Virus record (IMG/VR): IMGVR_UViG_3300009678_000001
DNA length: 64,000 nt
From: a virus
Reading direction: 5' to 3' (one strand)
Positions 1-64,000 of the stretch are shown one piece after another; the stretch's first letter is position 1; each line of letters begins with the position of its first letter. The notes beneath the pieces were generated by a model that saw only the letters and a list, made by a program, of their open reading frames with translations, searched no databases and had not been told where the DNA came from. The position numbers and the translations under genes were made by a program.

Positions 1-31
1 AATATGACTACCGTTCAAGATAGACAAACTG

Positions 32-38
32 CCTCCTT
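32..38 (-). promoter_or_regulatory. Shine-Dalgarno-like AAGGAGG for a gene that continues beyond the window start
   Basis: Minus strand reads AAAGGAGGCAGTTTG about 28 nt downstream of the fibre gene stop. It is the only strong SD seen in the structural block. The start codon is uncertain (TTG at 27-25?). Confidence 0.3.
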
Positions 39-65
39 TGATTTTTTTACGTTGAAGTAACATTA

Positions 66-2855
66 TTAAGCAGGATAATCAACTGGATACATCGGCGTGC
101 AGGTCCATTTAGGAACCTGATGGTCAATAATCATACCCGGAGCCTGAGTTAAACCGTCGCCGGTTGAACCAGTGGTAACATAACCGGTGCAAAGATAAAG
201 GTAATAAGTGTTGGTATCAAAAGTAGCACCACCACCGTTATAAGTTGCAGGCGAGCCAGCTTTATCAGGAATTCCAGTGCCAACGCACATCATTCCGGGG
301 AATCCCGGCCTATAACCGTTATACCAAGAAGGAGTGAAAAGGTTGGGTTGGAACACTAAAGCTCCCTCTCTGAGCCACAAACCGCCAGAAAAGAACATGT
401 TAATTGAATTGTCATTTCTTGGCTCTCTAACTCCGGTGCCAAGTCTGGCATCAGTAATTATAGTAGTGCCTGTTCTAGTGGTACTGATATTACGCCCAAA
501 CAGAAAAGCGTTTCCAGCTTGAGAACTGCCTGTGATACCACTTCCATGAATTAACATTCCATCGACATTTAAAAGGAAGCATCCAGAACCATTAAGGATA
601 GTGTTTTGTTTTCCTCCACTGATGACATTATTTGCGCCCCCTAGGATATGATTGTGCATACCCCTTAAAATGGTATTGTTTCTTCCTACAAGCACAGAAT
701 GAAGAGTCCCGCTGGCTAAAGCAAAGTGGCCGTTTGGAATTGTGGTATAGCTTGAAGCACCATGAACTTTATTAAGTTGTCCACCTAAAACAGTAGAAGC
801 ATAGCTGCCTCCACTGACATGATTTCCAATACCCACTAAAACAGCAGAAGAGTCACTGTTTTCAACAATGTTTTGGTTGCCTGCGCCGATAAAATTAAAT
901 CCAAGAGACGGATTGCCGGTAATTATGTTTAAATAACCCCCAACAATTGCGCTTGAAGAATTTGCGCTACTTACTTTATTCTCCTGACCGGCTACAATAG
1001 TTGACCAGTCAGCGTGAGCTTCATTAGCTTCCCCGCCTAAAATAGCAGCTTGGTCACCGTTAATATAGTTTCTTAAACCCGCCGCAATAGTAGAGAATTT
1101 GGCGTCTGTTGAAATAAAATTGCGCCCACCACCCCCAATGAATGCCCAAGCACTTCTAACAATACCGCTTTCTCCCGCCGCAATACCAGCAGACCTAACA
1201 GTATCGATTCGATTATTATCTCCACCACCAACAAAACTTCGACTACCACTAATTCTATGGTCTCTACCCCCAACAATCGAACTATCCGTAGAGGCAGTTA
1301 AGGTAATATAGTTACTAGTGCCTCCCCCAATAAACCCCCTATCTCCTGAAAGCCTATGCGAACTACCACCACCAATAAATGAGTTATCAGCAACAACCAA
1401 ATTCGCAGTCCCCGCGCCAACTATTGCATTAAGGCCAATGGCTTTATTAAGTTGTCCACCAATTACAGTAGAAAAACGTCCAGTTGCAAAGTTTGCAAAA
1501 CCATTAACAACTGTGGAATAATCTCCACTAGACATATTAGTGTCACCATTAACCACCAAACTAAAGTCACCAAAAGTTTGATTATTTTCACCCCCAACAA
1601 TTACTGCATGTTCGTTAGTTCCTGTTCCAGCCGCGTTGTTTAATCCTCCTATAATAACACCATAAGTAGAAGTGGAGACATTGTTTTTGCCGCCTCCTAT
1701 AAAGGACTCAGTAAGCATTACCCTGTTTAAAGTGCCCCCGACAATCGCGCTACCCGAAGTAGTGTCTGCAATTCTGTTTCGGACGCCTCCACCAATAAAA
1801 GCAAAATCGCCAGTAACACTATTACTATGTCCCCCAACAACAGTGTCGTTTTCTCCTAGAACAGTATTAAGTTTGCCCGCGCCAATAAAATTAAAATCGC
1901 TGCTAGCAGGGTCAATAAAGTTATTGCTTCCAGCTACAATCGCCGAGCCTTCAGAATCCAAAATGACATTAGCATAACCACCACCAATAAAGCCAGCTAA
2001 AGCAGTTGAAAGAGTGTTTCCAGAACCACCAGCAATAACAGCAAGCCTTGAACTTTCAATAATTCCTGTGGCTCCTGCAACTACAGCACTAAAATTAGAA
2101 GAACTATCTATTTCATTACCAACTCCACCACCAACGAACCCAAAATCTCCTTCATTTGAATTATCTTGTCCGCCCACAATAGCTGCACTAGGAGCACCTT
2201 TAACCAAGTTTCTAACTCCACCACCAACAAAACCGTAGTGCGAACCAGTCACAGTATTGACCTGCCCGCCGCATATTGTAGCATAATCCGATACAGCAAC
2301 GTTACAATTTATTCCAACTAAAATTCCAGCATAAACACAGGCTCCTACAATTTTATTGTTGCTTCCAGCCCCAATTATACCAACTGAAGCTTCGTCAATC
2401 CCATTAAAAGTTCCATTAACAACAGCAGAATTGGCTCCAGAAACCACATTGCTTTGTCCACCACCAACAATTGAACGAATAGCGCCAATAGCAACAGAAT
2501 TACTTGCTCCTCCTAAAATAGAAGCATAAGTAGCTGAAGGATTGACTAAATTAGTAGTTGCTTGACCACCAATAATGTTTTTAAAATAACCGCTACCGTT
2601 CGGAAGCATAAAAGAGTTGTTAGCGCCAGTAACAATCACATTCCCAGAAAAGATGTTATTAGCAGAATAGGGTTCTCTTAACAATCCGTAATCAACAATA
2701 GCGCCGCCTCCACCATAACCAAACAAAGTAGAAAGAGTAGTGTTAAAGTTTAAAACGGTCATTTTGTAAGGAAGTCCGTTAGAAACGATATATATTAAAT
2801 CGCTTGCCGTTGCGCTTGTCAAACCTGTTAGTTGTGATACCTTATAGTCAGCCAT
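66..2855 (-). CDS. tail fibre / adhesin-like virion protein with Gly-rich short repeats
   Basis: 929-aa ORF, last in the terminase-portal-structural run. Dozens of IVGGxxNxxxG / NSVAIG-type units (YadA-head-like beta-roll pattern) and a non-repetitive C-terminal ~150 aa. Confidence 0.7.
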   Translation of the reverse strand: MADYKVSQLTGLTSATASDLIYIVSNGLPYKMTVLNFNTTLSTLFGYGGGGAIVDYGLLREPYSANNIFSGNVIVTGANNSFMLPNGSGYFKNIIGGQATTNLVNPSATYASILGGASNSVAIGAIRSIVGGGQSNVVSGANSAVVNGTFNGIDEASVGIIGAGSNNKIVGACVYAGILVGINCNVAVSDYATICGGQVNTVTGSHYGFVGGGVRNLVKGAPSAAIVGGQDNSNEGDFGFVGGGVGNEIDSSSNFSAVVAGATGIIESSRLAVIAGGSGNTLSTALAGFIGGGYANVILDSEGSAIVAGSNNFIDPASSDFNFIGAGKLNTVLGENDTVVGGHSNSVTGDFAFIGGGVRNRIADTTSGSAIVGGTLNRVMLTESFIGGGKNNVSTSTYGVIIGGLNNAAGTGTNEHAVIVGGENNQTFGDFSLVVNGDTNMSSGDYSTVVNGFANFATGRFSTVIGGQLNKAIGLNAIVGAGTANLVVADNSFIGGGSSHRLSGDRGFIGGGTSNYITLTASTDSSIVGGRDHRISGSRSFVGGGDNNRIDTVRSAGIAAGESGIVRSAWAFIGGGGRNFISTDAKFSTIAAGLRNYINGDQAAILGGEANEAHADWSTIVAGQENKVSSANSSSAIVGGYLNIITGNPSLGFNFIGAGNQNIVENSDSSAVLVGIGNHVSGGSYASTVLGGQLNKVHGASSYTTIPNGHFALASGTLHSVLVGRNNTILRGMHNHILGGANNVISGGKQNTILNGSGCFLLNVDGMLIHGSGITGSSQAGNAFLFGRNISTTRTGTTIITDARLGTGVREPRNDNSINMFFSGGLWLREGALVFQPNLFTPSWYNGYRPGFPGMMCVGTGIPDKAGSPATYNGGGATFDTNTYYLYLCTGYVTTGSTGDGLTQAPGMIIDHQVPKWTCTPMYPVDYPA

Positions 2856-2868
2856 AAACCTTATTATT

Positions 2869-2876
2869 AATTACAC
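2869..2876 (-). promoter_or_regulatory. class II motif GTGTAATT (candidate late promoter -10 element)
   Basis: AAAAAAGTGTAATT lies 13 nt upstream of the fibre gene ATG at 2855. The same 7-8-mer occurs upstream of several other genes in the left 20 kb. Confidence 0.35.
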
Positions 2877-2885
2877 TTTTTTAAG

Positions 2886-4214
2886 TTATGTCTCAGTTAA
2901 AATATATCCACCATTCTCAAGAAGAAGATAGCCTTGTTCGTTTCCAGTTAAATTGTCATACTGTAAATAACCAGTACTAGTTATTACAGGTTGGTCTATT
3001 ACTCCGCTTATAAACAGTCCCTTTGAAAGGTCTTTGGGGTCAATTTCAGCCTCAAAAGAGAACCTTGTTGATGCTTGCCCATTTAGATTAAGCTGAAAAG
3101 TCGAATTTGAATATTTAGCGTTTCTAAAGAAATAATAGATTTGAGGAACATTACTCCGATTTTTAACCGTAATATCCACGTTATAATTCTTATCCTGAAT
3201 AAATAATCTCTCTAAAGTGCCGGTAAGCAGGTTTTTAGCAACAATATCAAAGCTTAAATTAACCAAAACAGGGAATTGAATTACTCTATCAAGGGGAGAT
3301 TTATAACCTAATTTAGTCAACGGTGTTCTATCAAGGCCCATTGAAATATCATATCCTTGAATTATTAAATCATTAAAATGAACGCCAAAATTAGATTCGC
3401 CACTGACTGAAACAGTGATATTCCCCGGCAAAAGAACTGTTTCCAAAGCAAGACTTTCGGTTGGTCTAGGAATACAACATTTTATGCCGGAATAGTTTCT
3501 ATAAGTCCTAATATCAATGGCAGGAATTGAAATCCCGCTGCCGCTGGTATAGAACATCATATTTTCCCCTATATAACTTACAGAAGTTTGAGGAAATTCC
3601 CCAACAGCCGCTGAAGTCCGATAAGAAGTCATGTAACAATTACCAAAGCCAAACGCATCAACATCTAGGTAACCCGCTTTTCCTGTAGTTTGATTGCTTA
3701 AATCTTCTCTATCTTTTTTAATAGCTACAAAGAAGTTGCGACAATCCCTATAGTTAAAAGGCCAATAAAGACCTTCTGCGTCCGTTTTCCACATCTCGTT
3801 TGGATGCCTAACAGTAAGACCAGAAAGCAAAGGAACCGAAAAATTAGCCCCAAAAGCGTTATCTCCTCTTGTGTTACTATAGTAGTTAATATATAAACCC
3901 AAACGAAGTTCGTTTAAAACACCAAAATTATGATAATTGAAGTTAAAATTGACTGTGGGGGCTGTAGTAATACTATCTGAAGCAACTCCAATTTTGCCAA
4001 TGTTTAAAATTCTAGTTCTATCAGTGTTAATTTGATAGTCAAAAGACGTGACGCGATGAACCGGAAAAACAATGTTGGTAGCGCCCGAAACCCCTAGTTG
4101 AGAGATATCGCTTTCCAGATATCCCAAAGAATTTAAAATATGATATCCAGTAGCGGGAGCCGGTCCTACAAATAAACCAGCTAAATTATATGTTATCCGG
4201 TTCCGATTCATCAA
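2886..4214 (-). CDS. major virion structural protein candidate (capsid or tube); family not recognised
   Basis: 442-aa ORF whose start overlaps the end of the portal candidate. The call rests on its position between portal and fibre genes. No catalytic motifs seen. Confidence 0.45.
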   Translation of the reverse strand: MMNRNRITYNLAGLFVGPAPATGYHILNSLGYLESDISQLGVSGATNIVFPVHRVTSFDYQINTDRTRILNIGKIGVASDSITTAPTVNFNFNYHNFGVLNELRLGLYINYYSNTRGDNAFGANFSVPLLSGLTVRHPNEMWKTDAEGLYWPFNYRDCRNFFVAIKKDREDLSNQTTGKAGYLDVDAFGFGNCYMTSYRTSAAVGEFPQTSVSYIGENMMFYTSGSGISIPAIDIRTYRNYSGIKCCIPRPTESLALETVLLPGNITVSVSGESNFGVHFNDLIIQGYDISMGLDRTPLTKLGYKSPLDRVIQFPVLVNLSFDIVAKNLLTGTLERLFIQDKNYNVDITVKNRSNVPQIYYFFRNAKYSNSTFQLNLNGQASTRFSFEAEIDPKDLSKGLFISGVIDQPVITSTGYLQYDNLTGNEQGYLLLENGGYILTET

Positions 4215-6126
4215 CTTTGCTGGCTAACAAAATAGCAGCTTGATAATCATCAATTTGATGTTCACAAGCTAAGTCTAGAATTTCCTGAACGCGCTCTGGA
4301 TTGGTATCAACAGGCTTTTCTAAATATTTTGGTATTGAGTCTAACCAATTTTCGGGTTCTTCGTTGGCAACAATAACCTTTGTTACCTCTTTAATTAATT
4401 CTTCTTGTTGGGAAGTGATTTTTTGGCCTTTTAATTTCTTTTCAACAGCCTCCTTAATTTCTTGATTAACCTGATTAGCTAGACTAAAATTTTCAATAGT
4501 TTTAGACATACTGAAGTTCGCGCCAATTGGCTTTACTTTCTTGGTGCTTTGTTTGCGTTTTGTCCCCTTTGGTCTTCCTCCCGGTCGAGATACGGGAGCG
4601 GGTTTCATAATTTCCTTTTGTTTAGCTAGCTCAAGCTGGTCTGCTGGCCCACCAACAATTGGTTGATAATAACCCTTATCTTTAAGAGGTTTAAAGGCGG
4701 CTTGATTTTCTTCCGAAGACTCTCTGTCAGGCAAAATACCAGTCTCAAAAGCTTCAAAGGCTTCTTCGGGTGTTAAAAGTCCAAGTTCATAAAGTCTAGT
4801 ATAAATTTTACTATATTCCAAAGAGTCCTTAAGATTGATATCAGCAAAATTGGGTGTAGGATAGTTTTTAAACCCTAGCATTTTGGAAATACGTTTAATT
4901 TCGGGAACTAGAAATTCACTTAAAAAAGCTTCGCGCCCCTGTTTCAATCTTTCAATCAAAACCTGAACCTTCATGCTGGTATTAGCAAACTTTTCGCCAT
5001 CCCCAAGTAAAACATTGTTTAACCCAGTTCGAATATCTCTATCAATTGATTCGTACTTCTTGGGGTCCAAGAAACTGGCAACATCAGGAAAAATATATTG
5101 AGCGTTGGTGGTATAATCTGCAATGAGCACACGACCCACCGATTCATTTTGAAACAAAGCTTGCATTTGGCGCATAGCTTCCATGTTAGTTCCCCCTTTG
5201 TCTGGTTCCGCACCCATAGTGATAAGAAGAATAGCTTGTTGAATTGTTCTAGTTGCTGCCATGTCCATTTTGCGCATCTCGGCTTTCCAGTTAATATCAG
5301 CTAAAACCGGAAAACCCATTGGAACAGCCATTGGTTCATAATCTTGTTTCTTATAAAAAACGGCCACTATTTGTTCAGGGGAAAGCTCAATAACAATTCG
5401 TCCCGCGCCCGTTTCAAGTTCTTTTTTTGTTTTGGCAGGAAGACTGTCATAAAAGGCAATCTCCTCTTCTGTTTGGGGCTTCTTCAGTCTTTGAATTTCA
5501 TATGGCGTAAGAACCTTTAAAAATTTTGAAGCAAAAAACGAAATGTTCCCACCTGTTTCAATGTCCGCAGGATTTAAGATAATATATCTAGCAGGAAGCT
5601 TTGAATCTTCTTCAATCGCGCCAAAAACCTGAGTCATCTTGGTTATATCTTCAGACAAAATTTTAGAATCAATCCTGTAGATTATCACGTTGCCAGAACG
5701 GTAATACTCTCTAAAAAATCTGTCTTGAAGCGACCACTCGCCAATCTTCTTAAGCCAAGCAGCAAAGAAATCCCGCGCCTTTTTGTTCCCACCTTTAAAT
5801 CTGAGTTCGCTACTCGAAAACTCAGTCATAAAGTCAATAGTGTTCCGAAAAATAGAAAAGTTATAATAGGTTTTTTGACAAAGGATAATGGCCTCTCTGG
5901 TATTAACGTTTCCCCCAGTGCTGGAATAGAGAAAAGGGTCTAGACCATTATTTATGTTTGTATAGTTGTCTGTTCTTTCAATGGTCCCCGCCCTGTTTCT
6001 CCTAGTTGGGCTGGAAGTTGTTGAACTTGAGTCACTTGCGTTTATTTGGATACCATAAACATACTCTCTGTCCTTAACCCCTTCAATAAATGCATCCCCT
6101 TTTTCTTTTTCTTTGGTCTTAGCCAT
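4186..6126 (-). CDS. portal protein candidate
   Basis: 646-aa ORF immediately downstream of the large terminase. Size and position are typical of portals. Basic C-terminal tract GGRPKGTKRKQSTKK. No motif-level proof. Confidence 0.55.
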   Translation of the reverse strand: MAKTKEKEKGDAFIEGVKDREYVYGIQINASDSSSTTSSPTRRNRAGTIERTDNYTNINNGLDPFLYSSTGGNVNTREAIILCQKTYYNFSIFRNTIDFMTEFSSSELRFKGGNKKARDFFAAWLKKIGEWSLQDRFFREYYRSGNVIIYRIDSKILSEDITKMTQVFGAIEEDSKLPARYIILNPADIETGGNISFFASKFLKVLTPYEIQRLKKPQTEEEIAFYDSLPAKTKKELETGAGRIVIELSPEQIVAVFYKKQDYEPMAVPMGFPVLADINWKAEMRKMDMAATRTIQQAILLITMGAEPDKGGTNMEAMRQMQALFQNESVGRVLIADYTTNAQYIFPDVASFLDPKKYESIDRDIRTGLNNVLLGDGEKFANTSMKVQVLIERLKQGREAFLSEFLVPEIKRISKMLGFKNYPTPNFADINLKDSLEYSKIYTRLYELGLLTPEEAFEAFETGILPDRESSEENQAAFKPLKDKGYYQPIVGGPADQLELAKQKEIMKPAPVSRPGGRPKGTKRKQSTKKVKPIGANFSMSKTIENFSLANQVNQEIKEAVEKKLKGQKITSQQEELIKEVTKVIVANEEPENWLDSIPKYLEKPVDTNPERVQEILDLACEHQIDDYQAAILLASKVDESEPDNI

Positions 6127-6137
6127 ATATCATAAAA

Positions 6138-6145
6138 AATTACAC
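6138..6145 (-). promoter_or_regulatory. class II motif GTGTAATT
   Basis: AAAATAGTGTAATT lies 11 nt upstream of the portal ATG at 6126 and abuts the terminase stop codon. Confidence 0.35.
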
Positions 6146-8022
6146 TATTTTATCACCATGGGCACAAACATTCCCGTTGGGCGTTCTACCGGTTGCCTCA
6201 TTATTTCAAAATAAGCTTTAACTCCCCAACAGCCTAATAGTAAAGCTGTATAACTGTCTTTTCTTGGTCTATCGGCGCTAGTAATCTTTTTTAAATGAAC
6301 AGGAACATCAAAAGATTGGGTCCCTTTGGCGGTTATTTTAACTTCTATAAGGGCGCACTCATTTTTAGTTTGTTTAATTAAGTCATCCTGTCTTTCAATT
6401 AACTCAAGAATTTGATTCTGCTCAAAATTTTGACCCTCATCGTTTTTAAGATAGGTTATATCTATTTTTTGAGAACAATAATGATTTAACGCAGCTTCGT
6501 TTGGTTGCACTTGGGAACCAAAAAACACTTTTTTATGGTCTATACAAGTTTGTAAATGAACGTTGGCGTTTCGAATAAAATCACTACTAAAAATCTGTGC
6601 AAAAGCTATTTTCCCGCCTCCGTTTTTCTTTTTGTTATATTTCAACCTTGCTTCTCGAAGCATTTCTTCATATTCGCGCCCCTCCAATTCACTTTTAAAA
6701 TCAAAAAAAGTAACCTCCAACCCATGAGAATGAAACGTTTCGCTTTCTGTAGCGCTATCCAAAAACTGAAATCCAGCATTATCAATAATTATCAACACTA
6801 TGTTAAAATGACTTAAAACATAAAAAAGATATTTAATGTGGTCTTTAAGGTCTCCACCGGCCACTGCATAAGCATGAACCAAGGTAGAAGTCTCTGTTTC
6901 CTCATCCAGTTCCATAATTGCCATAGCAAAATTGTCGCTTGAGGGGCTATTGGAAAAACTTGGGTCAATTGCTAAAACATACTTTTTATCAGGGTCACCC
7001 GTTATTTTGGTTGTAGGGTAATCGCCATCAGAAATAGTGCTGGCTAGCATTTTTCTAGCTGAATAATAACCCTCAGAATCATCAATAAACTTCGCGCCCC
7101 ATTCACGTAAAAAGGCAGAATTGGAAACCCCTCCGTTTTTGGCGGCTTCAATAATCTCCTGATTAAGCATCGCTTTGGGAATAGCTTCGTAACTAAGCTG
7201 AGAAACAAAATAAGTTAAAGCACTCTCTTTTGGAGAATAAATTTCTTCAATAAATTGGCAATATTTCTGATAAAGATATTCAAAAGTATAGCTGGCAGAA
7301 GAAAGGAAAATAACTCTAGCTTCGTTAGTAAAAACCGTTCTGTCTTCCTCTTTCATTGCCCCCGCCGCAATAGCTTCATCTTCTTCTCTCTCAGTTTTTA
7401 AACGTTCTTTAAGACCTTTGTGAACAGAAAGAAATGGAGTTAGAACTGTGTCAATAATTTCCTGAGACATTAACAAAAACTCATCAACGATAAGAACGTT
7501 GGCGCGAAAACCCCGGACCTTTTCTCCGTTAAGAGGGATAGCTTTAATTGATGAAACTTGTCCGTCTGGATAAGTGATTCTCCATTCGTATAAATCGTTC
7601 CTTTTAGCCCGATAACCAAACATTTGCCCAAGAATCTTTCCTTGAGGACTATCAACCAGTTTTTCAAGCTCACTAAAAATATGTCTAGCCGTCCTAAAGG
7701 TAGGACCGGCAATAATAATTTGAGCGCCGGGATTAAAAAGAGGATATAAAAAACAAAAGATAGCCGCCATTGTGCTTTTGGAACCACCACGAGTCCAAAC
7801 GCAAAGACTAAAGTTCCTAATCATCCAAGCTTTTAAAGTCATCTCTTGAAAAGCCTCCAAAGCAAAACCGCAAAGAAACTCAACCGTCCATCCAATATTA
7901 TAACGCATGAATTTGGCAAAGCTTACCCTAGCCACTCGGTCATCAAGTTCTCCCTGAAGTTCCATTAGTTCTTGATTAACGTTTTGAAGAGGACGTTTGT
8001 ATTTTTCTGGACTATAAATCAT
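6145..8022 (-). CDS. terL: terminase large subunit
   Basis: 625 aa. Walker A-like TRGGSKST, Walker B NVLIVDEF, then an RNaseH-like nuclease signature LAIDPSFS..DNFAMAIME. Its ATG overlaps the upstream stop (ATGA). Confidence 0.85.
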   Translation of the reverse strand: MIYSPEKYKRPLQNVNQELMELQGELDDRVARVSFAKFMRYNIGWTVEFLCGFALEAFQEMTLKAWMIRNFSLCVWTRGGSKSTMAAIFCFLYPLFNPGAQIIIAGPTFRTARHIFSELEKLVDSPQGKILGQMFGYRAKRNDLYEWRITYPDGQVSSIKAIPLNGEKVRGFRANVLIVDEFLLMSQEIIDTVLTPFLSVHKGLKERLKTEREEDEAIAAGAMKEEDRTVFTNEARVIFLSSASYTFEYLYQKYCQFIEEIYSPKESALTYFVSQLSYEAIPKAMLNQEIIEAAKNGGVSNSAFLREWGAKFIDDSEGYYSARKMLASTISDGDYPTTKITGDPDKKYVLAIDPSFSNSPSSDNFAMAIMELDEETETSTLVHAYAVAGGDLKDHIKYLFYVLSHFNIVLIIIDNAGFQFLDSATESETFHSHGLEVTFFDFKSELEGREYEEMLREARLKYNKKKNGGGKIAFAQIFSSDFIRNANVHLQTCIDHKKVFFGSQVQPNEAALNHYCSQKIDITYLKNDEGQNFEQNQILELIERQDDLIKQTKNECALIEVKITAKGTQSFDVPVHLKKITSADRPRKDSYTALLLGCWGVKAYFEIMRQPVERPTGMFVPMVIK

Positions 8023-8957
8023 GTTAAACTAAAAGTATTAGTGTCATAAAGAAATTGTAAATCATACTTAAAAAACTCACCTTCAGAGTAAAAAATCTTG
8101 GTTATAATTTGTGAGGCCGTCTCCCTATTATTGACAAAAAGAAATTGGACATTATGAAAATCACGTAAGATATGTCTGACGTTATGAAAGATAAAGTCAG
8201 GTTTAACTGACGAAAATTTACATTGTGGTAGTTTATCAAACTGAAACGCCAAACCAAATCCGCACTCAACAATAACAATTACTCTAAAACCAGCTATTCT
8301 GGCACGCTCAAACTCTTTATGAACTCGCTCAAAATCGCGGCCAAACGAATTAATAAAATCTGTCAAAGACTTCCTTTCAAAAACCAAATCAATAGGTTTA
8401 CCATTTACTAAAAACCCATAATCTCCAACGTTTAATGTTCCAATATGAGCTTCACAATCAAACTTAAGAGGCGTTTGCTCTCTGGAATCTATAACAATAT
8501 TGGAAAATAAAGGTTTTTGGGGATTAATTAAAGTAAAGGGGTCCGGCTTTTCAAACCTAACCCTTAAGCCTAAATCATAACAAAGCCTATAATAGTCTCC
8601 AAAAAGCAAATTATACCCAAAAATTGAGGGGCAATAAAGCGTTCGAAGCTCAACTTGAGAAGGAGCATATAATAGCCCCTTAACTTGAATTCTTGCTTTT
8701 AAAAAATTTAATGCATATTCTTTTAAGACATGTTGGGGCTGGCTGGCATACCACTTTTTAAAGTTCTCTCTGGAATTGAAATTTTGAGTAAAATACTGTT
8801 CGTAACTTTTATATTTAATAAGCTCGCCGGTTAGTAAATCGCGCCTATCAAAATGTTTGTGATAATAATCTTCTATTTTAAGCTTATGAGAACGAAGATG
8901 ACGATGCAGGTCTTCATTGGTTTCAAAAGCTGTTTGACATTCCTTACAATTAACCAT
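8019..8957 (-). CDS. ERCC4/Mus81-type nuclease with N-terminal C2H2 zinc finger
   Basis: CKECQTAFETNEDLHRHLRSH finger. VIDSREQ ... VGDYGF ... LVFERKSLTDF matches the ERCC4 GDxn-ERKxxxD signature. Start moved to Met25, where ATGGTTAA overlaps the upstream stop. Confidence 0.65.
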   Translation of the reverse strand: MVNCKECQTAFETNEDLHRHLRSHKLKIEDYYHKHFDRRDLLTGELIKYKSYEQYFTQNFNSRENFKKWYASQPQHVLKEYALNFLKARIQVKGLLYAPSQVELRTLYCPSIFGYNLLFGDYYRLCYDLGLRVRFEKPDPFTLINPQKPLFSNIVIDSREQTPLKFDCEAHIGTLNVGDYGFLVNGKPIDLVFERKSLTDFINSFGRDFERVHKEFERARIAGFRVIVIVECGFGLAFQFDKLPQCKFSSVKPDFIFHNVRHILRDFHNVQFLFVNNRETASQIITKIFYSEGEFFKYDLQFLYDTNTFSLT

Positions 8958-10038
8958 CCAACGCCTCCTCAACAGAAAACCCAAGAACGCGAGCTTTATA
9001 CTCGTCCATAGTTTCAATTTCTTGGACACCCTGTTTATATTTAAGCTTCCTCATTTCGGCAGCTTTAATGGTTTTCTTTCTTGATTCTTCCTGTTTCCAG
9101 TCAACAATAACATTTAAAATAGTCGCATTATCTTTAATTTGATTAGATAATCTCTTGCTACGTTCTTCCGTAAGAGCTTTAAAAAGCCTCTGTTGGCGGG
9201 CCACACATTCATTGTATTCTTTTCGGGCAACTCCAATAGCTTCAACTAATGCCATAGAGAGCTTCCCTTTTTCTTCAACTTCCCTATTTTGTTCCTCTTG
9301 AAACATTTTAATAGTTTTTTGTATATTGGATGACTGGACAACCTCAAGACAAAGAATTATATATTGGTCCACATCTTCTTTTGACAAATCGGGCTTATCA
9401 TAAGTATAGCTTATAAAAGCACTTTCAAAAAGCTCTCTGTCAACCTGACTTTCCAGAGTGTTTATTAAATGAACCAGTCTATAAGTATGCAAATAGTTTA
9501 TTAAAGAATACGCATTCTTTTTTTGTCTTGGATTTAATTCTTTAAAATTATAATTATCGCCTCTAACATATTTATTAATCCTAGCAGAAATTCGGTCAAG
9601 AGTTGTGGGGGGTCGCCAATCTTCTTGAGGAACCTCTTGCGGGTCCTGATAAGCTTCGGTGGTATTTAAGCTTCTAACATAACTTGTGACCGCTTTAGTT
9701 TCTGCGTTTCCAACACCCAAAAGATTGTTATTAAACAGAATTCTTGCTATTTCAAAAATCTTAAGAGTTTGATAATTATTTCTTATATATTCTTTTTGTT
9801 CTTCAGTTAATTCTAATTGAGATTTGGTTTCTTCTGGTGCGCCGTTTTTGGTTTTTCGGGACGCCAAAAATGATTTAATGCTTCTTGAATACTTATTATT
9901 GCCATGAGTGTCCACGTTTGGCCCCCAAGCTAACACAACCAGTTCAGCAATAGAAGGAGGGTTGGTTAGTCTAGAGTTCCACTCATTTAATATTTTTTCT
10001 TTCTGCTCGTCAGTTAATTCAAATCTTGGGTCGTCCAT
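8950..10038 (-). CDS. hypothetical protein (possible DNA-binding or small-terminase-like role, unproven)
   Basis: 362-aa ORF two genes upstream of terL, rich in charged and helical segments. No diagnostic motif. Confidence 0.6.
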   Translation of the reverse strand: MDDPRFELTDEQKEKILNEWNSRLTNPPSIAELVVLAWGPNVDTHGNNKYSRSIKSFLASRKTKNGAPEETKSQLELTEEQKEYIRNNYQTLKIFEIARILFNNNLLGVGNAETKAVTSYVRSLNTTEAYQDPQEVPQEDWRPPTTLDRISARINKYVRGDNYNFKELNPRQKKNAYSLINYLHTYRLVHLINTLESQVDRELFESAFISYTYDKPDLSKEDVDQYIILCLEVVQSSNIQKTIKMFQEEQNREVEEKGKLSMALVEAIGVARKEYNECVARQQRLFKALTEERSKRLSNQIKDNATILNVIVDWKQEESRKKTIKAAEMRKLKYKQGVQEIETMDEYKARVLGFSVEEALDG

Positions 10039-10041
10039 ATA

Positions 10042-10734
10042 TTAAGATACAATATCTATTTCTCCGTTGCGAATTACTTTTAAAACTCTAATCATAATCT
10101 TTTTTTTCATATTTTGAATATGTTTGTAGCCGGGACTTCGATTATGCTCGTTGGTTTTATAACCTAAAAGCCTAGCCACTTCTTCTTCGTCTAAATGGTC
10201 AACATAGAGAGCTTTATAAATCTTCCATTGTTGGGGTTTTAAAACAGACGCCATTTTTTTATGAATGTTAGCACCAGTCCTTTCAATATCAATACTATCT
10301 TCTGATTGGTTGTATACTTCTTGAATATGATGTTCTAAAGGAAGGGGTAGTTTTGTATCAAAAGCGCGTTTTTTTGTTTTTTCCCATTGGGCGTAAAGAG
10401 GACAGTTGCTGCACTGTTTAGTATAAATAGAACATAAATCGTCCCCCTCGGAAGCGGCGCACCTGAGACAAGGACGTGAATAGTTGCTATAATGATTGCG
10501 AACCAGATTTCTTATTTGACTTGAAATCACCTTGTTTATCCATGGTCCCAATGGGCGACTTGGGTCATATAAACTCCATTTTTTATAAATATGTATTCTT
10601 AAAATTTGGGAAACATCATCAAAATCCATCCAAGTAAGTGCGGTTAAGTTCCATTTGCCACGCCTTTTGTTAATTTCTACATTAATTTCTTCTATACAAT
10701 CCTCAAACTCAAGAGGAACTTTTTTAACTTTCAT
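10042..10734 (-). CDS. phage-encoded sigma-70 family (ECF-like) sigma factor with Cys-rich insertion
   Basis: Region-2-like FDDVSQILRIHIYKKW..PWINKVISSQIRNLVRN. Region-4-like HTH LDEEEVARLLGYK..GYKHIQNMKKKI. Insert CLRCAAS..CSIYTKQCSNC. Start set at the ATG (the track start is TTG). Confidence 0.6.
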   Translation of the reverse strand: MKVKKVPLEFEDCIEEINVEINKRRGKWNLTALTWMDFDDVSQILRIHIYKKWSLYDPSRPLGPWINKVISSQIRNLVRNHYSNYSRPCLRCAASEGDDLCSIYTKQCSNCPLYAQWEKTKKRAFDTKLPLPLEHHIQEVYNQSEDSIDIERTGANIHKKMASVLKPQQWKIYKALYVDHLDEEEVARLLGYKTNEHNRSPGYKHIQNMKKKIMIRVLKVIRNGEIDIVS

Positions 10735-10743
10735 AAACGCCAA

Positions 10744-11193
10744 TTAATCTTGGCTTTTGTTCCTCCGACTAAATGACTGTGGTTTAATAGCCCCTGCTTC
10801 TCTAGAAAACTCTTCTAAAAACTTCTTTTGAGACACTTTGGGGTTTTTTTGTCTTAGTTTTTCAAGAGATTTTATGTCTACTGGCCTTCCAGCAGCTAAA
10901 TCCTTAATAGTGGTTTTTGTGGGTTTGTTATGAATTACTTCTACCTGAATATCGGATAAAGACTGTACGGCTTCTTCGGCGCTTAAATTGTCATCTTCTT
11001 CATCTGTTTCTTCTTCGTAATCGGTCTGAACTGAAGGGGGAGGAGGACGGTTGGGGGGACGTTTAAGCAGGGGGGGTTTGCTGGCCACATTAGTTATTCC
11101 CGCAAAAGGGGTGCCACAAAAAGCACAAAGTCTAGGTTTATCTAATGAATATTCGGTTGCTTTACCGCAACTACTGCAAAAAGTTCTATTCAT
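10744..11193 (-). CDS. zinc-ribbon protein with acidic/proline-rich middle
   Basis: 149 aa. CSSCGK..CAFCG ribbon at the N-terminus, followed by PPNRPPPPS and an EEETDEEDD tract. Confidence 0.6.
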   Translation of the reverse strand: MNRTFCSSCGKATEYSLDKPRLCAFCGTPFAGITNVASKPPLLKRPPNRPPPPSVQTDYEEETDEEDDNLSAEEAVQSLSDIQVEVIHNKPTKTTIKDLAAGRPVDIKSLEKLRQKNPKVSQKKFLEEFSREAGAIKPQSFSRRNKSQD

Positions 11194-11206
11194 ACTACCT
11201 AATTAT

Positions 11207-11214
11207 ACTTACAC
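11207..11214 (-). promoter_or_regulatory. class II-like motif GTGTAAGT
   Basis: ACGTGTAAGTATAATTAGGTAGT-ATG upstream of the ATG at 11193. Confidence 0.3.
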
Positions 11215-11265
11215 GTAATATATTTTTCTAATCAAAATATTTTTACAAATCTTGGATTACTAACG

Positions 11266-11273
11266 GTGTAATC
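11266..11273 (+). promoter_or_regulatory. class II motif GTGTAATC
   Basis: ACGGTGTAATC lies 8 nt upstream of the ATG at 11282. Confidence 0.35.
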
Positions 11274-11281
11274 AAAGAAGA

Positions 11282-12289
11282 ATGATACATAAGCCTTGGA
11301 AATTAAAAGAAATTGAATATTTAAAAACAAATTACTCAAACACACAAAACGGCATTTTAGCAAAACATTTAAACAGAACCGTTTCCTCTGTTTATAGTGA
11401 AGCTCATATTCTTAAACTTAAAAAAAGCAAAGAATTTAAAAGCTGGCTTATCGGAAAGCGTAATAAAATGACCGGAAGAGACCTCAGTCCTAGTTTATTA
11501 CAAGAAATTGCATTAAAATATAAAAGCAGGGCGGAATTTCAAACTATGGACCCTTCAGCGTATAGCACGGCAAGGCGACTGAATCTATTAGATAGTATTT
11601 GCAAACATATGATTAAAGCCTCATTTAGTATTCCACAATTAATTTTACAAGATATTTTGAATGAAATATTAAAGTCAGAATGTTTATATAATTCTAGAAA
11701 AATTATTCCTCCTTATGAAATAGATTTGTTTTATCAGGAATTCAATTTGGCCTTCGAATATCACGGTAAACGCTGGCACCTTAATAATGTGCGAGACGAG
11801 AGAAAATTAAAGCTTTTCAATGAAAAGGGGATTAAGGTTTTTTATTTAATAGAAAATAACAGAAATTATGAAGAAGATATTAAAAATCAACTAATACTTT
11901 TGTTGCCACAAATCAATTCACATTGTAATAAAAACATAACCAAAGAACAAATTTCGAACTACGCAATTAAAAATCCTTATAAAAAAGTTTATAACGAAGA
12001 AAAATTAATAAGTGTAGCTAAACAGTATTCCTCCTTTAAAGAGTTTAGAACTAAGGAAAAACCAATTTACGTAAAGCTTAGTAGAATGCGCCTAATTGAC
12101 AAAGCAACGAGTCACATGGAGGACAGAAGAAAGGAGCGAAATCTAGAAGAGGTTAAAATGGTTGTTTCTAAATATGAAAAACTTATAGACTTGATAAAAA
12201 ATGATTTGGGTGCCTACGGATGGATTAGAAAACATGGACGTTGGGATTTAGTCTCTCATATTAAAGCGCAAAGACCAGTAAGCAATTAA
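11282..12289 (+). CDS. freestanding endonuclease-like protein (Myb/SANT-like HTH plus PD-(D/E)XK / DUF559-like core)
   Basis: 335 aa on the strand opposite its neighbours. N-terminus WKLKEIEYLKTNY..ILAKHLNRTVSSV. Core YEIDLFYQEFNLAFEYHGKRWH resembles Vsr/DUF559-type nucleases. Confidence 0.5.
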   Translation: MIHKPWKLKEIEYLKTNYSNTQNGILAKHLNRTVSSVYSEAHILKLKKSKEFKSWLIGKRNKMTGRDLSPSLLQEIALKYKSRAEFQTMDPSAYSTARRLNLLDSICKHMIKASFSIPQLILQDILNEILKSECLYNSRKIIPPYEIDLFYQEFNLAFEYHGKRWHLNNVRDERKLKLFNEKGIKVFYLIENNRNYEEDIKNQLILLLPQINSHCNKNITKEQISNYAIKNPYKKVYNEEKLISVAKQYSSFKEFRTKEKPIYVKLSRMRLIDKATSHMEDRRKERNLEEVKMVVSKYEKLIDLIKNDLGAYGWIRKHGRWDLVSHIKAQRPVSN

Positions 12290-12303
12290 ATCTTTCTTTG
12301 GAT

Positions 12304-13029
12304 TCAGGGACGCATTACTTCTAAAGCTTCTACAAGAAATTTAAGAAAGTCTGAACGAACTATATCCTCTGTTTCAAATTTAAAACAATAAATTCCATTT
12401 TCTTTTGCGAGAGGATAGTTATTAAAGTGATTGTATAAATTGTTAAATCCACCCCTACTTCCATTGTTTAGGTCGGTTTGTTTAGGGTCAGCCAAAATAA
12501 AACATTTGGAAAAGTGACCGAACCGCGTAAGAATAGTAACTATTTCATTGTGTCCAGAATTTTGACACTCATCGTAGATAAAGCATTTGGCGTTCCAACT
12601 CATTCCTCTAGCATAATTAGGAGGATAAGAAAAAACCCTTTTCTCTTTTTCTAATGCTTTGACTTGATGTTTAGGCAGAAGTTCTTCAAGTTTGTCCGTA
12701 AAAGGAAGGTTATAAAAATAAAATTTATCTGAAACCTCTCCGGGTAAAAAACCGATTTTAAAACTAGAACTTTCAACAGCAGAGCGAATATAAATAAGTT
12801 CCGAAACTCGTTTTTGGTCAAGAAGTTTTAATCCGCAATAAACCGCCAAAAGCGTCTTACTTGTCCCTGCTGGACCCGACACAAATATAACTTTAGTGTT
12901 TTTATCTAACGCAATATCTATAAACTCTTTTTGCTTTTTAGTCCATTTAAATTCGCGTATATCAAGGTTTTCCTTAAGCTTGTCCCTTTGATAAACATAG
13001 AGAGACTCATCCGTTTTCTTTTCTTTCAT
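12304..13029 (-). CDS. phoH: PhoH-like ATPase
   Basis: GPAGTSKT Walker A, IGFLPGEVSDKF, FIYDECQN (DEAQN box) and ADPKQTDL are all PhoH family signatures. Confidence 0.85.
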   Translation of the reverse strand: MKEKKTDESLYVYQRDKLKENLDIREFKWTKKQKEFIDIALDKNTKVIFVSGPAGTSKTLLAVYCGLKLLDQKRVSELIYIRSAVESSSFKIGFLPGEVSDKFYFYNLPFTDKLEELLPKHQVKALEKEKRVFSYPPNYARGMSWNAKCFIYDECQNSGHNEIVTILTRFGHFSKCFILADPKQTDLNNGSRGGFNNLYNHFNNYPLAKENGIYCFKFETEDIVRSDFLKFLVEALEVMRP

Positions 13030-13036
13030 ATTAAAG

Positions 13037-13056
13037 AACTACACTATGTATTACAC
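13037..13056 (-). promoter_or_regulatory. class II motifs GTGTAATA and GTGTAGTT in tandem
   Basis: TAG-GTGTAATA-CATA-GTGTAGTT-CTTTAAT-ATG lies between the AAA+ gene stop and the phoH ATG at 13029. Confidence 0.3.
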
Positions 13057-14205
13057 CTACCTAAACAGCATAGTTCCTTTATTCTCCTCGTGAAAAGTTT
13101 CAAAGTCCAAATTATAAATATCGGCAATAGACATTCCCTCCCGGTCAATATGGTTAACATTCTTGCCTAGTTTTTGCGCCAATGTTACTGATTTATCATA
13201 AGACAGCTTTTTAAACTCATATTCAACCTTCAAGCGCCCCTTCCGAAGCAGCGCTCTATCAATTGATTCTTTTTTGGCATTAAAAGTAACTATAATAGAA
13301 GTGTTTAAAATTGAACCCACAATGCCATCAGTTAAATTTAAAACGGTGCTGATGAGAGAATTGTTGCTTCCATCACGTTCCAAAACCGCTTTTTCGGCAT
13401 CCTCTAAAATCAAAACAACATTGTTATTATCAGTTAATAATCTAATAAAATCAGGCTCAATTAAAGCATTAACCATATTGGTTGGCACGAATATAAATTT
13501 TCGTTGAACACACTTGGTAAGATGTTTAAGATAGCTGGTTTTTCCTGTGCCGGGGTCGCCGTGAAAAATATACAAACCAGACCGACTGGTGTTTAGGCGC
13601 TCAACAATTGAATTATGAACATCAATAAATCCTTCTGGATAATTTAATTCTAAGTTAGTGTTTAGGTCGTCAAGAGGAAAATTACTTACTGCTAAGTTTC
13701 CAGAATGTCCCTTAATTAAAAGACTAACTTCGGAGCGGTTTTTAGGAACAATTGGAAAACGTTCATTTAGTTTATTAAAAATATCAAAAAAATAAACGTC
13801 ATCAACGCAAATATCCAAACTATATTCACTCGCTTTCCCATGATTATTAACATTGAGTTTTAACAAACAATTCCCCTTTTTGTACTTACAAAAAAACACT
13901 TCATAAAAAGAACGGTTTTCGTCATCAGTAAAAATAGCCTGCGTTAAATTATCTGATTTGTTTGTATCACAATTAGATATAGTTTTTTCGCTTCGACTGT
14001 TCTTTACAATACTCCATATTTCAAAATCCTCCCCATCTAATATATGTTTAAAAAGCTCTTCGCTTATATCATTAAAAAAGTAGGTACTTGGTAAAGTTTT
14101 ATAAAAACATTCAAATAAATAGGGCAAACTAATATCACCTAAACTGGCATTATAATAATCAAAAAACTGAAAACTCTTATCCAAAGTTACTTTTTTAATT
14201 TCCAT
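13057..14205 (-). CDS. AAA+ ATPase
   Basis: 382 aa. Walker A GDPGTGKT, Walker B VVLILEDAE, and ALLRKGRL arginine motif in the C-terminal half. Confidence 0.8.
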   Translation of the reverse strand: MEIKKVTLDKSFQFFDYYNASLGDISLPYLFECFYKTLPSTYFFNDISEELFKHILDGEDFEIWSIVKNSRSEKTISNCDTNKSDNLTQAIFTDDENRSFYEVFFCKYKKGNCLLKLNVNNHGKASEYSLDICVDDVYFFDIFNKLNERFPIVPKNRSEVSLLIKGHSGNLAVSNFPLDDLNTNLELNYPEGFIDVHNSIVERLNTSRSGLYIFHGDPGTGKTSYLKHLTKCVQRKFIFVPTNMVNALIEPDFIRLLTDNNNVVLILEDAEKAVLERDGSNNSLISTVLNLTDGIVGSILNTSIIVTFNAKKESIDRALLRKGRLKVEYEFKKLSYDKSVTLAQKLGKNVNHIDREGMSIADIYNLDFETFHEENKGTMLFR

Positions 14206-14212
14206 TGTTAAT

Positions 14213-14242
14213 AATCTACTAAAATCTTTAATTTTTTGTCAA
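14213..14242 (-). promoter_or_regulatory. sigma70-type promoter for the AAA+ gene (half of a palindromic divergent pair)
   Basis: TTGACA(14242-14237)-18-TAGATT, then 7 nt to the ATG at 14205. Confidence 0.5.
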
Positions 14243-14272
14243 TTGACAAATGCACCAAACCCTTCATAAAAT
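14243..14272 (+). promoter_or_regulatory. sigma70-type promoter opening the plus-strand block
   Basis: TTGACA(14243-14248)-18-TAAAAT, then 7 nt to the ATG at 14280. The two -35 boxes form the 14-bp palindrome TTGTCAATTGACAA (14236-14249). Confidence 0.5.
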
Positions 14273-14279
14273 TAAGAAC

Positions 14280-14561
14280 ATGGGTAAATGCGCTAAATGT
14301 GATAAAAGAGTTGGTTTAAACGAAAGTTTTTTAATTGAGTTCACGGCTGAAACTTCGGTCTGGTATCTCAACAAAAAACACTCAAACCGTTTTACGTTTT
14401 CAAACATGCTTTGTGCGGTTTGCGCCCAAAGAGAACTGAACAATGAAACTGCTAACCCTAACGGATGCAACGTTTTACGTAAAAGGGTTACCTGTAATTG
14501 TTGCAACGAAGAAATTATGACCACCAACCACAAATGTCCCCAAATCCCGCTTTTTACATGA
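14280..14561 (+). CDS. Cys-rich small protein
   Basis: 93 aa from the ATG 7 nt after the -10 box. Contains CAKCDK, CAVCAQ, CNCCNEE and HKC clusters. Confidence 0.55.
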   Translation: MGKCAKCDKRVGLNESFLIEFTAETSVWYLNKKHSNRFTFSNMLCAVCAQRELNNETANPNGCNVLRKRVTCNCCNEEIMTTNHKCPQIPLFT

Positions 14562-14752
14562 TTGACAACCCAAAAAAACATAGTATCATAGCTAGAAAGG
14601 TGCAAACCTTTAATCATATCACTAATCGTTGGGTAACATTCATATACTTGGATAAACGTGAAAAGTTCGACCCAAAGAACTATTTGGAACAAAATTTCAA
14701 ATGGCGCATTATTAAAGAGGTTGTGGAACAGCCTTGGAAAGCTGGCGCTTGA
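14558..14752 (+). CDS. hypothetical protein
   Basis: 64 aa. ATGA overlap with the upstream stop. Ends ..KAGA* over GGCGCTTGA, the same 3-prime sequence as the ISL element. Confidence 0.5.
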   Translation: MIDNPKKHSIIARKVQTFNHITNRWVTFIYLDKREKFDPKNYLEQNFKWRIIKEVVEQPWKAGA

Positions 14753-14924
14753 CCAGCACTTTTTTAATTAATCGTTCCTTATGCTTTTGATAAAAAGCTT
14801 TTTGTTTTACCTTCATACAACCAATACAGTGATACTGAAGACCATCTTTGGTCCCGGCCTGTTTGCGGAACTCGGTAAGAGGTTTCTCCCTCCAACATTT
14901 TGTGCAAGTTTTAAAGATTTCCAC
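14712..14924 (-). CDS. small zinc-finger protein of the kind found at the N-terminus of phage homing endonucleases
   Basis: 70 aa. CTKCWREKPLTEF..TKDGLQYHCIGCMK pattern. GTG start preceded by GTGTAAAG-AGTA. Converges on and overlaps the previous gene by 41 nt. Confidence 0.45.
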   Translation of the reverse strand: MEIFKTCTKCWREKPLTEFRKQAGTKDGLQYHCIGCMKVKQKAFYQKHKERLIKKVLVKRQLSKAVPQPL

Positions 14925-14930
14925 ACTACT

Positions 14931-14938
14931 CTTTACAC
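14931..14938 (-). promoter_or_regulatory. class II-like motif GTGTAAAG
   Basis: Lies 4 nt upstream of the GTG start at 14924. Confidence 0.25.
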
Positions 14939-15127
14939 ATGATTGCGATTTTTGGCATTTATTGCTTGATTGGCCTGTTATATTCGGTTGTCTCTATTAT
15001 CTGCCAAAGAAAGAAGCTGTTGATGTATGAAACATCTAAAGTTTTTCTTGTCCTTTCAATAGTTGTTTTTGGAACGTTTTTGTGGCCAATTGTGGTCTAC
15101 TGGAAATTTAAAAATTTACAACGTTGA
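14939..15127 (+). CDS. small membrane protein (two predicted TM helices)
   Basis: 62 aa. IAIFGIYCLIGLLYSVVSIIC and VFLVLSIVVFGTFLWPIVVYW are hydrophobic spans. Confidence 0.6.
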   Translation: MIAIFGIYCLIGLLYSVVSIICQRKKLLMYETSKVFLVLSIVVFGTFLWPIVVYWKFKNLQR

Positions 15128-15348
15128 TGAAAACAAGAAAGCTTGTAGAACTTGATAATCAAATTAAAGCTTCTATCTTACAACAAGCTATGTCACAACA
15201 AGCCAATGAAAACTTAGTAAATAAGATTCATACAATTTATAATAATATTTCCCATGACATTTGGACAAATTTAGGCTCTCAAATATTTTTGTGTGCTTCC
15301 TCAACTTTTAAAGAGGACCAGTTAATCAAACAAACAAATGACTATTGA
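15127..15348 (+). CDS. hypothetical protein
   Basis: 73 aa. TGATG overlap with the upstream stop. Confidence 0.55.
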   Translation: MKTRKLVELDNQIKASILQQAMSQQANENLVNKIHTIYNNISHDIWTNLGSQIFLCASSTFKEDQLIKQTNDY

Positions 15349-15541
15349 ATCCTACTACTTAATCAAGGAAGAAGCGCTTTCTGCGCTCCAAAACGAAGTA
15401 AACAAGTATATTAAAGCGGGTTTTGAGCCGCATGGGTCGCTTGCGATTCGAGTTTTGGGCGCTAACAGTTACTTTTACATCCAACCAATGATAAAATATA
15501 ATTCTTTTTGTAAACAAAAAAAGAGCCATGAATTTAGTTAA
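15338..15541 (+). CDS. hypothetical protein (DUF1737-like pattern)
   Basis: 67 aa. LQNEVNKYIKAGFEPHGSLA resembles small phage DUF1737 proteins. Overlaps the upstream gene by 11 nt. Confidence 0.5.
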   Translation: MTIESYYLIKEEALSALQNEVNKYIKAGFEPHGSLAIRVLGANSYFYIQPMIKYNSFCKQKKSHEFS

Positions 15542-15719
15542 AATTTATAAAACTATAGTAATAGGTCAAATTTACAAAACGGCTAATTTACTCAACTGTC
15601 AGATTTTTGAACAAACAAAACTAACACTACCTCCTACATTCCCCCCCCTTCCCTTTGAGATTAAACGAGAAATTCGTAATCAACTTCATGACCAGTTTAA
15701 AAAAGAAATTTTTAGATAA
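15528..15719 (+). CDS. hypothetical protein
   Basis: 63 aa, packed on the same strand. Confidence 0.5.
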   Translation: MNLVKIYKTIVIGQIYKTANLLNCQIFEQTKLTLPPTFPPLPFEIKREIRNQLHDQFKKEIFR

Positions 15720-15732
15720 TTTTTTAGTTGTA

Positions 15733-15882
15733 ATGACTTCAGAAATTAAAATACATAGAGTTGTTCGTGAACAACTTGATGGCAAATTAGATTGGAAAAT
15801 AACTCCCATCTTTTCTATGTTTTCGAACAATCGTGAAATAATACAAAAGCAAATAGAAGAGGTGTTGGATGAAGTATTTTAA
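15733..15882 (+). CDS. hypothetical protein
   Basis: 49 aa from the first ATG downstream of the previous stop (the track start at 15655 overlaps by 65 nt). Confidence 0.4.
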   Translation: MTSEIKIHRVVREQLDGKLDWKITPIFSMFSNNREIIQKQIEEVLDEVF

Positions 15883-16066
15883 TTTAGTATATAGCGAAAT
15901 GAGAAAAATAGATGACTCGTTTAACGATTCTATTTCAACTCAAAGTTTGCACTATCCACAGTCATGGATTATTTATATAAAGCTTGACCGCGAAATAATA
16001 GCACGTGTCGGAATGCCAATTAAACTATTAATGGAGGAGGCTCTAGATGGACTCTTTACAAGATAA
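15869..16066 (+). CDS. hypothetical protein, paralogue of 16229..16438
   Basis: 65 aa. NLVYSEMRKIDDSFNDSI aligns with NIVFNKMTEIDALLAKSI in the paralogue. Confidence 0.55.
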   Translation: MKYFNLVYSEMRKIDDSFNDSISTQSLHYPQSWIIYIKLDREIIARVGMPIKLLMEEALDGLFTR

Positions 16067-16232
16067 AATAAATAACATAAAACAACCAATACTCAACTCT
16101 ATTGTGCTTCAAGGATATAGATATCCTAAAACCAATTCAGGGACGTATTTATCGCTTTGCGATGAGACAATAAATAATTATCGAATCCAAATTGAAGAGC
16201 AAATGTTAATTGAAACACAAATGTTTAAATGA
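16047..16232 (+). CDS. hypothetical protein
   Basis: 61 aa, overlapping both neighbours. Confidence 0.5.
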   Translation: MDSLQDKINNIKQPILNSIVLQGYRYPKTNSGTYLSLCDETINNYRIQIEEQMLIETQMFK

Positions 16233-16438
16233 ACCGTTTAAAAAACCTTAATTTAAAAAACCTTAATATAGTATTTAATAAGATGACTGAAATAGATGCG
16301 TTGCTTGCTAAATCTATTAATTTTACATATTCAACTCGCCCCTCAGAAATTTATCTTGAAATTGACAACGAAACAGCAAGTATCAAATTTCCAGTTTGTC
16401 AAAATTGTGTTTTTGAAAATGTTTTTATAAATGAATAA
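16229..16438 (+). CDS. hypothetical protein, paralogue of 15869..16066
   Basis: 69 aa. ATGA overlap with the upstream gene. Shared N-terminal motif with the paralogue. Confidence 0.55.
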   Translation: MNRLKNLNLKNLNIVFNKMTEIDALLAKSINFTYSTRPSEIYLEIDNETASIKFPVCQNCVFENVFINE

Positions 16439-16682
16439 TCAGTTTACATTAGTTTTCAGCGCCCAAGAGAAGGAGGAGCTTCTTGAAATCTTTAAAAACC
16501 ATCCTAAATGGCAAGAAAAAATTAAAAATTCAAGTAATTCTTTCGTGTGGGAAAACATTATAACTTATCAAGGTTGCGCCGATAGGGGGTTTTGTTTTAA
16601 ATGTAATATCTTTCTAGCTGATACATTGTGTTTTTGCGGAGGGGGTTTTTGCCCCAAGTGTGGCGGCTATGTAGCTATGTAG
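16431..16682 (+). CDS. Cys-rich small protein
   Basis: 83 aa. C-terminal CFKCNIFLADTLCFCGGGFCPKCGG. Confidence 0.55.
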   Translation: MNNQFTLVFSAQEKEELLEIFKNHPKWQEKIKNSSNSFVWENIITYQGCADRGFCFKCNIFLADTLCFCGGGFCPKCGGYVAM

Positions 16683-16772
16683 TCCCGCGCTCTTCTCCTG
16701 AGAAACTTGATGGTATTTTTGAAGTCCATTATACCAACAGTAACATAAAACCCATTAAACAAAGGTTTGAAA

Positions 16773-17030
16773 ATGGTCAGTGGAAGGAAACAATTACTTG
16801 ATATGAAAAAACGCGATTATGTGGCTATTCATTATGTGACTGCCCACCTTCTTTCTAAAATTACATCGTTTACCGGTTTAATAGAAAATAAATGTACCTA
16901 TAATCCCAAAATAGAAGCTCTTTACTATAAAATAGGAGAAGCCTCAAATCGAGGCGCAGTTTCCAATTTTTGTATGAAGTTTTTTAGAAATGCTAACATT
17001 TTCAATAGAAACAAAAAAACACAGTTGTAA
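16773..17030 (+). CDS. hypothetical protein
   Basis: 85 aa from the ATG (the track start is TTG). Confidence 0.45.
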   Translation: MVSGRKQLLDMKKRDYVAIHYVTAHLLSKITSFTGLIENKCTYNPKIEALYYKIGEASNRGAVSNFCMKFFRNANIFNRNKKTQL

Positions 17031-17043
17031 ATATGGAGACCGT

Positions 17044-17253
17044 ATGATGGATATTATTAATCCAGACGAAATAGAAGAGCGGGTTTTTGGAAATATTTTT
17101 GGTAAAATATTCAGTCGCATTGAAATGCCAATAATGGAATCAATTGAAAAACAAATTTTATTACCCGTTGAAAACATAAGAAAGGATATTGAAACGGCAA
17201 CACTTGAATTTATTGTTAATAATGTGGTTGATAATAGCCCTTTTATAAACTAA
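17044..17253 (+). CDS. hypothetical protein
   Basis: 69 aa from the ATGATG just after the previous stop. Confidence 0.5.
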   Translation: MMDIINPDEIEERVFGNIFGKIFSRIEMPIMESIEKQILLPVENIRKDIETATLEFIVNNVVDNSPFIN

Positions 17254-17260
17254 AAAAACA

Positions 17261-17268
17261 GTGTAATA
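17261..17268 (+). promoter_or_regulatory. class II motif GTGTAATA
   Basis: AAAAAAACAGTGTAATA lies 6 nt upstream of the subtilase ATG at 17275. Confidence 0.35.
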
Positions 17269-17274
17269 GCTTTT

Positions 17275-19371
17275 ATGAGTAAGCTATTACTAGTTTTGTG
17301 TTTTTTAACTTTCTTTGGTTTTAATGTAAACGCTCAACAAGCTTGGATAGGCAAGTTTAAAGAGAATGGCGGCAATGGTTTAGCGGGAGAAATTGTTAAT
17401 TCGCGTCACTTAAAGCACCTTGATTTGCATAGGTTTGAATTTAAAAACACCGAAGTAGCAGAAAAACTCCTTTCTAGTGGCCGATTTGAGTTTTTGGAGC
17501 CAGATGAAGAAATCTCTATAAGCGCTATACCAAATGACACTTTTATATCTTCTCAGTGGGCAATTACCAACATAGAAGCTGACTTAGGATGGGACATTTC
17601 AACGGGTTCTGATGAGATTGTTGTAGCTGTTGTAGATACGGGCATTTGGACCCAACACAGCGATTTAACCAATAATCTTTGGAAAGACCCTCTCTCGGGC
17701 GCAAGCGGTTGGACTGCAAGAGGAGGGGTATTAACTGAAGGGGTCACAGATGACCATGGACATGGTACGCATGTCGCGGGAATTATTGGCGCAACAGGTA
17801 ATAACAATAAAGGTGTTGCTGGTTTAAACTGGAAAGTGAAACTTGCGGGGTTTAAGTTTATAGGTTCAAGTGGAACGGGCAGCAGAGGAGACGCTTTTTT
17901 GTGTCTTGATAAGATAATTGAATTAAAGAAACGAGGTATTAACATTAGAGTTGTAAACAACTCATGGGGGAGCACGAGTAAAGATTATACCTTATCTTTG
18001 GCAGCAGCTTTTAAAAAGCTAGAAGAAAACAACATCCTTGCAGTAAATGCCGCAGGTAATGAAAGTCAAAATGGTGACATTAACAGTTTTATGCCAGCTA
18101 ACCTTACCAATAATAATGTCATTTCAGTTATGGCTAGCACCCCCTTTAATAAGAAAGCATCTTTCTCCAACTTCGGGTATACCAGCGTTGATATTGCTGC
18201 TCCGGGTTCTAGTATCTTAAGCACTGTGCCACAAATAAAAGCCGCTTTAGGAACTTCTACAGGTTATAAAATGGCTAGCGGAACGTCTATGGCCGCTCCT
18301 CATGTAGCTGGACTTGCTGCTTTAGTTTTATCTTTAAATCCTTATTTAACAGTTGACCAAGTTAAAGAAGTTATTTTAAATAATGCTAGTTATGATTTAA
18401 TGGATAGTCCCACCAAAAGTCAAACAGGCGGCAAAATCAACGTTAAAAAAACTTTATCGAACCCTCTTGTTTATCGACCAGAGAAGAACCATAGTCCTGT
18501 TTTATTTGTTAAATATCCTACCAATGTTGTAGGGGGGCAAAGAATTACAATTTACGCATCTGCGATTGACCCGGACGGCGACCCTGTTAAAATTATTATC
18601 TCACCACTTGATACACTTTTTCGAGAAAAAACAAGCACAAACGCTGCCGGAACCAATGTTTCGTTTCTTTCACCTAAATATGTGATTGATTATGTTTGTA
18701 AAGCGCGAATTATAGCATTAGATAATAACGGTTCGTCCGCTGAACAATATATAAATATCAATATCCTTAAAAATGGTATTTATGCGCCAACATTTGGTTT
18801 AGAAACTGTTGTTATAAATAATCCTACTAATTCTCTGCATCCTATTGCTCGCGCCTGCTTAACCGAAGGAAGTATTATACCTCAGAAGTTAACATATGGT
18901 TATCTTTTTGGATTAAACGGTGGAGTTCAGGCTAATACTAGTTTTTTTGGAACTTTAACCAATTGTGCCAGCAAAACCGCCACATATGCCAACGGCATTT
19001 CAAATAAATCAATAGTTGTTTATACTATAGCAGAGACTCCTAAAAAAGAGTTAGTTTATTCTCCTTATACTTATTTTAGAGTCGGCACAGAAACTAGCTC
19101 TACTACTCAAGCGCCCATTATAGACCTTAAACTGAGCGCCCAATCTGGTTACGGCCCTTTGAACATAGCCTTTGATTTTAGTGGATGTAAAGACCTTTAT
19201 GGACCTGTAACTTTTATAATCGACAAAGAATCCAATGGCCAGCGCGTTTATATTCCCGAAAAAGGAACGTTGACCTATCCTAATGTGGGCACTTTCAAGT
19301 CAAGATTGACAGTGCAGGGAAAATATTTTAGTGTGTCGGCATGGTTTTACGTAACTGTGTTAACACAATAA
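17275..19371 (+). CDS. secreted subtilisin-like serine protease (S8) with C-terminal beta-rich domains
   Basis: Signal peptide MSKLLLVLCFLTFFGFNVNAQQ. Catalytic triad contexts VAVVDTGI, HGHGTHVAGIIGA and SGTSMAAPHVAGLAAL. About 300 aa of extra C-terminal sequence with DPDGDPV. Confidence 0.93.
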   Translation: MSKLLLVLCFLTFFGFNVNAQQAWIGKFKENGGNGLAGEIVNSRHLKHLDLHRFEFKNTEVAEKLLSSGRFEFLEPDEEISISAIPNDTFISSQWAITNIEADLGWDISTGSDEIVVAVVDTGIWTQHSDLTNNLWKDPLSGASGWTARGGVLTEGVTDDHGHGTHVAGIIGATGNNNKGVAGLNWKVKLAGFKFIGSSGTGSRGDAFLCLDKIIELKKRGINIRVVNNSWGSTSKDYTLSLAAAFKKLEENNILAVNAAGNESQNGDINSFMPANLTNNNVISVMASTPFNKKASFSNFGYTSVDIAAPGSSILSTVPQIKAALGTSTGYKMASGTSMAAPHVAGLAALVLSLNPYLTVDQVKEVILNNASYDLMDSPTKSQTGGKINVKKTLSNPLVYRPEKNHSPVLFVKYPTNVVGGQRITIYASAIDPDGDPVKIIISPLDTLFREKTSTNAAGTNVSFLSPKYVIDYVCKARIIALDNNGSSAEQYININILKNGIYAPTFGLETVVINNPTNSLHPIARACLTEGSIIPQKLTYGYLFGLNGGVQANTSFFGTLTNCASKTATYANGISNKSIVVYTIAETPKKELVYSPYTYFRVGTETSSTTQAPIIDLKLSAQSGYGPLNIAFDFSGCKDLYGPVTFIIDKESNGQRVYIPEKGTLTYPNVGTFKSRLTVQGKYFSVSAWFYVTVLTQ

Positions 19372-19378
19372 AAAACAT

Positions 19379-19570
19379 ATGAACGTTCACGAAGCTCTTG
19401 TGAAATTAAAAGCAGGTGGATATGTAAAATGCCCCAAGGAATATGTTGGACTTTTTAGGTGGTATGCTGGAAAAATAACTTTTACTTGTCCTGACAATTG
19501 CTGTGAATGGGATTACACAGAAGAAGAGTTTTTGGAACGAGAAAAAAATTCAGAGTTCGAGGAGCTTTAA
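19379..19570 (+). CDS. hypothetical protein
   Basis: 63 aa, contains CPKE..CPDNCCEW. Confidence 0.55.
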   Translation: MNVHEALVKLKAGGYVKCPKEYVGLFRWYAGKITFTCPDNCCEWDYTEEEFLEREKNSEFEEL

Positions 19571-19586
19571 AGAGTAAACTCCCGCC

Positions 19587-19614
19587 TTGACAAAACAAAA
19601 AAACCTGTTATCCT
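19587..19614 (+). promoter_or_regulatory. class I sigma70-type promoter (leaderless geometry)
   Basis: TTGACA-16-TATCCT, then 6 nt to the ATG at 19621. Confidence 0.55.
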
Positions 19615-19620
19615 GTCTTT

Positions 19621-19974
19621 ATGAATAGACGCGGTTTTTTTACGGATTTAGCCTCAGGGTTGATTGTGTCGGCTGCACCGACAATTTTCGCGCCTCAACT
19701 CATTAAGCCAATCTGGAAGCCTTTCAGGTATATCCGCGCAGGGGAGTATATTCGGGTCAACAGACAAAATGTAATTGAAATGGGAGAAATGTTTCATGAC
19801 CGATTAGCCAATAAACTTATACGTAACCCTCTACCTAACTTGTTTGAAATAAATCAAGTGGCGGGTATGACGTGGTATAAACCACGCTTCTATAGTAACA
19901 CTCCTGTTCTGACTGAATTAGACATTGTCAATTCTATTATATCTGAATATACAATGGTCGAACTACGTGATTAA
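19621..19974 (+). CDS. exported protein with twin-arginine-like signal
   Basis: 117 aa. N-terminus MNRRGFFTDLASGLIVSAAPTIFAP fits the S/T-R-R-x-F-F plus hydrophobic-stretch pattern. Confidence 0.55.
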   Translation: MNRRGFFTDLASGLIVSAAPTIFAPQLIKPIWKPFRYIRAGEYIRVNRQNVIEMGEMFHDRLANKLIRNPLPNLFEINQVAGMTWYKPRFYSNTPVLTELDIVNSIISEYTMVELRD

Positions 19975-19975
19975 C

Positions 19976-20311
19976 ATGACTAAAACTTACCGGCTAAAGT
20001 TGGACGACAAATATTTTGACTATTGTTATAGGGGTCAGATGTTTTGTTGCTGTGATTTTATAGAACGAATTTTTGGGTCTTTGCCCCCTAAGATAACACT
20101 CGCCGCTTCAACAACAAAAAAACAGGGCACTAGAATTTATGTCAAAAAACAGATATGCGAAGAGGAGACGTTTTGGTGGTGGCGGCACGACTGGGAAAGT
20201 AAAACAACAATATATACTCTGTCTGGTTGTGTTGAGGAAAAGTTAACCAAGCTGTTTCCGAATGTTAAAGTAGGGGAGCAGATTGCTGTTTGGGTGAACG
20301 TTACAAAATAA
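19976..20311 (+). CDS. hypothetical protein, family B paralogue
   Basis: 111 aa. C..F..RIFG..PPKITL..W.W..Y..LFP pattern shared with 20556..20918 and 41565..41897. Confidence 0.6.
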   Translation: MTKTYRLKLDDKYFDYCYRGQMFCCCDFIERIFGSLPPKITLAASTTKKQGTRIYVKKQICEEETFWWWRHDWESKTTIYTLSGCVEEKLTKLFPNVKVGEQIAVWVNVTK

Positions 20312-20317
20312 TTTATA

Positions 20318-20551
20318 ATGAAAAGCCAACTCGTTTTTAACATCTTAAAAAGGCCATTTCCTAAATTAATGCAAATGAAAAGAAAGAATTATATTGTTCT
20401 TTTTGAAAAAGATAGTTGCGGCACTGTAATACATGCCCCTTTAACCCCTCCAGACTGCCAATCTTATAGTTTAGGATATTATGCCGATAATTGGGCTATG
20501 GAAGGCTTTGAAGAAATGCCGGAAGGAACTCAGGTTGTAATTTCAATATAA
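20318..20551 (+). CDS. hypothetical protein
   Basis: 77 aa, packed on the same strand. Confidence 0.5.
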   Translation: MKSQLVFNILKRPFPKLMQMKRKNYIVLFEKDSCGTVIHAPLTPPDCQSYSLGYYADNWAMEGFEEMPEGTQVVISI

Positions 20552-20555
20552 GGAG

Positions 20556-20918
20556 ATGAAAATTTTTGAACTTGCTCTTTCGGAGTCTAATTATTGGGTA
20601 TACGCAGAAAGAAATGGAGAAAAAAAGTTACTGCGAGCATTATGCGCAAATTTTGTCTGGCAATTAATTGAAGGAAAACCTGAAAAGATAAGGGTCACTG
20701 TCGATACCCAACCGATTGAAGGGGCAAAAAAGCTTAAAGTTTGGCCAAACTTTTATGGTTGGTGTTGGTCAAATCCCGAGATGAATTTTACGATGCAAAC
20801 TGATACTGCGCCAGTATATACATATGCCTCAGAGGTACTGAATAATATCTTTGGACAACATGTTGGAAAACATAGTGACAACAGCTTTGATATTTGGCTC
20901 TTGATTGAACCATCATAA
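20556..20918 (+). CDS. hypothetical protein, family B paralogue
   Basis: 120 aa. LCANFVWQLIEGKPEKIRVTVDT..KVWPNFYGWCW..VYTYASEVLNNIFG. Confidence 0.6.
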   Translation: MKIFELALSESNYWVYAERNGEKKLLRALCANFVWQLIEGKPEKIRVTVDTQPIEGAKKLKVWPNFYGWCWSNPEMNFTMQTDTAPVYTYASEVLNNIFGQHVGKHSDNSFDIWLLIEPS

Positions 20919-20921
20919 ATA

Positions 20922-21116
20922 ATGACCCTAGAACAAAAAACTAGAAGTTTATTAAGGCGAGTGCTGCGGCTTGACTGTTTATCTTCTGAGATTGATTATG
21001 AAGTGCAACTTTACAAGCTCCAAAAAGAAGTTAGAAAACATTTAAAAGAATTGCCAAAGTTACGAAAATGTTTAGGTTGTGGTTTTGTGCATAACGGCGA
21101 CTGCGCGACTATATGA
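20922..21116 (+). CDS. hypothetical protein
   Basis: 64 aa, helical and basic, with a C-terminal CLGCGFVHNGDC. Confidence 0.5.
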   Translation: MTLEQKTRSLLRRVLRLDCLSSEIDYEVQLYKLQKEVRKHLKELPKLRKCLGCGFVHNGDCATI

Positions 21117-21295
21117 AAAACATAAAACTTATAAACATTGTTCAGGCTCTAGATAATGAAGTCGGTATTACTGATAAAGACATGGTTGAAACTATTAAGT
21201 TTTTAACTAACGTCCTTGATTCCAAAGATAGTGTTAAAAAGGTCTGGAAGCATGTTAAAGATGCATATGAATATGAGTTTTGTAAACCATCATGA
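21113..21295 (+). CDS. hypothetical protein
   Basis: 60 aa, ATGA overlap with the upstream gene. Confidence 0.5.
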   Translation: MKNIKLINIVQALDNEVGITDKDMVETIKFLTNVLDSKDSVKKVWKHVKDAYEYEFCKPS

Positions 21296-21420
21296 AACAA
21301 ACCGCTTTAGATATCTTACTTACAGACCCTGAATTTTTGGCCGCTTTCGGCGCTTTTATTACTGGTATGATAATATATGTTGCTGTTATGTGGTATAGAG
21401 ATTGGAGAAGAGAAAGATAA
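21292..21420 (+). CDS. small single-pass membrane protein (below the ORF-track cutoff)
   Basis: 42 aa: MKQTALDILLTDPEFLAAFGAFITGMIIYVAVMWYRDWRRER. ATGA overlap with the upstream stop. TM helix followed by a basic tail, holin-like in shape only. Confidence 0.4.
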   Translation: MKQTALDILLTDPEFLAAFGAFITGMIIYVAVMWYRDWRRER

Positions 21421-21425
21421 AACTT

Positions 21426-21686
21426 GTGAAAATTCAAATCGAAAAATCAGAAGGCCATTATAGGGCAGATTGTCTGGATTTGCCCGGAACTCCTCCTGTA
21501 GGATTAGGGGAAACGCCAGAAATGGCCGTCGCCTGCTTATTTTATAGGATGATGTTTGAAAGTCCCGGTGGCCCAAACAGTTATCAAAGGTATCGTTGGT
21601 TTGATTCAATTGAAAAAGGCGAGCCTATTATTGTTAATGACAAGATGTGGAGCTATCCCCCTTCTTATTTAAAAGATTTGAGATAA
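21426..21686 (+). CDS. HicB/UPF0150-like fold protein
   Basis: IQIEKSEGHYRADCLDLPGTPPVGLGETPEMAVACL resembles the HicB-type ..PdlPGc..qGeT.eEA.. motif. GTG start chosen just after the previous stop (the track uses TTG at 21402). Confidence 0.4.
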   Translation: MKIQIEKSEGHYRADCLDLPGTPPVGLGETPEMAVACLFYRMMFESPGGPNSYQRYRWFDSIEKGEPIIVNDKMWSYPPSYLKDLR

Positions 21687-21690
21687 AATT

Positions 21691-21879
21691 ATGAGTAAAT
21701 TGTATCAAATTTATGAACATGATTTGGCTATTCTTGAAAGCGAGCTACCAAGGTTGTTAGAAAGGCCAAACTGCGATGATGTAATTGTGCGCAAAAGGTG
21801 GGAAGCCATAAAAAAGATTATTTGTGACATAAGATGGGATTATGGTCCACCGTTAGAGAGTTTTATTATAGAGGAATAA
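21691..21879 (+). CDS. hypothetical protein
   Basis: 62 aa, last gene of the plus-strand block. Confidence 0.55.
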   Translation: MSKLYQIYEHDLAILESELPRLLERPNCDDVIVRKRWEAIKKIICDIRWDYGPPLESFIIEE

Positions 21880-21898
21880 TAATTGGTTTGTCCTCATG

Positions 21899-22043
21899 TT
21901 TTGAAAACACCTTTTAAAAAAGAGCGTCTGGCCGAAATTTTAACTTAGTAAATGGTTTGAAAACTCCACTTTTTAAAATGATGGGTGGGCTTTTATATAC
22001 AAGAAAGAAAGACAATATTTGAAAAGTCACCTTTTAAAATAGG
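21899..22043 (+). repeat. three dispersed copies of TTTGAAAA(C/G)nCaCCTTTTAAAA
   Basis: Copies start near 21899, 21956 and 22018 in the 350-bp non-coding convergence zone. They resemble the -35 plus spacer of class I promoters but lack a good -10 box. Confidence 0.6.
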
Positions 22044-22150
22044 TAGTGGAACGAATTTAACCCCCCCGCGCCCAATTCCGCCATAAGCCTCCCTTACTTT
22101 TTCATTAACACCCCCCCGGTCGAACTTATACTGCCTTTTCGCGTCAAGGC

Positions 22151-22180
22151 ACAAAAAAAGCGAGCTTATTAGGCTCGCTT
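22151..22180. terminator. bidirectional intrinsic terminator at the convergence of the plus and minus blocks
   Basis: AAAAAAA-GCGAGC-ttattag-GCTCGC-TTGTAGTGTTTTT. The minus strand reads the stem followed by TTTTTTT. Confidence 0.75.
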
Positions 22181-22230
22181 GTAGTGTTTTTAAGCTAAAT
22201 TAGTTTACTTTTCTGTGGGTGTTTGCTTCC

Positions 22231-22458
22231 TCATCCCAAACAAACAGGCTCTTGCCAAGTATCGTAATTGACCCATTGACGCATTAGGAGCTTGTGTGTG
22301 TCTTTGCTAATGGTTCCACCGTCAAGTAGGAATTTAATAAACTCTGCAATGGTCATTAAAGGATAATCTACTGGCATGTTGACTGCATTGTTATAAGTGG
22401 CAACGTAAACGCCTACAATGGCGCTTGCCCTATCGAGGTCAAGATATTGATTATTCAT
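22231..22458 (-). CDS. hypothetical protein
   Basis: 75 aa. AAAGGA lies 8 nt upstream of the ATG (SD-type start, unlike most of the block). Confidence 0.6.
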   Translation of the reverse strand: MNNQYLDLDRASAIVGVYVATYNNAVNMPVDYPLMTIAEFIKFLLDGGTISKDTHKLLMRQWVNYDTWQEPVCLG

Positions 22459-22484
22459 GGTCTAATCCTTTCAGATTAATGGGT

Positions 22485-22721
22485 TTACTTGGCTTCTGGA
22501 AAGGTCATCCAGAGCTTATGCAAAGCAGTCATAGTATTAGAGAAACCTTGACACACATCGTCAACCAAATAGAACTGTAGCTTGCCAAGGTCTGTATCTA
22601 TTTCCATTCCTTCACTGCTAGGTATTTGAGAACAAACCCTAGCGCCAACCGTATTGAATTTCTCCATGAGGGTTTTGACTTCTCCCCTAAGAGCTTTGAT
22701 ATCGTCTTTTATAGAATTCAT
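22485..22721 (-). CDS. hypothetical protein
   Basis: 78 aa. Leader TAGAGTAGGATTGTGGC-ATG shares a 12-mer with the leader of 22807..23997. Confidence 0.6.
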   Translation of the reverse strand: MNSIKDDIKALRGEVKTLMEKFNTVGARVCSQIPSSEGMEIDTDLGKLQFYLVDDVCQGFSNTMTALHKLWMTFPEAK

Positions 22722-22754
22722 GCCACAATCCTACTCTACACCTGCCTAAATGCA

Positions 22755-22786
22755 AACAAAAAAGGGAGGATTTTTTCTCCTCCCTA
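22755..22786 (-). terminator. intrinsic terminator
   Basis: Minus strand reads GGGAGGA-gaaaaaa-TCCTCCC-TTTTTTG, 20 nt after the stop of 22807..23997. Confidence 0.75.
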
Positions 22787-22806
22787 TATTGCTCTCCTAC
22801 AATGAC

Positions 22807-23997
22807 TTAGGAATTAATCACTAGTCTACTTACCTTGGTTTGTTTGTTCCCCTTCCATTCTTCATGAGCCTTAACTGTAAAAGTAGCATTGACCATGGTA
22901 CCCATAGGCACATTGACGTTTGTTCCACTCTTCCAGATAAGCCTAGAGCCATCATTAGCGCTAAAGGAGTGTATATAGGTGTAACCGTAAGCAGAATCAA
23001 ACCCAGTAGACTTTAGGTAGGTTATTGGCTCATTCTTAACCCGTTTACCGACTAGTCCAAAGTAGTTTTGAGTAGCTGCAATCCTAGCTCTTTCAATTGA
23101 ACGCGCATAGAACTCAGGGACAAAGGCCAGAATACCCGTATTTTTCCATTCTACAGCCTCACACTTGCAAACTACTAACAGACTATGCTCAAAATCTGTA
23201 ATGGCCTCAGAGTCTTTGTTTTCTAGGGTCTCAATAACATACTCCTTTGCCTTACTAGCTAGAATAATATCGCAATCCTCTGGTCTATGGTAGTCAACGC
23301 CCAATCTCCAATCTTTTGCAGGGTGCATCCAGTCAGACGCCCTATCCTTAGTAGCAATACCTAGGGTTTCTTGTGCTTTCTTGCTCCCTATAAACCCAAA
23401 AAACCTTATAACGCACGCTGCATAGGCCAGAAAACTCTCTACGTGACACAGTGAACGCCCGCAACCATACCCACCTAAGCCTTCTGATATTTCGCAAGCT
23501 TCTCTAAGTGAGAAGGCTAATTCTGCCATAGCTGCCAATCTTTCGGGACTATTGTGTCCCAAAAAATCACGTAAGCAATTGCGCCCTACCATCTTACGTG
23601 AACCGTCATCATGCAAAACAATAAAGGTTTCTATCCTATATCTAGCTTGCTTGCAATGGTCACAGTGTTGCGCACCCGTTCTAAACTCTCCTAATTCCGC
23701 CTCAATTCCGGGTGCTTTCCTTAGGATGTTTCCTTCCTCTGTATGCTCTACTACAGCCGCAAGCGTCCAACCATTAAACTTAGGCGCTTCCCCAGAGACT
23801 TCTACAAAATGATATCTATCTACTCTGACAACTAGGCCAGAAATATCGTCCTTAATCTGTATGTCCTCCGTTCTGCCCGTCTCATTAAAGACAATTAAAG
23901 GGCAACCCAGTTTGATAGCTTTCTTGTTAAGCTTGGCAATTTGCTCCCTAAGAGAGTAAAGGTTGCCCGAATAGACTCTATAAACGTTAGAATTCAT
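22807..23997 (-). CDS. hypothetical protein with CxxC..C cluster
   Basis: 396 aa. HCDHCKQARYRIETF..GRNCLRDFLG. SD-like TAGAGTAGGATTTAAAC-ATG. Confidence 0.7.
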   Translation of the reverse strand: MNSNVYRVYSGNLYSLREQIAKLNKKAIKLGCPLIVFNETGRTEDIQIKDDISGLVVRVDRYHFVEVSGEAPKFNGWTLAAVVEHTEEGNILRKAPGIEAELGEFRTGAQHCDHCKQARYRIETFIVLHDDGSRKMVGRNCLRDFLGHNSPERLAAMAELAFSLREACEISEGLGGYGCGRSLCHVESFLAYAACVIRFFGFIGSKKAQETLGIATKDRASDWMHPAKDWRLGVDYHRPEDCDIILASKAKEYVIETLENKDSEAITDFEHSLLVVCKCEAVEWKNTGILAFVPEFYARSIERARIAATQNYFGLVGKRVKNEPITYLKSTGFDSAYGYTYIHSFSANDGSRLIWKSGTNVNVPMGTMVNATFTVKAHEEWKGNKQTKVSRLVINS

Positions 23998-24023
23998 GTT
24001 TAAATCCTACTCTAGTCGCCCAT

Positions 24024-24055
24024 GACACACAATATCTTTTTTATCCTTATGTCAA
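24024..24055 (-). promoter_or_regulatory. atypical class I promoter copy
   Basis: TTGACA plus the conserved AAAAAAGATATTG block, but with 20-nt spacing and a poor -10 (TGTGTC). Followed by a 26-nt SD-containing leader. Confidence 0.35.
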
Positions 24056-24213
24056 ACTACTTCTTCCTGTTGTTCTTCCTGTTGTTCTTCCATCTCTTTC
24101 TCACCTAGGCAATCATGACACAACCCGTCAACGTCATTAATGTCAAGTAAGATGTGTATATGAAACACTTGTCCACATTTGGGACATGTAAAGATATTAG
24201 ACAAAGAATACAT
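24052..24213 (-). CDS. zinc-ribbon micro-protein (below the ORF-track cutoff)
   Basis: 53 aa: MYSLSNIFTCPKCGQVF..GLCHDCLGEKEMEEQQEEQQEEVV. Its TGA stop lies inside the TTGACA of the next promoter. Confidence 0.5.
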   Translation of the reverse strand: MYSLSNIFTCPKCGQVFHIHILLDINDVDGLCHDCLGEKEMEEQQEEQQEEVV

Positions 24214-24256
24214 GAGAAGTTAGGGTTTAGTCACCTCACCCCTTTTTGATTTTAGG

Positions 24257-24784
24257 CTATTCGCAGGTTATAGCGTGACTTCGCTCTGTAGCCCATTCTG
24301 GCAAATCTCCCTGTTTTTCTGCCATCCTAAAGTAGGAGTAGGCTTGTGCAAGGGGTTTAATGAAGTAAACGCATTCCATGGCATTCCAGTCCGCCGTTGC
24401 TAGTTCTTGTGCCACGATTGGCAGTCCGCCACCCTTGACCCCTTTAAACTTCATTAGCTCCTGTTTGTGTGTGCCGTCGACACACATGCGTAACTCTTGA
24501 CGTATCCTTAGACCATAAAGAAACTGTTTAGGTGTAGCAGTAACATAGGCTAACCCATTGTTAAGGAATTCAAGCTCGCCGTCAAAACAGTGAACCGCGT
24601 AAAGAGTATTAAAGGCATTAAGTATGCTTTCCTCTGTACCACTGAATAGCACATAGACGCTAGTACCATTCAATTGCTTTTGAACCTCACAACCACAGAT
24701 AGTTAATTTATTCATGCTTAAAGAATAATCCCCACAAGACAAGGATGCAAGTTTTTTTTTAATATTTTTTAATATTTTTTTCAT
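24257..24784 (-). CDS. hypothetical protein
   Basis: 175 aa, ATGA overlap with the ardC-like gene. Confidence 0.65.
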   Translation of the reverse strand: MKKILKNIKKKLASLSCGDYSLSMNKLTICGCEVQKQLNGTSVYVLFSGTEESILNAFNTLYAVHCFDGELEFLNNGLAYVTATPKQFLYGLRIRQELRMCVDGTHKQELMKFKGVKGGGLPIVAQELATADWNAMECVYFIKPLAQAYSYFRMAEKQGDLPEWATERSHAITCE

Positions 24785-25653
24785 GCTGCAACCGCCTCAA
24801 CATCAAGCTCTTCTGTAGGCTCTTCTGCCTTTGGATTAAGTTTTTCCATGACCCATTCAAACCTTTTTTGCGCTTGTCCACTAGCGCCAACAATCAGTTT
24901 GCAGTCATCACGCAATTGACTAATCCAGTTATTAAGATAGGCTCCGCTATTTTTGATTGTCTTACTAATGTCTATTCCGCAGTAGCTAGCAAAAAAGTTT
25001 GCACCTATTTCCGCAGTAAGTTCCTCTTTGCTATAAGATTCGTTCCCAAAATTACAGTCAAGAGTGACGCCTACTTCCTTACTAAGCCAGTGAGTTAATT
25101 CATGGAACAATGTGCAGTAATACTCTTCTACGCTGCCAAATTTCTCCTTTAAGGGCATGTATACAGTATGCTCTGAGGGTCTGTAGCAAGCCCTATCGCC
25201 ACTATGGATGACATTAACGCCCGTAGCCAGTACTAGCTTTTCAGCCTCTTCTATTGGCATAAAGTCAAGTCTGTTTTGCGCTGGCAGCTTGACCTTTACG
25301 TTCTCAGTATCTTCCAAGGCAAACACTGTATAATACCTTAAAAGAGGGATTGTCTTTTCCTCTTTGTTACCCGTAGGGCCGACTTTTTGCTCTTTAAGCA
25401 TTTTCCAGAATACTACAGGAATTCCCTTAGCTCCCTTTTTAATACTTCCGCCCGCTGCCCTTGCTTGATTGAAAGTCAAGAACCATTCTCCCTTGTCAGC
25501 TATAGCGCACATAAGAACATTAACTCCCCTATACGCCTTTTTGCTAATACAGTTACCATACCTAAAGCTACTCCAAGGTTTGTGCCATGGAACACTCTTA
25601 TTCTCTTCCATCGCCTTAACTATTCTGTCAGTGATAATTTCATATGTATTCAT
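24781..25653 (-). CDS. ardC: ArdC-like antirestriction protein (ssDNA-binding N-domain plus zincin-like peptidase)
   Basis: YEIITDRIV..SVPWHKPW..YRGVNVLM matches the ArdC N-domain pattern. C-terminal HELTHW metallopeptidase motif. Start set at the ATG 6 nt after the -10 box. Confidence 0.8.
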   Translation of the reverse strand: MNTYEIITDRIVKAMEENKSVPWHKPWSSFRYGNCISKKAYRGVNVLMCAIADKGEWFLTFNQARAAGGSIKKGAKGIPVVFWKMLKEQKVGPTGNKEEKTIPLLRYYTVFALEDTENVKVKLPAQNRLDFMPIEEAEKLVLATGVNVIHSGDRACYRPSEHTVYMPLKEKFGSVEEYYCTLFHELTHWLSKEVGVTLDCNFGNESYSKEELTAEIGANFFASYCGIDISKTIKNSGAYLNNWISQLRDDCKLIVGASGQAQKRFEWVMEKLNPKAEEPTEELDVEAVAA

Positions 25654-25659
25654 AGGCTC

Positions 25660-25687
25660 AATATACATAATCTTTTTTGCGCCGCAA
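25660..25687 (-). promoter_or_regulatory. class I promoter
   Basis: TTGCGG-16-TATATT, 6 nt to the ATG at 25653. Confidence 0.6.
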
Positions 25688-25702
25688 GCATTATTTTAAA
25701 AT

Positions 25703-25741
25703 AAATAAAAAAAACCCCTAAAGCATTGAGCTTCAGGGGTT
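25703..25741 (-). terminator. intrinsic terminator
   Basis: Minus strand reads AACCCCT-15 nt loop-AGGGGTT followed by TTTTTTTTATTT. Confidence 0.6.
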
Positions 25742-25776
25742 TATGGTGGGAGGGGGGAAGGAAACTTAGTAGGTTT

Positions 25777-25941
25777 TTAAACTCCTATTGTTTTCTCTTT
25801 TGCTTCTTTTACCGCTTTTGCATAATTTCTAAGACAAGCGATTTTGCAAAAAGTTTTTCCTTTTAGATGTTCAAACCATCTTGTCTTGTTTTGAGCTTTA
25901 ACTAAAGCGTTTGGATTTCCACACCAATCACATTCATTCAT
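25777..25941 (-). CDS. FCS/TRASH-like zinc-finger micro-protein (below the ORF-track cutoff)
   Basis: 54 aa: MNECDWCGNP..KTFCKIACLRNY. Paralogous pattern to 27033..27227. Confidence 0.5.
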   Translation of the reverse strand: MNECDWCGNPNALVKAQNKTRWFEHLKGKTFCKIACLRNYAKAVKEAKEKTIGV

Positions 25942-25947
25942 CACCCC

Positions 25948-25975
25948 ATAATACAAAACCTTTTTGCGTTGTCAA
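25948..25975 (-). promoter_or_regulatory. class I promoter
   Basis: TTGACA-16-TATTAT, 6 nt to the ATG at 25941. The TGA stop of the upstream gene lies inside the -35 box. Confidence 0.6.
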
Positions 25976-26520
25976 CTCTTTAGCTTTAAATAAATTGTAT
26001 CTCCTTGCAAAGTAACGCTTTGCATGTATTCTGGTAGGATAATAAACTCCCTAAACCTACCTATAGGTAGTTCACTTCGCAAAGCTCTTTTAGCAATTGT
26101 CAAAGGTCTACTATTTACAATCGGGCGTTCGCCCTCTTCTATGACTGTTTTCCTATGCTGTAAACCTGTTACGTTAATTGTTCTGTTACTGATACAGAAT
26201 TTTAGGCCGGGAACGATATCAACGTAAGAATCAGGTTTTCTATAGTCAGGATGAAAACGACCTAAAGAATGACTTTTTAAGCTTTCCTCAAAACTCTCTT
26301 TAAGTTGTTGAGCTGCAAGTATTAAGATAGGATGGTTTAGTGCTGGCCTGATTGCGTCAAGAGCTTCTAAAGACTTCCGAAGTTGATTGTCGTAAGATGC
26401 ACCATAAATTACAGTATGGCGAGCTAGTTCGCCAGCTTGTTTGCATCTGTATAGAAATGAGACAAACTGAGCTTTACTGGCAAGCTCCTTTAGGGTGTCG
26501 ATGACTAATTTTTCGTTCAT
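25972..26520 (-). CDS. hypothetical protein
   Basis: 182 aa with its own class I promoter. Confidence 0.7.
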   Translation of the reverse strand: MNEKLVIDTLKELASKAQFVSFLYRCKQAGELARHTVIYGASYDNQLRKSLEALDAIRPALNHPILILAAQQLKESFEESLKSHSLGRFHPDYRKPDSYVDIVPGLKFCISNRTINVTGLQHRKTVIEEGERPIVNSRPLTIAKRALRSELPIGRFREFIILPEYMQSVTLQGDTIYLKLKS

Positions 26521-26526
26521 CTCCCA

Positions 26527-26554
26527 ATAATAAAGAGTTTTTTTATCTTGTCAA
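26527..26554 (-). promoter_or_regulatory. class I promoter
   Basis: TTGACA-16-TATTAT, 6 nt to the ATG at 26520. Confidence 0.6.
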
Positions 26555-26794
26555 GCTTTTCTCAAAATGCCTTTGCAATAAGCCACAACGTTTTGAATCA
26601 AAAAAGACTATTAAAGCTATAAAGCTCTCAATTAGCCATCGGGGATAGCGCAATTTTAGCCAAAGAAATTTCCAAATCGGCGCTAATAAGCTTTTCTTAT
26701 TTTTAATATACTTCGTTGCTGCCCAACGATTTAAAACCGCAATAGGCTTGTATCCCATGGGGTAAAGCCAGATAAAACGTAATACTTCTGTCAT
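26543..26794 (-). CDS. basic/hydrophobic small protein
   Basis: 83 aa, Trp/Lys/Arg-rich, with a hydrophobic stretch ESFIALIVFF. Confidence 0.5.
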   Translation of the reverse strand: MTEVLRFIWLYPMGYKPIAVLNRWAATKYIKNKKSLLAPIWKFLWLKLRYPRWLIESFIALIVFFDSKRCGLLQRHFEKSLTR

Positions 26795-26802
26795 TATTCC
26801 CC

Positions 26803-26830
26803 ATTGTATCAGAAATTTTTACGTTGGCAA
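26803..26830 (-). promoter_or_regulatory. class I-like promoter with extended -10
   Basis: TTGCCA-16-(TGA)TACAAT, 8 nt to the ATG at 26794. Confidence 0.55.
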
Positions 26831-26852
26831 GAGGGGGGACCTCCCCAATGGG

Positions 26853-27011
26853 CTAAACGTAGATTGGATATGGATAATTTTCTTTTTGCTCTTGAGTTAG
26901 AAAGATTTGCATCCAAAGACTGCCAGCTTCAGAGACTTTTATATCTTGTGGAAGCTGCCCTTTGCCTAGCGCCACGAAAAAGTCTTGTCTTCTAATGAGA
27001 TAAAGCTTCAT
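26853..27011 (-). CDS. hypothetical micro-protein (below the ORF-track cutoff)
   Basis: 52 aa, MKLYLIRRQDFFVALGKGQL... Its ATG immediately follows an ISL element. Confidence 0.45.
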   Translation of the reverse strand: MKLYLIRRQDFFVALGKGQLPQDIKVSEAGSLWMQIFLTQEQKENYPYPIYV

Positions 27012-27035
27012 ATGCTCAAGCGCCGCAGGGCTTTA
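27012..27035 (-). repeat. ISL element
   Basis: TAAAGCCCTGCGGCGCTTGAGCAT-ATG fills the whole 21-nt gap between the stop at 27033 and the ATG at 27011. Confidence 0.8.
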
Positions 27036-27227
27036 TGAATTATAATCCCTTTCACAAGACCGACTACAAAACACCTTTTCTTGCATCTCGTTCTTGTTTT
27101 TATCGTCCCTGTTAATACCATACCTGAATTTAGCAGGTTGGCCGCACCACGCGCACTCACCCTCTGCTTTTTGGCGCACAACGTTAAAACGTCCAAAAGG
27201 GTCTCTTGAGATTGATACTGTATTCAT
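27033..27227 (-). CDS. FCS/TRASH-like zinc-finger micro-protein
   Basis: 64 aa from the ATG 7 nt after the -10 box: ..RDPFGRFNVV..CAWCGQPA..VFCSRSCERDY. Confidence 0.55.
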   Translation of the reverse strand: MNTVSISRDPFGRFNVVRQKAEGECAWCGQPAKFRYGINRDDKNKNEMQEKVFCSRSCERDYNS

Positions 27228-27234
27228 GTTCTCA

Positions 27235-27262
27235 ATAATAGAGAGTCTTTTTATGTTTGCAA
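27235..27262 (-). promoter_or_regulatory. class I promoter
   Basis: TTGCAA-16-TATTAT, 7 nt to the ATG at 27227. Confidence 0.6.
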
Positions 27263-27264
27263 GA

Positions 27265-27460
27265 CTAAATTTGAGAGTGCCCACATTTTGGACATTTGAG
27301 CACGTCAACCATTGTAACCTTAGAAGGAAGGAAACTAAGCGTATCTCCGTCTCTTGCGGGTTTACCATCAAGGCGACCTGTACCATTGACAAGAGCTTTT
27401 ACCCTTTTTAAGGGGAACTTTACATCGCCAGCAAATTTTTGTGCCTTGTTTGGTCTTCAT
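27265..27460 (-). pseudogene. possible frameshifted small gene
   Basis: The ATG frame (MKTKQGTKICWRC..) stops after 30 codons. The +1 frame continues ..GDVKFPLKRVKALVNGTGRLDGKPARDGD..CPKCGHSQI* and ends exactly at the next -35 box. The upstream promoter copy has an 11-nt spacer. Confidence 0.3.
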
Positions 27461-27501
27461 GCTTTATGTTACTTTCCGTCAAATTATACAATATTTATGT
27501 G

Positions 27502-27684
27502 TCAACCGCAAATATCTTGTGGTCTATGAGTTACCTGTTCGCCATTTTTCGCCACAAGAACCACTGTTACCTGATATTCTTTGCGAGCTTTAAGCTGTTG
27601 CGCCGCTTTCTTTTGCGCCGAATAGGAGGTTTCAGCTTCGACTTCAATTTCCTTGCCACGATAAAAAGCTTTATATATATTCAT
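27502..27684 (-). CDS. hypothetical protein
   Basis: 60 aa with its own class I promoter. Confidence 0.6.
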   Translation of the reverse strand: MNIYKAFYRGKEIEVEAETSYSAQKKAAQQLKARKEYQVTVVLVAKNGEQVTHRPQDICG

Positions 27685-27691
27685 AAAAGAG

Positions 27692-27719
27692 ATTATACAT
27701 AGTCTTTTTTATGCTACAA
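27692..27719 (-). promoter_or_regulatory. class I promoter
   Basis: TTGTAG-16-TATAAT, 7 nt to the ATG at 27684. Confidence 0.6.
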
Positions 27720-27727
27720 GCCAAACT

Positions 27728-27922
27728 TTATACTGCTAGGGCTGTATTCGTCTCAATAGGTGGCATACACTGATTAATCACTTCTAGCAATTCTGACAAT
27801 TTATTGTCATCTATGCCAAGAAATTCCCCTATAATACTTCTCATATCCTTATCTGTTAAAGCCACTTGTGCAATTTTAAGGGTTTCGAGTGCCTCTTCTC
27901 TTGTAAATTCTTTTGTGTTCAT
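27728..27922 (-). CDS. hypothetical protein
   Basis: 64 aa. Confidence 0.55.
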   Translation of the reverse strand: MNTKEFTREEALETLKIAQVALTDKDMRSIIGEFLGIDDNKLSELLEVINQCMPPIETNTALAV

Positions 27923-27978
27923 TGATTATAAAAATAGCGTATAAGGAGAAGAGCCGCAAGTAAAATTAATATGCTCAT
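27919..27978 (-). CDS. 19-aa hydrophobic micro-ORF
   Basis: MSILILLAALLLIRYFYNQ. Coupled at both ends (TAAATG upstream, ATGA downstream). Confidence 0.25.
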   Translation of the reverse strand: MSILILLAALLLIRYFYNQ

Positions 27979-27982
27979 TTAT

Positions 27983-28252
27983 TTATTCCTGTTCCTCTTC
28001 TGTGTCTTTTTCTTCCAGTTCATCTTCCAGACGTTCAACAACCTCTGCGAGTGTATCACAACTAGACACAACCCACTCTTGACTTGTCGAAATTGCTGGT
28101 TCGCAATGCCCTAAAGTCCTATACTTGAATTGCTGGTACTCCTGTTGAGACATTGACCGCCGACAAATTTCCTTAAACTCGTTTAATCCTTCCTCTAGTT
28201 CAGTGGCGAGTTCTGCGAGACGTTCCCAATTAGCTTTTGTAATTTTATTCAT
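27983..28252 (-). CDS. hypothetical acidic protein
   Basis: 89 aa, C-terminal EDELEEKDTEEEQE. ATGAATAA overlap with the upstream gene. Confidence 0.6.
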   Translation of the reverse strand: MNKITKANWERLAELATELEEGLNEFKEICRRSMSQQEYQQFKYRTLGHCEPAISTSQEWVVSSCDTLAEVVERLEDELEEKDTEEEQE

Positions 28253-28451
28253 TGAGTTTCACTGATTTAATTTTAAATTTTTCGTCTGTTCCCTCGTACT
28301 TTTTGACTAGTTCTGCTAGTTTGGTTTGCGCTGGCGCTAGGTCAAGCCATACACCAAACTCCATACAATGGAGCCAGTCACCATCGCCCACGTTATCCAC
28401 GTTATCATTATAACTAGGACACCACTGCACTATGTAATAAACGCTCTTCAT
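28245..28451 (-). CDS. hypothetical protein
   Basis: 68 aa from the ATG 6 nt after the -10 box (the track start is TTG inside the promoter). Confidence 0.6.
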   Translation of the reverse strand: MKSVYYIVQWCPSYNDNVDNVGDGDWLHCMEFGVWLDLAPAQTKLAELVKKYEGTDEKFKIKSVKLNE

Positions 28452-28457
28452 GGTTAA

Positions 28458-28485
28458 AAGATACAATATCTTTTTTAACTGTCAA
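28458..28485 (-). promoter_or_regulatory. class I promoter
   Basis: TTGACA-16-TATCTT, 6 nt to the ATG at 28451. Confidence 0.6.
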
Positions 28486-28763
28486 TAGCGGTTATTGTCA
28501 ATCTTTCTAATCGCATTAATCGCTGGTATAATACTTTCTGCACCAAGTTCATATGTAATTGATTCTTCAACAACACACAAAAGAGTCTTGGCTAGTCTAA
28601 CAGGATGTTCCCCGTTAGAGGAAAACTTTAGTCTTTCGTCATATGTCAACTTTTTATAAAGCTGTAAAGCTCTCTCTTTTAAAATTTCGCCTGCTTTAAC
28701 AGACATTTCTTTAATAGCAGATTCAAATTCAGCACTACTACGGGCAACTTCTTTAGTATTCAT
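28482..28763 (-). CDS. hypothetical protein
   Basis: 93 aa from the ATG (MNTKEVARS..). Confidence 0.6.
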   Translation of the reverse strand: MNTKEVARSSAEFESAIKEMSVKAGEILKERALQLYKKLTYDERLKFSSNGEHPVRLAKTLLCVVEESITYELGAESIIPAINAIRKIDNNRY

Positions 28764-28772
28764 AAAGTATAA

Positions 28773-28800
28773 AAGATACAATATCTTTTTTAAAAGTCAA
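28773..28800 (-). promoter_or_regulatory. class I promoter
   Basis: TTGACT-16-TATCTT, 9 nt to the ATG at 28763. Confidence 0.55.
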
Positions 28801-28803
28801 CAC

Positions 28804-29028
28804 TCAAGCGCCGTTTACAGTTAATCTGCTAATTTGACTTCGCGCCATACCGTCAAGGCATTCAAAAGCTTTTCCTTGTCTTTCTATTCTAGTTTTTGCG
28901 CCATTGATGATATTAGCTACCTTTTGCGCATTTTCGCGCCCGCCGCAATCCTGAATCAGGTTAAAGTTCCCGTTAGAGAACACCCACTTGCGAAAGCTCC
29001 GATTGAAGTTAAATAGTGTTTTATTCAT
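28804..29028 (-). CDS. hypothetical protein
   Basis: 74 aa. Ends ..VNGA* over GGCGCTTGA (the ISL 3-prime half). Confidence 0.6.
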   Translation of the reverse strand: MNKTLFNFNRSFRKWVFSNGNFNLIQDCGGRENAQKVANIINGAKTRIERQGKAFECLDGMARSQISRLTVNGA

Positions 29029-29034
29029 ATTCTG

Positions 29035-29062
29035 AGAATATAGAATCTTTTTAAAACGTCAA
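29035..29062 (-). promoter_or_regulatory. class I promoter
   Basis: TTGACG-16-TATTCT, 6 nt to the ATG at 29028. Confidence 0.6.
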
Positions 29063-29068
29063 TACCTT

Positions 29069-29362
29069 TTAATTTTTTAGAGTATAACCCGCACCTTTTA
29101 AAGCTGTTTCGTGGTCATAACCTCCCCTATAAGACCCTTCAAGCTCGCTCCAATTCAAAATTTTTCCTTCAGAATCAGCAGCAAAGATGTAAGTTTCAGG
29201 ACCAGTAAACATTGCATCAGCCGCAGAAACTACTACATATTCATGCTCTTTAACTTCCATCCCCCCAATGTCTTCAGCATAATCTTTTACTTTAATTGGC
29301 GGGTCAAGTTTATACAAAACTTTACCCTTAGAGAGAGGTTTAATTAGGGTTGCGTAATTCAT
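29069..29362 (-). CDS. hypothetical protein
   Basis: 97 aa. Its ATG is directly preceded by an ISL element. Confidence 0.65.
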   Translation of the reverse strand: MNYATLIKPLSKGKVLYKLDPPIKVKDYAEDIGGMEVKEHEYVVVSAADAMFTGPETYIFAADSEGKILNWSELEGSYRGGYDHETALKGAGYTLKN

Positions 29363-29387
29363 ATGCTCAGTCGCCGCAAGGGCTTTT
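29363..29387 (-). repeat. ISL element (inside a 5-prime leader)
   Basis: AAAAAGCCCTTGCGGCGACTGAGCAT-ATG, downstream of the promoter at 29419..29446. Confidence 0.75.
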
Positions 29388-29418
29388 TGATTGTTTTTTA
29401 AATTGTTTAACTTTTAAG

Positions 29419-29446
29419 ATTATACAATATCTTTTTAAACCTGCAA
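29419..29446 (-). promoter_or_regulatory. class I promoter (with leader)
   Basis: TTGCAG-16-TATAAT. An approximately 50-nt leader containing an ISL precedes the ATG at 29362. Confidence 0.55.
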
Positions 29447-29451
29447 GACTT

Positions 29452-29769
29452 TTAAGCACCCGCTAAACTAGCTTTTTCCAGCCAATTAACTTCTGGTTTG
29501 TCCTGAAAATGATAGTCCCGTTCTATATAAAGACCAAACTTTAACTTGATAGACTGTAATTCTTTAAGGCTTATAGTGCCGAATTCGACACAACCCATTC
29601 CTAAGTCCGCATAACCCCAAGCAACATCGTCATCAGGTTCTAGGTAACAAATAAGCCAAGTCGCCGCTCCCATTGGGTTAAAAAACTTAACAATCGGGCG
29701 CATATTATCAGGACTAGCTTCCCTAAGTTTTCTGTGAAGTTCTTTAGTTAAGAATTTTTGTCGTGCCAT
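29452..29769 (-). CDS. DUF2958-like protein
   Basis: 105 aa. FFNPMGAATWLICYLEPDDDVAWGYADLGMGCVEFGTISLKEL resembles the DUF2958 pattern common on plasmids and ICEs near ardC. Confidence 0.55.
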   Translation of the reverse strand: MARQKFLTKELHRKLREASPDNMRPIVKFFNPMGAATWLICYLEPDDDVAWGYADLGMGCVEFGTISLKELQSIKLKFGLYIERDYHFQDKPEVNWLEKASLAGA

Positions 29770-29775
29770 AGTTTA

Positions 29776-29803
29776 ATTATACAATATCTTTTTTGCGCTG
29801 CAA
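29776..29803 (-). promoter_or_regulatory. class I promoter
   Basis: TTGCAG-16-TATAAT, 6 nt to the ATG at 29769. Confidence 0.6.
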
Positions 29804-29804
29804 G

Positions 29805-30014
29805 TTAAATCTCAGTATAAGCTACTGAAATTGCAGTATTAAGATTTTTGATTGCATCTTCTCTACTAGTGGTGGGATTTACCCTCATATAAAACTGAAT
29901 TCTGTCTTCTGTAGGAGGATATTTCTTTTGTGCTTTCTTTTCCGCCGCGTTATGGCTTCCAGCCTGAATTATGCCTATTTCTTCTCCCTTACAATAAACA
30001 ATATAATTTTTCAT
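29805..30014 (-). CDS. hypothetical protein
   Basis: 69 aa with its own promoter. Confidence 0.6.
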   Translation of the reverse strand: MKNYIVYCKGEEIGIIQAGSHNAAEKKAQKKYPPTEDRIQFYMRVNPTTSREDAIKNLNTAISVAYTEI

Positions 30015-30020
30015 AGTTAA

Positions 30021-30048
30021 ATTATACGATATCTTTTTTATCTTACAA
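30021..30048 (-). promoter_or_regulatory. class I promoter
   Basis: TTGTAA-16-TATAAT, 6 nt to the ATG at 30014. Confidence 0.6.
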
Positions 30049-30235
30049 CCGTAAATTCATCCCACCAAAAGAACTTTTTATAGGGAAATCCATCAATATC
30101 AAAAGTCGCGCCGTTAAAGTGTGGTCCTGATAGTTCAGAAGGAGTATGAACAGTTAGAATTTCTCCCTTTTTAAAGGTTCTGCCAGTCGCGCAAACATCC
30201 TTTAACATCTCGATTTTATAAGTTTTTAAGTTCAT
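30038..30235 (-). CDS. hypothetical protein
   Basis: 65 aa. Its ATG is preceded by a degenerate ISL (30236-30256). Confidence 0.55.
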   Translation of the reverse strand: MNLKTYKIEMLKDVCATGRTFKKGEILTVHTPSELSGPHFNGATFDIDGFPYKKFFWWDEFTVVR

Positions 30236-30338
30236 CTCTCAAGCACCAAGGGGTTGAACTAACTCCTCATCGTCAAAAAACCAGCAAACATAAAGAGAAT
30301 TTCTGGCATTAGTGCAAAAATCGCGCATTTGGACAAAC

Positions 30339-30407
30339 TCAGTTCTTAATAAACTCTGAGTTCTGCCACTGAAACCGCTCGCCAATTGCTAAATCCTTAA
30401 ACCTCAT
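30339..30407 (-). pseudogene. 22-codon ORF, probably a truncated cassette gene
   Basis: MRFKDLAIGERFQWQNSEFIKN*, 7 nt after a TATAAT with a weak -35. About 100 nt of non-coding sequence follows. Confidence 0.25.
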
Positions 30408-30443
30408 AAGAAAGATTATATATAGTCTTTTTAAAAAGACAAA

Positions 30444-30470
30444 GAAAAAAGCCCCCAAAAGGGGGGCTTT
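30444..30470 (-). terminator. intrinsic terminator
   Basis: Minus strand reads AAAGCCCCCC-tttt-GGGGGGC-TTTTTTC. Confidence 0.75.
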
Positions 30471-30615
30471 AGCCAATTTATTTGATAGACCTATATAACC
30501 CTTCAAAAGGGCCGGTTGGCGGCACTATCTTTTTAACGACTTTTAGCTACGCCGTATGAATTAGCCAACCCTATCACTTGAAAAGCTTAACAGATTTTTT
30601 CCAAAAAGCAACAAT

Positions 30616-30635
30616 AAAGCCCTTCGGCGTCTGAG
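30616..30635 (+). repeat. ISL element in inverted orientation
   Basis: The plus strand reads AAAGCCCTTCGGCGTCTGAG, the only copy seen on this strand within the minus block. It lies just downstream of the stop at 30639. Confidence 0.55.
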
Positions 30636-30638
30636 AAT

Positions 30639-31034
30639 TTAAGCTGCAACGGGTTCTGCCACTTCAGTTACAGGAATATTTTCTGTAACGTGCTCAGTCG
30701 CAGGCTGTTCGGGAGCATTGCTCACTCCTGACTTTTCAGCCGCTCGCGCCACCTTTTTGGCCAGTTTTTCAGCCTCTTTAGCCGCCTCTTCCTTGTGTTT
30801 ATTTTCCCAATAAGCCTTTTTCGAAGCTGAGATTTTGTCCCTTCCAGCTTGGCTCATCTTACTTCCCTTGGGTCGCCCCTTTCGAGTTTGAGAAGGAGAA
30901 GGAAGAAGGCTAGGAAGAGTTGAGGGAATATTAATTCCACTCATCAACTGATTGTATTCAGACTGCTTTACCGCAATCTCTTCCAGCAACTTTGCCGCTC
31001 GCAAGTGAGTTTCGGGCGTTAACACTATGTTCAT
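30639..31034 (-). CDS. basic, AT-hook-like DNA-binding protein candidate
   Basis: 131 aa. RKGRPKGSK followed by a Lys/Ala/Glu-rich helical region. Confidence 0.55.
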   Translation of the reverse strand: MNIVLTPETHLRAAKLLEEIAVKQSEYNQLMSGINIPSTLPSLLPSPSQTRKGRPKGSKMSQAGRDKISASKKAYWENKHKEEAAKEAEKLAKKVARAAEKSGVSNAPEQPATEHVTENIPVTEVAEPVAA

Positions 31035-31094
31035 TTTGTTCTTTCTTTCTTTTTAATTGTTTTTAAAATTTTGTCTTTAACTGACAACACCCAT

Positions 31095-31122
31095 ACGTTA
31101 ACACTACTTTTTAAACGTGCAA
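31095..31122 (-). promoter_or_regulatory. class I-like promoter (with 60-nt leader)
   Basis: TTGCAC-16-TAACGT with the conserved TTTAAAAAG spacer. Confidence 0.4.
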
Positions 31123-31163
31123 GACTATTTTTTTTCAATAATCAGTCTTAAGCTAATAACTAA

Positions 31164-31931
31164 TTAAGCTTCAACTAGTTGCGCACTAACTTTTTTCTTA
31201 TCATAGTGGGCGAAATAGTCCGTTTTATACCCGCCTCTTCCCTTCCTTCTAATTAGCTCCCAAGCTTTAGCCGCTTGAGTGCCAGAGGGTTGCACGCCAT
31301 GAAGCAAGACTGCATAATTTTTGTTAGCTTTCCGTGCTAGAGAGTCATCATGGTCAATCTTTAGTCCTAAATCTTTTGCCTCTTTCTCAGAAAAGACAAC
31401 TTTAACCGATACAAGCCCATGTTTTTCAATGAGATAGTCAAATTTTCCACCCCTTGAAGCAGTAAGCTTTAGATTATGGGGTATAGACCCTAATCTATTG
31501 ACCCAAAATGGTAGAGCTTTGGTGTAGGCATAAAACAGCTTATTGGGGTAGCGCCGAACTACTTCCACCCACGCGTCAAAATAGTCCTGACTGAAAAAGT
31601 CGCCTGAACCATGTATGCGAATTATGGCATATTTCTTAGAAAAACGTGCAATTTCATTGTCAAGCAACGCGACTATTTGGTTGATTGACTTTCCTTTTAC
31701 CAAGTCAAAATTGTTCCATCTGCTATCCCTTGTATTCTGAAAAAGGCTTTCGCCTGAAGCCGCATAACACCTAAATTGAGCGTCGGGTCCTGTTATAATT
31801 GGACCGCCAAATCTAGGAACTTTCGCTAGGCAATCCTTTGCAAAGGGGCAGGACCAACCAGCAGGGAGACTGAATATCTTTGTTTTATCAATCTTGGCGT
31901 TACCGTTAGCAAAAAAGAGTCTGTTATTCAT
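31164..31931 (-). CDS. GP88-like conserved phage protein (N-terminal Cys cluster)
   Basis: 255 aa. SLPAGWSCPFAKDC..FRCYAASG..IRIHGSGDF resembles the mycobacteriophage gp88-type family. Function unknown. Confidence 0.45.
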   Translation of the reverse strand: MNNRLFFANGNAKIDKTKIFSLPAGWSCPFAKDCLAKVPRFGGPIITGPDAQFRCYAASGESLFQNTRDSRWNNFDLVKGKSINQIVALLDNEIARFSKKYAIIRIHGSGDFFSQDYFDAWVEVVRRYPNKLFYAYTKALPFWVNRLGSIPHNLKLTASRGGKFDYLIEKHGLVSVKVVFSEKEAKDLGLKIDHDDSLARKANKNYAVLLHGVQPSGTQAAKAWELIRRKGRGGYKTDYFAHYDKKKVSAQLVEA

Positions 31932-31938
31932 AAATTGG

Positions 31939-31966
31939 ATTATAAATAATCTTTTTAAAAAAGCAA
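31939..31966 (-). promoter_or_regulatory. class I promoter
   Basis: TTGCTT-16-TATAAT, 7 nt to the ATG at 31931. Confidence 0.6.
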
Positions 31967-31990
31967 GCCCCCATTTTTTAGGTGGGGGCC
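31958..31990 (-). terminator. intrinsic terminator overlapping the next -35 box
   Basis: Minus strand reads GCCCCCA-cctaaaaaa-TGGGGGC-TTGCTTTTTT. Confidence 0.65.
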
Positions 31991-32021
31991 GGGGGGGCAG
32001 GGCTACTTATGGGAGAAGTAT

Positions 32022-32465
32022 TTACATACCAACAGGACTATCAACAGGCACACACTCTCCATAATAATTTAAATTGGGCGTTTGAAACTCAAGGTATCCA
32101 ACCTTGTAGCGGTAATGTTCTTTAGGCTGTTCAAGAGGAACGAATTCTAGGTAAGTAATTTCCTCATATCGTTTTGAGGCCAACTCACAAGCTTGGCACA
32201 TCAAACCATTTTTGCGCCCTTTATATTTCTTTGTATCTTGCTCGGAATTAAGTATTTGGAACAAAGACGAATATATTAAAGCGTGTTCAAACTTTTCTTG
32301 CGTACTCCAAAAGTAAGCAAGTGTAGGAGTCAACCAATGCAATTCGCCATTGGTGCCTTCGTGGTTGTAGAAAGAGAAGTATCTTTCTTGAAGTTCGATA
32401 GGATTGCTGTCTTCGATTGCTATTGCAACGTGTAAACCAAAGTTTTGACGATACAACTTTTGCAT
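32022..32465 (-). CDS. hypothetical protein
   Basis: 147 aa from the ATG (the track start is GTG inside an ISL). Confidence 0.65.
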   Translation of the reverse strand: MQKLYRQNFGLHVAIAIEDSNPIELQERYFSFYNHEGTNGELHWLTPTLAYFWSTQEKFEHALIYSSLFQILNSEQDTKKYKGRKNGLMCQACELASKRYEEITYLEFVPLEQPKEHYRYKVGYLEFQTPNLNYYGECVPVDSPVGM

Positions 32466-32491
32466 ACGCACTCAAGCGCCGTGGGGCTTAT
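32466..32491 (-). repeat. ISL element
   Basis: ATAAGCCCCACGGCGCTTGAGTGCGT-ATG. Confidence 0.7.
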
Positions 32492-32554
32492 AAAAAAGAA
32501 ACAGTTTTCCTGAACTGTAAATTTTAAAAACTCTGGTGCTTGATTTATATACTC

Positions 32555-32582
32555 ATACTATCAAGGATTTTTCCTAAGTCAA
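32555..32582 (-). promoter_or_regulatory. sigma70-type promoter (with leader)
   Basis: TTGACT-16-TAGTAT. An 89-nt leader including an ISL precedes the ATG at 32465. Confidence 0.4.
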
Positions 32583-32686
32583 CAGGAATAATGGGGGAAC
32601 AACCTTATTTTTTTGGACTTTTTTAAGATTTTTTGCTCAATTTTGAGACATTTTAGGGTTTTTTCCTACTCTCAAGCGTCGATGAG

Positions 32687-32995
32687 CTATTTTATAATTT
32701 CAGCTAGAGGCCAAGTGGTTTCGTCCATTTCATAATTTTTATCTCCTTTTGAGAACCAGAATGTCCCTACTGAGCTACTGCAATTAGTAAAGCCGTGTGC
32801 GCGACAAGCATCAAAGACCGCCTGAACATCCTTGTCTTTATCCCATTTAAGTTCTGTACGTATTGCTGTGTATATTAATTCCCATTCTCCAGCACAAGCA
32901 ACGACTTTAGAATCAATTCGAAACTGATTCATTTTGTGGATTTGATAGGCCGCGACTGCAATAACAATACTATCGGGCATTTCAACTAGTTCCAT
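32687..32995 (-). CDS. hypothetical protein
   Basis: 102 aa. A degenerate ISL (32669-32689) follows its stop. Confidence 0.65.
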   Translation of the reverse strand: MELVEMPDSIVIAVAAYQIHKMNQFRIDSKVVACAGEWELIYTAIRTELKWDKDKDVQAVFDACRAHGFTNCSSSVGTFWFSKGDKNYEMDETTWPLAEIIK

Positions 32996-33022
32996 AAAGA
33001 AAGTTTACAATCTGAGGGGCTT

Positions 33023-33205
33023 TTAGTTTGATAGAATGATTACTTTTGTGTACCTATCTTTGCACAAGTCATTCGCTTCTTCACTTGTAAGACTTTCATC
33101 AATCTCTTTTCCTTTTACACTGACTGCATTGACAAGTTGAACTATCCTATAACGCTTATCCAACAAGTTTTTTTGCAGCGTAACAGTGGTTTGTTTGTTA
33201 TTCAT
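33023..33205 (-). CDS. hypothetical protein
   Basis: 60 aa from the ATG 7 nt after the -10 box. Confidence 0.55.
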   Translation of the reverse strand: MNNKQTTVTLQKNLLDKRYRIVQLVNAVSVKGKEIDESLTSEEANDLCKDRYTKVIILSN

Positions 33206-33212
33206 AAACACA

Positions 33213-33240
33213 AGAATACAATATCTTTTTTAACTCTCAA
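33213..33240 (-). promoter_or_regulatory. class I promoter
   Basis: TTGAGA-16-TATTCT, 7 nt to the ATG at 33205. Confidence 0.55.
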
Positions 33241-33257
33241 GAACTTTTTGCGCCGCC

Positions 33258-33632
33258 TCAGAGCATTATTTTAGCTTTTTCTTCCATAGTTAAAACCGCC
33301 GCGTGAATACTTTTAATGTCTTCAAAGTCAAGGAACACATCTGTTTGATTACCTATAATTGTTACTCTATCTGGCCGCACTACAGCAATATTTCCAACAT
33401 TAATAGGTTCAAAAATAGTATTATCCGCCTCTATCAGTTCATCAAGGGTGACGCTTTGAACTACTTGGCCACAAGAGCACAGTTCTACAACTTTTGTTTT
33501 TCGTCTAACTAGAATAAATTTTGAGGTTCCCACATCTCCTAATACGCGATTGTAACCTATTGAGGACAAACAATTTAGGAGCGCCGTTAAATGTGATTTA
33601 CTTTTAATTGTAAGTTGGACCGCATCGTTCAT
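33258..33632 (-). CDS. hypothetical protein
   Basis: 124 aa with its own promoter. Confidence 0.65.
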   Translation of the reverse strand: MNDAVQLTIKSKSHLTALLNCLSSIGYNRVLGDVGTSKFILVRRKTKVVELCSCGQVVQSVTLDELIEADNTIFEPINVGNIAVVRPDRVTIIGNQTDVFLDFEDIKSIHAAVLTMEEKAKIML

Positions 33633-33640
33633 ATAGGAGG

Positions 33641-33668
33641 ATTATACAACATCTTTCTATTAAATCAA
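33641..33668 (-). promoter_or_regulatory. class I promoter
   Basis: TTGATT-16-TATAAT, 8 nt to the ATG at 33632. Confidence 0.55.
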
Positions 33669-33719
33669 GGTTTTATGGAGAAATGTTTCGAACTACTATG
33701 CATTGCCAAGTAGCATGTA

Positions 33720-33752
33720 TGTATTTACATTGTATTTACTTTGTATTTACAT
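33720..33752. repeat. three tandem copies of TGTATTTAC phased at 11 bp
   Basis: Copies at 33720, 33731 and 33742, about 50 bp upstream of the promoter at 33641..33668. Candidate operator or iteron. Confidence 0.7.
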
Positions 33753-33766
33753 CCTTTAACTCTATA

Positions 33767-34009
33767 TTATATTATACCATTGTCAGTTAACGCCTCAATA
33801 TACGCCTTGGCATACACTCTATGCCTTAACCTCAACTCTTTAGTGTCTTCATTGGCAAGCTTTATCCTCAGAGAATTAAGCTTCTGCAAAGAACTTCTAA
33901 CGCTATCGGTGATAGTAGAATCGTCAATATCGGGCATGACCTTGTGAGAGTGCTGGCTTAAGCTGTCAATAACTTCAGTCAGCGCCGCAATTATCTCTAA
34001 GTTGCTCAT
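33767..34009 (-). CDS. hypothetical protein
   Basis: 80 aa from Met12, just after the upstream stop. Confidence 0.55.
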   Translation of the reverse strand: MSNLEIIAALTEVIDSLSQHSHKVMPDIDDSTITDSVRSSLQKLNSLRIKLANEDTKELRLRHRVYAKAYIEALTDNGII

Positions 34010-34019
34010 AATCAAAGTC

Positions 34020-34325
34020 TTATCCTTGGAACAGTCCGTCACTATAAGGTTGATAATCCTTTTTGGCCATTATCTCCTTAACCCTTTCCTCTGTCACTTC
34101 GCGCCAACCAACGGGCAAACATTGATACCATTGACCTTTGAACTTCACAAAGTCGCCAGACGACATAGAACGGACATGTAATTTGCAGAAAAGTGTTGAT
34201 TCACAACCACTTCCAGCGTTGAAAGCCGCAAAAATGTCCTCTAAGCCCAAATTGTCATCCCACACACTGGAAAACTCTACAGTTTGCGCCGCACCAAAGG
34301 AACGGGGATATTTAATTTCAATCAT
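34020..34325 (-). CDS. hypothetical protein
   Basis: 101 aa with its own promoter. Confidence 0.65.
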   Translation of the reverse strand: MIEIKYPRSFGAAQTVEFSSVWDDNLGLEDIFAAFNAGSGCESTLFCKLHVRSMSSGDFVKFKGQWYQCLPVGWREVTEERVKEIMAKKDYQPYSDGLFQG

Positions 34326-34331
34326 GCACCC

Positions 34332-34359
34332 ATTCTAGCAAGACTTTTTAAAGTTGCAA
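34332..34359 (-). promoter_or_regulatory. class I promoter
   Basis: TTGCAA-16-TAGAAT, 6 nt to the ATG at 34325. Confidence 0.6.
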
Positions 34360-34438
34360 CCCTAAAAGTTTGCCTAAAATGTAGACACCCAAGAAAAAGA
34401 ATCAATTAAAGTCAATAAGAACAGCAATTAAGAGCCAC

Positions 34439-34645
34439 TTAAGACCCATTATCAAGGTAACTTATCAAAACATCATTCTGTGCTTGGTCCTTTACTTGGT
34501 CCCAAATTGAGTCATGAATTGGCCAAATTACGTTCCGAACTTGGTTCTCAACTTGGTCTGGAGTCTGGCCTTTAATTTGGCTTCTCATATGCCACATTTG
34601 GCTTCTGACGTGCTGTTGCCAAATTTGAACCTTTAAAGCATCCAT
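34439..34645 (-). CDS. QVWD-repeat family micro-protein
   Basis: 68 aa. ..QIWQQHVRSQMWHMRSQIKGQTPDQVENQVRNVIW..IWDQVKDQ with period-4 Q-[VI]-W/x-D/x. Confidence 0.6.
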   Translation of the reverse strand: MDALKVQIWQQHVRSQMWHMRSQIKGQTPDQVENQVRNVIWPIHDSIWDQVKDQAQNDVLISYLDNGS

Positions 34646-34650
34646 TCCCT

Positions 34651-34800
34651 TTAATTAATACTATCAATTAGCTTACCAAGAACAGAATTTTTATATCCAC
34701 TCTCCGTTGCATCCATTACGAGACAGACCAACGGAAAAATTGTAATTGTACACACAATCAGCAAAAAAAGGATAATTATTGCTCTGGCAAAAACTCTCAT
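34651..34800 (-). CDS. small membrane protein (below the ORF-track cutoff)
   Basis: 49 aa: MRVFARAIIILFLLIVCTITIFPLVCLVMD... TAATATG junction with the upstream gene. Confidence 0.45.
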   Translation of the reverse strand: MRVFARAIIILFLLIVCTITIFPLVCLVMDATESGYKNSVLGKLIDSIN

Positions 34801-34801
34801 A

Positions 34802-35017
34802 TTAATCTTTTGTGTTTATGTTTTCTTCTAAACCCTTAACTATACATTCTGCCCATCGTGCGCCGAACCTCTTGTCATCAAGCTCCTTATCAATTTCCTT
34901 TAGAAAGGACTGAATGTCTCTGCCTAAACCATCAGGGTAGCCGTCGCCATGCCTATAGACAATGGCTCCAGTTGAATCGTCGCTGTAACAGAAATGAATT
35001 GTAGCTCTAGTTGACAT
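34802..35017 (-). CDS. hypothetical protein
   Basis: 71 aa with its own promoter. Confidence 0.6.
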   Translation of the reverse strand: MSTRATIHFCYSDDSTGAIVYRHGDGYPDGLGRDIQSFLKEIDKELDDKRFGARWAECIVKGLEENINTKD

Positions 35018-35023
35018 ATTTGG

Positions 35024-35051
35024 ATTATACGATATCTTTTTAAAACGTCAA
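35024..35051 (-). promoter_or_regulatory. class I promoter
   Basis: TTGACG-16-TATAAT, 6 nt to the ATG at 35017. The upstream TGA stop lies inside the -35 box. Confidence 0.6.
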
Positions 35052-35254
35052 GCGCCCGTTAATGGTTCAAACGTCCTATCTTTAGGCCAACGGGCTAACC
35101 TATGGTCGTTAGCGTATTTTAGCCAAGCTTCTGCTTTTTCTTTATCCTTCCAAATATTCAAGGCAATCTGGCGCATTTCTAGGGCAGTTTGTTCCTCTTG
35201 ATAATGCCACATATCCCTATCATCTGAGGACTTAATGTCACGCCAAGAAATCAT
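35048..35254 (-). CDS. hypothetical protein
   Basis: 68 aa. ATG preceded by an ISL. Ends ..LTGA*. Confidence 0.6.
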   Translation of the reverse strand: MISWRDIKSSDDRDMWHYQEEQTALEMRQIALNIWKDKEKAEAWLKYANDHRLARWPKDRTFEPLTGA

Positions 35255-35278
35255 ATGCTCAAACGCCGCAGGGCTTTA
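35255..35278 (-). repeat. ISL element
   Basis: TAAAGCCCTGCGGCGTTTGAGCAT-ATG lies between the stop at 35276 and the ATG at 35254. Confidence 0.8.
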
Positions 35279-35515
35279 GCTTTTCGTTTTTATAGGTTTC
35301 GCGCTTAGCCAGAGAGTTTGAACTTTCTTTGATTTGGGAAACAACTTATCTAAAATATTTTCTGCTTCTTTAATGTGATGTTCAAGCGCCGCCTTTGATT
35401 GTTCTTTATACTGGTCACTGGACTGAACGAAACTTTTATATAGCTGGACAATCATATCCAATCTACAGTTAGCGTTCTCAGTTTCGCGAATAAAATCTAA
35501 AGCGTTTGTCTTCAT
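35276..35515 (-). CDS. hypothetical protein
   Basis: 79 aa, helical. Confidence 0.6.
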   Translation of the reverse strand: MKTNALDFIRETENANCRLDMIVQLYKSFVQSSDQYKEQSKAALEHHIKEAENILDKLFPKSKKVQTLWLSAKPIKTKS

Positions 35516-35539
35516 ACTCTCAAGTGTCGCAGGGTTTTA
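35516..35539 (-). repeat. ISL element (variant)
   Basis: TTAAAACCCTGCGACACTTGAGAGT-ATG. Confidence 0.65.
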
Positions 35540-35689
35540 ATTCCAAAATGCAATTCCGTGGCTAAATTCTTCTAAATGAAGAGGGTTCATTTCAAGGTCA
35601 TTTAAACCATGTATATCAATGTAGGCGATAGGCAAATCATCTTTAGCGCCGTTTTTCTCCAGCAATTCTTTAAGTTCTTTCCACGTCAT
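35537..35689 (-). CDS. hypothetical micro-protein (below the ORF-track cutoff)
   Basis: 50 aa, MTWKELKELLEKNGAKDDLPIAYIDIHG... Has its own promoter. Confidence 0.5.
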   Translation of the reverse strand: MTWKELKELLEKNGAKDDLPIAYIDIHGLNDLEMNPLHLEEFSHGIAFWN

Positions 35690-35696
35690 AAACAAG

Positions 35697-35724
35697 AGAA
35701 TACGATATTTTTTTTATTCCGCAA
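35697..35724 (-). promoter_or_regulatory. class I promoter
   Basis: TTGCGG-16-TATTCT, 7 nt to the ATG at 35689. Confidence 0.6.
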
Positions 35725-35727
35725 GCT

Positions 35728-36102
35728 TTAACTTGGGTTAATAAAAGGATTAAACTTAGACTGAGAGTCAAGATTTCTATCTAAGATGCTCTGTTGCAAC
35801 ATCTTAATAGCTTCAACGCAATCAGCATCTTTAGGTCCGCGCCCTTTGTTCTTTTTAATGTGATTCCAGATTTTATCTGTAGCACAACACCAAGGAAGAT
35901 TTGTATTCCAATCATTGTCTTCTTTTTGGAAGCCAATACCAACTGTGCCAAACTTGGGAAAACATACAATTGCCTGATTCTTACTAACTTTAACCCGCAT
36001 CAACCAAAAATCTTCATCCAATGGAGGAGTTATTAAAAGTGTGTTGCCAAAAGGTTTTGGGTCTTGAATTTTGTTTGAATTAAGTTCAATTGTAAGTTTC
36101 AT
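35728..36102 (-). CDS. hypothetical protein
   Basis: 124 aa from the ATG 6 nt after the -10 box. Confidence 0.65.
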   Translation of the reverse strand: MKLTIELNSNKIQDPKPFGNTLLITPPLDEDFWLMRVKVSKNQAIVCFPKFGTVGIGFQKEDNDWNTNLPWCCATDKIWNHIKKNKGRGPKDADCVEAIKMLQQSILDRNLDSQSKFNPFINPS

Positions 36103-36108
36103 ATTCAG

Positions 36109-36136
36109 ATGATACAAAATCTTTTTTAAGAATCAA
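36109..36136 (-). promoter_or_regulatory. class I promoter
   Basis: TTGATT-16-TATCAT, 6 nt to the ATG at 36102. Confidence 0.6.
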
Positions 36137-36440
36137 GCTCTTTTTTAGCTCTTATGTCTATCCCAAATCGACAATAGCCCGCCCAAGCTGGAATGTTTGA
36201 GGCTGAACAGACCTGTAAATTATGCCACTTATGGAATTCTTTGGGCCAATACTTAGGGTCTGCAAGCACTCCTAGCCTAAAGTGTTCCCGCGCCTCATTA
36301 GGAGAATCTGCTAGAATAAAACGCCGCTGGTTCTGATAGCAACCCCACTCGCCTGTAGTCAACAAGTGTTCACTGGTAAAAGTAACCATCCATCGCTTGT
36401 CAGGGGGATACAGCTTGATATCAATTGGGTTTTCATTCAT
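36126..36440 (-). CDS. hypothetical protein
   Basis: 104 aa. Its 3-prime end encodes the next -35 box. Confidence 0.65.
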   Translation of the reverse strand: MNENPIDIKLYPPDKRWMVTFTSEHLLTTGEWGCYQNQRRFILADSPNEAREHFRLGVLADPKYWPKEFHKWHNLQVCSASNIPAWAGYCRFGIDIRAKKELDS

Positions 36441-36446
36441 ATCCCA

Positions 36447-36474
36447 ATCATATAATATCTTTTTTAACTGTCAA
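36447..36474 (-). promoter_or_regulatory. class I promoter
   Basis: TTGACA-16-TATGAT, 6 nt to the ATG at 36440. Confidence 0.6.
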
Positions 36475-36743
36475 CCTTGAAAATCTTCTCTAGGGGTTAC
36501 CTTTATCTCAAGAGGAACAACCCAAAAAACCAACAAAAGGTCGCCATTGGGAACCTCTTCGAACCGTCCCACAGTCCAATTAAAAGATTTGTAATCTGCT
36601 AGCTTTTGCATCAAATGAGCGCCGCCATCTAGCGCCCCTTGCGGACTTTTACAGTTTAAGCCATACACATAAAAAGCCCCTACTGATAAACCTCTGAAGT
36701 ATACTGCCGTATATTCTCTGCTTGGAGTAATAATTGTTTTCAT
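36471..36743 (-). CDS. hypothetical protein
   Basis: 90 aa. TGA stop inside TTGACA. Confidence 0.65.
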   Translation of the reverse strand: MKTIITPSREYTAVYFRGLSVGAFYVYGLNCKSPQGALDGGAHLMQKLADYKSFNWTVGRFEEVPNGDLLLVFWVVPLEIKVTPREDFQG

Positions 36744-36752
36744 TGTTTTTGT

Positions 36753-36780
36753 ATTCTACAACATCTTTTTTAACCCGCAA
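36753..36780 (-). promoter_or_regulatory. class I promoter
   Basis: TTGCGG-16-TAGAAT, 9 nt to the ATG at 36743. Confidence 0.55.
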
Positions 36781-36787
36781 GCTTTTC

Positions 36788-37579
36788 TCATAACATGTTT
36801 ATAGGTTTCAGCGCCCACCCGAATTGTTGGTTAACTTTAGAATAAAGCTCTCTAATCTCTTGTTCTGCTTTCTCAAGTCGTTCAAAATCAAGTGGATGTG
36901 CGTTTTTAACGTGGTCTCTAGCTTGATGATGCCCCGAATATTTACCCTTTAATAAGATTTGAGTATTACAAAATGAACATTTAAAGTATGTTTTCATCCT
37001 TGGCCCTAAAATCTTTTCTATTGACTGCCACCTTGTAAAAGCTTTCCCTATTAGTTTCTTCAGTCTATTGCGCCAATTGGTTATACGATACCTAGATTGA
37101 TAGGGTCCGCTCATAAAAGTGCTGCCTTTTAAGAAAGTAAAAGTATCTAAAACCGCGCCGCTACAGAAGCTAATCTCATCTTTAAACTTAATTTTGTCAC
37201 CCTTTTTAACCTTTACTGTTGACCGCTTCTTAATGTTCTCCCAACACCTATCGCGCCACTGTTGCGCCCATTCATAAGTTGTTGGTGTTAAAAGCTTTAG
37301 GATTCTTTCAGGACACTCAGATTCACAAGGTCCCATTTCCTCACTCATATCCTTGTAGCCAAAATTATAGTAATCGTGTGGTTTATAACCCAACAAGCAC
37401 ACAATACCAATAACGCTCTTTCTTGTGCCATCTTCGTTCAGACACTCATAAGCTAGGTAGGCTGTGCGATAACCCTTTACCGCGCAATCAATCACACACC
37501 CCTGTTTGCCATTGAATTCCTTCTCAAAGAATTCTCGAACTGAAACGCCTTGATTTTTGTTTGTAAATGTCCAACCCAT
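36788..37579 (-). CDS. hypothetical protein with C-terminal C2H2-like finger
   Basis: 263 aa. MGWTFTNK.. N-terminus. CSFCNTQ..HHQARDHVKNAH near the C-terminus. Confidence 0.7.
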   Translation of the reverse strand: MGWTFTNKNQGVSVREFFEKEFNGKQGCVIDCAVKGYRTAYLAYECLNEDGTRKSVIGIVCLLGYKPHDYYNFGYKDMSEEMGPCESECPERILKLLTPTTYEWAQQWRDRCWENIKKRSTVKVKKGDKIKFKDEISFCSGAVLDTFTFLKGSTFMSGPYQSRYRITNWRNRLKKLIGKAFTRWQSIEKILGPRMKTYFKCSFCNTQILLKGKYSGHHQARDHVKNAHPLDFERLEKAEQEIRELYSKVNQQFGWALKPINML

Positions 37580-37605
37580 ATGCGCTCAAAAGCCGCGAGG
37601 CTTAG
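37580..37605 (-). repeat. ISL element
   Basis: CTAAGCCTCGCGGCTTTTGAGCGCAT-ATG. Confidence 0.7.
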
Positions 37606-37616
37606 TAATTTTTTGG

Positions 37617-37635
37617 TTAACGCCGCAGGGCTTAA
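37617..37635 (-). repeat. ISL element (second copy in tandem, no ORF between)
   Basis: TTAAGCCCTGCGGCGTTAAC, 12 nt upstream of the previous copy. Confidence 0.7.
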
Positions 37636-37655
37636 TTGCCCTTAAAGCTATAGAC

Positions 37656-37683
37656 AAGATACACTATCTTTTTAAACTGTCAA
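37656..37683 (-). promoter_or_regulatory. class I promoter (with leader)
   Basis: TTGACA-16-TATCTT. A 76-nt leader carries two ISL copies. Confidence 0.55.
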
Positions 37684-37687
37684 CGCT

Positions 37688-37879
37688 CTATGAAAGGCTA
37701 TGCTGTATATGAGCTAAGTATGAGGCTCTTTTAATCTTCTTCTCTGCTAGGTAAGCTGCCTTTCTCTCCCTTTTGTTTGGGAACAAAGAAAGCATAACGT
37801 CTTCGTGATTTGTGGAATTACCTAATGCGTAAAGAAGATTTTCGGTTTCAAATTGGGTTAATTGAAATGTAACTTTCAT
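37688..37879 (-). CDS. hypothetical protein
   Basis: 63 aa, ATGA overlap with the upstream gene. Confidence 0.55.
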   Translation of the reverse strand: MKVTFQLTQFETENLLYALGNSTNHEDVMLSLFPNKRERKAAYLAEKKIKRASYLAHIQHSLS

Positions 37880-38076
37880 ATTGAATGCAAACCTGTTTTC
37901 TCAAGCTCTTCAGGACCAAAAGCAACATTTAACATATCAACCGTAACAGAATAGCAACCGTTTTCGGGTATTAGTCTATTTACAACCCCACATTGACCTT
38001 TCCATGCGCCAGTGAGGATTCTAACCCTGTCGCCAATATTAAAGGATTGCTGTTCTTCTTTTGAGTCTTTATTCAT
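37876..38076 (-). CDS. KOW-motif-like small protein
   Basis: 66 aa. GDRVRILTGAWKGQCGVVNRL resembles a KOW motif. Confidence 0.5.
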   Translation of the reverse strand: MNKDSKEEQQSFNIGDRVRILTGAWKGQCGVVNRLIPENGCYSVTVDMLNVAFGPEELEKTGLHSI

Positions 38077-38084
38077 CTGTGGGG

Positions 38085-38112
38085 ATTATACAAAATCTTT
38101 TTAAAATGTCAA
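38085..38112 (-). promoter_or_regulatory. class I promoter
   Basis: TTGACA-16-TATAAT, 8 nt to the ATG at 38076. Confidence 0.6.
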
Positions 38113-38295
38113 TGCTCCAAAGCCGCAGGGCTTTTTAATATGAATTGAATATCTGTTGTAATTTGGTCCGCAATTGGGTCCCCAATTTTAACCAACTGTT
38201 CGGTCCCAAATGTGATTTTCAACTTGTTCTTGAACTTGGTCCCTAATTTCGTACCTAACTTGGTCTTCAAGTGTATCCCAAACTTTCTTCCCTAT
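38110..38295 (-). pseudogene. decayed QVWD-family gene
   Basis: Repeat units are still readable (..VWDTLEDQVRYEIRDQVQEQVENHIWD..), but there is no ATG (ATA in its place) and an internal frameshift. It is flanked by ISL copies. Confidence 0.35.
38114..38136 (-). repeat. ISL element (perfect 6-bp stem variant)
   Basis: AAAAAGCC-CTGC-GGCTTTGGAGCAT abuts the TTGACA of the next promoter. Confidence 0.75.
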
Positions 38296-38298
38296 TTA

Positions 38299-38323
38299 TG
38301 CTCAGACGCCGCAAGGCTTAAAG
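38299..38323 (-). repeat. ISL element embedded in the 3-prime end of a CDS
   Basis: AAGCCTTGCGGCGTCTGAGCAT is translated as ..KPCGV*, with the stop inside the element. Confidence 0.75.
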
Positions 38324-38508
38324 TTTATTGGTATCACCATTACTTCAATTGGTTTAGAATGTTCGCTTGTCCCATAACCCATCTTTAGCGCCGCCGCCCT
38401 AGATTTAAATAACTGGTGCGTGTTAGGCAAAAGCCATCTCTTTCTAAGTATATGTTGTGCTTTTTTATGGTGATAACTCTCACACCAAGAACACCAAGGA
38501 ATTTTCAT
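38302..38508 (-). CDS. hypothetical protein
   Basis: 68 aa. CSWCESYHH near the N-terminus. C-terminus encoded by an ISL. Confidence 0.6.
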   Translation of the reverse strand: MKIPWCSWCESYHHKKAQHILRKRWLLPNTHQLFKSRAAALKMGYGTSEHSKPIEVMVIPINFKPCGV

Positions 38509-38516
38509 ATAGCCAG

Positions 38517-38544
38517 ATTATACAAAATCTTTTTTAAGTGTCAA
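38517..38544 (-). promoter_or_regulatory. class I promoter
   Basis: TTGACA-16-TATAAT, 8 nt to the ATG at 38508. Confidence 0.6.
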
Positions 38545-38803
38545 TAATTTCCCGCCTATTGATAATCTTTATTCCCGAATGATGACAGTGTGGACACTTT
38601 TCCTCTGCAACTTCCCCCGTTACTTTAAACTGTGTTCCACAATCACAAGTAAAAGGAGCATGTCTGTTAATATCAGAGAAAACATCTACGGGCGCGTCCT
38701 GAAGGGTATAAATTCTTAAAAGACAGTCGCCTCCTTTCGATTGAGCTTCTTGTTCTAAGCCGCAACCGGGACAATGAATGATAACTGTATCGAAACAACC
38801 CAT
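38534..38803 (-). CDS. double zinc-ribbon protein
   Basis: 89 aa. CPGCG..CDCG..CPHCHH. Confidence 0.6.
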   Translation of the reverse strand: MGCFDTVIIHCPGCGLEQEAQSKGGDCLLRIYTLQDAPVDVFSDINRHAPFTCDCGTQFKVTGEVAEEKCPHCHHSGIKIINRREIIDT

Positions 38804-38809
38804 ATTAAG

Positions 38810-38836
38810 AGTATACTAAATCTTTTAAATTGTCAA
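38810..38836 (-). promoter_or_regulatory. class I promoter
   Basis: TTGACA-15-TATACT, 6 nt to the ATG at 38803. Confidence 0.55.
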
Positions 38837-38876
38837 TCGTATTTGTTGAGCATTACGCTCAGGGCACATTTCTTTC

Positions 38877-39203
38877 TTACACTTCATATATACGTCGAGT
38901 TCCACACTTAGGACACCAACCGCTTTCGTCAAGGTGACGCGCCTTACAAGTAGGACATATTTCTGTGGGATTTTCAAGCTTTTGGACAAGACCGCCCACC
39001 GAAACAATGCTCTTGTCTTCAATTTCTGCCTTCTTACGCAACCATTCAATTTCCGCGCTCTCCGCACTTTTAGCTGTCAATTCCCTTACAATTTGCATAA
39101 GTGTTTGAAACGCAATGTTTTTGGTTGTACAAAGTCCATAAGACCTATTAACAAATTGTACTCCGTTGCGTTCAAAAGCTTCTTTAATTTCTTGTTCGGT
39201 CAT
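38877..39203 (-). CDS. hypothetical protein with C-terminal zinc ribbon
   Basis: 108 aa. CPTCKARH..CPKCG. TGATG overlap with the upstream stop. Confidence 0.6.
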   Translation of the reverse strand: MTEQEIKEAFERNGVQFVNRSYGLCTTKNIAFQTLMQIVRELTAKSAESAEIEWLRKKAEIEDKSIVSVGGLVQKLENPTEICPTCKARHLDESGWCPKCGTRRIYEV

Positions 39204-39436
39204 CACGATTCCTTTGTAACATAAGGCCAGTAGATAATATACTCTAATCCCATATTGTCTTGGCAGTATTGTTTTAGTTTCCTGTGTTTCTTGGCTAAAT
39301 CAATCACCAACTGAGGATTGCCTGTTACAATTCCCATACATTGGCGACCAAACATTCCGCGCCCCGAATAATCATAGCGCACTTCGCCGCCAACTTCTTC
39401 TGAGATTTCTTCAATGATTTTTTTGTTGGTTGTCAT
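39203..39436 (-). CDS. hypothetical protein
   Basis: 77 aa from the internal ATG (MTTNKKIIEE..RYDYSGRGMFGRQCMGIV..). The upstream part of the track ORF is an alternate frame of the QVWD gene. Confidence 0.55.
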   Translation of the reverse strand: MTTNKKIIEEISEEVGGEVRYDYSGRGMFGRQCMGIVTGNPQLVIDLAKKHRKLKQYCQDNMGLEYIIYWPYVTKES

Positions 39437-39437
39437 A

Positions 39438-39662
39438 CTAAGTGTTAAAGTTTTTATCGTCTTCGGCTTCTTTCTGAGACTGGTTCCGAATTTGACTCCC
39501 GATTTGTTCCCAAATTTGTTCTCCAATCTGATTCTTGAAGTGTTTCCAAGTATATAGCCAAATATGATTCCCGGTTTGTTCCAATACTTGGTTATTAATG
39601 CTATCAGATACTTGCGATATCTGCTCCCAAACCGGCTCTTTTTTAAAGACAATAATATCCAT
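39438..39662 (-). CDS. QVWD-repeat family micro-protein
   Basis: 74 aa from MDIIVFKKEPVWEQISQV..NQIGEQIWEQIGSQIRNQ. Confidence 0.55.
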   Translation of the reverse strand: MDIIVFKKEPVWEQISQVSDSINNQVLEQTGNHIWLYTWKHFKNQIGEQIWEQIGSQIRNQSQKEAEDDKNFNT

Positions 39663-40032
39663 AAACACATCTGCTGCCATTTCGGGTGCAATCATGATTG
39701 TCATAAACAACCCCGTCAATAACAGCAACAAAATGTTTACTAACTTGACAAATTAGCTTACCTTTGGGTAGTTCATTAGCTCTCAAGTGAACTTTACAGC
39801 CTTGACCAATAAACATAGTTGGCACCCAAGTCCAACCCAAACTCTTTAAATAGGCTCTCAATACTGACCTTTTTACCCCTCCCTGATAGCCCTTTTTTGG
39901 CCGCAAAGCGTCATAAATCTCCTGATAAGGTTTACCAGTGACAATCGAAACAGCCCTAACAGAACAGTCACCCGTTTTGCCTTTGTAACCAGCATCAACT
40001 CTTCCTCCGTCTGTCAAAACAACATTGTTCAT
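39643..40032 (-). CDS. hypothetical protein with Cys..His..Asp pattern (papain-like peptidase fold possible)
   Basis: 129 aa from the ATG 6 nt after the -10 box. TGDCSVRAVSIVTG ... KHFVAVIDGVVYDNHD. Confidence 0.5.
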   Translation of the reverse strand: MNNVVLTDGGRVDAGYKGKTGDCSVRAVSIVTGKPYQEIYDALRPKKGYQGGVKRSVLRAYLKSLGWTWVPTMFIGQGCKVHLRANELPKGKLICQVSKHFVAVIDGVVYDNHDCTRNGSRCVYGYYCL

Positions 40033-40038
40033 GCTGCA

Positions 40039-40066
40039 ATAATACAAAGTCTTTTTTAAAAATCAA
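40039..40066 (-). promoter_or_regulatory. class I promoter
   Basis: TTGATT-16-TATTAT, 6 nt to the ATG at 40032. Confidence 0.6.
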
Positions 40067-40314
40067 CCTAAAAATTCATTACCGCAAGAGCATTTGTAAG
40101 TAACTTTAGAACCATTCTGAACAGTTATATAAGTGGTCCCCGGTGGAGGCCAAGGTCCATCATAATCAAGACTAAAATCCTTTGGCAAAACCTCTTCGTC
40201 ATAAGTGATAGGTTCAGATTTAACTATTGCCTCAGGGCCAATTTCCTCTTGGCACTTTGGGCAAACCCTGATACCGTCATCAACCTCAGGGGGGTCATTC
40301 CAATAATCATTCAT
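40063..40314 (-). CDS. zinc-ribbon protein
   Basis: 83 aa from the ATG after an ISL. CPKCQ..CSCG. Confidence 0.55.
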   Translation of the reverse strand: MNDYWNDPPEVDDGIRVCPKCQEEIGPEAIVKSEPITYDEEVLPKDFSLDYDGPWPPPGTTYITVQNGSKVTYKCSCGNEFLG

Positions 40315-40336
40315 ACTCTCAAGCGCCGAGGGGTTA
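40315..40336 (-). repeat. ISL element (variant)
   Basis: TTAACCCCTCGGCGCTTGAGAGT-ATG. Confidence 0.7.
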
Positions 40337-40384
40337 AAAAAATTTAATATTCCGAACTTGGTCCCCAACTTGACCTTCGTTCAT
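40334..40384 (-). pseudogene. 16-codon stub of a QVWD-family gene
   Basis: MNEGQVGDQVRNIKFF*, with its stop inside the ISL. Confidence 0.3.
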
Positions 40385-40392
40385 AATATCGT

Positions 40393-40605
40393 TCAAAGTT
40401 TAATGTCTGGCCCACCAATACCCTTGATAATTCCGTTTTCAGCATAGGTAACATACAAAACATGTCTCTCTTCCTCTGAAATGAGACCCGCATCGCCCAA
40501 GGCATCAACGTAACCCGCCAAATAAGGATTTGGAACTTGGTCCGACTCCTCATACATTTGGACCATAGCTTTTTCAATGAGGGTTATTGCGTGTTCTATG
40601 TTCAT
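40393..40605 (-). CDS. hypothetical protein
   Basis: 70 aa with its own promoter. Confidence 0.6.
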   Translation of the reverse strand: MNIEHAITLIEKAMVQMYEESDQVPNPYLAGYVDALGDAGLISEEERHVLYVTYAENGIIKGIGGPDIKL

Positions 40606-40611
40606 ACTGCA

Positions 40612-40639
40612 AAGATACAGTATCTTTTTAAACCTGCAA
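40612..40639 (-). promoter_or_regulatory. class I promoter
   Basis: TTGCAG-16-TATCTT, 6 nt to the ATG at 40605. Confidence 0.6.
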
Positions 40640-40644
40640 GCCTT

Positions 40645-41082
40645 TTATTCATCGTTCCAACATTGGCACCTAGGATTGTTAGACGACCCACAATACTTGC
40701 AGTAACTTTCCCACAACCCCAATCTCTCTTCATCCGTTAAACCGGATATAAGAGTTTTGAGATTAGTAAAATTTGGTGGTTGAATGCTCAGCCAGTGCCC
40801 CCAATAGATAGGCACACAGTTCTTTTGCCATTTACTACACCAGCCAATTCTAGGATGGTCTCTATCTGTCCTAAGAATATCAATAGCCTTTAAAGCCTCA
40901 TCTTTATAGTTCCGCCAATAACTTTTGGCATAATCCTCTAAAAGTTCAGTCAAATCTTGTTCGTCCTTTGGTGCACAACCAGTTTGAATAAACAAAACTT
41001 CCTTAATATCTACCCTACCCTCGCAAATATCTCTAATACAACAGGATAGAGAGAAACCTATTAAATGGCGTTCCAGTTCCAT
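40645..41082 (-). CDS. hypothetical Cys-rich protein
   Basis: 145 aa. Ends CKYCGSSNNPRCQCWNDE. Confidence 0.65.
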   Translation of the reverse strand: MELERHLIGFSLSCCIRDICEGRVDIKEVLFIQTGCAPKDEQDLTELLEDYAKSYWRNYKDEALKAIDILRTDRDHPRIGWCSKWQKNCVPIYWGHWLSIQPPNFTNLKTLISGLTDEERLGLWESYCKYCGSSNNPRCQCWNDE

Positions 41083-41095
41083 AATTAAAAAAATT

Positions 41096-41524
41096 TTAAA
41101 TAATTCGTTTGATTAATTTTAATGAGGGACACAAAGCAATCTTTGACCCGTTTAAAAGCTTAGGTTTGAAAAGCGTCTTTCGCTCGGTTCCTAACGCTTC
41201 CCAATTATTCCATACGTTCAAACAATCATCAACTGTTTTGGGTGCCCAATTTAAATCAGCCTTATGCTCAACTGATAATGTAAATACTTGTAACGAATCG
41301 ACTTCCCAAAGCTGCGTATTAGAAGTAATCGTTAAATTGTTGTATCTTTCTTGACCATCCTCTAGGTTATGATAAGCAAATAATGGAGTGTTGCGGACCT
41401 TAGGAAAAGTTTCTATATTAGGAATATATTCGACCACTCTAAAGTTCATCCCTTCTGTCTTTAAATGTGGAGTCCATGAATAAAGCTTTCCTTCAAATTC
41501 TTGAACAAGTTTGTAAACTACCAT
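41096..41524 (-). CDS. hypothetical protein
   Basis: 142 aa from the ATG 9 nt after the -10 box. Confidence 0.65.
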   Translation of the reverse strand: MVVYKLVQEFEGKLYSWTPHLKTEGMNFRVVEYIPNIETFPKVRNTPLFAYHNLEDGQERYNNLTITSNTQLWEVDSLQVFTLSVEHKADLNWAPKTVDDCLNVWNNWEALGTERKTLFKPKLLNGSKIALCPSLKLIKRII

Positions 41525-41533
41525 AAAAAAGGC

Positions 41534-41561
41534 ATGATACAATATATTTTTTAAACCGCAA
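41534..41561 (-). promoter_or_regulatory. class I promoter
   Basis: TTGCGG-16-TATCAT, 9 nt to the ATG at 41524. Confidence 0.55.
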
Positions 41562-41564
41562 GCA

Positions 41565-41897
41565 TTATTTGTCTACAGAGATTGAAAGATAGACAGGATA
41601 GTTGATACCAGCTTCGCTATCAGGAAAAAGGTCGCGTAATATTCTCTCTGCGTAAACATATGTCTCTCCACCCTCACCATCCTTCTTATCGAACCAATTC
41701 CAACCTCTAGAATGAGGGGTCACCCAAAGTTTATGGCCTTTTATTCTTTTGGTTGAGACCGTTATTTTGATGTGGCGAGGCTCTTTACCTAGTAACCTAT
41801 ACACAAAACCCGCACATATCGCCATGTGGTCGTTATGCCAGTAAGCGCCGTCATCTAAGGTAAGAAAAAAAGTCAGTTTACTAATCAATTTTCTCAT
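41565..41897 (-). CDS. hypothetical protein, family B paralogue
   Basis: 110 aa. ICAGFVYRLLGKEPRHIKITVST..KLWVTPHSRGWNW..TYVYAERILRDLFP aligns with the plus-strand copies at 19976 and 20556. Confidence 0.65.
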   Translation of the reverse strand: MRKLISKLTFFLTLDDGAYWHNDHMAICAGFVYRLLGKEPRHIKITVSTKRIKGHKLWVTPHSRGWNWFDKKDGEGGETYVYAERILRDLFPDSEAGINYPVYLSISVDK

Positions 41898-41902
41898 GGG
41901 GC

Positions 41903-42109
41903 TTATTTTATTCCTGCTTTTCTGTTTTCTTTCATTAATTCAATACTATTAACTTGTTGACTAAAAGAGGAAAAAGGACTCCAATTAGTAACTAAATAAA
42001 AATCTCGAAGAAAAACCAAACCCTCACTCAAAACATTTAGTTGTTCGTCCGACAAACATTCGCCCCTTTCCCAAGAGTTAAACAGTGTGGCTACATCTTT
42101 TCCGTTCAT
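41903..42109 (-). CDS. hypothetical protein
   Basis: 68 aa. Confidence 0.55.
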   Translation of the reverse strand: MNGKDVATLFNSWERGECLSDEQLNVLSEGLVFLRDFYLVTNWSPFSSFSQQVNSIELMKENRKAGIK

Positions 42110-42117
42110 AAAACAAA

Positions 42118-42312
42118 TTAAGGCTTAATTTTTTTGATTCTGGAGCTATCCATAGTTGAAAACTCATAACCATGTTTATGCAATATTGTTGATAGCTTGT
42201 CGCAACACCCTTCTATAGTTTCTTTGTCTTCTTTGTTGTTGTCTACGTTCCATAACGCCTTGTGAAGGTTTACAATTGCTCTTGCCACCCTGCTACAAAG
42301 TCTCTTTTTCAT
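42118..42312 (-). CDS. hypothetical protein
   Basis: 64 aa with its own promoter. Confidence 0.55.
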   Translation of the reverse strand: MKKRLCSRVARAIVNLHKALWNVDNNKEDKETIEGCCDKLSTILHKHGYEFSTMDSSRIKKIKP

Positions 42313-42321
42313 GATGTTACC

Positions 42322-42349
42322 ATTTTAAAATATTTTTTTAAAATGTCAA
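42322..42349 (-). promoter_or_regulatory. class I promoter
   Basis: TTGACA-16-TAAAAT, 9 nt to the ATG at 42312. Confidence 0.5.
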
Positions 42350-42372
42350 CCCTTTCTTTTTTGGTCTAACCT

Positions 42373-42786
42373 TTAAATATCGTAGTTAGGATATTCAGGC
42401 TGTTTCTTAAAACCATCCATCACTCTATGCAAGTACTCATATGCCCATTTTTCATCTATAGCCTTAGTGTGGTCATGGTCCCATCCAAATACTTCTTTAT
42501 AAGTCATTCTGATAGTATGAGATTCCCATTTATCCGCTTCGTTATCCTCTTCTCCCGCACCAAAACCCCAAACATTTTTCTCTCTTTTGTAACCAAAAAT
42601 TACCCCATCCCACATCAGATGATAGTGAGAGTCATGTAGCGTGACGCCCACTAACTCTGGATGCAGTCTCCCTACAGCGCACCGAACAGTCCAATCCACA
42701 GACTTAGAATATCTCTCCGCTTCTTGATTTAGCTTAAAAGCTACCTCAGTCAGAACATGCATCTTGAGAAAATCTTCGTGTGTCAT
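42373..42786 (-). CDS. hypothetical protein
   Basis: 137 aa with its own promoter. Confidence 0.65.
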   Translation of the reverse strand: MTHEDFLKMHVLTEVAFKLNQEAERYSKSVDWTVRCAVGRLHPELVGVTLHDSHYHLMWDGVIFGYKREKNVWGFGAGEEDNEADKWESHTIRMTYKEVFGWDHDHTKAIDEKWAYEYLHRVMDGFKKQPEYPNYDI

Positions 42787-42794
42787 TTAAGCGC

Positions 42795-42822
42795 ATGATA
42801 CGATATCTTTTTTAAAAGTCCA
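42795..42822 (-). promoter_or_regulatory. class I promoter
   Basis: TGGACT-16-TATCAT, 8 nt to the ATG at 42786. Confidence 0.5.
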
Positions 42823-43174
42823 GTTCTATTTTAGCGTAAAGAACATCGGGAGGAACTTTAAAGAACAAGGTCAGGGCGTTACAAAGCCAAAAAATCATCC
42901 CCTCAGTTTCCCATTCGTAAAGCGTCCCCGATTCAGGTTGAACTTCTTTGGGACATTTAGTAGCTTTAGCTGTATAGTTAGGGAAAAACTCGTCCGAGAA
43001 AATCAGATTAAAGCCTTTTTTCATGGTAATTTTACCCTTGAGTTTTAACATTCTATCAATTGCTTGTGTTGCTCCTCCTACGAAAGCCTCTGCGACCAAA
43101 CCTAAGGTAGGTTCGTCAAAAACCCAAATTTTGCCTAGCTTATATGGGCGAATTATAAATATTTTATTTTCCAT
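42812..43174 (-). CDS. hypothetical protein
   Basis: 120 aa, TAATG overlap with the macro-domain gene. Confidence 0.65.
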   Translation of the reverse strand: MENKIFIIRPYKLGKIWVFDEPTLGLVAEAFVGGATQAIDRMLKLKGKITMKKGFNLIFSDEFFPNYTAKATKCPKEVQPESGTLYEWETEGMIFWLCNALTLFFKVPPDVLYAKIELDF

Positions 43175-43632
43175 TAAGCTAGTTGATTGATTACGATAAG
43201 CATGTCTGTGTCTTTAAATACTTCTTCAATCATTACCCTGACAATCCTCCAGTTCCCTCCCGCCAAACCGCACCCCATTTTAAAAGGAATTCCAATAGAT
43301 TTAATTCCTTTGGCTACAGCGTCGTTTTTCATTTTGTCGAGGGCTTTATAAAGGGCTTCATAATTTAACGCCCGAAGACCCCCAATTTCAAATTGACCAT
43401 ACAAATTGTAAATATGTTTAATGTAATCGCCTGAAACCTGAGAGACTGAAAAGGTTCCGAGTTTTGTTCTTTTCCCGTAAGAAGTATTCTTGTCTGTTTC
43501 TAACACTTCTGGCCACTGGCGAGCGATAGCAAGAGCTACACCCGCTCCCATGGTGTGAAAACAGTTTGCAACGTGAGCTATAGCATCTGTTTTGGAAAAA
43601 ACAATAGAACGGTTTTGAGTAACGCTATTCAT
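43174..43632 (-). CDS. macro-domain (ADP-ribose binding/hydrolase) protein
   Basis: 152 aa from the ATG 8 nt after the -10 box. AHVANCFHTMGAGVALAI and IGIPFKMGCGLAGGNW match the two Gly-rich macro-domain loops. Confidence 0.65.
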   Translation of the reverse strand: MNSVTQNRSIVFSKTDAIAHVANCFHTMGAGVALAIARQWPEVLETDKNTSYGKRTKLGTFSVSQVSGDYIKHIYNLYGQFEIGGLRALNYEALYKALDKMKNDAVAKGIKSIGIPFKMGCGLAGGNWRIVRVMIEEVFKDTDMLIVINQLA

Positions 43633-43640
43633 AAAAACGC

Positions 43641-43668
43641 ATTCTACAACATCTTTTTCAAACGTCAA
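43641..43668 (-). promoter_or_regulatory. class I promoter
   Basis: TTGACG-16-TAGAAT, 8 nt to the ATG at 43632. The upstream TGA stop lies inside the -35 box. Confidence 0.6.
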
Positions 43669-43919
43669 CAATAATCCAAAACCTCTGTAAAGTCTTGTAT
43701 TTGCTTGGTGCCGCCCTCTGATTCTTTTATTAGTTTAATATAAGTTTCCTTATTAATAGTCCTTGAAGGCATACTGGCTAGTTCTAATGTAAAAATGTCG
43801 GGAGTTGATTGCGCATAACTTGAATGCCTAAACAAACAACCAGTTAGTAAATTAGTAAACTTGTAATAGCCCTCAATATAGACCTTTGCGGTTAGATAGT
43901 AATTGTGGGGAGACAACAT
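43665..43919 (-). CDS. hypothetical protein
   Basis: 84 aa from the Met just after the upstream stop (TAAGATG). Confidence 0.55.
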   Translation of the reverse strand: MLSPHNYYLTAKVYIEGYYKFTNLLTGCLFRHSSYAQSTPDIFTLELASMPSRTINKETYIKLIKESEGGTKQIQDFTEVLDYC

Positions 43920-43920
43920 C

Positions 43921-44232
43921 TTAAATTGTTCCTTGAAGGTCAAAATAAGTTTTCATCATGCCTTTCTCTGTATCGTTCGCTTCTTGAATTAGTTTTTTGC
44001 GTCTAGCACGCCAAACACTCATTGAAGTTTCAAGTTGTGCGTTATAAGGGACGTATCCACTAGAATAAAACCCACACTCGTATCTTTCGAGTCCAATTTT
44101 ATAACCAATTTTTCGTGCGTCTGGAATCCCTGCCTTGGTAAGCTGGTCTTTAGTCCAAAATCTTTTGCGCTCTTTGTCTATATAAGCCGCTTCCAGTATT
44201 TCGCCTGTTTTAGGATAAACAAATTTATTCAT
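43921..44232 (-). CDS. hypothetical protein
   Basis: 103 aa. GGAG lies 5 nt upstream of the ATG in a 17-nt leader. Confidence 0.65.
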   Translation of the reverse strand: MNKFVYPKTGEILEAAYIDKERKRFWTKDQLTKAGIPDARKIGYKIGLERYECGFYSSGYVPYNAQLETSMSVWRARRKKLIQEANDTEKGMMKTYFDLQGTI

Positions 44233-44249
44233 AAATGCTCCAAAACACC

Positions 44250-44277
44250 AGAATACAGCATCTTTTTAAAATGTCAA
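44250..44277 (-). promoter_or_regulatory. class I promoter (17-nt leader with GGAG)
   Basis: TTGACA-16-TATTCT, then GGTGTTTTGGAGCATTT-ATG. Confidence 0.55.
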
Positions 44278-44299
44278 TGCTCAAGCACCGCAGGGCTTC
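44278..44299 (-). repeat. ISL element embedded in the 3-prime end of a CDS
   Basis: AAGCCCTGCGGTGCTTGAGCAT is translated as ..KPCGA*. It directly abuts the TTGACA. Confidence 0.8.
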
Positions 44300-44640
44300 A
44301 GTTCTAATCTAATCCCTTCAATTTTGTTTTTTTCAGTTAAATACCACCCCTCTATTATTAAATCAATATCAATGGTGGTCTTGGGACCAAAGATAGTCCA
44401 TTTTTTGTTTTCAGCCTTATCAAACACAAGTAATGTATTACCATAGTTCATAACGTTAGCTTTGTCCCCTTCAATAAAAGGAGCGTTTTCTATAGTCTGA
44501 CCTAAATCGTCTTGGATTGTTTTAATTAAGAAAAACATATCAGCCACCACCCACCCTTCGCCCAAATGATTATTTTTTGGGTCCTTTGGTTTTTGACCTA
44601 TAGACCAAACAACAATCTTAGAGATGCTTTTTGATTTCAT
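44281..44640 (-). CDS. hypothetical protein
   Basis: 119 aa. Overlaps the upstream gene by 23 nt. Confidence 0.65.
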   Translation of the reverse strand: MKSKSISKIVVWSIGQKPKDPKNNHLGEGWVVADMFFLIKTIQDDLGQTIENAPFIEGDKANVMNYGNTLLVFDKAENKKWTIFGPKTTIDIDLIIEGWYLTEKNKIEGIRLELKPCGA

Positions 44641-45004
44641 CTGGACAAACTTCTAAAAGATAAATTTTTGTTAGTTTATAAATACCTTCAATTAATTGTT
44701 CTCTCTGAGCTACAACTTTGTCCACTTCCTGTTTTACTCTTTTGCCTTCTTTTAATGGCAAAGAAGCAAAATATCTAAAATGACCGTCATAAGAACGTAT
44801 ATAGGCATAACCTTCTCTCCCTAAAAATTTTGGAACTGCAAACCCAACCCCACAAAGAAAACCCGGAAATTGGTCATATTCCCAAAAAAACATCCTTTTT
44901 TCGTGTTTTTTGCCGTCGCCATTACATTCTATACAACGGTTTTTTTCAATAGTCCCTGTTCCTTTACACTCTTTACACTCTCTCTTATTACTTAAATTCC
45001 TCAT
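44618..45004 (-). CDS. protein with DnaJ-type CxxCxGxG zinc finger
   Basis: 128 aa. CKECKGTGTIEKNRCIECNGDG. Confidence 0.6.
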   Translation of the reverse strand: MRNLSNKRECKECKGTGTIEKNRCIECNGDGKKHEKRMFFWEYDQFPGFLCGVGFAVPKFLGREGYAYIRSYDGHFRYFASLPLKEGKRVKQEVDKVVAQREQLIEGIYKLTKIYLLEVCPDEIKKHL

Positions 45005-45016
45005 ATCATAACTCCC

Positions 45017-45265
45017 TCAAAATGAGTTTTTGGTAGTTACAAAAACTTGTTCCATAATTTGGAGTCGAACCTGTTCTTGGGTTTGTTCCCAACCTCTTTC
45101 TAATTGGTCCCAAACTTGGTTTCCAACTTGGTTTCCAATTTGATTGCTAAAGTGATACCTAATTTGATTTAGAATTGTTAAATATTTTTTATCCATTTCA
45201 CAAACAGGTCTAAGACAAAAACCATACCGAATGCTAAAACTAATATTAATATAATGTACATTCAT
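45017..45265 (-). CDS. QVWD-repeat family micro-protein
   Basis: 82 aa. ..NQIRYHFSNQIGNQVGNQVWDQLERGWEQTQEQVRLQIMEQV. ATGA overlap with the upstream gene. Confidence 0.55.
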   Translation of the reverse strand: MNVHYINISFSIRYGFCLRPVCEMDKKYLTILNQIRYHFSNQIGNQVGNQVWDQLERGWEQTQEQVRLQIMEQVFVTTKNSF

Positions 45266-45477
45266 TCAACTAAACTGTTGATTTGGTGCTCAATTTGGTA
45301 GCCAATTTCTGCCCACATTTGGTTTTGAGTTTGGTCCCAAACTTTGTTTTCTATGGTTTGATGCCCAATTTGCTTAGAAATTTGAAGTCTTATTAAGTCC
45401 AAAGTATCTGTTAAGACTTGGCACTGAAACCGGTACTGGTCCCTAATTTGGTCTTTTGTTTTAAATCTCTTCAACAC
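45262..45477 (-). CDS. QVWD-repeat family micro-protein
   Basis: 71 aa. ..DQIRDQYRFQCQV..KQIGHQTIENKVWDQTQNQMWAEIGYQIEHQI. Confidence 0.55.
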   Translation of the reverse strand: MLKRFKTKDQIRDQYRFQCQVLTDTLDLIRLQISKQIGHQTIENKVWDQTQNQMWAEIGYQIEHQINSLVE

Positions 45478-45808
45478 TTAGATTGGTTCTTTGATAAGTT
45501 TCGTATACATCAATAGGGTCGCTGGCTGTCCAAGGCATTAAAATAAAATTAATTCCAAATGGGTGATACATTTCCATTTTTTCTTTGTCTGTTGCCTCGT
45601 CTAAATAGCCAGCCACATACCAATCCAGCCCTTCAAATGGGTAGGCCCAGTTTTTTCCTTTCTTATCCGGCCTGTGTCCTACGACATAAATTCTATCTCT
45701 GTCGTTTCGTTTATAACGCGCCCCTTCCCATTGGTCCGAACCAATCTTTACTTTAACTGGTTGCACGTCAAAACACCCACATTGTTCTAACCATTCTTTT
45801 AAAGTCAT
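45461..45808 (-). CDS. hypothetical protein
   Basis: 115 aa. ATG preceded by a consensus ISL. Confidence 0.65.
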   Translation of the reverse strand: MTLKEWLEQCGCFDVQPVKVKIGSDQWEGARYKRNDRDRIYVVGHRPDKKGKNWAYPFEGLDWYVAGYLDEATDKEKMEMYHPFGINFILMPWTASDPIDVYETYQRTNLSVEEI

Positions 45809-45832
45809 ATGCTCAAGCGCCGCAGGGCTTAG
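45809..45832 (-). repeat. ISL element (consensus)
   Basis: CTAAGCCCTGCGGCGCTTGAGCAT-ATG. Confidence 0.85.
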
Positions 45833-45833
45833 T

Positions 45834-46034
45834 TTATTCTAATTCCCACCATTCGGGGTCCACTTCTGCCAAAGCTTTACCTAAGTCACTAGGAAAAACA
45901 ACGGCAATATCATAAACGGGATTTTCTTTACCTTCACTATCTGATTCTGTCAAACTCAAACCCCTATGATTCAGAGTTAGGTTAGAGACTTTCTTAAAAA
46001 ATGTTTCTAATTTGGCTTTATCGTGTTCTTTCAT
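45834..46034 (-). CDS. hypothetical protein
   Basis: 66 aa, flanked on both sides by consensus ISL copies. Confidence 0.6.
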   Translation of the reverse strand: MKEHDKAKLETFFKKVSNLTLNHRGLSLTESDSEGKENPVYDIAVVFPSDLGKALAEVDPEWWELE

Positions 46035-46057
46035 ATGCTCAAGCGCCGCAGGGCTTA
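46035..46057 (-). repeat. ISL element (consensus)
   Basis: CTAAGCCCTGCGGCGCTTGAGCAT-ATG, identical to the copy at 45809. Confidence 0.85.
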
Positions 46058-46060
46058 GTT

Positions 46061-46324
46061 TTATTTATAATAAGTCTGAATATAGGCATCTGCCACCTGT
46101 TTGAAATAGCTAAAAATTCGCTCTTTTGTTTGTTCTGTTCCGTCGCCGCTCATATTAACAGTTACGCCTCCAATCTTGAGAGGCTTTACTTTACCATCCC
46201 TAAAAAGCCTCAAAAAACGCGAAACTGTCATCAGTTCAACCCACCTACGTTCAGGGGTCTTGATTTCGACCTTGAACTTCTTCACCTTTGGAAGGAAGTT
46301 GGCTACCAACGTAATTGATATCAT
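46061..46324 (-). CDS. hypothetical protein
   Basis: 87 aa with its own promoter. Confidence 0.6.
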   Translation of the reverse strand: MISITLVANFLPKVKKFKVEIKTPERRWVELMTVSRFLRLFRDGKVKPLKIGGVTVNMSGDGTEQTKERIFSYFKQVADAYIQTYYK

Positions 46325-46330
46325 GAAACG

Positions 46331-46358
46331 ATGATAGCGGGTCTTTTTTAAAAATCAA
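46331..46358 (-). promoter_or_regulatory. class I promoter
   Basis: TTGATT-16-TATCAT, 6 nt to the ATG at 46324. Confidence 0.6.
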
Positions 46359-46542
46359 GTCGATTGCTCAAGCCGCTCCTAAAAATTTCACTTACAATTT
46401 GGTCCCAAATTTGCCCCTTAACTTGGTTCCAAGTTTGTCCTCCAATTTGGCTCCCAACTTGTTTCCAAACTTGCTCCCAGACTTGGTCCCCAACTTGGCT
46501 CCAAACTTGGTCTATAATCCTTTCTTTAATTATTTGGGTCAT
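46348..46542 (-). CDS. QVWD-repeat family micro-protein
   Basis: 64 aa. IIDQVWSQVGDQVWEQVWKQVGSQIGGQTWNQVKGQIWDQI. Confidence 0.65.
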   Translation of the reverse strand: MTQIIKERIIDQVWSQVGDQVWEQVWKQVGSQIGGQTWNQVKGQIWDQIVSEIFRSGLSNRLDF

Positions 46543-46548
46543 AAAGGC

Positions 46549-46773
46549 TTAAATTTGGTCCCAAATTGCGTCCTCAAGTTGTTTCCGAAGGTTGTCCCAA
46601 AGTTGTTCCCTAAGTGGATTCCAAACTTGTATAACCTGCATCCAAATTGGGTCCCAAACCTGTTCATCAAGCTGACTTTTAACTTGGTCCCCAACTTGGT
46701 CCCAAATAATCTTACGAATCTCAATATCGGTTTGGTACCAATCCTCCGATAATTTGTCTAGCATCATTTTCAT
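46549..46773 (-). CDS. QVWD-repeat family micro-protein
   Basis: 74 aa. IIWDQVGDQVKSQLDEQVWDPIWMQVIQVWNPLREQLWDNLRKQLEDAIWDQI. Confidence 0.65.
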   Translation of the reverse strand: MKMMLDKLSEDWYQTDIEIRKIIWDQVGDQVKSQLDEQVWDPIWMQVIQVWNPLREQLWDNLRKQLEDAIWDQI

Positions 46774-46811
46774 TTATTAAAACTTTTTTAAAAATCAATC
46801 ACAAAAAGAAA

Positions 46812-47105
46812 CTAAGGAATTCTTGGTGGCAGTGGTAAAACAATTCCTAATTTAGTAAGGGCTTGTTCATCTGTATTGTTCAACCCGTTATAAATCACTT
46901 TTGTAGCTATATAAAGACACTCGGCTTGTGTCCAATCTGGAAACCTTTTCTCTAAAGAATCACAAAATCTATCCCTTAATTCTTCAACAGGTATGGGATT
47001 AGATTTAGAAACAAATGTAAAAGCAATTTTGAAAACCACGTCTGCTAAAATTTCAGAATTATCACTTAAATCTTTTAAAATTTTTGGTGAAATTTTCATA
47101 ACCAT
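46812..47105 (-). CDS. hypothetical protein
   Basis: 97 aa, overlaps the upstream QVWD gene stop. Confidence 0.6.
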   Translation of the reverse strand: MVMKISPKILKDLSDNSEILADVVFKIAFTFVSKSNPIPVEELRDRFCDSLEKRFPDWTQAECLYIATKVIYNGLNNTDEQALTKLGIVLPLPPRIP

Positions 47106-47311
47106 ATTTGCTCAAGAACTTGGTTCCGAACTTCCATGAAAACGTCATTCCTTATTTGTTCCCTAGATGGGTTTCCAACATGCTTCATAACTTGGCTCCC
47201 AATCTCAGTTCGGTCCCCAACTTGGTCCATAACGTGGTCCCAAACTTGGTCCATAACGCGGTCCCAAACTTGGTCCACAACTTGATACTGAATTTTGGTG
47301 ACTAAGCTCAA
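47096..47311 (-). CDS. QVWD-repeat family micro-protein (TTG start)
   Basis: 71 aa. YQVVDQVWDRVMDQVWDHVMDQVGD.. The TTG start immediately follows the upstream TGA. No nearby ATG. Confidence 0.55.
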   Translation of the reverse strand: MSLVTKIQYQVVDQVWDRVMDQVWDHVMDQVGDRTEIGSQVMKHVGNPSREQIRNDVFMEVRNQVLEQIWL

Positions 47312-47608
47312 TCAATCCGCTTTTGTTTCAACTTCTTCAATAGAATATTCAGGTAAAGCTTTATTAATCCGCAGTTTAACGCGCTCTATAATTGGTTTTA
47401 CCACATCGGGCGCTCTGGCTACGGTTTTGAGTTTATTAGCTCTACCTATAGCTACCCGTAAACCAAAGTCTCTGTTAAACGAGTCTCCAGCATCAATATT
47501 GGTATAGCTCCAGCCAATATGAACCGTTTTGCGGTCATGGTCTTCTACTCCCGCCACAATGCCGCGCCTTTGATTTGTTTTGGGGTCTCTGACAAATTGA
47601 ATAAACAT
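47312..47608 (-). CDS. hypothetical protein
   Basis: 98 aa with its own promoter. Confidence 0.65.
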   Translation of the reverse strand: MFIQFVRDPKTNQRRGIVAGVEDHDRKTVHIGWSYTNIDAGDSFNRDFGLRVAIGRANKLKTVARAPDVVKPIIERVKLRINKALPEYSIEEVETKAD

Positions 47609-47614
47609 ATCTGT

Positions 47615-47642
47615 ATTTTAAATATTTTTTTTAAAAAAGCAA
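47615..47642 (-). promoter_or_regulatory. class I promoter
   Basis: TTGCTT-16-TAAAAT, 6 nt to the ATG at 47608. Confidence 0.55.
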
Positions 47643-47646
47643 GCAA

Positions 47647-48642
47647 TTAATAGTCCTGATTTAAAATCTTGACCGACAGTGATTTACCAAGAATTGGGGA
47701 ATATTTGGGCGTTATTGGTCGCAAAACAATCCCCTCTGCCTTGCGCTCTTGTCCTGTAGATGTGAGATAAATAGCCTTGTTAGCTTCTTCCTGAAGCCGC
47801 GCCATGGTCCAAGTATCATCAAATGTAAAAGGTTCACTAACAGGAATAACCACAGGAATTTGCAATTGGTTGCATAACTCATTTATTTCCTGCCAGTTAT
47901 ACCATTTGCCAGTATCAAATTCTTTAACATTAAAGACAAACATCTGAAAACTGTTCAGGCCCAATGGGTTACCTTGAATTTTGCCCCCGCAAGCCTCTGC
48001 TTGAATAGCAATGTTTTTACCCAACTCTTTAAGCTTAGAAGTTAGATTATATTGGTCTGCAATCTTCCAAAAGCCGGTCCCTTCTTTTTGCTCCAGCCGC
48101 CGACTGCAAACGCGAACTTCACCGTTTTCATAAATCACAGTCATTGAAGAACCGTCAGCTTTGATAGTTAAATAACAAAGTTCATTCCTAAACTCTTCTA
48201 AAATCTCTGGATAGTTTTGAATGTTTTCTTCGTCTGTAATTGAGATTAAATGAGTAGGAAAAGAACCCTTGGCGTCTCCATTAACAGAAGAATCAATAGG
48301 TTTGTCGTATTTTAAAATACCTAAAGCTTCCGAAACGTCCGAACCTTCTTCAACCTGATAGTTATAGCTTGGAATGATAGTTAAAGGGCAAACTAAACCC
48401 TGAGAAGGAGAGCCGCGAAACTTGGCGTTCCAGACACGATATTTTTGCCTTTCTAAAAAACTAAAATAAGAATTCGCGCTAGGAACAATAGAGTCAATAC
48501 GAATAAACACCACTAAATCGCCGTTTTTATATTCTCCCTTCTTAACCACAACAGGCCATTCTTTAATTTTGGCGACTTCAAGAGAGTCGGCGTTGAAATG
48601 TGGTTGGACGCTATGAATTCGTTCAATTGTGGCTAATTTCAT
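47647..48642 (-). CDS. RNA ligase, DRB0094-like (N-terminal OB domain plus nucleotidyltransferase domain)
   Basis: 331 aa. N-terminus MKLATIERIHSVQPHFNADSLEVAKIKEWPVVVKKGEYKNGDLVVFIRIDS. Motif I is the lysine in LTIKADGSS. Confidence 0.75.
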   Translation of the reverse strand: MKLATIERIHSVQPHFNADSLEVAKIKEWPVVVKKGEYKNGDLVVFIRIDSIVPSANSYFSFLERQKYRVWNAKFRGSPSQGLVCPLTIIPSYNYQVEEGSDVSEALGILKYDKPIDSSVNGDAKGSFPTHLISITDEENIQNYPEILEEFRNELCYLTIKADGSSMTVIYENGEVRVCSRRLEQKEGTGFWKIADQYNLTSKLKELGKNIAIQAEACGGKIQGNPLGLNSFQMFVFNVKEFDTGKWYNWQEINELCNQLQIPVVIPVSEPFTFDDTWTMARLQEEANKAIYLTSTGQERKAEGIVLRPITPKYSPILGKSLSVKILNQDY

Positions 48643-48757
48643 TTTAAAAGGTACCCACTAGCGAACTGGCTAGTGGGTGGTTTTTTTTACCTTTACTTAA
48701 CAAGCCTGCAAACCAACAAACAGGTTAATTTGCAGCGTCTTCCCCGAAGACATTTTA
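48643..48757 (-). ncRNA. structured ~110-nt 5-prime leader of the RNA ligase gene (three consecutive hairpins)
   Basis: Minus strand reads GTCTTC-gggg-GAAGAC, CTGCAA-18 nt-TTGCAG and ACCCACTAGC-6 nt-GCTAGTGGGT. This contrasts with the leaderless neighbours. An 18-codon ORF (MSSGKTLQ..) at its 5-prime end is an alternative reading. Confidence 0.4.
48653..48688 (+). terminator. canonical intrinsic terminator oriented on the plus strand
   Basis: 10-bp stem ACCCACTAGC/GCTAGTGGGT followed by GG and T8 on the plus strand, in a region with only minus-strand genes. Confidence 0.5.
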
Positions 48758-48785
48758 ATGATATCAAGCCTTTCTAAAAAGTCAA
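48758..48785 (-). promoter_or_regulatory. class I-like promoter for the RNA ligase leader
   Basis: TTGACT-16-TATCAT. Confidence 0.5.
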
Positions 48786-48786
48786 T

Positions 48787-48809
48787 CTCTCAAGTGCCGA
48801 GGGGCTAAG
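48787..48809 (-). repeat. ISL element (CTC-loop variant)
   Basis: CTTAGCCCCTCGGCACTTGAGAGA abuts TTGACT. Confidence 0.7.
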
Positions 48810-48815
48810 TTTTCG

Positions 48816-48835
48816 CTAAGTGCGCCGCAAGGCTA
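48816..48835 (-). repeat. ISL element (tandem partner)
   Basis: TAGCCTTGCGGCGCACTTAG begins with the TAG stop of 48833..49084. Confidence 0.7.
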
Positions 48836-49084
48836 ATCTTTTTGGTGAACTTTAAATGCTAGTATCTTAGTGGGGTTTGGACAACGCCAACCGTCAGTAA
48901 TACACTCATATCCAAGAGTCCTCAGAACTGTTCTAAAAGTATTTGTTTCACTTAATGATAGTTCTACCGCATCGCCCACATTCATTGTGTTCGCTAAAGT
49001 AATGAGATTCTTTAAGGTTTGTTCTCTTGAACCCCTTCCTTTAGGAATGGGTAAATTTTTATGTATCGTAAAACTTTTAACCAT
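48833..49084 (-). CDS. hypothetical protein
   Basis: 83 aa. Confidence 0.6.
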   Translation of the reverse strand: MVKSFTIHKNLPIPKGRGSREQTLKNLITLANTMNVGDAVELSLSETNTFRTVLRTLGYECITDGWRCPNPTKILAFKVHQKD

Positions 49085-49089
49085 TCGTT

Positions 49090-49521
49090 TTATGGTAAAG
49101 GTAACATTTTACTTGGGATTAGCCTAAATCTATCTTTTTTGTTTTTGCTTTGAATATATCTTTTAATATCATCGTGTCTTCCATAAATACCCCTTTCAGA
49201 GTATTGATAAGGCTCCCATGCACCGTATCCATCCCAATCGGTACAAAACTCAATTACTATCTGAAAAACGGGCGCTTTTAAGTGAACCCATTTTCCTAGC
49301 TTAGAATCATAAACATGTACTCCAGCATTATCATAATATTTTTTGCGCTCTATTTCTTTATAGGTTGTGCCGCCTTTATTGCCACATTTCGGACAATATT
49401 CCCAAGGGTCTTCAATATTTAAAGTAAACTGTTTATGGCAGCTTAAGCATTTAAAACGAGCATAATGGCCATCTCCATGGTCTTCTTGCCATTTGGGACT
49501 AATTTGTAATAAAGTTCTCAT
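49090..49521 (-). CDS. zinc-ribbon protein
   Basis: 143 aa. CLSCHK..CPKCGN. Confidence 0.65.
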   Translation of the reverse strand: MRTLLQISPKWQEDHGDGHYARFKCLSCHKQFTLNIEDPWEYCPKCGNKGGTTYKEIERKKYYDNAGVHVYDSKLGKWVHLKAPVFQIVIEFCTDWDGYGAWEPYQYSERGIYGRHDDIKRYIQSKNKKDRFRLIPSKMLPLP

Positions 49522-49532
49522 ACAGGGCTATT

Positions 49533-49757
49533 TTATTTTTGGTCCCAAACTTGGTCCTCAACTTGGTCCCAAACTTGGCCCTGAACTTGGTCCCAAACTT
49601 GGTCCCGAACTTGGTCCCGAACTTGGTCCCGAACTTGGTCCCGAACTTGGTCCCGAACTTGGTCCCAAACTTGGTCCCAAACTTGGTCCCAAACTTGGTC
49701 CCGAACTTGGTCCCGAACTTGGTCCCAAACTTGGTCCTCAACTTGACCCTCAATCAT
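49533..49757 (-). CDS. QVWD-repeat family micro-protein, hyper-regular member
   Basis: 74 aa consisting almost only of DQVW/DQVR units. The ATG and the minus-strand context favour this frame over the three other open frames. Confidence 0.6.
49541..49750. repeat. near-perfect 12-bp tandem array, about 17.5 units (ACTTGGTCCCRA)
   Basis: Read directly. The units differ mostly at one A/G position (Trp vs Arg codon on the minus strand). The outermost units carry a few other changes. Confidence 0.95.
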
Positions 49758-49770
49758 AAAGATTTAGTTT

Positions 49771-49896
49771 TTAATTCCTCAACTTGCCAATAAACTTGGT
49801 CTTTAATTTGTTACCATTAACTTGGTTCCAAACTTGGTCCCCAACTTGGTTCCGAACTTGGCCCCAAACTTGGCCCCAAACTTGGTCCGCGTTCAT
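49771..49896 (-). CDS. QVWD-repeat family micro-protein (below the ORF-track cutoff)
   Basis: 41 aa: MNADQVWGQVWGQVRNQVGDQVWNQVNGNKLKTKFIGKLRN. Confidence 0.5.
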   Translation of the reverse strand: MNADQVWGQVWGQVRNQVGDQVWNQVNGNKLKTKFIGKLRN

Positions 49897-49903
49897 AAAA
49901 GAA

Positions 49904-49925
49904 GGGTAGCCCCGCAAGGCTACCC
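49904..49925 (-). repeat. ISL-related 8-bp hairpin / terminator-like
   Basis: GGGTAGCC-ttgcgg-GGCTACCC-TTCTTTT-ATG, downstream of the DUF932-like gene. Confidence 0.6.
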
Positions 49926-49934
49926 CAAATTAAC

Positions 49935-50939
49935 CTAATTTTTTGGCAAGGTTAAGTCCTGTAGGAGTAAATCAGTAGCCCTCTGTTTGAGATTAGCTCC
50001 AGTACCAAGTAGCGCCGATTCAAACTTTGCTTCCTGTCTATTAGCTCCTTCTTCTGCTCTGGTGCTTCTTTTTTGGTCAACAAATTCAGTTATACTGTTT
50101 AGGTAATCATACCTTGTCTCGCCTACATTCCCTGTGCCACGCTGAAAAAGTTCTGTTACCTGCTCTCGAATATTCTCAGTTCTTGAGCTACATTCATAAA
50201 GTCCAGTTTCCTTATTCAATTTCCCCGGAAACAAGGTTTCATTGTACCTAACTACCTCTTCTTCATTGCATTTCTGGTCTTTGAGCATTTTCAAGACTAG
50301 CTCCAGCCGCCCAAAATAACCATAAGCAATTCCGAGCGCCCTTTGAACTTCCTCTTTGTGACTCTTAAAACTTTTGGTATGGCGCATCTTAACCTGATTC
50401 TTTGCGCCTTTTAGGGCTGCATTAAGGGTGTTTTGACAGACTACCCGCACCGCTACATTCTGCATCCATACTGAGTGCGTACCATCGTGGCTTGAAATCA
50501 TCAAAATCCACTTGTCCATCTTATCGCTAGGGTCAATATACATGGTTTCTGGCAGCTTGGCCATAATCCAGATTTTGCGCCCCTCTCTTAAAGACCCCGC
50601 AGTCTCATAAACTGCCTGACCTTCAGAAATAACCGAATCAAAAAATTCAAAAGCTTCCTCGTTTTGGACTGGCGTATATCGATTACCTACCACTCCCAGT
50701 TTAACCCCATTGTCCTCCCTTACAACAGCTTTATAATCTTCAAATTCAGAAAGACCACTCTCTGTCTGAATAAAAATTGGCTCTTTGCGAACCCTCCAAT
50801 CCAAATGCGCCAATTGGATTGCTTCTTTGGCTGTAACTGTTCCTTTGACAACGCTTCCCAATGAATGCCAAGGAACTATATTATTACCGCTAAAAGTTTC
50901 CGCAGTGCCGTCTTCTCTAATTGTTATTTCGTGTGACAT
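49935..50939 (-). CDS. DUF932-like (phage/plasmid TIGR03299-type) protein
   Basis: 334 aa. ..NIVPWHSLGSVV..TAKEAIQLAHLDWRVRKEPIF..AVVREDNGVKLGVVGNRYTPVQNEEAFEFFD..ETAGSLREGRKIWI matches the family pattern. Confidence 0.7.
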   Translation of the reverse strand: MSHEITIREDGTAETFSGNNIVPWHSLGSVVKGTVTAKEAIQLAHLDWRVRKEPIFIQTESGLSEFEDYKAVVREDNGVKLGVVGNRYTPVQNEEAFEFFDSVISEGQAVYETAGSLREGRKIWIMAKLPETMYIDPSDKMDKWILMISSHDGTHSVWMQNVAVRVVCQNTLNAALKGAKNQVKMRHTKSFKSHKEEVQRALGIAYGYFGRLELVLKMLKDQKCNEEEVVRYNETLFPGKLNKETGLYECSSRTENIREQVTELFQRGTGNVGETRYDYLNSITEFVDQKRSTRAEEGANRQEAKFESALLGTGANLKQRATDLLLQDLTLPKN

Positions 50940-50969
50940 ATTGTTTTACAAGTTTGTTTATCTGTCTAC

Positions 50970-50997
50970 AGCATAACAAATCTTTTTAAACCGTCAA
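50970..50997 (-). promoter_or_regulatory. class I promoter (30-nt leader)
   Basis: TTGACG-16-TATGCT. The upstream TGA stop lies inside the -35 box. Confidence 0.55.
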
Positions 50998-51176
50998 CAG
51001 GTTTCTTTTGAAAGTCTCCCCACTGCTTTTTCAAGTGCAACCATCTTAACCTCAAGTGGTTGCCCAGTCAAAAAAGCAACCAAAAGAGATTGAGACAAAT
51101 CTTCTATTATCACATCAGCCTCTTTTGGAGGAGTAGTACGAGTTTGTGTCCTAATTTTAGACAGGCAGTTCTTCAT
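50994..51176 (-). CDS. hypothetical protein
   Basis: 60 aa, ATGA overlap with the upstream gene. Confidence 0.5.
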   Translation of the reverse strand: MKNCLSKIRTQTRTTPPKEADVIIEDLSQSLLVAFLTGQPLEVKMVALEKAVGRLSKETC

Positions 51177-51409
51177 TGTTTCTTTATAAAAATTACGCTC
51201 TCTTCAAGCCCGAAAGCCCAAAGAAAATTATTCCAACCTCTGTGTCCTAGTCCGCGCATTTTCCAGACTATTCTTTTAGTATCATGAGCATTTTTGATTA
51301 ACCAGTCTTGTTTTTGTTCTCTAGACCAGTTAACGTTGTATATTTCATCCACAGGAAAGAATCTTGTGTTGTCAGCTAAAAAATCTTCAATTTCTGGTAA
51401 ATTTGGCAT
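51173..51409 (-). CDS. hypothetical protein
   Basis: 78 aa. ATG preceded by an ISL. Confidence 0.6.
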   Translation of the reverse strand: MPNLPEIEDFLADNTRFFPVDEIYNVNWSREQKQDWLIKNAHDTKRIVWKMRGLGHRGWNNFLWAFGLEESVIFIKKQ

Positions 51410-51430
51410 TGCTCAAGCGCCGCAAGGCTA
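51410..51430 (-). repeat. ISL element
   Basis: TAGCCTTGCGGCGCTTGAGCA-ATG. Confidence 0.8.
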
Positions 51431-51616
51431 GTTTATTTTTAGGTCTCTAACTTGGTCCCAAATTTGTCCCACAACTTGGCTTCTAAATTGGTCCTGTATT
51501 TGGCTTTGGCCCCAAATTTGTTTCTTGGTTTCATGCCCAACTTGGTCCCAAATTTCGCTCCAAATTTGGTCCCAAACTTGGTCCCGAACTTGTCTTTTTA
51601 TTAAATTACTATTCAT
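51428..51616 (-). CDS. QVWD-repeat family micro-protein
   Basis: 62 aa. [45 protein letters not shown]. Confidence 0.65.
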   Translation of the reverse strand: MNSNLIKRQVRDQVWDQIWSEIWDQVGHETKKQIWGQSQIQDQFRSQVVGQIWDQVRDLKIN

Positions 51617-51872
51617 TCAAATAATCATCGGGATTAACTTCTTCGCCAACATCGTCTTCTTCAGTTAAAGGAGAACCACAAATAGCACAAATTTCTTCTA
51701 AAAGCGAATAGCTGCTATGCGCTCCGCCATCTCCCTCTTGAACCAATACTTCAACCAGTTTATAGACGCGCCAATTGACTAACTCTGCTAATACTGGCAA
51801 GTCTTCCTTGGTAGGAGGCCAACAAGAGGCGCAAAGGTCTAAATGTTGGTCGTTAAGTCTTATTCTAGGCAT
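51609..51872 (-). CDS. hypothetical acidic protein with CxxC pairs
   Basis: 87 aa. CASCW..CAICGSPL. Confidence 0.6.
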   Translation of the reverse strand: MPRIRLNDQHLDLCASCWPPTKEDLPVLAELVNWRVYKLVEVLVQEGDGGAHSSYSLLEEICAICGSPLTEEDDVGEEVNPDDYLNE

Positions 51873-51895
51873 CTCTCAAGCGCCGAGGGGCTAAG
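51873..51895 (-). repeat. ISL element (CTC-loop variant)
   Basis: CTTAGCCCCTCGGCGCTTGAGAG-ATG. Confidence 0.75.
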
Positions 51896-51896
51896 T

Positions 51897-51912
51897 TTTC
51901 GCCGCAGGGCTA
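51897..51912 (-). repeat. ISL element (tandem partner, truncated)
   Basis: TAGCCCTGCGGCGAAAA begins with the TAG stop of 51910..52116. Confidence 0.65.
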
Positions 51913-52116
51913 GTTTATTTTTATGTTCCAAATGTGTTCCACAACTTGGCCTTCTACTTCTTCCCCAACTTCTTCCCAAACTTGGCCCCAAACTTGTTCA
52001 AAAACCTGTTCCCAAACTTGACCTTCTACTTGGTCCCAAATTTGTTCCCCAATATGGTTATGAACTTGGCTCCTAATTTGGTCATCAATTTGCTTCCTAA
52101 TGTTATCTTTCGTCAT
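51910..52116 (-). CDS. QVWD-repeat family micro-protein
   Basis: 68 aa. MTKDNIRKQIDDQIRSQVHNHIGEQIWDQVEGQVWEQVFEQVWGQVWEEV..KIN*. Confidence 0.65.
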   Translation of the reverse strand: MTKDNIRKQIDDQIRSQVHNHIGEQIWDQVEGQVWEQVFEQVWGQVWEEVGEEVEGQVVEHIWNIKIN

Positions 52117-52340
52117 TAACGCGCCGATTTAAATTCTGGTATTTCCATCCAATGCGCCCGAACTGAAGGTAAAGCTATTGTACTCGTATAAGTTAAATCA
52201 TTGTCCGTCATAACAATAATTTTTGTGCCTTGCTGCTCCCATCTTCCAGTAATTTGCTGCCATCCCTCTTTCCGTTTAAGAGACCAAAGAACGGTGGTTT
52301 TTTGTGGAGGTTTCTCTTTCTCGAAATTCTTCCAAATCAT
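52116..52340 (-). CDS. hypothetical protein
   Basis: 74 aa from the ATG 7 nt after the -10 box. TAATG junction downstream. Confidence 0.55.
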   Translation of the reverse strand: MIWKNFEKEKPPQKTTVLWSLKRKEGWQQITGRWEQQGTKIIVMTDNDLTYTSTIALPSVRAHWMEIPEFKSAR

Positions 52341-52347
52341 AAAAACG

Positions 52348-52375
52348 ATGATAATAAAAGTTTTTAAAATGTCAA
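52348..52375 (-). promoter_or_regulatory. class I promoter
   Basis: TTGACA-16-TATCAT, 7 nt to the ATG at 52340. Confidence 0.55.
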
Positions 52376-52398
52376 TGCTCAAGCGCCGCAGGGCTTAA
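52376..52398 (-). repeat. ISL element (consensus)
   Basis: TTAAGCCCTGCGGCGCTTGAGCAT abuts TTGACA. Confidence 0.8.
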
Positions 52399-52407
52399 GC
52401 CCTTTTT

Positions 52408-52641
52408 TTAAAACGCCGAGGGGCTAAGCGCCATAGGGGGTTCTGTGTTCCAAGCTTGGTGCCAAATTTGGTTTTCTACTTGGCTCCCAATCTGTTCCCA
52501 AACTTGGTCCCAAATCTGTTCCCAAACTTGGCCCCAAACTTGGCCTTCTATTTGGTTCCAAATTTGGTCCCCAATATGGTGGTCCCCAATATGGTCCCTA
52601 ACTTGGTCCATAACTTGGTTCTGAATGTTGTCTCTTGTCAT
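52408..52641 (-). CDS. QVWD-repeat family micro-protein
   Basis: 77 aa. MTRDNIQNQVMDQVRDHIGD..QIWNQIEGQVWGQVWEQIWDQVWEQIGSQVENQIW. Confidence 0.65.
   Translation of the reverse strand: MTRDNIQNQVMDQVRDHIGDHHIGDQIWNQIEGQVWGQVWEQIWDQVWEQIGSQVENQIWHQAWNTEPPMALSPSAF
52410..52432 (-). repeat. ISL element embedded in the 3-prime end of a CDS
   Basis: GGCGCTTAGCCCCTCGGCGTTTTAA is translated as ..ALSPSAF*. Confidence 0.7.
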
Positions 52642-52655
52642 GTTCTTAAGGAGGG

Positions 52656-52865
52656 CTAGGTTTCACTAAAACATTTATTTGAAATTTGTATCATAACTTC
52701 ATGCCGTAATTGGTTCCAGTGTTCCTGACCTTGGTAAACTTGGTCCCCAACTTGGTTCCAAACTGCTTGGTTCCCAACTAGGTTTTGAATACTCTTAAAA
52801 GTTTGCCCCAAAACGCCATTATATAACTGATGATGTAACTGATTCTCAATCTTATTTCTAGTCAT
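52656..52865 (-). CDS. QVWD-repeat family micro-protein (divergent)
   Basis: 69 aa. MTRNKIENQLHHQLYNGVLGQ..NLVGNQAVWNQVGDQVYQGQEHWNQL. Confidence 0.55.
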   Translation of the reverse strand: MTRNKIENQLHHQLYNGVLGQTFKSIQNLVGNQAVWNQVGDQVYQGQEHWNQLRHEVMIQISNKCFSET

Positions 52866-53067
52866 GTGTCTCTAAAACTTGGTCCCCAACTTGGGTCCTA
52901 ACTTGGTTCCGAATTTCTTCTAAAGATGGATGTAAAAAACGTCGCCCCCAAAGTAACGGGTGCGAAGTCGGGTCTTGGATTTGATTATAAATTTGCTTCA
53001 AAATTTGGTCCCAAGTTTGGCCCCAAACTTTTGCGAACACCTGACTCTTAATCTCATCTTTGGTCAT
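52858..53067 (-). CDS. QVWD-repeat family micro-protein (divergent)
   Basis: 69 aa from MTKDEIKSQVFAKVWGQTWDQILKQIYNQIQD..IRNQVRTQVGDQV. Confidence 0.55.
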   Translation of the reverse strand: MTKDEIKSQVFAKVWGQTWDQILKQIYNQIQDPTSHPLLWGRRFLHPSLEEIRNQVRTQVGDQVLETHD

Positions 53068-53071
53068 GTTT

Positions 53072-53278
53072 TTAGTAAATTTTGCTGCACCGAAAAACTT
53101 GGTACAAAATTTCATTTTTAATTTCATACCTTATTTGTGGGTCCCAATAATCCTGAATTTGGTTATGAACCTGCTTGCTAATTTGGTTGCCAGCTTGGTT
53201 GAACAACGGTCTTACAACAAGTTCCGAAGTTTGACCCCGAACAAAAGCATCCTGATTCTCAATCTTATCTTGGGTCAT
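53072..53278 (-). CDS. QVWD-repeat family micro-protein (divergent)
   Basis: 68 aa. MTQDKIENQDAF..NQAGNQISKQVHNQIQDYWDPQIRYEIKNEILYQV. Confidence 0.5.
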   Translation of the reverse strand: MTQDKIENQDAFVRGQTSELVVRPLFNQAGNQISKQVHNQIQDYWDPQIRYEIKNEILYQVFRCSKIY

Positions 53279-54002
53279 ATTTTATTAAAAAAGGTAAATA
53301 CAATTTAATACAAATCTCAGTAGCCACTTTTTCATCAAAACAATATGTAATCGTTCGTTTTTCAAAAGCTTTGTCTAATTCTTTTTCAGCTTCATCTACT
53401 TGTTTGTTTAAATCTTCTTTTTTGTAATTAGCTGGATTAGTTTTAATATCTATTAACCGCGCCGCAAAATCAGGGTTATATTTTTTGACATTAACGGGAA
53501 AAATCCCGTCAGTAAAAAAATACTTACCAGCCCAAGCAAGCCTAAATAATTGCACCGCATTCTTAAAAGAATAGCCAAACTCTTCTACCGCCTTGTGCCG
53601 CTTTGAACCTAAAAGCCCAGTCCGCTCGCCGTTCATCAATCTTCTTTCCCCAAACATGTAGCCTTTTAAAGATTTATATAAATGTTTACTATCAAGCAAA
53701 GAAAATTTATGAGTAAGGATTAACGCCCATTCTGGAGAGGGTTTAAAATTCGGCGCTTCATCTGTAAAAAGCAATTCTAAAGCCTGAGTGTTAGTCTTTC
53801 TTAAGCTGGATAAAAAATGTCGAAGCTCAAAAAGAAAAGTATCATCATTTTCTTTTTTAATATCCTGATGGTCGAACCTTTGGAGACCAATAATCTTTTC
53901 GGGTTCTTCGTTTAAAAAACAACCCCTAGCGTCCAAGTCGGACGCTGGAGTATTTAAACCGTAAGCATGACTTCCACCAAGAGTTGAGTAAATAATCTTC
54001 AT
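53265..54002 (-). CDS. pol-beta superfamily nucleotidyltransferase (RNA-repair-associated type suspected)
   Basis: 245 aa. N-terminal LGGSHAYGLNTPASDLDARG fits the hG[GS]-x(9-13)-DhD motif. Overall shape resembles the PF10127-type predicted nucleotidyltransferases. Confidence 0.65.
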   Translation of the reverse strand: MKIIYSTLGGSHAYGLNTPASDLDARGCFLNEEPEKIIGLQRFDHQDIKKENDDTFLFELRHFLSSLRKTNTQALELLFTDEAPNFKPSPEWALILTHKFSLLDSKHLYKSLKGYMFGERRLMNGERTGLLGSKRHKAVEEFGYSFKNAVQLFRLAWAGKYFFTDGIFPVNVKKYNPDFAARLIDIKTNPANYKKEDLNKQVDEAEKELDKAFEKRTITYCFDEKVATEICIKLYLPFLIKYDPR

Positions 54003-54280
54003 TTTGCTTCAATCTCACAGCACCAAGTTTCAAGAGCATCAAGGTTTTCTCCCTTGTAAATTTCTTCCAGTTTATCGAATTCGTTCCTCAACGCCGAATG
54101 TAAAATGTCCCCAAGTTGACCCCAACCTATATCGTCACAGTCTAAAGAGTGTTTGGCATAAGCGCAAAGACAAGCGTGAAGCAACCTGTCGTTTCGCCCA
54201 TTATGTTCATTTAGTTTATGGTAATCGGGCTTTATAAGAGCTTGAATTCCCGTCAATAAATCTTTGTTAATTGGTTCCAT
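53999..54280 (-). CDS. hypothetical protein
   Basis: 93 aa, ATGA overlap with the upstream gene. Confidence 0.6.
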   Translation of the reverse strand: MEPINKDLLTGIQALIKPDYHKLNEHNGRNDRLLHACLCAYAKHSLDCDDIGWGQLGDILHSALRNEFDKLEEIYKGENLDALETWCCEIEAK

Positions 54281-54283
54281 AAA

Positions 54284-55252
54284 TTATTTAGACAACAGCC
54301 TAGGATAGGTTTCTTTAATTCTATCTAAAATCAGCCGCCCGTTTTCTGTAATTATACGCCCATTTGCCTTCTCAATTTTCATCAAATCGTTCTTTAAGAG
54401 ATAAATTTCAGCGTCTCTTTGGACCGCTGTCATGGTCTGTCCCGTCTTAGCCGCCAAAGTGGTTAAAGAAACTCCTGTGCCAGCCTCTAAAATACCCAAA
54501 ATCTTAACCTCAGAAGGAAGAAGCCCCAAAGGAAGAATAAACAGTTGCGTCTTAATCTCGTTCCATTCCTTCAAAGATAGAATCCTTCTGTCGTGACTAT
54601 CCATATAAAGCTTGATAGACATAGCTATCTGGAAAGACTGCCGCGCATTACCACGAAAACAATCAGAAATATCTTCTAATGCCTCATCGTGAATTTGATT
54701 GGGCGTTATATACTTGAGAAGTATTTTACCAAGTTGCTCCCGAGTATAGCCTTCTAAATCAACTCGTTCCAGCCTGTTAAGGAAAGCCGCAAAAAGCTTT
54801 TGAGGTTCAGATGTGGCAAATATCCATGTAATCTTCCTCAAGTCAAAAACGTAGTCTTTCCCATTAAACAACAACCTATTTTTATGTTCCTTATTGGGGT
54901 TAAGAATAGTCAACAACTCTTCCCTCATCATGTCTTTTGGGAGTTCTGCTGCTTCGTCAAAAAATAAGGTGACTTCGTTTTCTATTTTTGGCTGCAAAAT
55001 TTGAGTCATTAACTGAAAGAAACTTTTAACACCCCCACAATTAATTATCGTTAGAGGTTTAATTTTGGTAGGGTTACTGGGTGTAATCAATTTACTGCTG
55101 AAACTTTCCGACAAGACTGTCTTGCCATCGCCCTTTGGACCAGTAAATAGAAGAGGGGGAATTATACCACTTCTATAATAGTTTTTTAAAAAGAAGCCAA
55201 GTTTTAGCTTGGCTCCTTCCTGTCCTATAATGTTATCAAACGAAACACTCAT
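54284..55252 (-). CDS. AAA+ ATPase, RuvB / clamp-loader-like
   Basis: 322 aa. FDNIIGQEGAK, Walker A GPKGDGKT, Walker B LFFDEA, sensor WIFATSEP, RGNARQS, and a C-terminal winged-helix-like region. Confidence 0.6.
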   Translation of the reverse strand: MSVSFDNIIGQEGAKLKLGFFLKNYYRSGIIPPLLFTGPKGDGKTVLSESFSSKLITPSNPTKIKPLTIINCGGVKSFFQLMTQILQPKIENEVTLFFDEAAELPKDMMREELLTILNPNKEHKNRLLFNGKDYVFDLRKITWIFATSEPQKLFAAFLNRLERVDLEGYTREQLGKILLKYITPNQIHDEALEDISDCFRGNARQSFQIAMSIKLYMDSHDRRILSLKEWNEIKTQLFILPLGLLPSEVKILGILEAGTGVSLTTLAAKTGQTMTAVQRDAEIYLLKNDLMKIEKANGRIITENGRLILDRIKETYPRLLSK

Positions 55253-55261
55253 TCTTTCTTC

Positions 55262-55498
55262 TCATTCTTTCTCGAAATGAATCTCTGTAGTTTCCAATGG
55301 AATATGCGTTATTAATGTTTCAAGCTTGGCTGTTATTGGGGTGCCTTTAAGTTTGTTCTGGTCTGCCCATTTGCGCCACACCGGAATTGGATAGTCGGGC
55401 TTAAACAGTTTGTTCAATTCAGACAAAGGCACTTCACAGCAACTCACCGCTCCTGTTTTGCGTCCACTGCCTTCTTTTCTAGGTTTTTTTTCTATCAT
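55262..55498 (-). CDS. hypothetical protein
   Basis: 78 aa. Confidence 0.55.
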   Translation of the reverse strand: MIEKKPRKEGSGRKTGAVSCCEVPLSELNKLFKPDYPIPVWRKWADQNKLKGTPITAKLETLITHIPLETTEIHFEKE

Positions 55499-55722
55499 AC
55501 ATTAATAAAAACAATTTCTAAAAGCGTTTCTTTCACAATCCCGCTACGCAAATCAGATTGCGGCCAAAACATTGCATCCATTTGACTTCTAAAACGGTTG
55601 TTAACTTGCGCACTAATTTTGTCAAGAATAAACCATTCAGTTTTTTGAATTTCTACTCCGACGCTGTTGTGAACGCTGTTTTCTACTTTATTAAGCCGCA
55701 CTGACAAATCGTCCATTTTCAT
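55495..55722 (-). CDS. hypothetical protein
   Basis: 75 aa, overlaps the rIIB-like gene end by 32 nt. Confidence 0.5.
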   Translation of the reverse strand: MKMDDLSVRLNKVENSVHNSVGVEIQKTEWFILDKISAQVNNRFRSQMDAMFWPQSDLRSGIVKETLLEIVFINV

Positions 55723-56596
55723 CGCGCTTATTGTAATAAGTCACCTTAACCTTACCAAGCTTGTTTTTTTCGCTTGCAAACCTGCCAAAGGAGTCGCGCT
55801 TAGGGTTGAAAGCTTTAAGCCTGTTCCCTGTCACTTTACCAGAATACAGCCTTTCTGTCAAGATGTTGCCATTTTCCCATTTTCCAACCACCGAAACAGG
55901 AAGATATCTCCAAGCTCTGCCTTTGGACTTATTTAAATCTTGCGGGATTGCAACAACATCCATTGGATTAACTTTGACAACAACAACTTTAGTTTTGTTG
56001 TTTATAATACCCCCATAATAAGGCAAATAGGAATAAGAACAAAAATGTAGCCCATTTGAACAAAGCCTGATTCTGCTTGGGTCTACTTCATTGGGGTCCA
56101 TTTTGACAATCTTGCCAATAGCATGTTTCAAATGAGTGCCATCAGGAGACTTGTTATAGGAAGTCATGTCTTCTCTCAGCATCTTATAAGCAAGAAAACA
56201 CCCGTCATCAGTAATAGGCATCTCTCCATTTTCAAGAAAATCGTACAGTTCGTTTCGTGCATCTTCTGAAGGATTTTTATAGAGATTAGCCAAAAACCTC
56301 ACATAAGGTTCATAAGGGAAACCTCCTTGGACAAACTGTAAAATGCGCTTAACCAAGGTCCCATGAATTTCCTGTCCGTCATAATAAATCGCGCCGCTGT
56401 GGACTTTCACTTTGCCGTAGCTATGCTTTAGGATAGCGCCGGGAAGGTCCATTGCTTCAATCAGCTTCTTGTAATTCTTCTGTCTGTAAAACTCAAGAGC
56501 CTTTTGCCAATTTGGGTGGGTTGAATTGATGGAGTGCCGTTTACCATCTACCACCACAACCAGCACGTTGCCGTTAAAAATTGCTGAAACGTTCAT
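55691..56596 (-). CDS. rIIB: rIIB-like protein
   Basis: 301 aa. Blocks VVVDGKRHSINSTHPNWQKALE, GAIYYDGQEIHGTLVKRIL, YVRFLANLYKNPS, DDGCFLAYK, SNGLHFCSYSY and VVKVNPMDVVAIP parallel T4 rIIB as I recall it. Lies near an rIIA-like gene. Confidence 0.65.
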   Translation of the reverse strand: MNVSAIFNGNVLVVVVDGKRHSINSTHPNWQKALEFYRQKNYKKLIEAMDLPGAILKHSYGKVKVHSGAIYYDGQEIHGTLVKRILQFVQGGFPYEPYVRFLANLYKNPSEDARNELYDFLENGEMPITDDGCFLAYKMLREDMTSYNKSPDGTHLKHAIGKIVKMDPNEVDPSRIRLCSNGLHFCSYSYLPYYGGIINNKTKVVVVKVNPMDVVAIPQDLNKSKGRAWRYLPVSVVGKWENGNILTERLYSGKVTGNRLKAFNPKRDSFGRFASEKNKLGKVKVTYYNKRDENGRFVSAA

Positions 56597-56603
56597 ATTT
56601 TTA

Positions 56604-56631
56604 ATTGTATTAAAAATTTTTAAAATGTCAA
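56604..56631 (-). promoter_or_regulatory. class I promoter
   Basis: TTGACA-16-TACAAT, 7 nt to the ATG at 56596. Confidence 0.6.
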
Positions 56632-56654
56632 TGCTCCAAAGCCGCAGGGCTTAA
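56632..56654 (-). repeat. ISL element (perfect-stem variant)
   Basis: TTAAGCCCTGCGGCTTTGGAGCAT abuts TTGACA. Confidence 0.75.
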
Positions 56655-56663
56655 CCTTTTTTT

Positions 56664-56682
56664 AAAACGCCGGAGGGGCTAA
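56664..56682 (-). repeat. ISL element (tandem partner)
   Basis: TTAGCCCCTCCGGCGTTTT begins with the TAG stop of 56679..56861. Confidence 0.65.
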
Positions 56683-56861
56683 AAAATGTCAAAAGTTTGG
56701 TCCCAAATACGGTCCAAAACTTGGTCTGCAACTTCATCTCTAAATTCACTAATGTCCCAAATTATAAGCGCAATCTGGCCCTTCACACTCCCCTCAACTT
56801 GGTCCGCTATTTGTCTTACGAGTGTGTCTTTAATTTTTTGGACCTTGTTATTTACTCTCAT
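56679..56861 (-). CDS. QVWD-repeat family micro-protein (divergent)
   Basis: 60 aa. ..VRQIADQVEGSVKGQIALIIWDISEFRDEVADQVLDRIWDQTFD. Confidence 0.5.
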   Translation of the reverse strand: MRVNNKVQKIKDTLVRQIADQVEGSVKGQIALIIWDISEFRDEVADQVLDRIWDQTFDIF

Positions 56862-57078
56862 AAAAAATCTGGTTCCAATGGTTTAGAAGGTATTCCCAAA
56901 TTGGGTCTGCAACATCCTCAATCGTAAGTGCAATACTGTCTCTTTGGTCCCAAATCAGGTCTCTTACTGACTGCCCAACGTGGCTTACAATTTGGTCAAC
57001 AAGGTGGTCGTCAGATTCATGAATTCGATTTCTAATTTGATAAAGAGTTTCGCTCTCAATTTTGGTTAAATATATCAT
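56848..57078 (-). CDS. QVWD-repeat family micro-protein (divergent)
   Basis: 76 aa. ..YQIRNRIHESDDHLVDQIVSHVGQSVRDLIWDQRD..ADPIWEYLLNHWNQI. Confidence 0.5.
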   Translation of the reverse strand: MIYLTKIESETLYQIRNRIHESDDHLVDQIVSHVGQSVRDLIWDQRDSIALTIEDVADPIWEYLLNHWNQIFYESK

Positions 57079-59180
57079 TTTTCCCTTATATAAGCCAAAA
57101 GGTCTTTTTGAATGTCTTCTTCCTCTTTCTCAAAACCGTAACTTTCCATTGCGTGTTTGATATAAGAATACAAAGGATAGTGTTTTAAAACATCGCTCTT
57201 AAGGCTCGCAAAATCAACACTGGGCGTTTTAGTGCTTTCAGTCGCAAGCATGAAACCTTTCTTTGCCGAATTAATTACATTAATAATAGCAAGTTTTTGG
57301 CGTGCCTTTTTGGAAGCAACCTCTAGCTTAATATAGGCTCTCAAAAGCTCCGCAAAGGGAGAATCTTTTTTCACGCCAGACCATTTATACTCGCCCAAAT
57401 AACTTTCCTCTATGCTGTCAAAAGCCTCTTTGTCTGCAATAAGCTGAGAAAGGTCTTCTTTGGCTATAGTCGCCTCAACCGCTTGAATTAAGTAATCCTT
57501 AAGAGTAACCCATTCGCTCAAATCTTCTTTAGCCACCAAAGCTTTCTTAAAACCATAGACTACAGGAACAGGATAATTAAGAGAACGTAAGGTGTCTAAA
57601 ACCGACTGAATAAATTTTGACCGTTTTTTGTCGTTTTCTTCCCAACAAACTTCATACCTGTCAATTTCAACATAGACCCCGCCCTCTTCAAGGTCTACTT
57701 CTGCAATATCCCAAAAATCACTTTTAGCCCTGCCATCAGGATTAAATACAAAGACCTTTTTGGAATTCTTCTCATTATTACCATTATAGGTATTGGGGGG
57801 CACAGGAAGCTCTTTAACCGACTTAAGTTGGGGAACCAAGTCTTCAAGCCCCATCTCTTTAAGTAGTAGCTCCCGATATTCGGGCTTAGTTGCCACAATC
57901 ATCCAAACATATTCACAATAAGTTTCTTTAAAATGATAGGAAACCCTGCTCTTACACCTTGTTGCGTCTTTAATGTAGACTTGCAAGTCTTTCTTAAAAG
58001 GCAATCTGTCTACAATCTCTAAAGATACCTTTTTGCGCCCGTTCCTATACCAACGCTCAATGAAAACATCATTGGGCTGTAGATTATTACGCTTATAAAA
58101 GTCTTCAGGAACCATAAAGTTAGTCCCCTTGACAGACTGACCGCCAAACTGAAGGTCTAAACCCTCAATAATATAGCGCAAGTTGCTGCTATAAGCTCCA
58201 TCTAGAAACAAATCAGCCCAAATTTCTCTGGCGTTCCAAAGAGTTCTGGCACTGGCAAATTTAGCCTTTACCGTCTCTTCAAATCCACCAATAATTTCTC
58301 GACATAAAAGCAAAATAGCATTCTTGGTCTTATCTGTATATTGTAAACCTTCCCGATTAACCGCAATATCAAGGTCGCCAATATTAAAATGAAACACTAA
58401 ACCAGACTGAAGAAGACGTTCTAGTTTAGCATCAAGACTGGTAAAAACACTGGCGCGAATGGGATATGCAACCTGCCCCATTACCGCATAAGAAGTGGTT
58501 TGATTCTTATACATCACCCAATTCTTACCACTAAAAGCCTCTTCCAGTGGAATTTGGTTATAGTAACGATTCCCTATAATTTTTGGCGCAACCTTCCAAA
58601 ACCTAAAAACATCCTGTGCTTTTAGTCGAAATTCTTCAAAATCAAATTCATTAACAGGGACAATAATTTCAATCCCATCTGGCTCTTCAGTGGGGCTTTT
58701 ATCCATTTGGGCAATACGCCCTTCCTGTGAAGGGTCAATGAAAGCAGTGTAAGTAGTCTTAACGCCTTCCTGATAACTTACAATAGAAAAACTGTCCCCG
58801 TAAGCAAAACCCGACTTGGAACCAATCCCCAACATCCCAATAGTCGCATTGGAATTTCTTTTCGTTGATTTGCAATACTTTACATAGGTATTGGTTACAT
58901 CTTCATCGCTGAGGCCAGTCCCAAAATCGCGCACTCGAAACTCTGGTTCCAAAACATTAGGCAAGTGAACTTGGATAGGAAGGTCCCCTTTTCCAGCCTC
59001 TACATTAGCGTCATAAGCATTACAGCTATATTCCCTGATAACAGCCTTGGTCTTATCCTCATAAAGACTGTTCCGTAGAATATGAAAAAGCATTGAAAAG
59101 TCTTGGGCATCAATCCCAAAACTATTCACTTTCAAATCACCTTCTGTTTCAAGAATCCGGCTCTGTTGTGTTAAAATCAT
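57075..59180 (-). CDS. rIIA: rIIA-like protein (N-terminal GHKL/HATPase_c domain)
   Basis: 701 aa. N-box VIREYSCNAYDAN, G1 VRDFGTGLS, G2 GMLGIGSKSGFAYGDSFSIVSY, DGIEIIVPV. Size and block order parallel T4 rIIA. Confidence 0.78.
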   Translation of the reverse strand: MILTQQSRILETEGDLKVNSFGIDAQDFSMLFHILRNSLYEDKTKAVIREYSCNAYDANVEAGKGDLPIQVHLPNVLEPEFRVRDFGTGLSDEDVTNTYVKYCKSTKRNSNATIGMLGIGSKSGFAYGDSFSIVSYQEGVKTTYTAFIDPSQEGRIAQMDKSPTEEPDGIEIIVPVNEFDFEEFRLKAQDVFRFWKVAPKIIGNRYYNQIPLEEAFSGKNWVMYKNQTTSYAVMGQVAYPIRASVFTSLDAKLERLLQSGLVFHFNIGDLDIAVNREGLQYTDKTKNAILLLCREIIGGFEETVKAKFASARTLWNAREIWADLFLDGAYSSNLRYIIEGLDLQFGGQSVKGTNFMVPEDFYKRNNLQPNDVFIERWYRNGRKKVSLEIVDRLPFKKDLQVYIKDATRCKSRVSYHFKETYCEYVWMIVATKPEYRELLLKEMGLEDLVPQLKSVKELPVPPNTYNGNNEKNSKKVFVFNPDGRAKSDFWDIAEVDLEEGGVYVEIDRYEVCWEENDKKRSKFIQSVLDTLRSLNYPVPVVYGFKKALVAKEDLSEWVTLKDYLIQAVEATIAKEDLSQLIADKEAFDSIEESYLGEYKWSGVKKDSPFAELLRAYIKLEVASKKARQKLAIINVINSAKKGFMLATESTKTPSVDFASLKSDVLKHYPLYSYIKHAMESYGFEKEEEDIQKDLLAYIREK

Positions 59181-59186
59181 GACTTC

Positions 59187-59214
59187 AGAATACCAAATCT
59201 TTTTTGTGACGCAA
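59187..59214 (-). promoter_or_regulatory. class I promoter
   Basis: TTGCGT-16-TATTCT, 6 nt to the ATG at 59180. Confidence 0.6.
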
Positions 59215-59239
59215 GAATTTTTTAAAAAATTTTTAAAAT

Positions 59240-59410
59240 TTATCGGGAACTAATTCGAAAAACATTGGGAGACCGCTTAGACTGCTTGGAAATAGCTTGA
59301 ATGTGTTCTTGCGCAAGGCTCTTCCCCTCGGAAGTATTGGGAAAAGCGCCTTGAATTGTGTTATCTTGTTTATCTAGAACAAGTAACATCTTTTTTTTAC
59401 TCTTTTTCAT
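59240..59410 (-). CDS. hypothetical basic micro-protein
   Basis: 56 aa from the internal ATG (MKKSKKKMLLVLDKQ..). Overlaps the upstream stop by 14 nt. Confidence 0.45.
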   Translation of the reverse strand: MKKSKKKMLLVLDKQDNTIQGAFPNTSEGKSLAQEHIQAISKQSKRSPNVFRISSR

Positions 59411-59648
59411 TACAAAGTCTACTAAACCACTCGATAATCTCAAAACCAATTTTATCAAGCTCGCGCTGTTCCATCTGGCACTTTCCTATCAGAGTTTCAA
59501 GTTGTTTGGCTTTCTTTTTAGCCTCTCGCGGACTTATATTATCTTCTTCGGGTTTGATTTTATTAATTTCCCGTTCAAGAAAATCAATACTCTTGTTTAG
59601 TTCATCAAGTTTCTTTAATATTTGTTTGGCTTCTAAGACCTTTTTCAT
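59397..59648 (-). CDS. coiled-coil small protein
   Basis: 83 aa from the ATG, Lys/Glu-rich heptad-like sequence. Confidence 0.55.
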   Translation of the reverse strand: MKKVLEAKQILKKLDELNKSIDFLEREINKIKPEEDNISPREAKKKAKQLETLIGKCQMEQRELDKIGFEIIEWFSRLCNEKE

Positions 59649-59691
59649 CAATACCTTTTTTTTGTTACAAGGTATTATAATTATCTTAGAT

Positions 59692-59916
59692 TTAGTTTTC
59701 TATCTTTTCTTGAAAACAAGTATTAATTTTATCGCCTATAAGAATCTGGCTCTCCTGTCTCATTAAAAACATTGCTTCCTCTCCATCAGTTGTTGTTCCG
59801 TTCATTAAGCTAATATTTAAATCTTTAGACATGTCTACCTGTTGGCGAATTGATGTAGCTATGTCTACGAAAACCCTTTCTGATAAGCTTCCTTGAACAT
59901 AAGTTATGTGAAACAT
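59692..59916 (-). CDS. hypothetical protein
   Basis: 74 aa. Confidence 0.55.
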   Translation of the reverse strand: MFHITYVQGSLSERVFVDIATSIRQQVDMSKDLNISLMNGTTTDGEEAMFLMRQESQILIGDKINTCFQEKIEN

Positions 59917-59923
59917 AAAATAA

Positions 59924-59961
59924 GAAAAACAAGCACAAATTTCTTTATGCTTGTTTTTTTG
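59924..59961. terminator. bidirectional intrinsic terminator
   Basis: AAAAA-CAAGCA-12 nt loop-TGCTTG-TTTTTTT. T-rich sequence follows the stem on both strands. Confidence 0.65.
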
Positions 59962-59980
59962 CTCTTAATTTTAATTTGAT

Positions 59981-60292
59981 TCAGTCCGCCACTTTCCGAA
60001 CCATTTCTTGGAAGTAATCGTACTCCCGAACCCTGCCCACTTCCCACAACCCCTTATCAAGAGTGATAGGGGCGTGCTCTTCATGGACAACGGTCGCTGA
60101 CTTTTCCAGAGAGAGAAGAATTCTCTCGCCTTCCTGAATCAGTTCAAACTCGTCCTCTGCTTCGAGAATGTGACTGTGACCAGACTCGCCATGTGCTACC
60201 ACATAATGTCTTAGTTTTGTGACCTTGGCTTCCTTGGAAGGAGGTTGGGTCACCCTTTTGAACAGAACGTCGCCTTGTTGTGCGGTTTTCAT
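59981..60292 (-). CDS. hypothetical protein (conserved phage GDV..HGESGHSH type)
   Basis: 103 aa. QQGDVLFKRV..VVAHGESGHSHILE. Confidence 0.6.
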   Translation of the reverse strand: MKTAQQGDVLFKRVTQPPSKEAKVTKLRHYVVAHGESGHSHILEAEDEFELIQEGERILLSLEKSATVVHEEHAPITLDKGLWEVGRVREYDYFQEMVRKVAD

Positions 60293-60305
60293 ATATTGTT
60301 TCTCT

Positions 60306-60333
60306 ATTATATTACAGCTTTTTAAAAAGTCAA
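60306..60333 (-). promoter_or_regulatory. class I promoter (13-nt leader)
   Basis: TTGACT-16-TATAAT. Confidence 0.55.
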
Positions 60334-60335
60334 GC

Positions 60336-61355
60336 CTAGGTTAATTTCTCTGCATTCGTAAACCAATTACTGTTGCGCCATTTAAGGGCCGCTTCAATCG
60401 TGCTACATTCAGGGGCTACGCCCTCCAAATGCCACACTCCAACTGAAGGATTAAGCATCTTAAGATATTTGGCGTTTGGAACAACGTCTGATAAATTGAC
60501 ACTAAGAAGCTCATAGTTGCCAAGCTTTTCCAAAACCTTATGACTTAAGCTTACCAACATGCGCTCAATTCCAATTTTGCGAATTAGCTCTCTCCGCTTG
60601 TCCACATTGGTTTCTTTTAAAACTTCTTTGGGATTGAGTTTTTCCGCAGGAGTTAAAACCTGTTTTGGGGACATAGCTATTCCATTCAGGAAATAAAGCT
60701 TCCAACCATCAGAATATTCAACCGCTGGAGCTTCATCTTTGTGAAGTCGCCCTTCGCTATTGCGCCAAATTTGGGTTGGCTTGCTGGTAACAATGAGGCA
60801 GCTATCAGTAGGGTAAAAAAGGCCCAAATCCGCGCAAGCTTCAAGCTTATCGTAGTTTTTCATAACTTCAGCGTCAAATTTAACTCCAATCATCTTGTAG
60901 GCGCTTACCCACCCAAAATAATTGGAATAAAAATGACCATCAAAGTAGGGCCAGACAAAAAGCTTAATGGTATTTTTGAGCTTTGTAATAAGGTCCTCTT
61001 CTGAAAGAGGATTTTTGGACTTGAAAGTTATTTGGCTATTAATCTGTTCCCAAGTTGTTTCAAACAAGCCCCGCAAATTCTTATTTATCTCACTAAAACT
61101 GGGGCGCTTTGGATTCCAGTTTTCATAGCCCCCCTCACTCAAAAGGCAAAAGGCAATCCAACCGCCAAAAGGACTAGAAACATGAATGACGGGGTTTTTC
61201 TTGCCCAAAATTTGCTCGCTCCATTCGCCTCCTAGCCTTTGTGCTTCGCTGGTTGGAACTTGGCGACAGTCAAGCGCCCTGTCCCGCCAGTAATTCTTGA
61301 TTTCCTCAAGTTTTTTGACTTGTTCGTCAGTTAGTTTTTCGATTTTATCTGCCAT
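60336..61355 (-). CDS. hypothetical protein
   Basis: 339 aa, no recognised motif. Confidence 0.7.
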   Translation of the reverse strand: MADKIEKLTDEQVKKLEEIKNYWRDRALDCRQVPTSEAQRLGGEWSEQILGKKNPVIHVSSPFGGWIAFCLLSEGGYENWNPKRPSFSEINKNLRGLFETTWEQINSQITFKSKNPLSEEDLITKLKNTIKLFVWPYFDGHFYSNYFGWVSAYKMIGVKFDAEVMKNYDKLEACADLGLFYPTDSCLIVTSKPTQIWRNSEGRLHKDEAPAVEYSDGWKLYFLNGIAMSPKQVLTPAEKLNPKEVLKETNVDKRRELIRKIGIERMLVSLSHKVLEKLGNYELLSVNLSDVVPNAKYLKMLNPSVGVWHLEGVAPECSTIEAALKWRNSNWFTNAEKLT

Positions 61356-61387
61356 ATTTTTTTAAGTTGTTCTCTAAATCTGTAGCT

Positions 61388-61415
61388 ATGGTAACAAAAC
61401 TTTTTGAAATGTCAA
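61388..61415 (-). promoter_or_regulatory. class I promoter (32-nt leader)
   Basis: TTGACA-16-TACCAT. The upstream TGA stop lies inside the -35 box. Confidence 0.5.
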
Positions 61416-61606
61416 CAGTTTAGAAATTTTGAGCTTTCGTCCCAAATTTGTTCTGAAATTTGTTCCCAAGCGTCTTCAAGTCGAAAAAACTTCTCGTTCG
61501 CTATAATTTGGCTCCGAATTTGGAGATGAACTTGGTTATAAATTTCTCCTCCAATCAAACTCCGAAGTTCTATAATTTTAGTCGTCATCTGGTTCAAACG
61601 GTTCAT
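61412..61606 (-). CDS. QVWD-repeat family micro-protein (divergent)
   Basis: 64 aa. ..GGEIYNQVHLQIRSQIIANE..DAWEQISEQIWDE. Confidence 0.5.
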   Translation of the reverse strand: MNRLNQMTTKIIELRSLIGGEIYNQVHLQIRSQIIANEKFFRLEDAWEQISEQIWDESSKFLNC

Positions 61607-61628
61607 ATATTCAAGCGCCGAGAGACTA
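61607..61628 (-). repeat. ISL element (variant)
   Basis: TAGTCTCTCGGCGCTTGAATAT-ATG. Confidence 0.65.
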
Positions 61629-61811
61629 TGTTGTTTTTGTGTTCATAACCGCAACTTGTTCCAAAATTGGGTTCCAAATTTGGTCCCTAAATTGGTCCCG
61701 CATTGGAGTCCAAACTTGGTACCTAAATTGGTTCTTAATTTGGTCCCCAACTTGGTTATTAATTTTATCCCAAATTTGGTCCCCCATAATCTGAATTTTA
61801 GTATTAGCCAT
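61626..61811 (-). CDS. QVWD-repeat family micro-protein
   Basis: 61 aa. IMGDQIWDKINNQVGDQIKNQFRYQVWTPMRDQFRDQIWNPILEQV. Confidence 0.6.
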   Translation of the reverse strand: MANTKIQIMGDQIWDKINNQVGDQIKNQFRYQVWTPMRDQFRDQIWNPILEQVAVMNTKTT

Positions 61812-61827
61812 AACTCTGGTTTCTTTA

Positions 61828-61977
61828 CTAAGGGCTTAGTGTCTCCCTAAAAACTTGGTTCCAAAGCTGGTCCTCAATTTGGTGCTTGATTCGGTTTTCT
61901 ATTGTGTCAATAACTTTCCCAACTTGGTCCCAAACTTGGCTCCTAGCTTGATTCCAAAAAGCATGAGATATAATCAT
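61828..61977 (-). CDS. QVWD-repeat family micro-protein
   Basis: 49 aa from the ATG in an ATGA overlap with the upstream stop. MIISHAFWNQARSQVWDQVGKVIDTIENRIKHQIEDQLWNQV. Confidence 0.55.
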   Translation of the reverse strand: MIISHAFWNQARSQVWDQVGKVIDTIENRIKHQIEDQLWNQVFRETLSP

Positions 61978-62981
61978 AGTTCTGGTTTCTTTACTAAAGT
62001 CATGCGCCGCCATATTAATTTGCGCAGTTTTCCTTCAGGACCATGGGGTTGATGGACGAGGCTTTTTCTTCGCCAATGCATCCGTGGAGAAGCGTGATGT
62101 CCCCCTAGACTTGGTGACTCGTGTTCAATCTTATAACCATATCCAACAATATTAGGAGACCAAAGCGCTTCTTTTTTAATTTCTCCCGTCTTAGCCTTTT
62201 TCTCGGGTCTTTCTAAAGATGCTGGCTTAATAAGTTTTGGACTGGTCCCCCAAACCATTAAAGTAAGGATTGTGGCTTGAACGGCCTTAATTAGGATTTT
62301 CTGTTCTTCTTCAGATGAAGGAGATGGGGATTTGTCGTTTTTAATTTTTTCATATAGTTTTGGTTGGTAGAGTTCATACATTAATTCTTGAACCTTTGTC
62401 ACATCTTCCCACCTACCTTCTTTTTCAGTTAGACCAACAGTACTAATTGGCATATTAGTTGGATACCACGCGGCATAATTAACAAAACGCCCGCTATCCA
62501 TTAAAAAAGGTAAATGAAAACACAAAGTTCCCACATTTACTTCTTGTCCCAAAACAAAATCTCCTTTATCTACAAGTGAAACGCCAATAAAGGGAAATCG
62601 CCAGCCTAAATAAGATTCAACAAATTGTGTTGGAAACACTAATATAAAATGTTTTAAAGGCAGATAAACTTCGCTAAAACTAAAATCTTGAGGAGGGACA
62701 GTCGCCACACATTCCAACAGAAATTCATGGTCAATAAAATAAGTCGGAACCTGAGTGTCTATCAAATTGTTGGTAACCGTTTTAATTACTTGGTCTGTGT
62801 CTCCTTGCAAAGAATAAAACCATGAATTAATAATGCCTAAAACAAGACTGTAATATTTTGGGTCATAATACCCATTAGGGCAGACAATTCGTTTCGGGTA
62901 AAACAAACTAATTCTTTCTTGCGCCTTTTCGCAAAGTTCTTTGAAATGGTCCCACTCGTTTTCAAAAATTTCAATCTTCAT
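61974..62981 (-). CDS. hypothetical protein
   Basis: 335 aa with its own promoter. Confidence 0.7.
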   Translation of the reverse strand: MKIEIFENEWDHFKELCEKAQERISLFYPKRIVCPNGYYDPKYYSLVLGIINSWFYSLQGDTDQVIKTVTNNLIDTQVPTYFIDHEFLLECVATVPPQDFSFSEVYLPLKHFILVFPTQFVESYLGWRFPFIGVSLVDKGDFVLGQEVNVGTLCFHLPFLMDSGRFVNYAAWYPTNMPISTVGLTEKEGRWEDVTKVQELMYELYQPKLYEKIKNDKSPSPSSEEEQKILIKAVQATILTLMVWGTSPKLIKPASLERPEKKAKTGEIKKEALWSPNIVGYGYKIEHESPSLGGHHASPRMHWRRKSLVHQPHGPEGKLRKLIWRRMTLVKKPEL

Positions 62982-62987
62982 CCCAAC

Positions 62988-63015
62988 ATTTTAAATAAAA
63001 TTTTTAAAAATGCAA
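62988..63015 (-). promoter_or_regulatory. class I promoter
   Basis: TTGCAT-16-TAAAAT, 6 nt to the ATG at 62981. Confidence 0.55.
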
Positions 63016-63018
63016 GTA

Positions 63019-63657
63019 TTATTTTTGCTTCAAAATGAAGCTTAACCACTCTACCCTTGGGACAGTTGAAATTTCGCTTGCCGCAGTCCTAGGTAAAGGT
63101 TTTTTAGGCTCATAAAGAAGTCTGTGTCTGAAATTTTCGATAGGCATATTCCCTCTTTCACTGTTTAAGTCCCTATGGGCCAAAACAATATTGGTCCACT
63201 CGTCCTTTCCACCATGGGATTTGGGTTTAACGTGTTCTAAAGAAGCTTCAGCTAAAGTTAAGATTTTACCACTATAAGCACATTTCTTGCCATAATGACG
63301 ATAAGCGTTACGTTTGTTTAGTTTTAACTCCCTGAGGGCTAGACCGTTATAGTTTTTTGCCCTCATCACAATCGGCGCTCTAATAGTTCTTTTAGAGGTA
63401 TGAATTGGAATGTCCCATGAACGAACCGGTAAATTCATCCAAGCTTCTAAATTAACTGGTTCCCAATAGCTAACTTTATCGAAATTCGGTCTGCCATCAT
63501 CATCTAATTCAAATTCAATATCAATCCCTTGAGAGGCCATATTGCCATCTTCTGAAGTAGAAAAAAGATTGGTAAGAGCCTTCTTTATTGTCGCGGTGCC
63601 TACAACAATATAAAGACTATTAAGAACAAGAACAAGCTGTTCATTTAAAAGGTTCAC
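63019..63657 (-). CDS. HNH endonuclease
   Basis: 212 aa. LEHVKPKSHGGKDEWTNIVLAHRDLNSERGN is a canonical HNH motif. Apparent GTG start. Confidence 0.8.
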   Translation of the reverse strand: MNLLNEQLVLVLNSLYIVVGTATIKKALTNLFSTSEDGNMASQGIDIEFELDDDGRPNFDKVSYWEPVNLEAWMNLPVRSWDIPIHTSKRTIRAPIVMRAKNYNGLALRELKLNKRNAYRHYGKKCAYSGKILTLAEASLEHVKPKSHGGKDEWTNIVLAHRDLNSERGNMPIENFRHRLLYEPKKPLPRTAASEISTVPRVEWLSFILKQK

Positions 63658-63874
63658 TAAAAAGAATTGTGTCGTTAACTGACCAAAGTAAAGGACTTAT
63701 ATCATTACCGAAACCAACTTTTCTTACAATATCACCCCAATCAGAAACTAAAAATGACTGATAAATCTGCGTATCAATTTTTCTTCTTACTACTTTTATC
63801 TGGCTATACGGATGATTCCAAACTCGGTCGCGAAATATGTTTCTATTCATCGTAAATTTATTCAAAAAATTCAT
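63641..63874 (-). CDS. hypothetical protein, distantly QVWD-like N-terminus
   Basis: 77 aa. IFRDRVWNH..QIKVVRRKIDTQIYQ. The C-terminal LLWSVNDTILF is shared with the next (partial) ORF. Confidence 0.5.
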   Translation of the reverse strand: MNFLNKFTMNRNIFRDRVWNHPYSQIKVVRRKIDTQIYQSFLVSDWGDIVRKVGFGNDISPLLWSVNDTILFSEPFK

Positions 63875-64000
63875 TCAAATAAATTGCATCGTTAAGCCTC
63901 CAACTTAAAAGAGTTAAATTGTGCCCAAGATAGGTTCTTATTTCAATGTCGTGCCAAACAGAAGTTGATAATGACTTTAAAATTTGTGTATGAATTTCTT
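63858..64000 (-). CDS. partial ORF (5-prime end outside the window), paralogue of 63641..63874
   Basis: Reads ..HTQILKSLSTSVWHDIE..LTLLSWRLNDAIYLNEFFE*. Confidence 0.4.
   Translation of the reverse strand, partial: EIHTQILKSLSTSVWHDIEIRTYLGHNLTLLSWRLNDAIYLNEFFE

Follow-up and report, generated by a model that had tools for sequence, protein, structure and literature searches.

The DNA analyzed in this study, referred to here as the window, is a 64,000-nucleotide stretch of the IMG/VR virus record IMGVR_UViG_3300009678_000001, and all coordinates refer to it. A 12-bp tandem array occupies positions 49539-49745 on the minus strand, where TRF reports a period of 12, 17.2 copies, 91% matches, 0 indels and a score of 323, the top score in the window; this agrees with the near-perfect 12-bp array of about 17.5 units given in a preliminary description. 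The minus-strand unit reads CAAGTT-NGG-GAC. Across a core of 12 consecutive units (49584-49727, minus strand) only one base differs, giving either TGG (Trp) or CGG (Arg), so that the single A/G position described earlier as toggling these two residues is confirmed. The unit at 49560 is likewise perfect on reading of the sequence, and the four units lying outside or between these have 2-3 changes each and code for E, E and Q-G. When up to two mismatches are allowed, the 12-mer AACTTGGTCCCA occurs 78 times in the window, nearly always on the plus strand; the mean in shuffled sequences was 5.45, and none of 100 shuffles reached 78. Owing to the TRF result, the purity of the units and this excess over the shuffles, the array can be regarded as real and as part of something larger than the interval first delimited.

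The array lies in an ATG-to-TAA open reading frame at 49533-49757 (minus strand), the gene for a 74-aa tetrapeptide-repeat protein, MIEG-(QVxD)17-QK, with a pI of 4.05 and a net charge of -11.5. The repeat makes up almost the entire protein, with MIEG before it and two residues after it; a tandem repeat that is both homogeneous and situated inside a gene, as in contingency loci, is present. The gene is called with 74 aa, identical to that of the window, in a JGI contig (L002) and with 42 aa in ENA contig k141_1231447 (locus L001).

Next to the large array lies a second 12-bp array on the minus strand, as was first described; it comprises 5.8 copies with 86% matches at 49819-49888 according to TRF, rather than about seven units at 49800-49890. 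The 41-aa sibling assigned to it also exists as an ORF (49771-49893, minus strand, three-frame translation) but is 40 aa plus a stop, and it keeps to the family frame only up to residue 26: a 1-nt frameshift places the last 14 aa, KLKTKFIGKLRN, out of frame. The displaced continuation is read in another frame at 49754-49810 (minus strand, three-frame translation), and ends in a TGA that forms an ATGA overlap with the start codon of the large-array gene. Neither L001 nor L002 carries a gene call for this ORF. A terminator-like GC hairpin after the DUF932 gene is located at 49903-49926 (minus strand), with its T-tail extending into the ATG of the sibling. The sibling looks like a frameshifted copy, a point missing from the preliminary description, and because it is frameshifted, members of this family evidently do decay.

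At least 18 small minus-strand ORFs of 40-90 aa with xQ[V/I][W/G/R] units, the large-array gene among them, are present in the genome. Six paralogues of 62-89 aa (51428-51616, 51910-52116, 52408-52641, 52656-52865, 52858-53127 and 53072-53278, all on the minus strand) are called in the QVW frame in L001. Five others are found on the same strand at 45017-45265, 45262-45477, 46348-46542, 46549-46773 and 47096-47311, four of which are called in L001; the last has a TTG start and is without a gene call there. Three more (61412-61606, 61626-61811 and 61828-62013, minus strand) lie between an AcrVA2-like gene and a gene for a DUF6745 protein, and a more distant paralogue, 88 aa as called, is present as both an ORF and a gene call at 39438-39704 (minus strand). 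Degenerate remnants are found at about 34.5, 38.2 and 56.7 kb of the window.

Judged from its sequence, the window is phage DNA; it encodes the large subunit of a terminase (6145-8022) and contains an RIIA-like gene (57075-59180). Since the ends of ENA contig k141_1231447 overlap by 141 bp (window 53380-53520), the genome is taken to be circular with a length of ~208.7 kb. All of the genes flanking the array are on the minus strand. The AcrVA2-like gene (61974-62981) and rIIB (55691-56596) come from precomputed Pfam hits, neither of which was reproduced with a local copy of Pfam, and other genes in the neighborhood are RNA ligase, RlaP and Macro. This neighborhood fits a counter-defense role, by guilt by association only. 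Scans of viral_contigs and metagenome_contigs found no relatives of the 143-aa gene downstream of the array; a homolog search with it gave one distant match, in L061 (50% identity), where no array gene is adjacent.

The variability of the repeat was computed per base over 146 units. It is concentrated at the first codon positions of D (0.24), V (0.34) and W (0.36), and CAA and GTT hardly vary at their third positions (0.09 for CAA and 0.07 for GTT). Compared with the other genes of the window, the family makes greater use of GAC (81% versus 42%), GGG (44% versus 18%), CGG (25% versus 9%) and GTT (83% versus 56%). This comparison shows that the codons of the family are skewed toward the founder 12-mer and that its members have a common DNA ancestry within the genome. 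NGG codons (TGG, GGG, CGG or AGG) specify the fourth residue in each of the four lineages examined, and in the Acidobacteriota arrays (L012/L016) the Gly at position 4 is always GGG and the Gly at position 1 is always GGC. The codon at position 1 is NNC in the window, in L005 and in L012/L016 and NNT in L007. Since the codons are of the NGG or fixed-third-base type and synonymous drift is absent within a genome, the amino-acid diversity can be attributed to single-base derivatives of one founder unit. The Q and V residues are kept and repeat positions 1 and 4 vary, and we infer a rapid turnover of units combined with tolerated or favored amino-acid change at these two positions.

The repeat is also found in a much wider group of proteins. 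A profile built from 30 family sequences matched 3268 cluster representatives with E ≤ 1e-3, of which 527 had E ≤ 1e-10; the best matches are mostly of 350-600 aa, with an array beginning at about residues 70-250, and six of the ten top matches that were sampled contain DUF6745 (PF20530). The homologs of the window's own DUF6745 gene consist of an N-terminal domain of ~75 aa, a tetrapeptide array with units such as SQV[W/G/R/E/S], DSV[W/R/G], ANL[W/G/R] or SAV[Y/N/R], and a C-terminal domain. The gene of the window encodes a protein of 339 aa (60336-61355, minus strand; Pfam PF20530, E 3.7e-14), the middle of which, at approximately residues 76-135, is a degenerate remnant of a tetrapeptide array; its homologs have long arrays at the place where this copy is degenerate. 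A conserved gene of 103 aa lies next to it at 59981-60292. The array repeat of the window is shown by the profile comparison to be the same module as the variable central segment of DUF6745 (PF20530) phage and prophage proteins. The stand-alone protein and the DUF6745 array proteins share x-[Q/S/N]-[V/I/L]-[W/G/R] units in which NGG encodes the last residue and are homologous by profile; they also share the W/G/R alternation that arises from NGG codons, as well as whole-unit differences in length between near-identical copies. In contrast, the 74-aa protein has neither the C-terminal DUF6745 domain nor the N-terminal domain of ~75 aa (LTxEQ...W...GL.T...SP; compare P0003, P0006 and P0050), and it gave no match to PF20530 in a Pfam scan.

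DUF6745 genes, frequently with phage-like surroundings, are carried by metagenome-assembled genomes (MAGs) from several phyla, including Acidobacteriota, Nitrospirota and Planctomycetota. The protein gp38 of the Mycobacterium abscessus prophage prophiGD102-1 is a DUF6745 protein of 481 aa with ~50 (D/G)QL(W/R/G) units, and the M. abscessus prophage DUF6745 protein was the sole match when one paralogue was compared with 50,697 phage records by tblastn; megablast of 47000-53500 against the same records gave no match. Several stand-alone small QVW genes are present on L007, another large and unrelated contig (331 kb). The DUF6745 homologs of the Microcystis phages Ma-LMM01 and MaMV contain no tetrapeptide array and consequently cannot serve as an isolate-level test of polymorphism. 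Searches of the small family members against Pfam, PHROGs, NCBIfam and PADLOC gave nothing above threshold, and weak sub-threshold matches of family members to DUF4816 and GvpQ were put down to composition. Neither the family profile nor the DUF6745 protein gave a credible match in sequence searches of the PDB. When the AF2 model of the DUF6745 protein of the window, which has high confidence in the N- and C-terminal domains and low confidence in the linker between them, was compared using Foldseek, no match was obtained in the PDB (best E 0.29), and only the DUF6745 protein of Microcystis phage Ma-LMM01 was recovered from BFVD. A literature search on DUF6745, DUF4816 and the repeat motif strings found no paper and no described function of DUF6745.

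A direct comparison of array length is provided by ENA contig k141_1231447 (loci L001 and L062), which is 100% identical to window 39090-64000 (24.9 kb) except for a 96-bp deletion. The deletion is in frame, removes eight units from inside the large array and leaves nine units in place of 17, as judged from the assembled contigs. The nine-unit allele reads E-W-R-R-W-Q-W-E-W and encodes the 42-aa protein. The missing units lie inside, or overlap, the core at 49584-49727; two copies of an R-R-W context, with 47 bp in common, flank the deletion, and the `mismatches' reported by BLAST between L001 and the window are all within the ambiguous overlap of the indel. The JGI contig L002 carries a 17-unit allele identical to that of the window. 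Over the same stretch, no difference between the contigs is seen in 13 further arrays, which are less pure. The array that separates these otherwise identical genomes is the most homogeneous one.

Similar differences are found among DUF6745 proteins. P0056 and P0057 are identical in their flanks, with a net difference of 12 units between their arrays, and P0132 and P0134 are separated by a clean 14-unit deletion. One MAG of the Marinacidobacterales contains eight DUF6745 matches; a module of ~3.1 kb is common to five of the copies, which are 96-98% identical over it and have arrays that differ in unit number and content. Taken at the level of assembled sequences, these comparisons show an in-frame gain and loss of whole units. 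The proposal that the length of the protein would change in steps of 4 aa without a frameshift is borne out by the 96-bp loss seen when unit number is compared across relatives, and the proposal of a rapidly evolving in-frame repeat is supported both by the 17- and nine-unit alleles and by the whole-unit differences among near-identical DUF6745 proteins.

It is unlikely that the array is in fact stable and that one assembler collapsed or mis-threaded a repeat longer than a read. An assembly collapse is possible because arrays of this type break assemblies: the 204-bp array exceeds typical short reads, the Logan contigs L003 and L004 end inside this array and L008 inside a similar one, a run of N interrupts the array of L005, and the eight-unit deletion is bounded by the two copies of the 47-bp identical context. 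However, the nine-unit allele spans 108 bp, which is shorter than k = 141, and its junction W-R-R-W-Q requires k-mers of more than 47 nt for which the 17-unit allele has no counterpart and which reads should therefore support; for these reasons, the nine-unit allele is more likely to be real than to be a collapse. The 17-unit allele is corroborated by its aperiodic W/R pattern, which is identical in the separately recorded, although possibly same-sample, JGI contig L002, and an artifact would also leave unexplained the whole-unit differences that separate near-identical relatives in three or more other pairs or sets. A slightly less probable account treats the array gene as a by-product that is decaying or has no function, namely a minisatellite that has grown in a dispensable small ORF and varies neutrally. 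The frameshifted sibling and the degenerate remnants are as would be expected in that case; both the 74-aa and the 42-aa alleles are absent from the clustered protein collection, and no array gene accompanies the distant homolog in L061. Neutral growth is less compatible with the at least 15 paralogues that have intact ATG-to-stop ORFs tiling without gaps, with a repeat peptide that is kept across genomes using different codons, with the occurrence of the same small genes in the unrelated 331-kb contig L007, or with the conservation of Q and V alongside variable positions 1 and 4.

The assignment of the repeat to protein also has to be weighed, since it could act as DNA or RNA (iterons or a structured transcript) or be read in the GTKF frame of the minus strand or the LVPN frame of the plus strand. 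The preliminary description held that all frames are open here, and indeed five listed open frames of at least 56 aa cross the large array, the sixth (TWSQ/R) being stop-free by the composition of the unit. The A/G site is synonymous in the GTKF and LVPN frames, a point overlooked in that description, as is most of the variation (12-mer positions 1, 7 and 10); furthermore, LVPN is open through every array and the copies share one orientation. In the QVW frame, the A/G site and most of the family variation are instead non-synonymous, because the most variable bases are first codon positions. Nevertheless, the GTKF reading was rejected because stop codons interrupt it in diverged family members and because the public gene calls use the QVW frame for the array gene and ten paralogues. 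The antisense LVPN reading was rejected because its peptide becomes LVPY in L005 and LVPD in L007, while the xQVW peptide is retained as the Val codon changes from GTT in the window to GTA in L005 and GTC in L007. The flanking genes and the public gene calls are all on the minus strand, several paralogues have in common an in-frame N-terminal motif (MT+D.I..Q), and the tetrapeptide repeat of DUF6745 proteins is continuous in frame with N- and C-terminal globular domains. A role as DNA or RNA is opposed by the arrays of other genomes, which are different DNA with the same peptide design, and the non-coding and alternative-frame readings together are considered very improbable. On this comparative evidence, QVW is the correct frame and the array is protein-coding: the DQV[W/R] assignment proposed earlier was right, on the basis of the gene calls, the paralogue motif, the Val codons and the domain fusions, although the view that it rests on context understated its support, which extends beyond the locus to the codons of other genomes and to fusions with globular domains. 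[quoted passage not shown] This mechanism was rejected on the ground that CAA has nearly constant adenines (variability 0.08-0.09) while G and T at first positions vary. The variable units are tandem copies and not a template/variable pair, no reverse transcriptase was found among the ~35 window ORFs scanned, and the probability of such a mechanism is regarded as negligible.

The structure of the 74-aa protein was modeled by AF2 with a 30-sequence alignment. The protein is predicted to be one continuous α-helix, extending over residues 2-73 with a mean pLDDT of 92.5. AF2 is prone to predict helices for periodic sequences. In standard helix geometry, each tetrapeptide unit adds about 6 Å and 40°, and the predicted helix would have a length of ~11 nm with 17 units and ~6 nm with nine.

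The explanation that we favor, with a probability of roughly 0.6 for its parts jointly, is that the array is a coding array and a DUF6745-type module, that whole units turn over in frame, and that the product is an adjustable helix used in conflict with the host. Replication slippage or unequal recombination between near-identical 12-mers would be the cause of the gain and loss of whole units, and single-base changes at first codon positions, chiefly that of NGG, exchange Trp, Arg and Gly. The module may thus be a mutationally adjustable helical element in phage-host conflict, for example in counter-defense. In DUF6745 proteins, its length could set the spacing between the two domains; in the stand-alone proteins, the helix itself might be the interacting surface. 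Counting against this explanation, the stand-alone proteins have no flanking domains, which the spacer model needs. A counter-defense-type function is inferred from the gene neighborhood and from an analogy with gp54 of the mycobacteriophage Tweety.

In Tweety gp54 the unit is 12 bp long, two of its residues and the third codon positions do not vary, and Gly alternates with Trp; the number of repeats is 48 in Tweety gp54, 26 in Che8 gp57 and 15 in PMC gp51 (PMC2884959). According to a review, Tweety mutants that escape the prophage-encoded defense by Phrann gp29/gp30 gain or lose repeats, which tunes activity against this defense (PMC9262239). The array described here is similar in its in-frame 12-bp unit with two invariant and two variable residues, in its invariant third positions with variation at the first and second (including Gly/Trp), and in a repeat number that differs between close relatives, here 17 and nine as taken from assemblies. 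It differs in that the unit of gp54 is A-A-[G/W/Q]-[S/Y] and belongs to a high-GC phage, in that gp54 has unique N- and C-terminal regions whereas the 74-aa protein is array only, and in that the module has here been multiplied into at least 18 small genes. Homology to Tweety gp54 was rejected (hhalign probability 0.1% against A3 and 0.02% against A2), and since there is no sequence homology the relation is one of analogy and not of membership. A further in-frame variable-number tandem repeat, VR2 in bbp36 of Bordetella phage BMP-1, is cited in the gp54 study (PMC2884959). With such variable-number or contingency loci, the present array shares a homogeneous short in-frame repeat and a unit number that differs between isolates; in the strict sense, a contingency locus requires variation selected for a phenotype, and the present array is a candidate for one.

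To our knowledge, Tweety gp54 is the only studied example of this design, which is seen here in an unrelated and much larger family, comprising the DUF6745 proteins and their stand-alone repeat derivatives. If the analogy is true, a 12-bp in-frame array with NGG at one position and fixed third positions would be a signature for adjustable counter-defense genes in uncultured phages. Because such arrays break short-read assemblies and all of their frames can stay open, they end up truncated, miscalled or missing in databases. A bolder extension, which is tentative and has perhaps a modest chance of being correct, is that the stand-alone xQV[W/R/G] helices form a new class of very fast-evolving small anti-defense or host-takeover proteins, and that the large, uncharacterized DUF6745 superfamily, whose thousands of members are spread over many phyla in phages and prophages, uses the module as a general, adjustable two-domain ruler. 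Slippage would then reset the number of units, and single-base changes in NGG would reset the W/R/G pattern on the surface; if this were true, the mechanism of Tweety gp54 would be a widespread strategy and not a mycobacteriophage curiosity.

Single α-helix spacer domains of the ER/K type, which are rich in E, K and R, offer a structural comparison. The predicted helix resembles them in being long and uninterrupted with a length that scales with the number of repeats, and the i to i+3 spacing of D and R in DQVR could allow salt bridges to form; its composition of D, Q, V, W and R is different. With a repeat period of 4.0 on a helix of 3.6 residues per turn, the units form no straight hydrophobic stripe.

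The assembly of the phage genome is circular, with a length of ∼208.7 kb, since the two ends of the ENA contig k141_1231447 overlap by exactly 141 bp, which is its k-mer size, at window positions 53380-53520. The break point of this contig is located inside the repeat-gene cluster. Contig ends also fall within arrays in the short-read contigs L003, L004 and L008, and a run of N at ∼586-650 in the JGI contig L005 reflects scaffolding across the array. Many of the homologues in the databases are therefore truncated at the repeat, such as the homologous protein P0003, the last residues of which are DQVR.

In all of the arrays, the antisense LVPN frame is free of stop codons throughout, and most of the variation in the family is synonymous in this frame. 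This combination is a trap for gene callers; a 117-aa plus-strand ORF at 46399-46752 covers two minus-strand genes. The 40-aa ORF adjoining the large-array gene is a member of the family that carries a frameshift (49754-49893 together with its continuation in the family frame). The TGA at the end of this continuation shares bases with the start codon of the large-array gene (ATGA), which suggests that the two genes were translationally coupled in the past. Furthermore, a 29-nt hairpin element, TCTCTCAAG[T/C]GCCGAGGGGCTAAGTTTTC, is found in two near-identical intergenic copies, at 48786-48804 and 51872-51890.

Interspersed with the repeat genes are a Macro-domain protein (43174-43671), an RNA ligase bearing a PHA02142 OB domain (47647-48642) and the RNA-repair nucleotidyltransferase RlaP (53265-54002), a set that resembles a toolkit for RNA repair and ADP-ribose. 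The neighbourhood of the DUF6745 gene (54284-62981) is of the counter-defence type. It contains AcrVA2-like (61974-62981) and T4 rIIB-like (55691-56596) genes, both assigned from precomputed Pfam matches on the record that were not reproduced using a local copy of Pfam, and an RIIA-like gene (57075-59180) on the flank of the DUF6745 gene and of three small genes of the repeat family. A protein of ∼105 aa (QQGDVL...GH.H...), for which no Pfam match was obtained, adjoins the DUF6745 gene in three places, namely the window (59981-60292), an Acidobacteriota MAG (L012, 2684-3004) and the JGI contig L005 (2-175); the two form a conserved gene pair.

A single Ca. Marinacidobacterales MAG contains eight matches to the DUF6745 gene (L012-L017, L019 and L042), with L013 being a duplicate of L012. 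Five of the eight (L012 and L014-L017) have in common a phage-like module of ∼3.1 kb with 96-98% identity, in which a RuvC-like gene is located upstream and DNA methyltransferases downstream. The arrays of these Marinacidobacterales copies are not alike from copy to copy.

A subtilase is encoded at 17275-19371 by one of the few plus-strand genes of the window and is devoid of an array. In the protein P0215 (741 aa), a subtilase domain is fused to a long acidic array of period 4, E-D-[Q/E]-[V/I].
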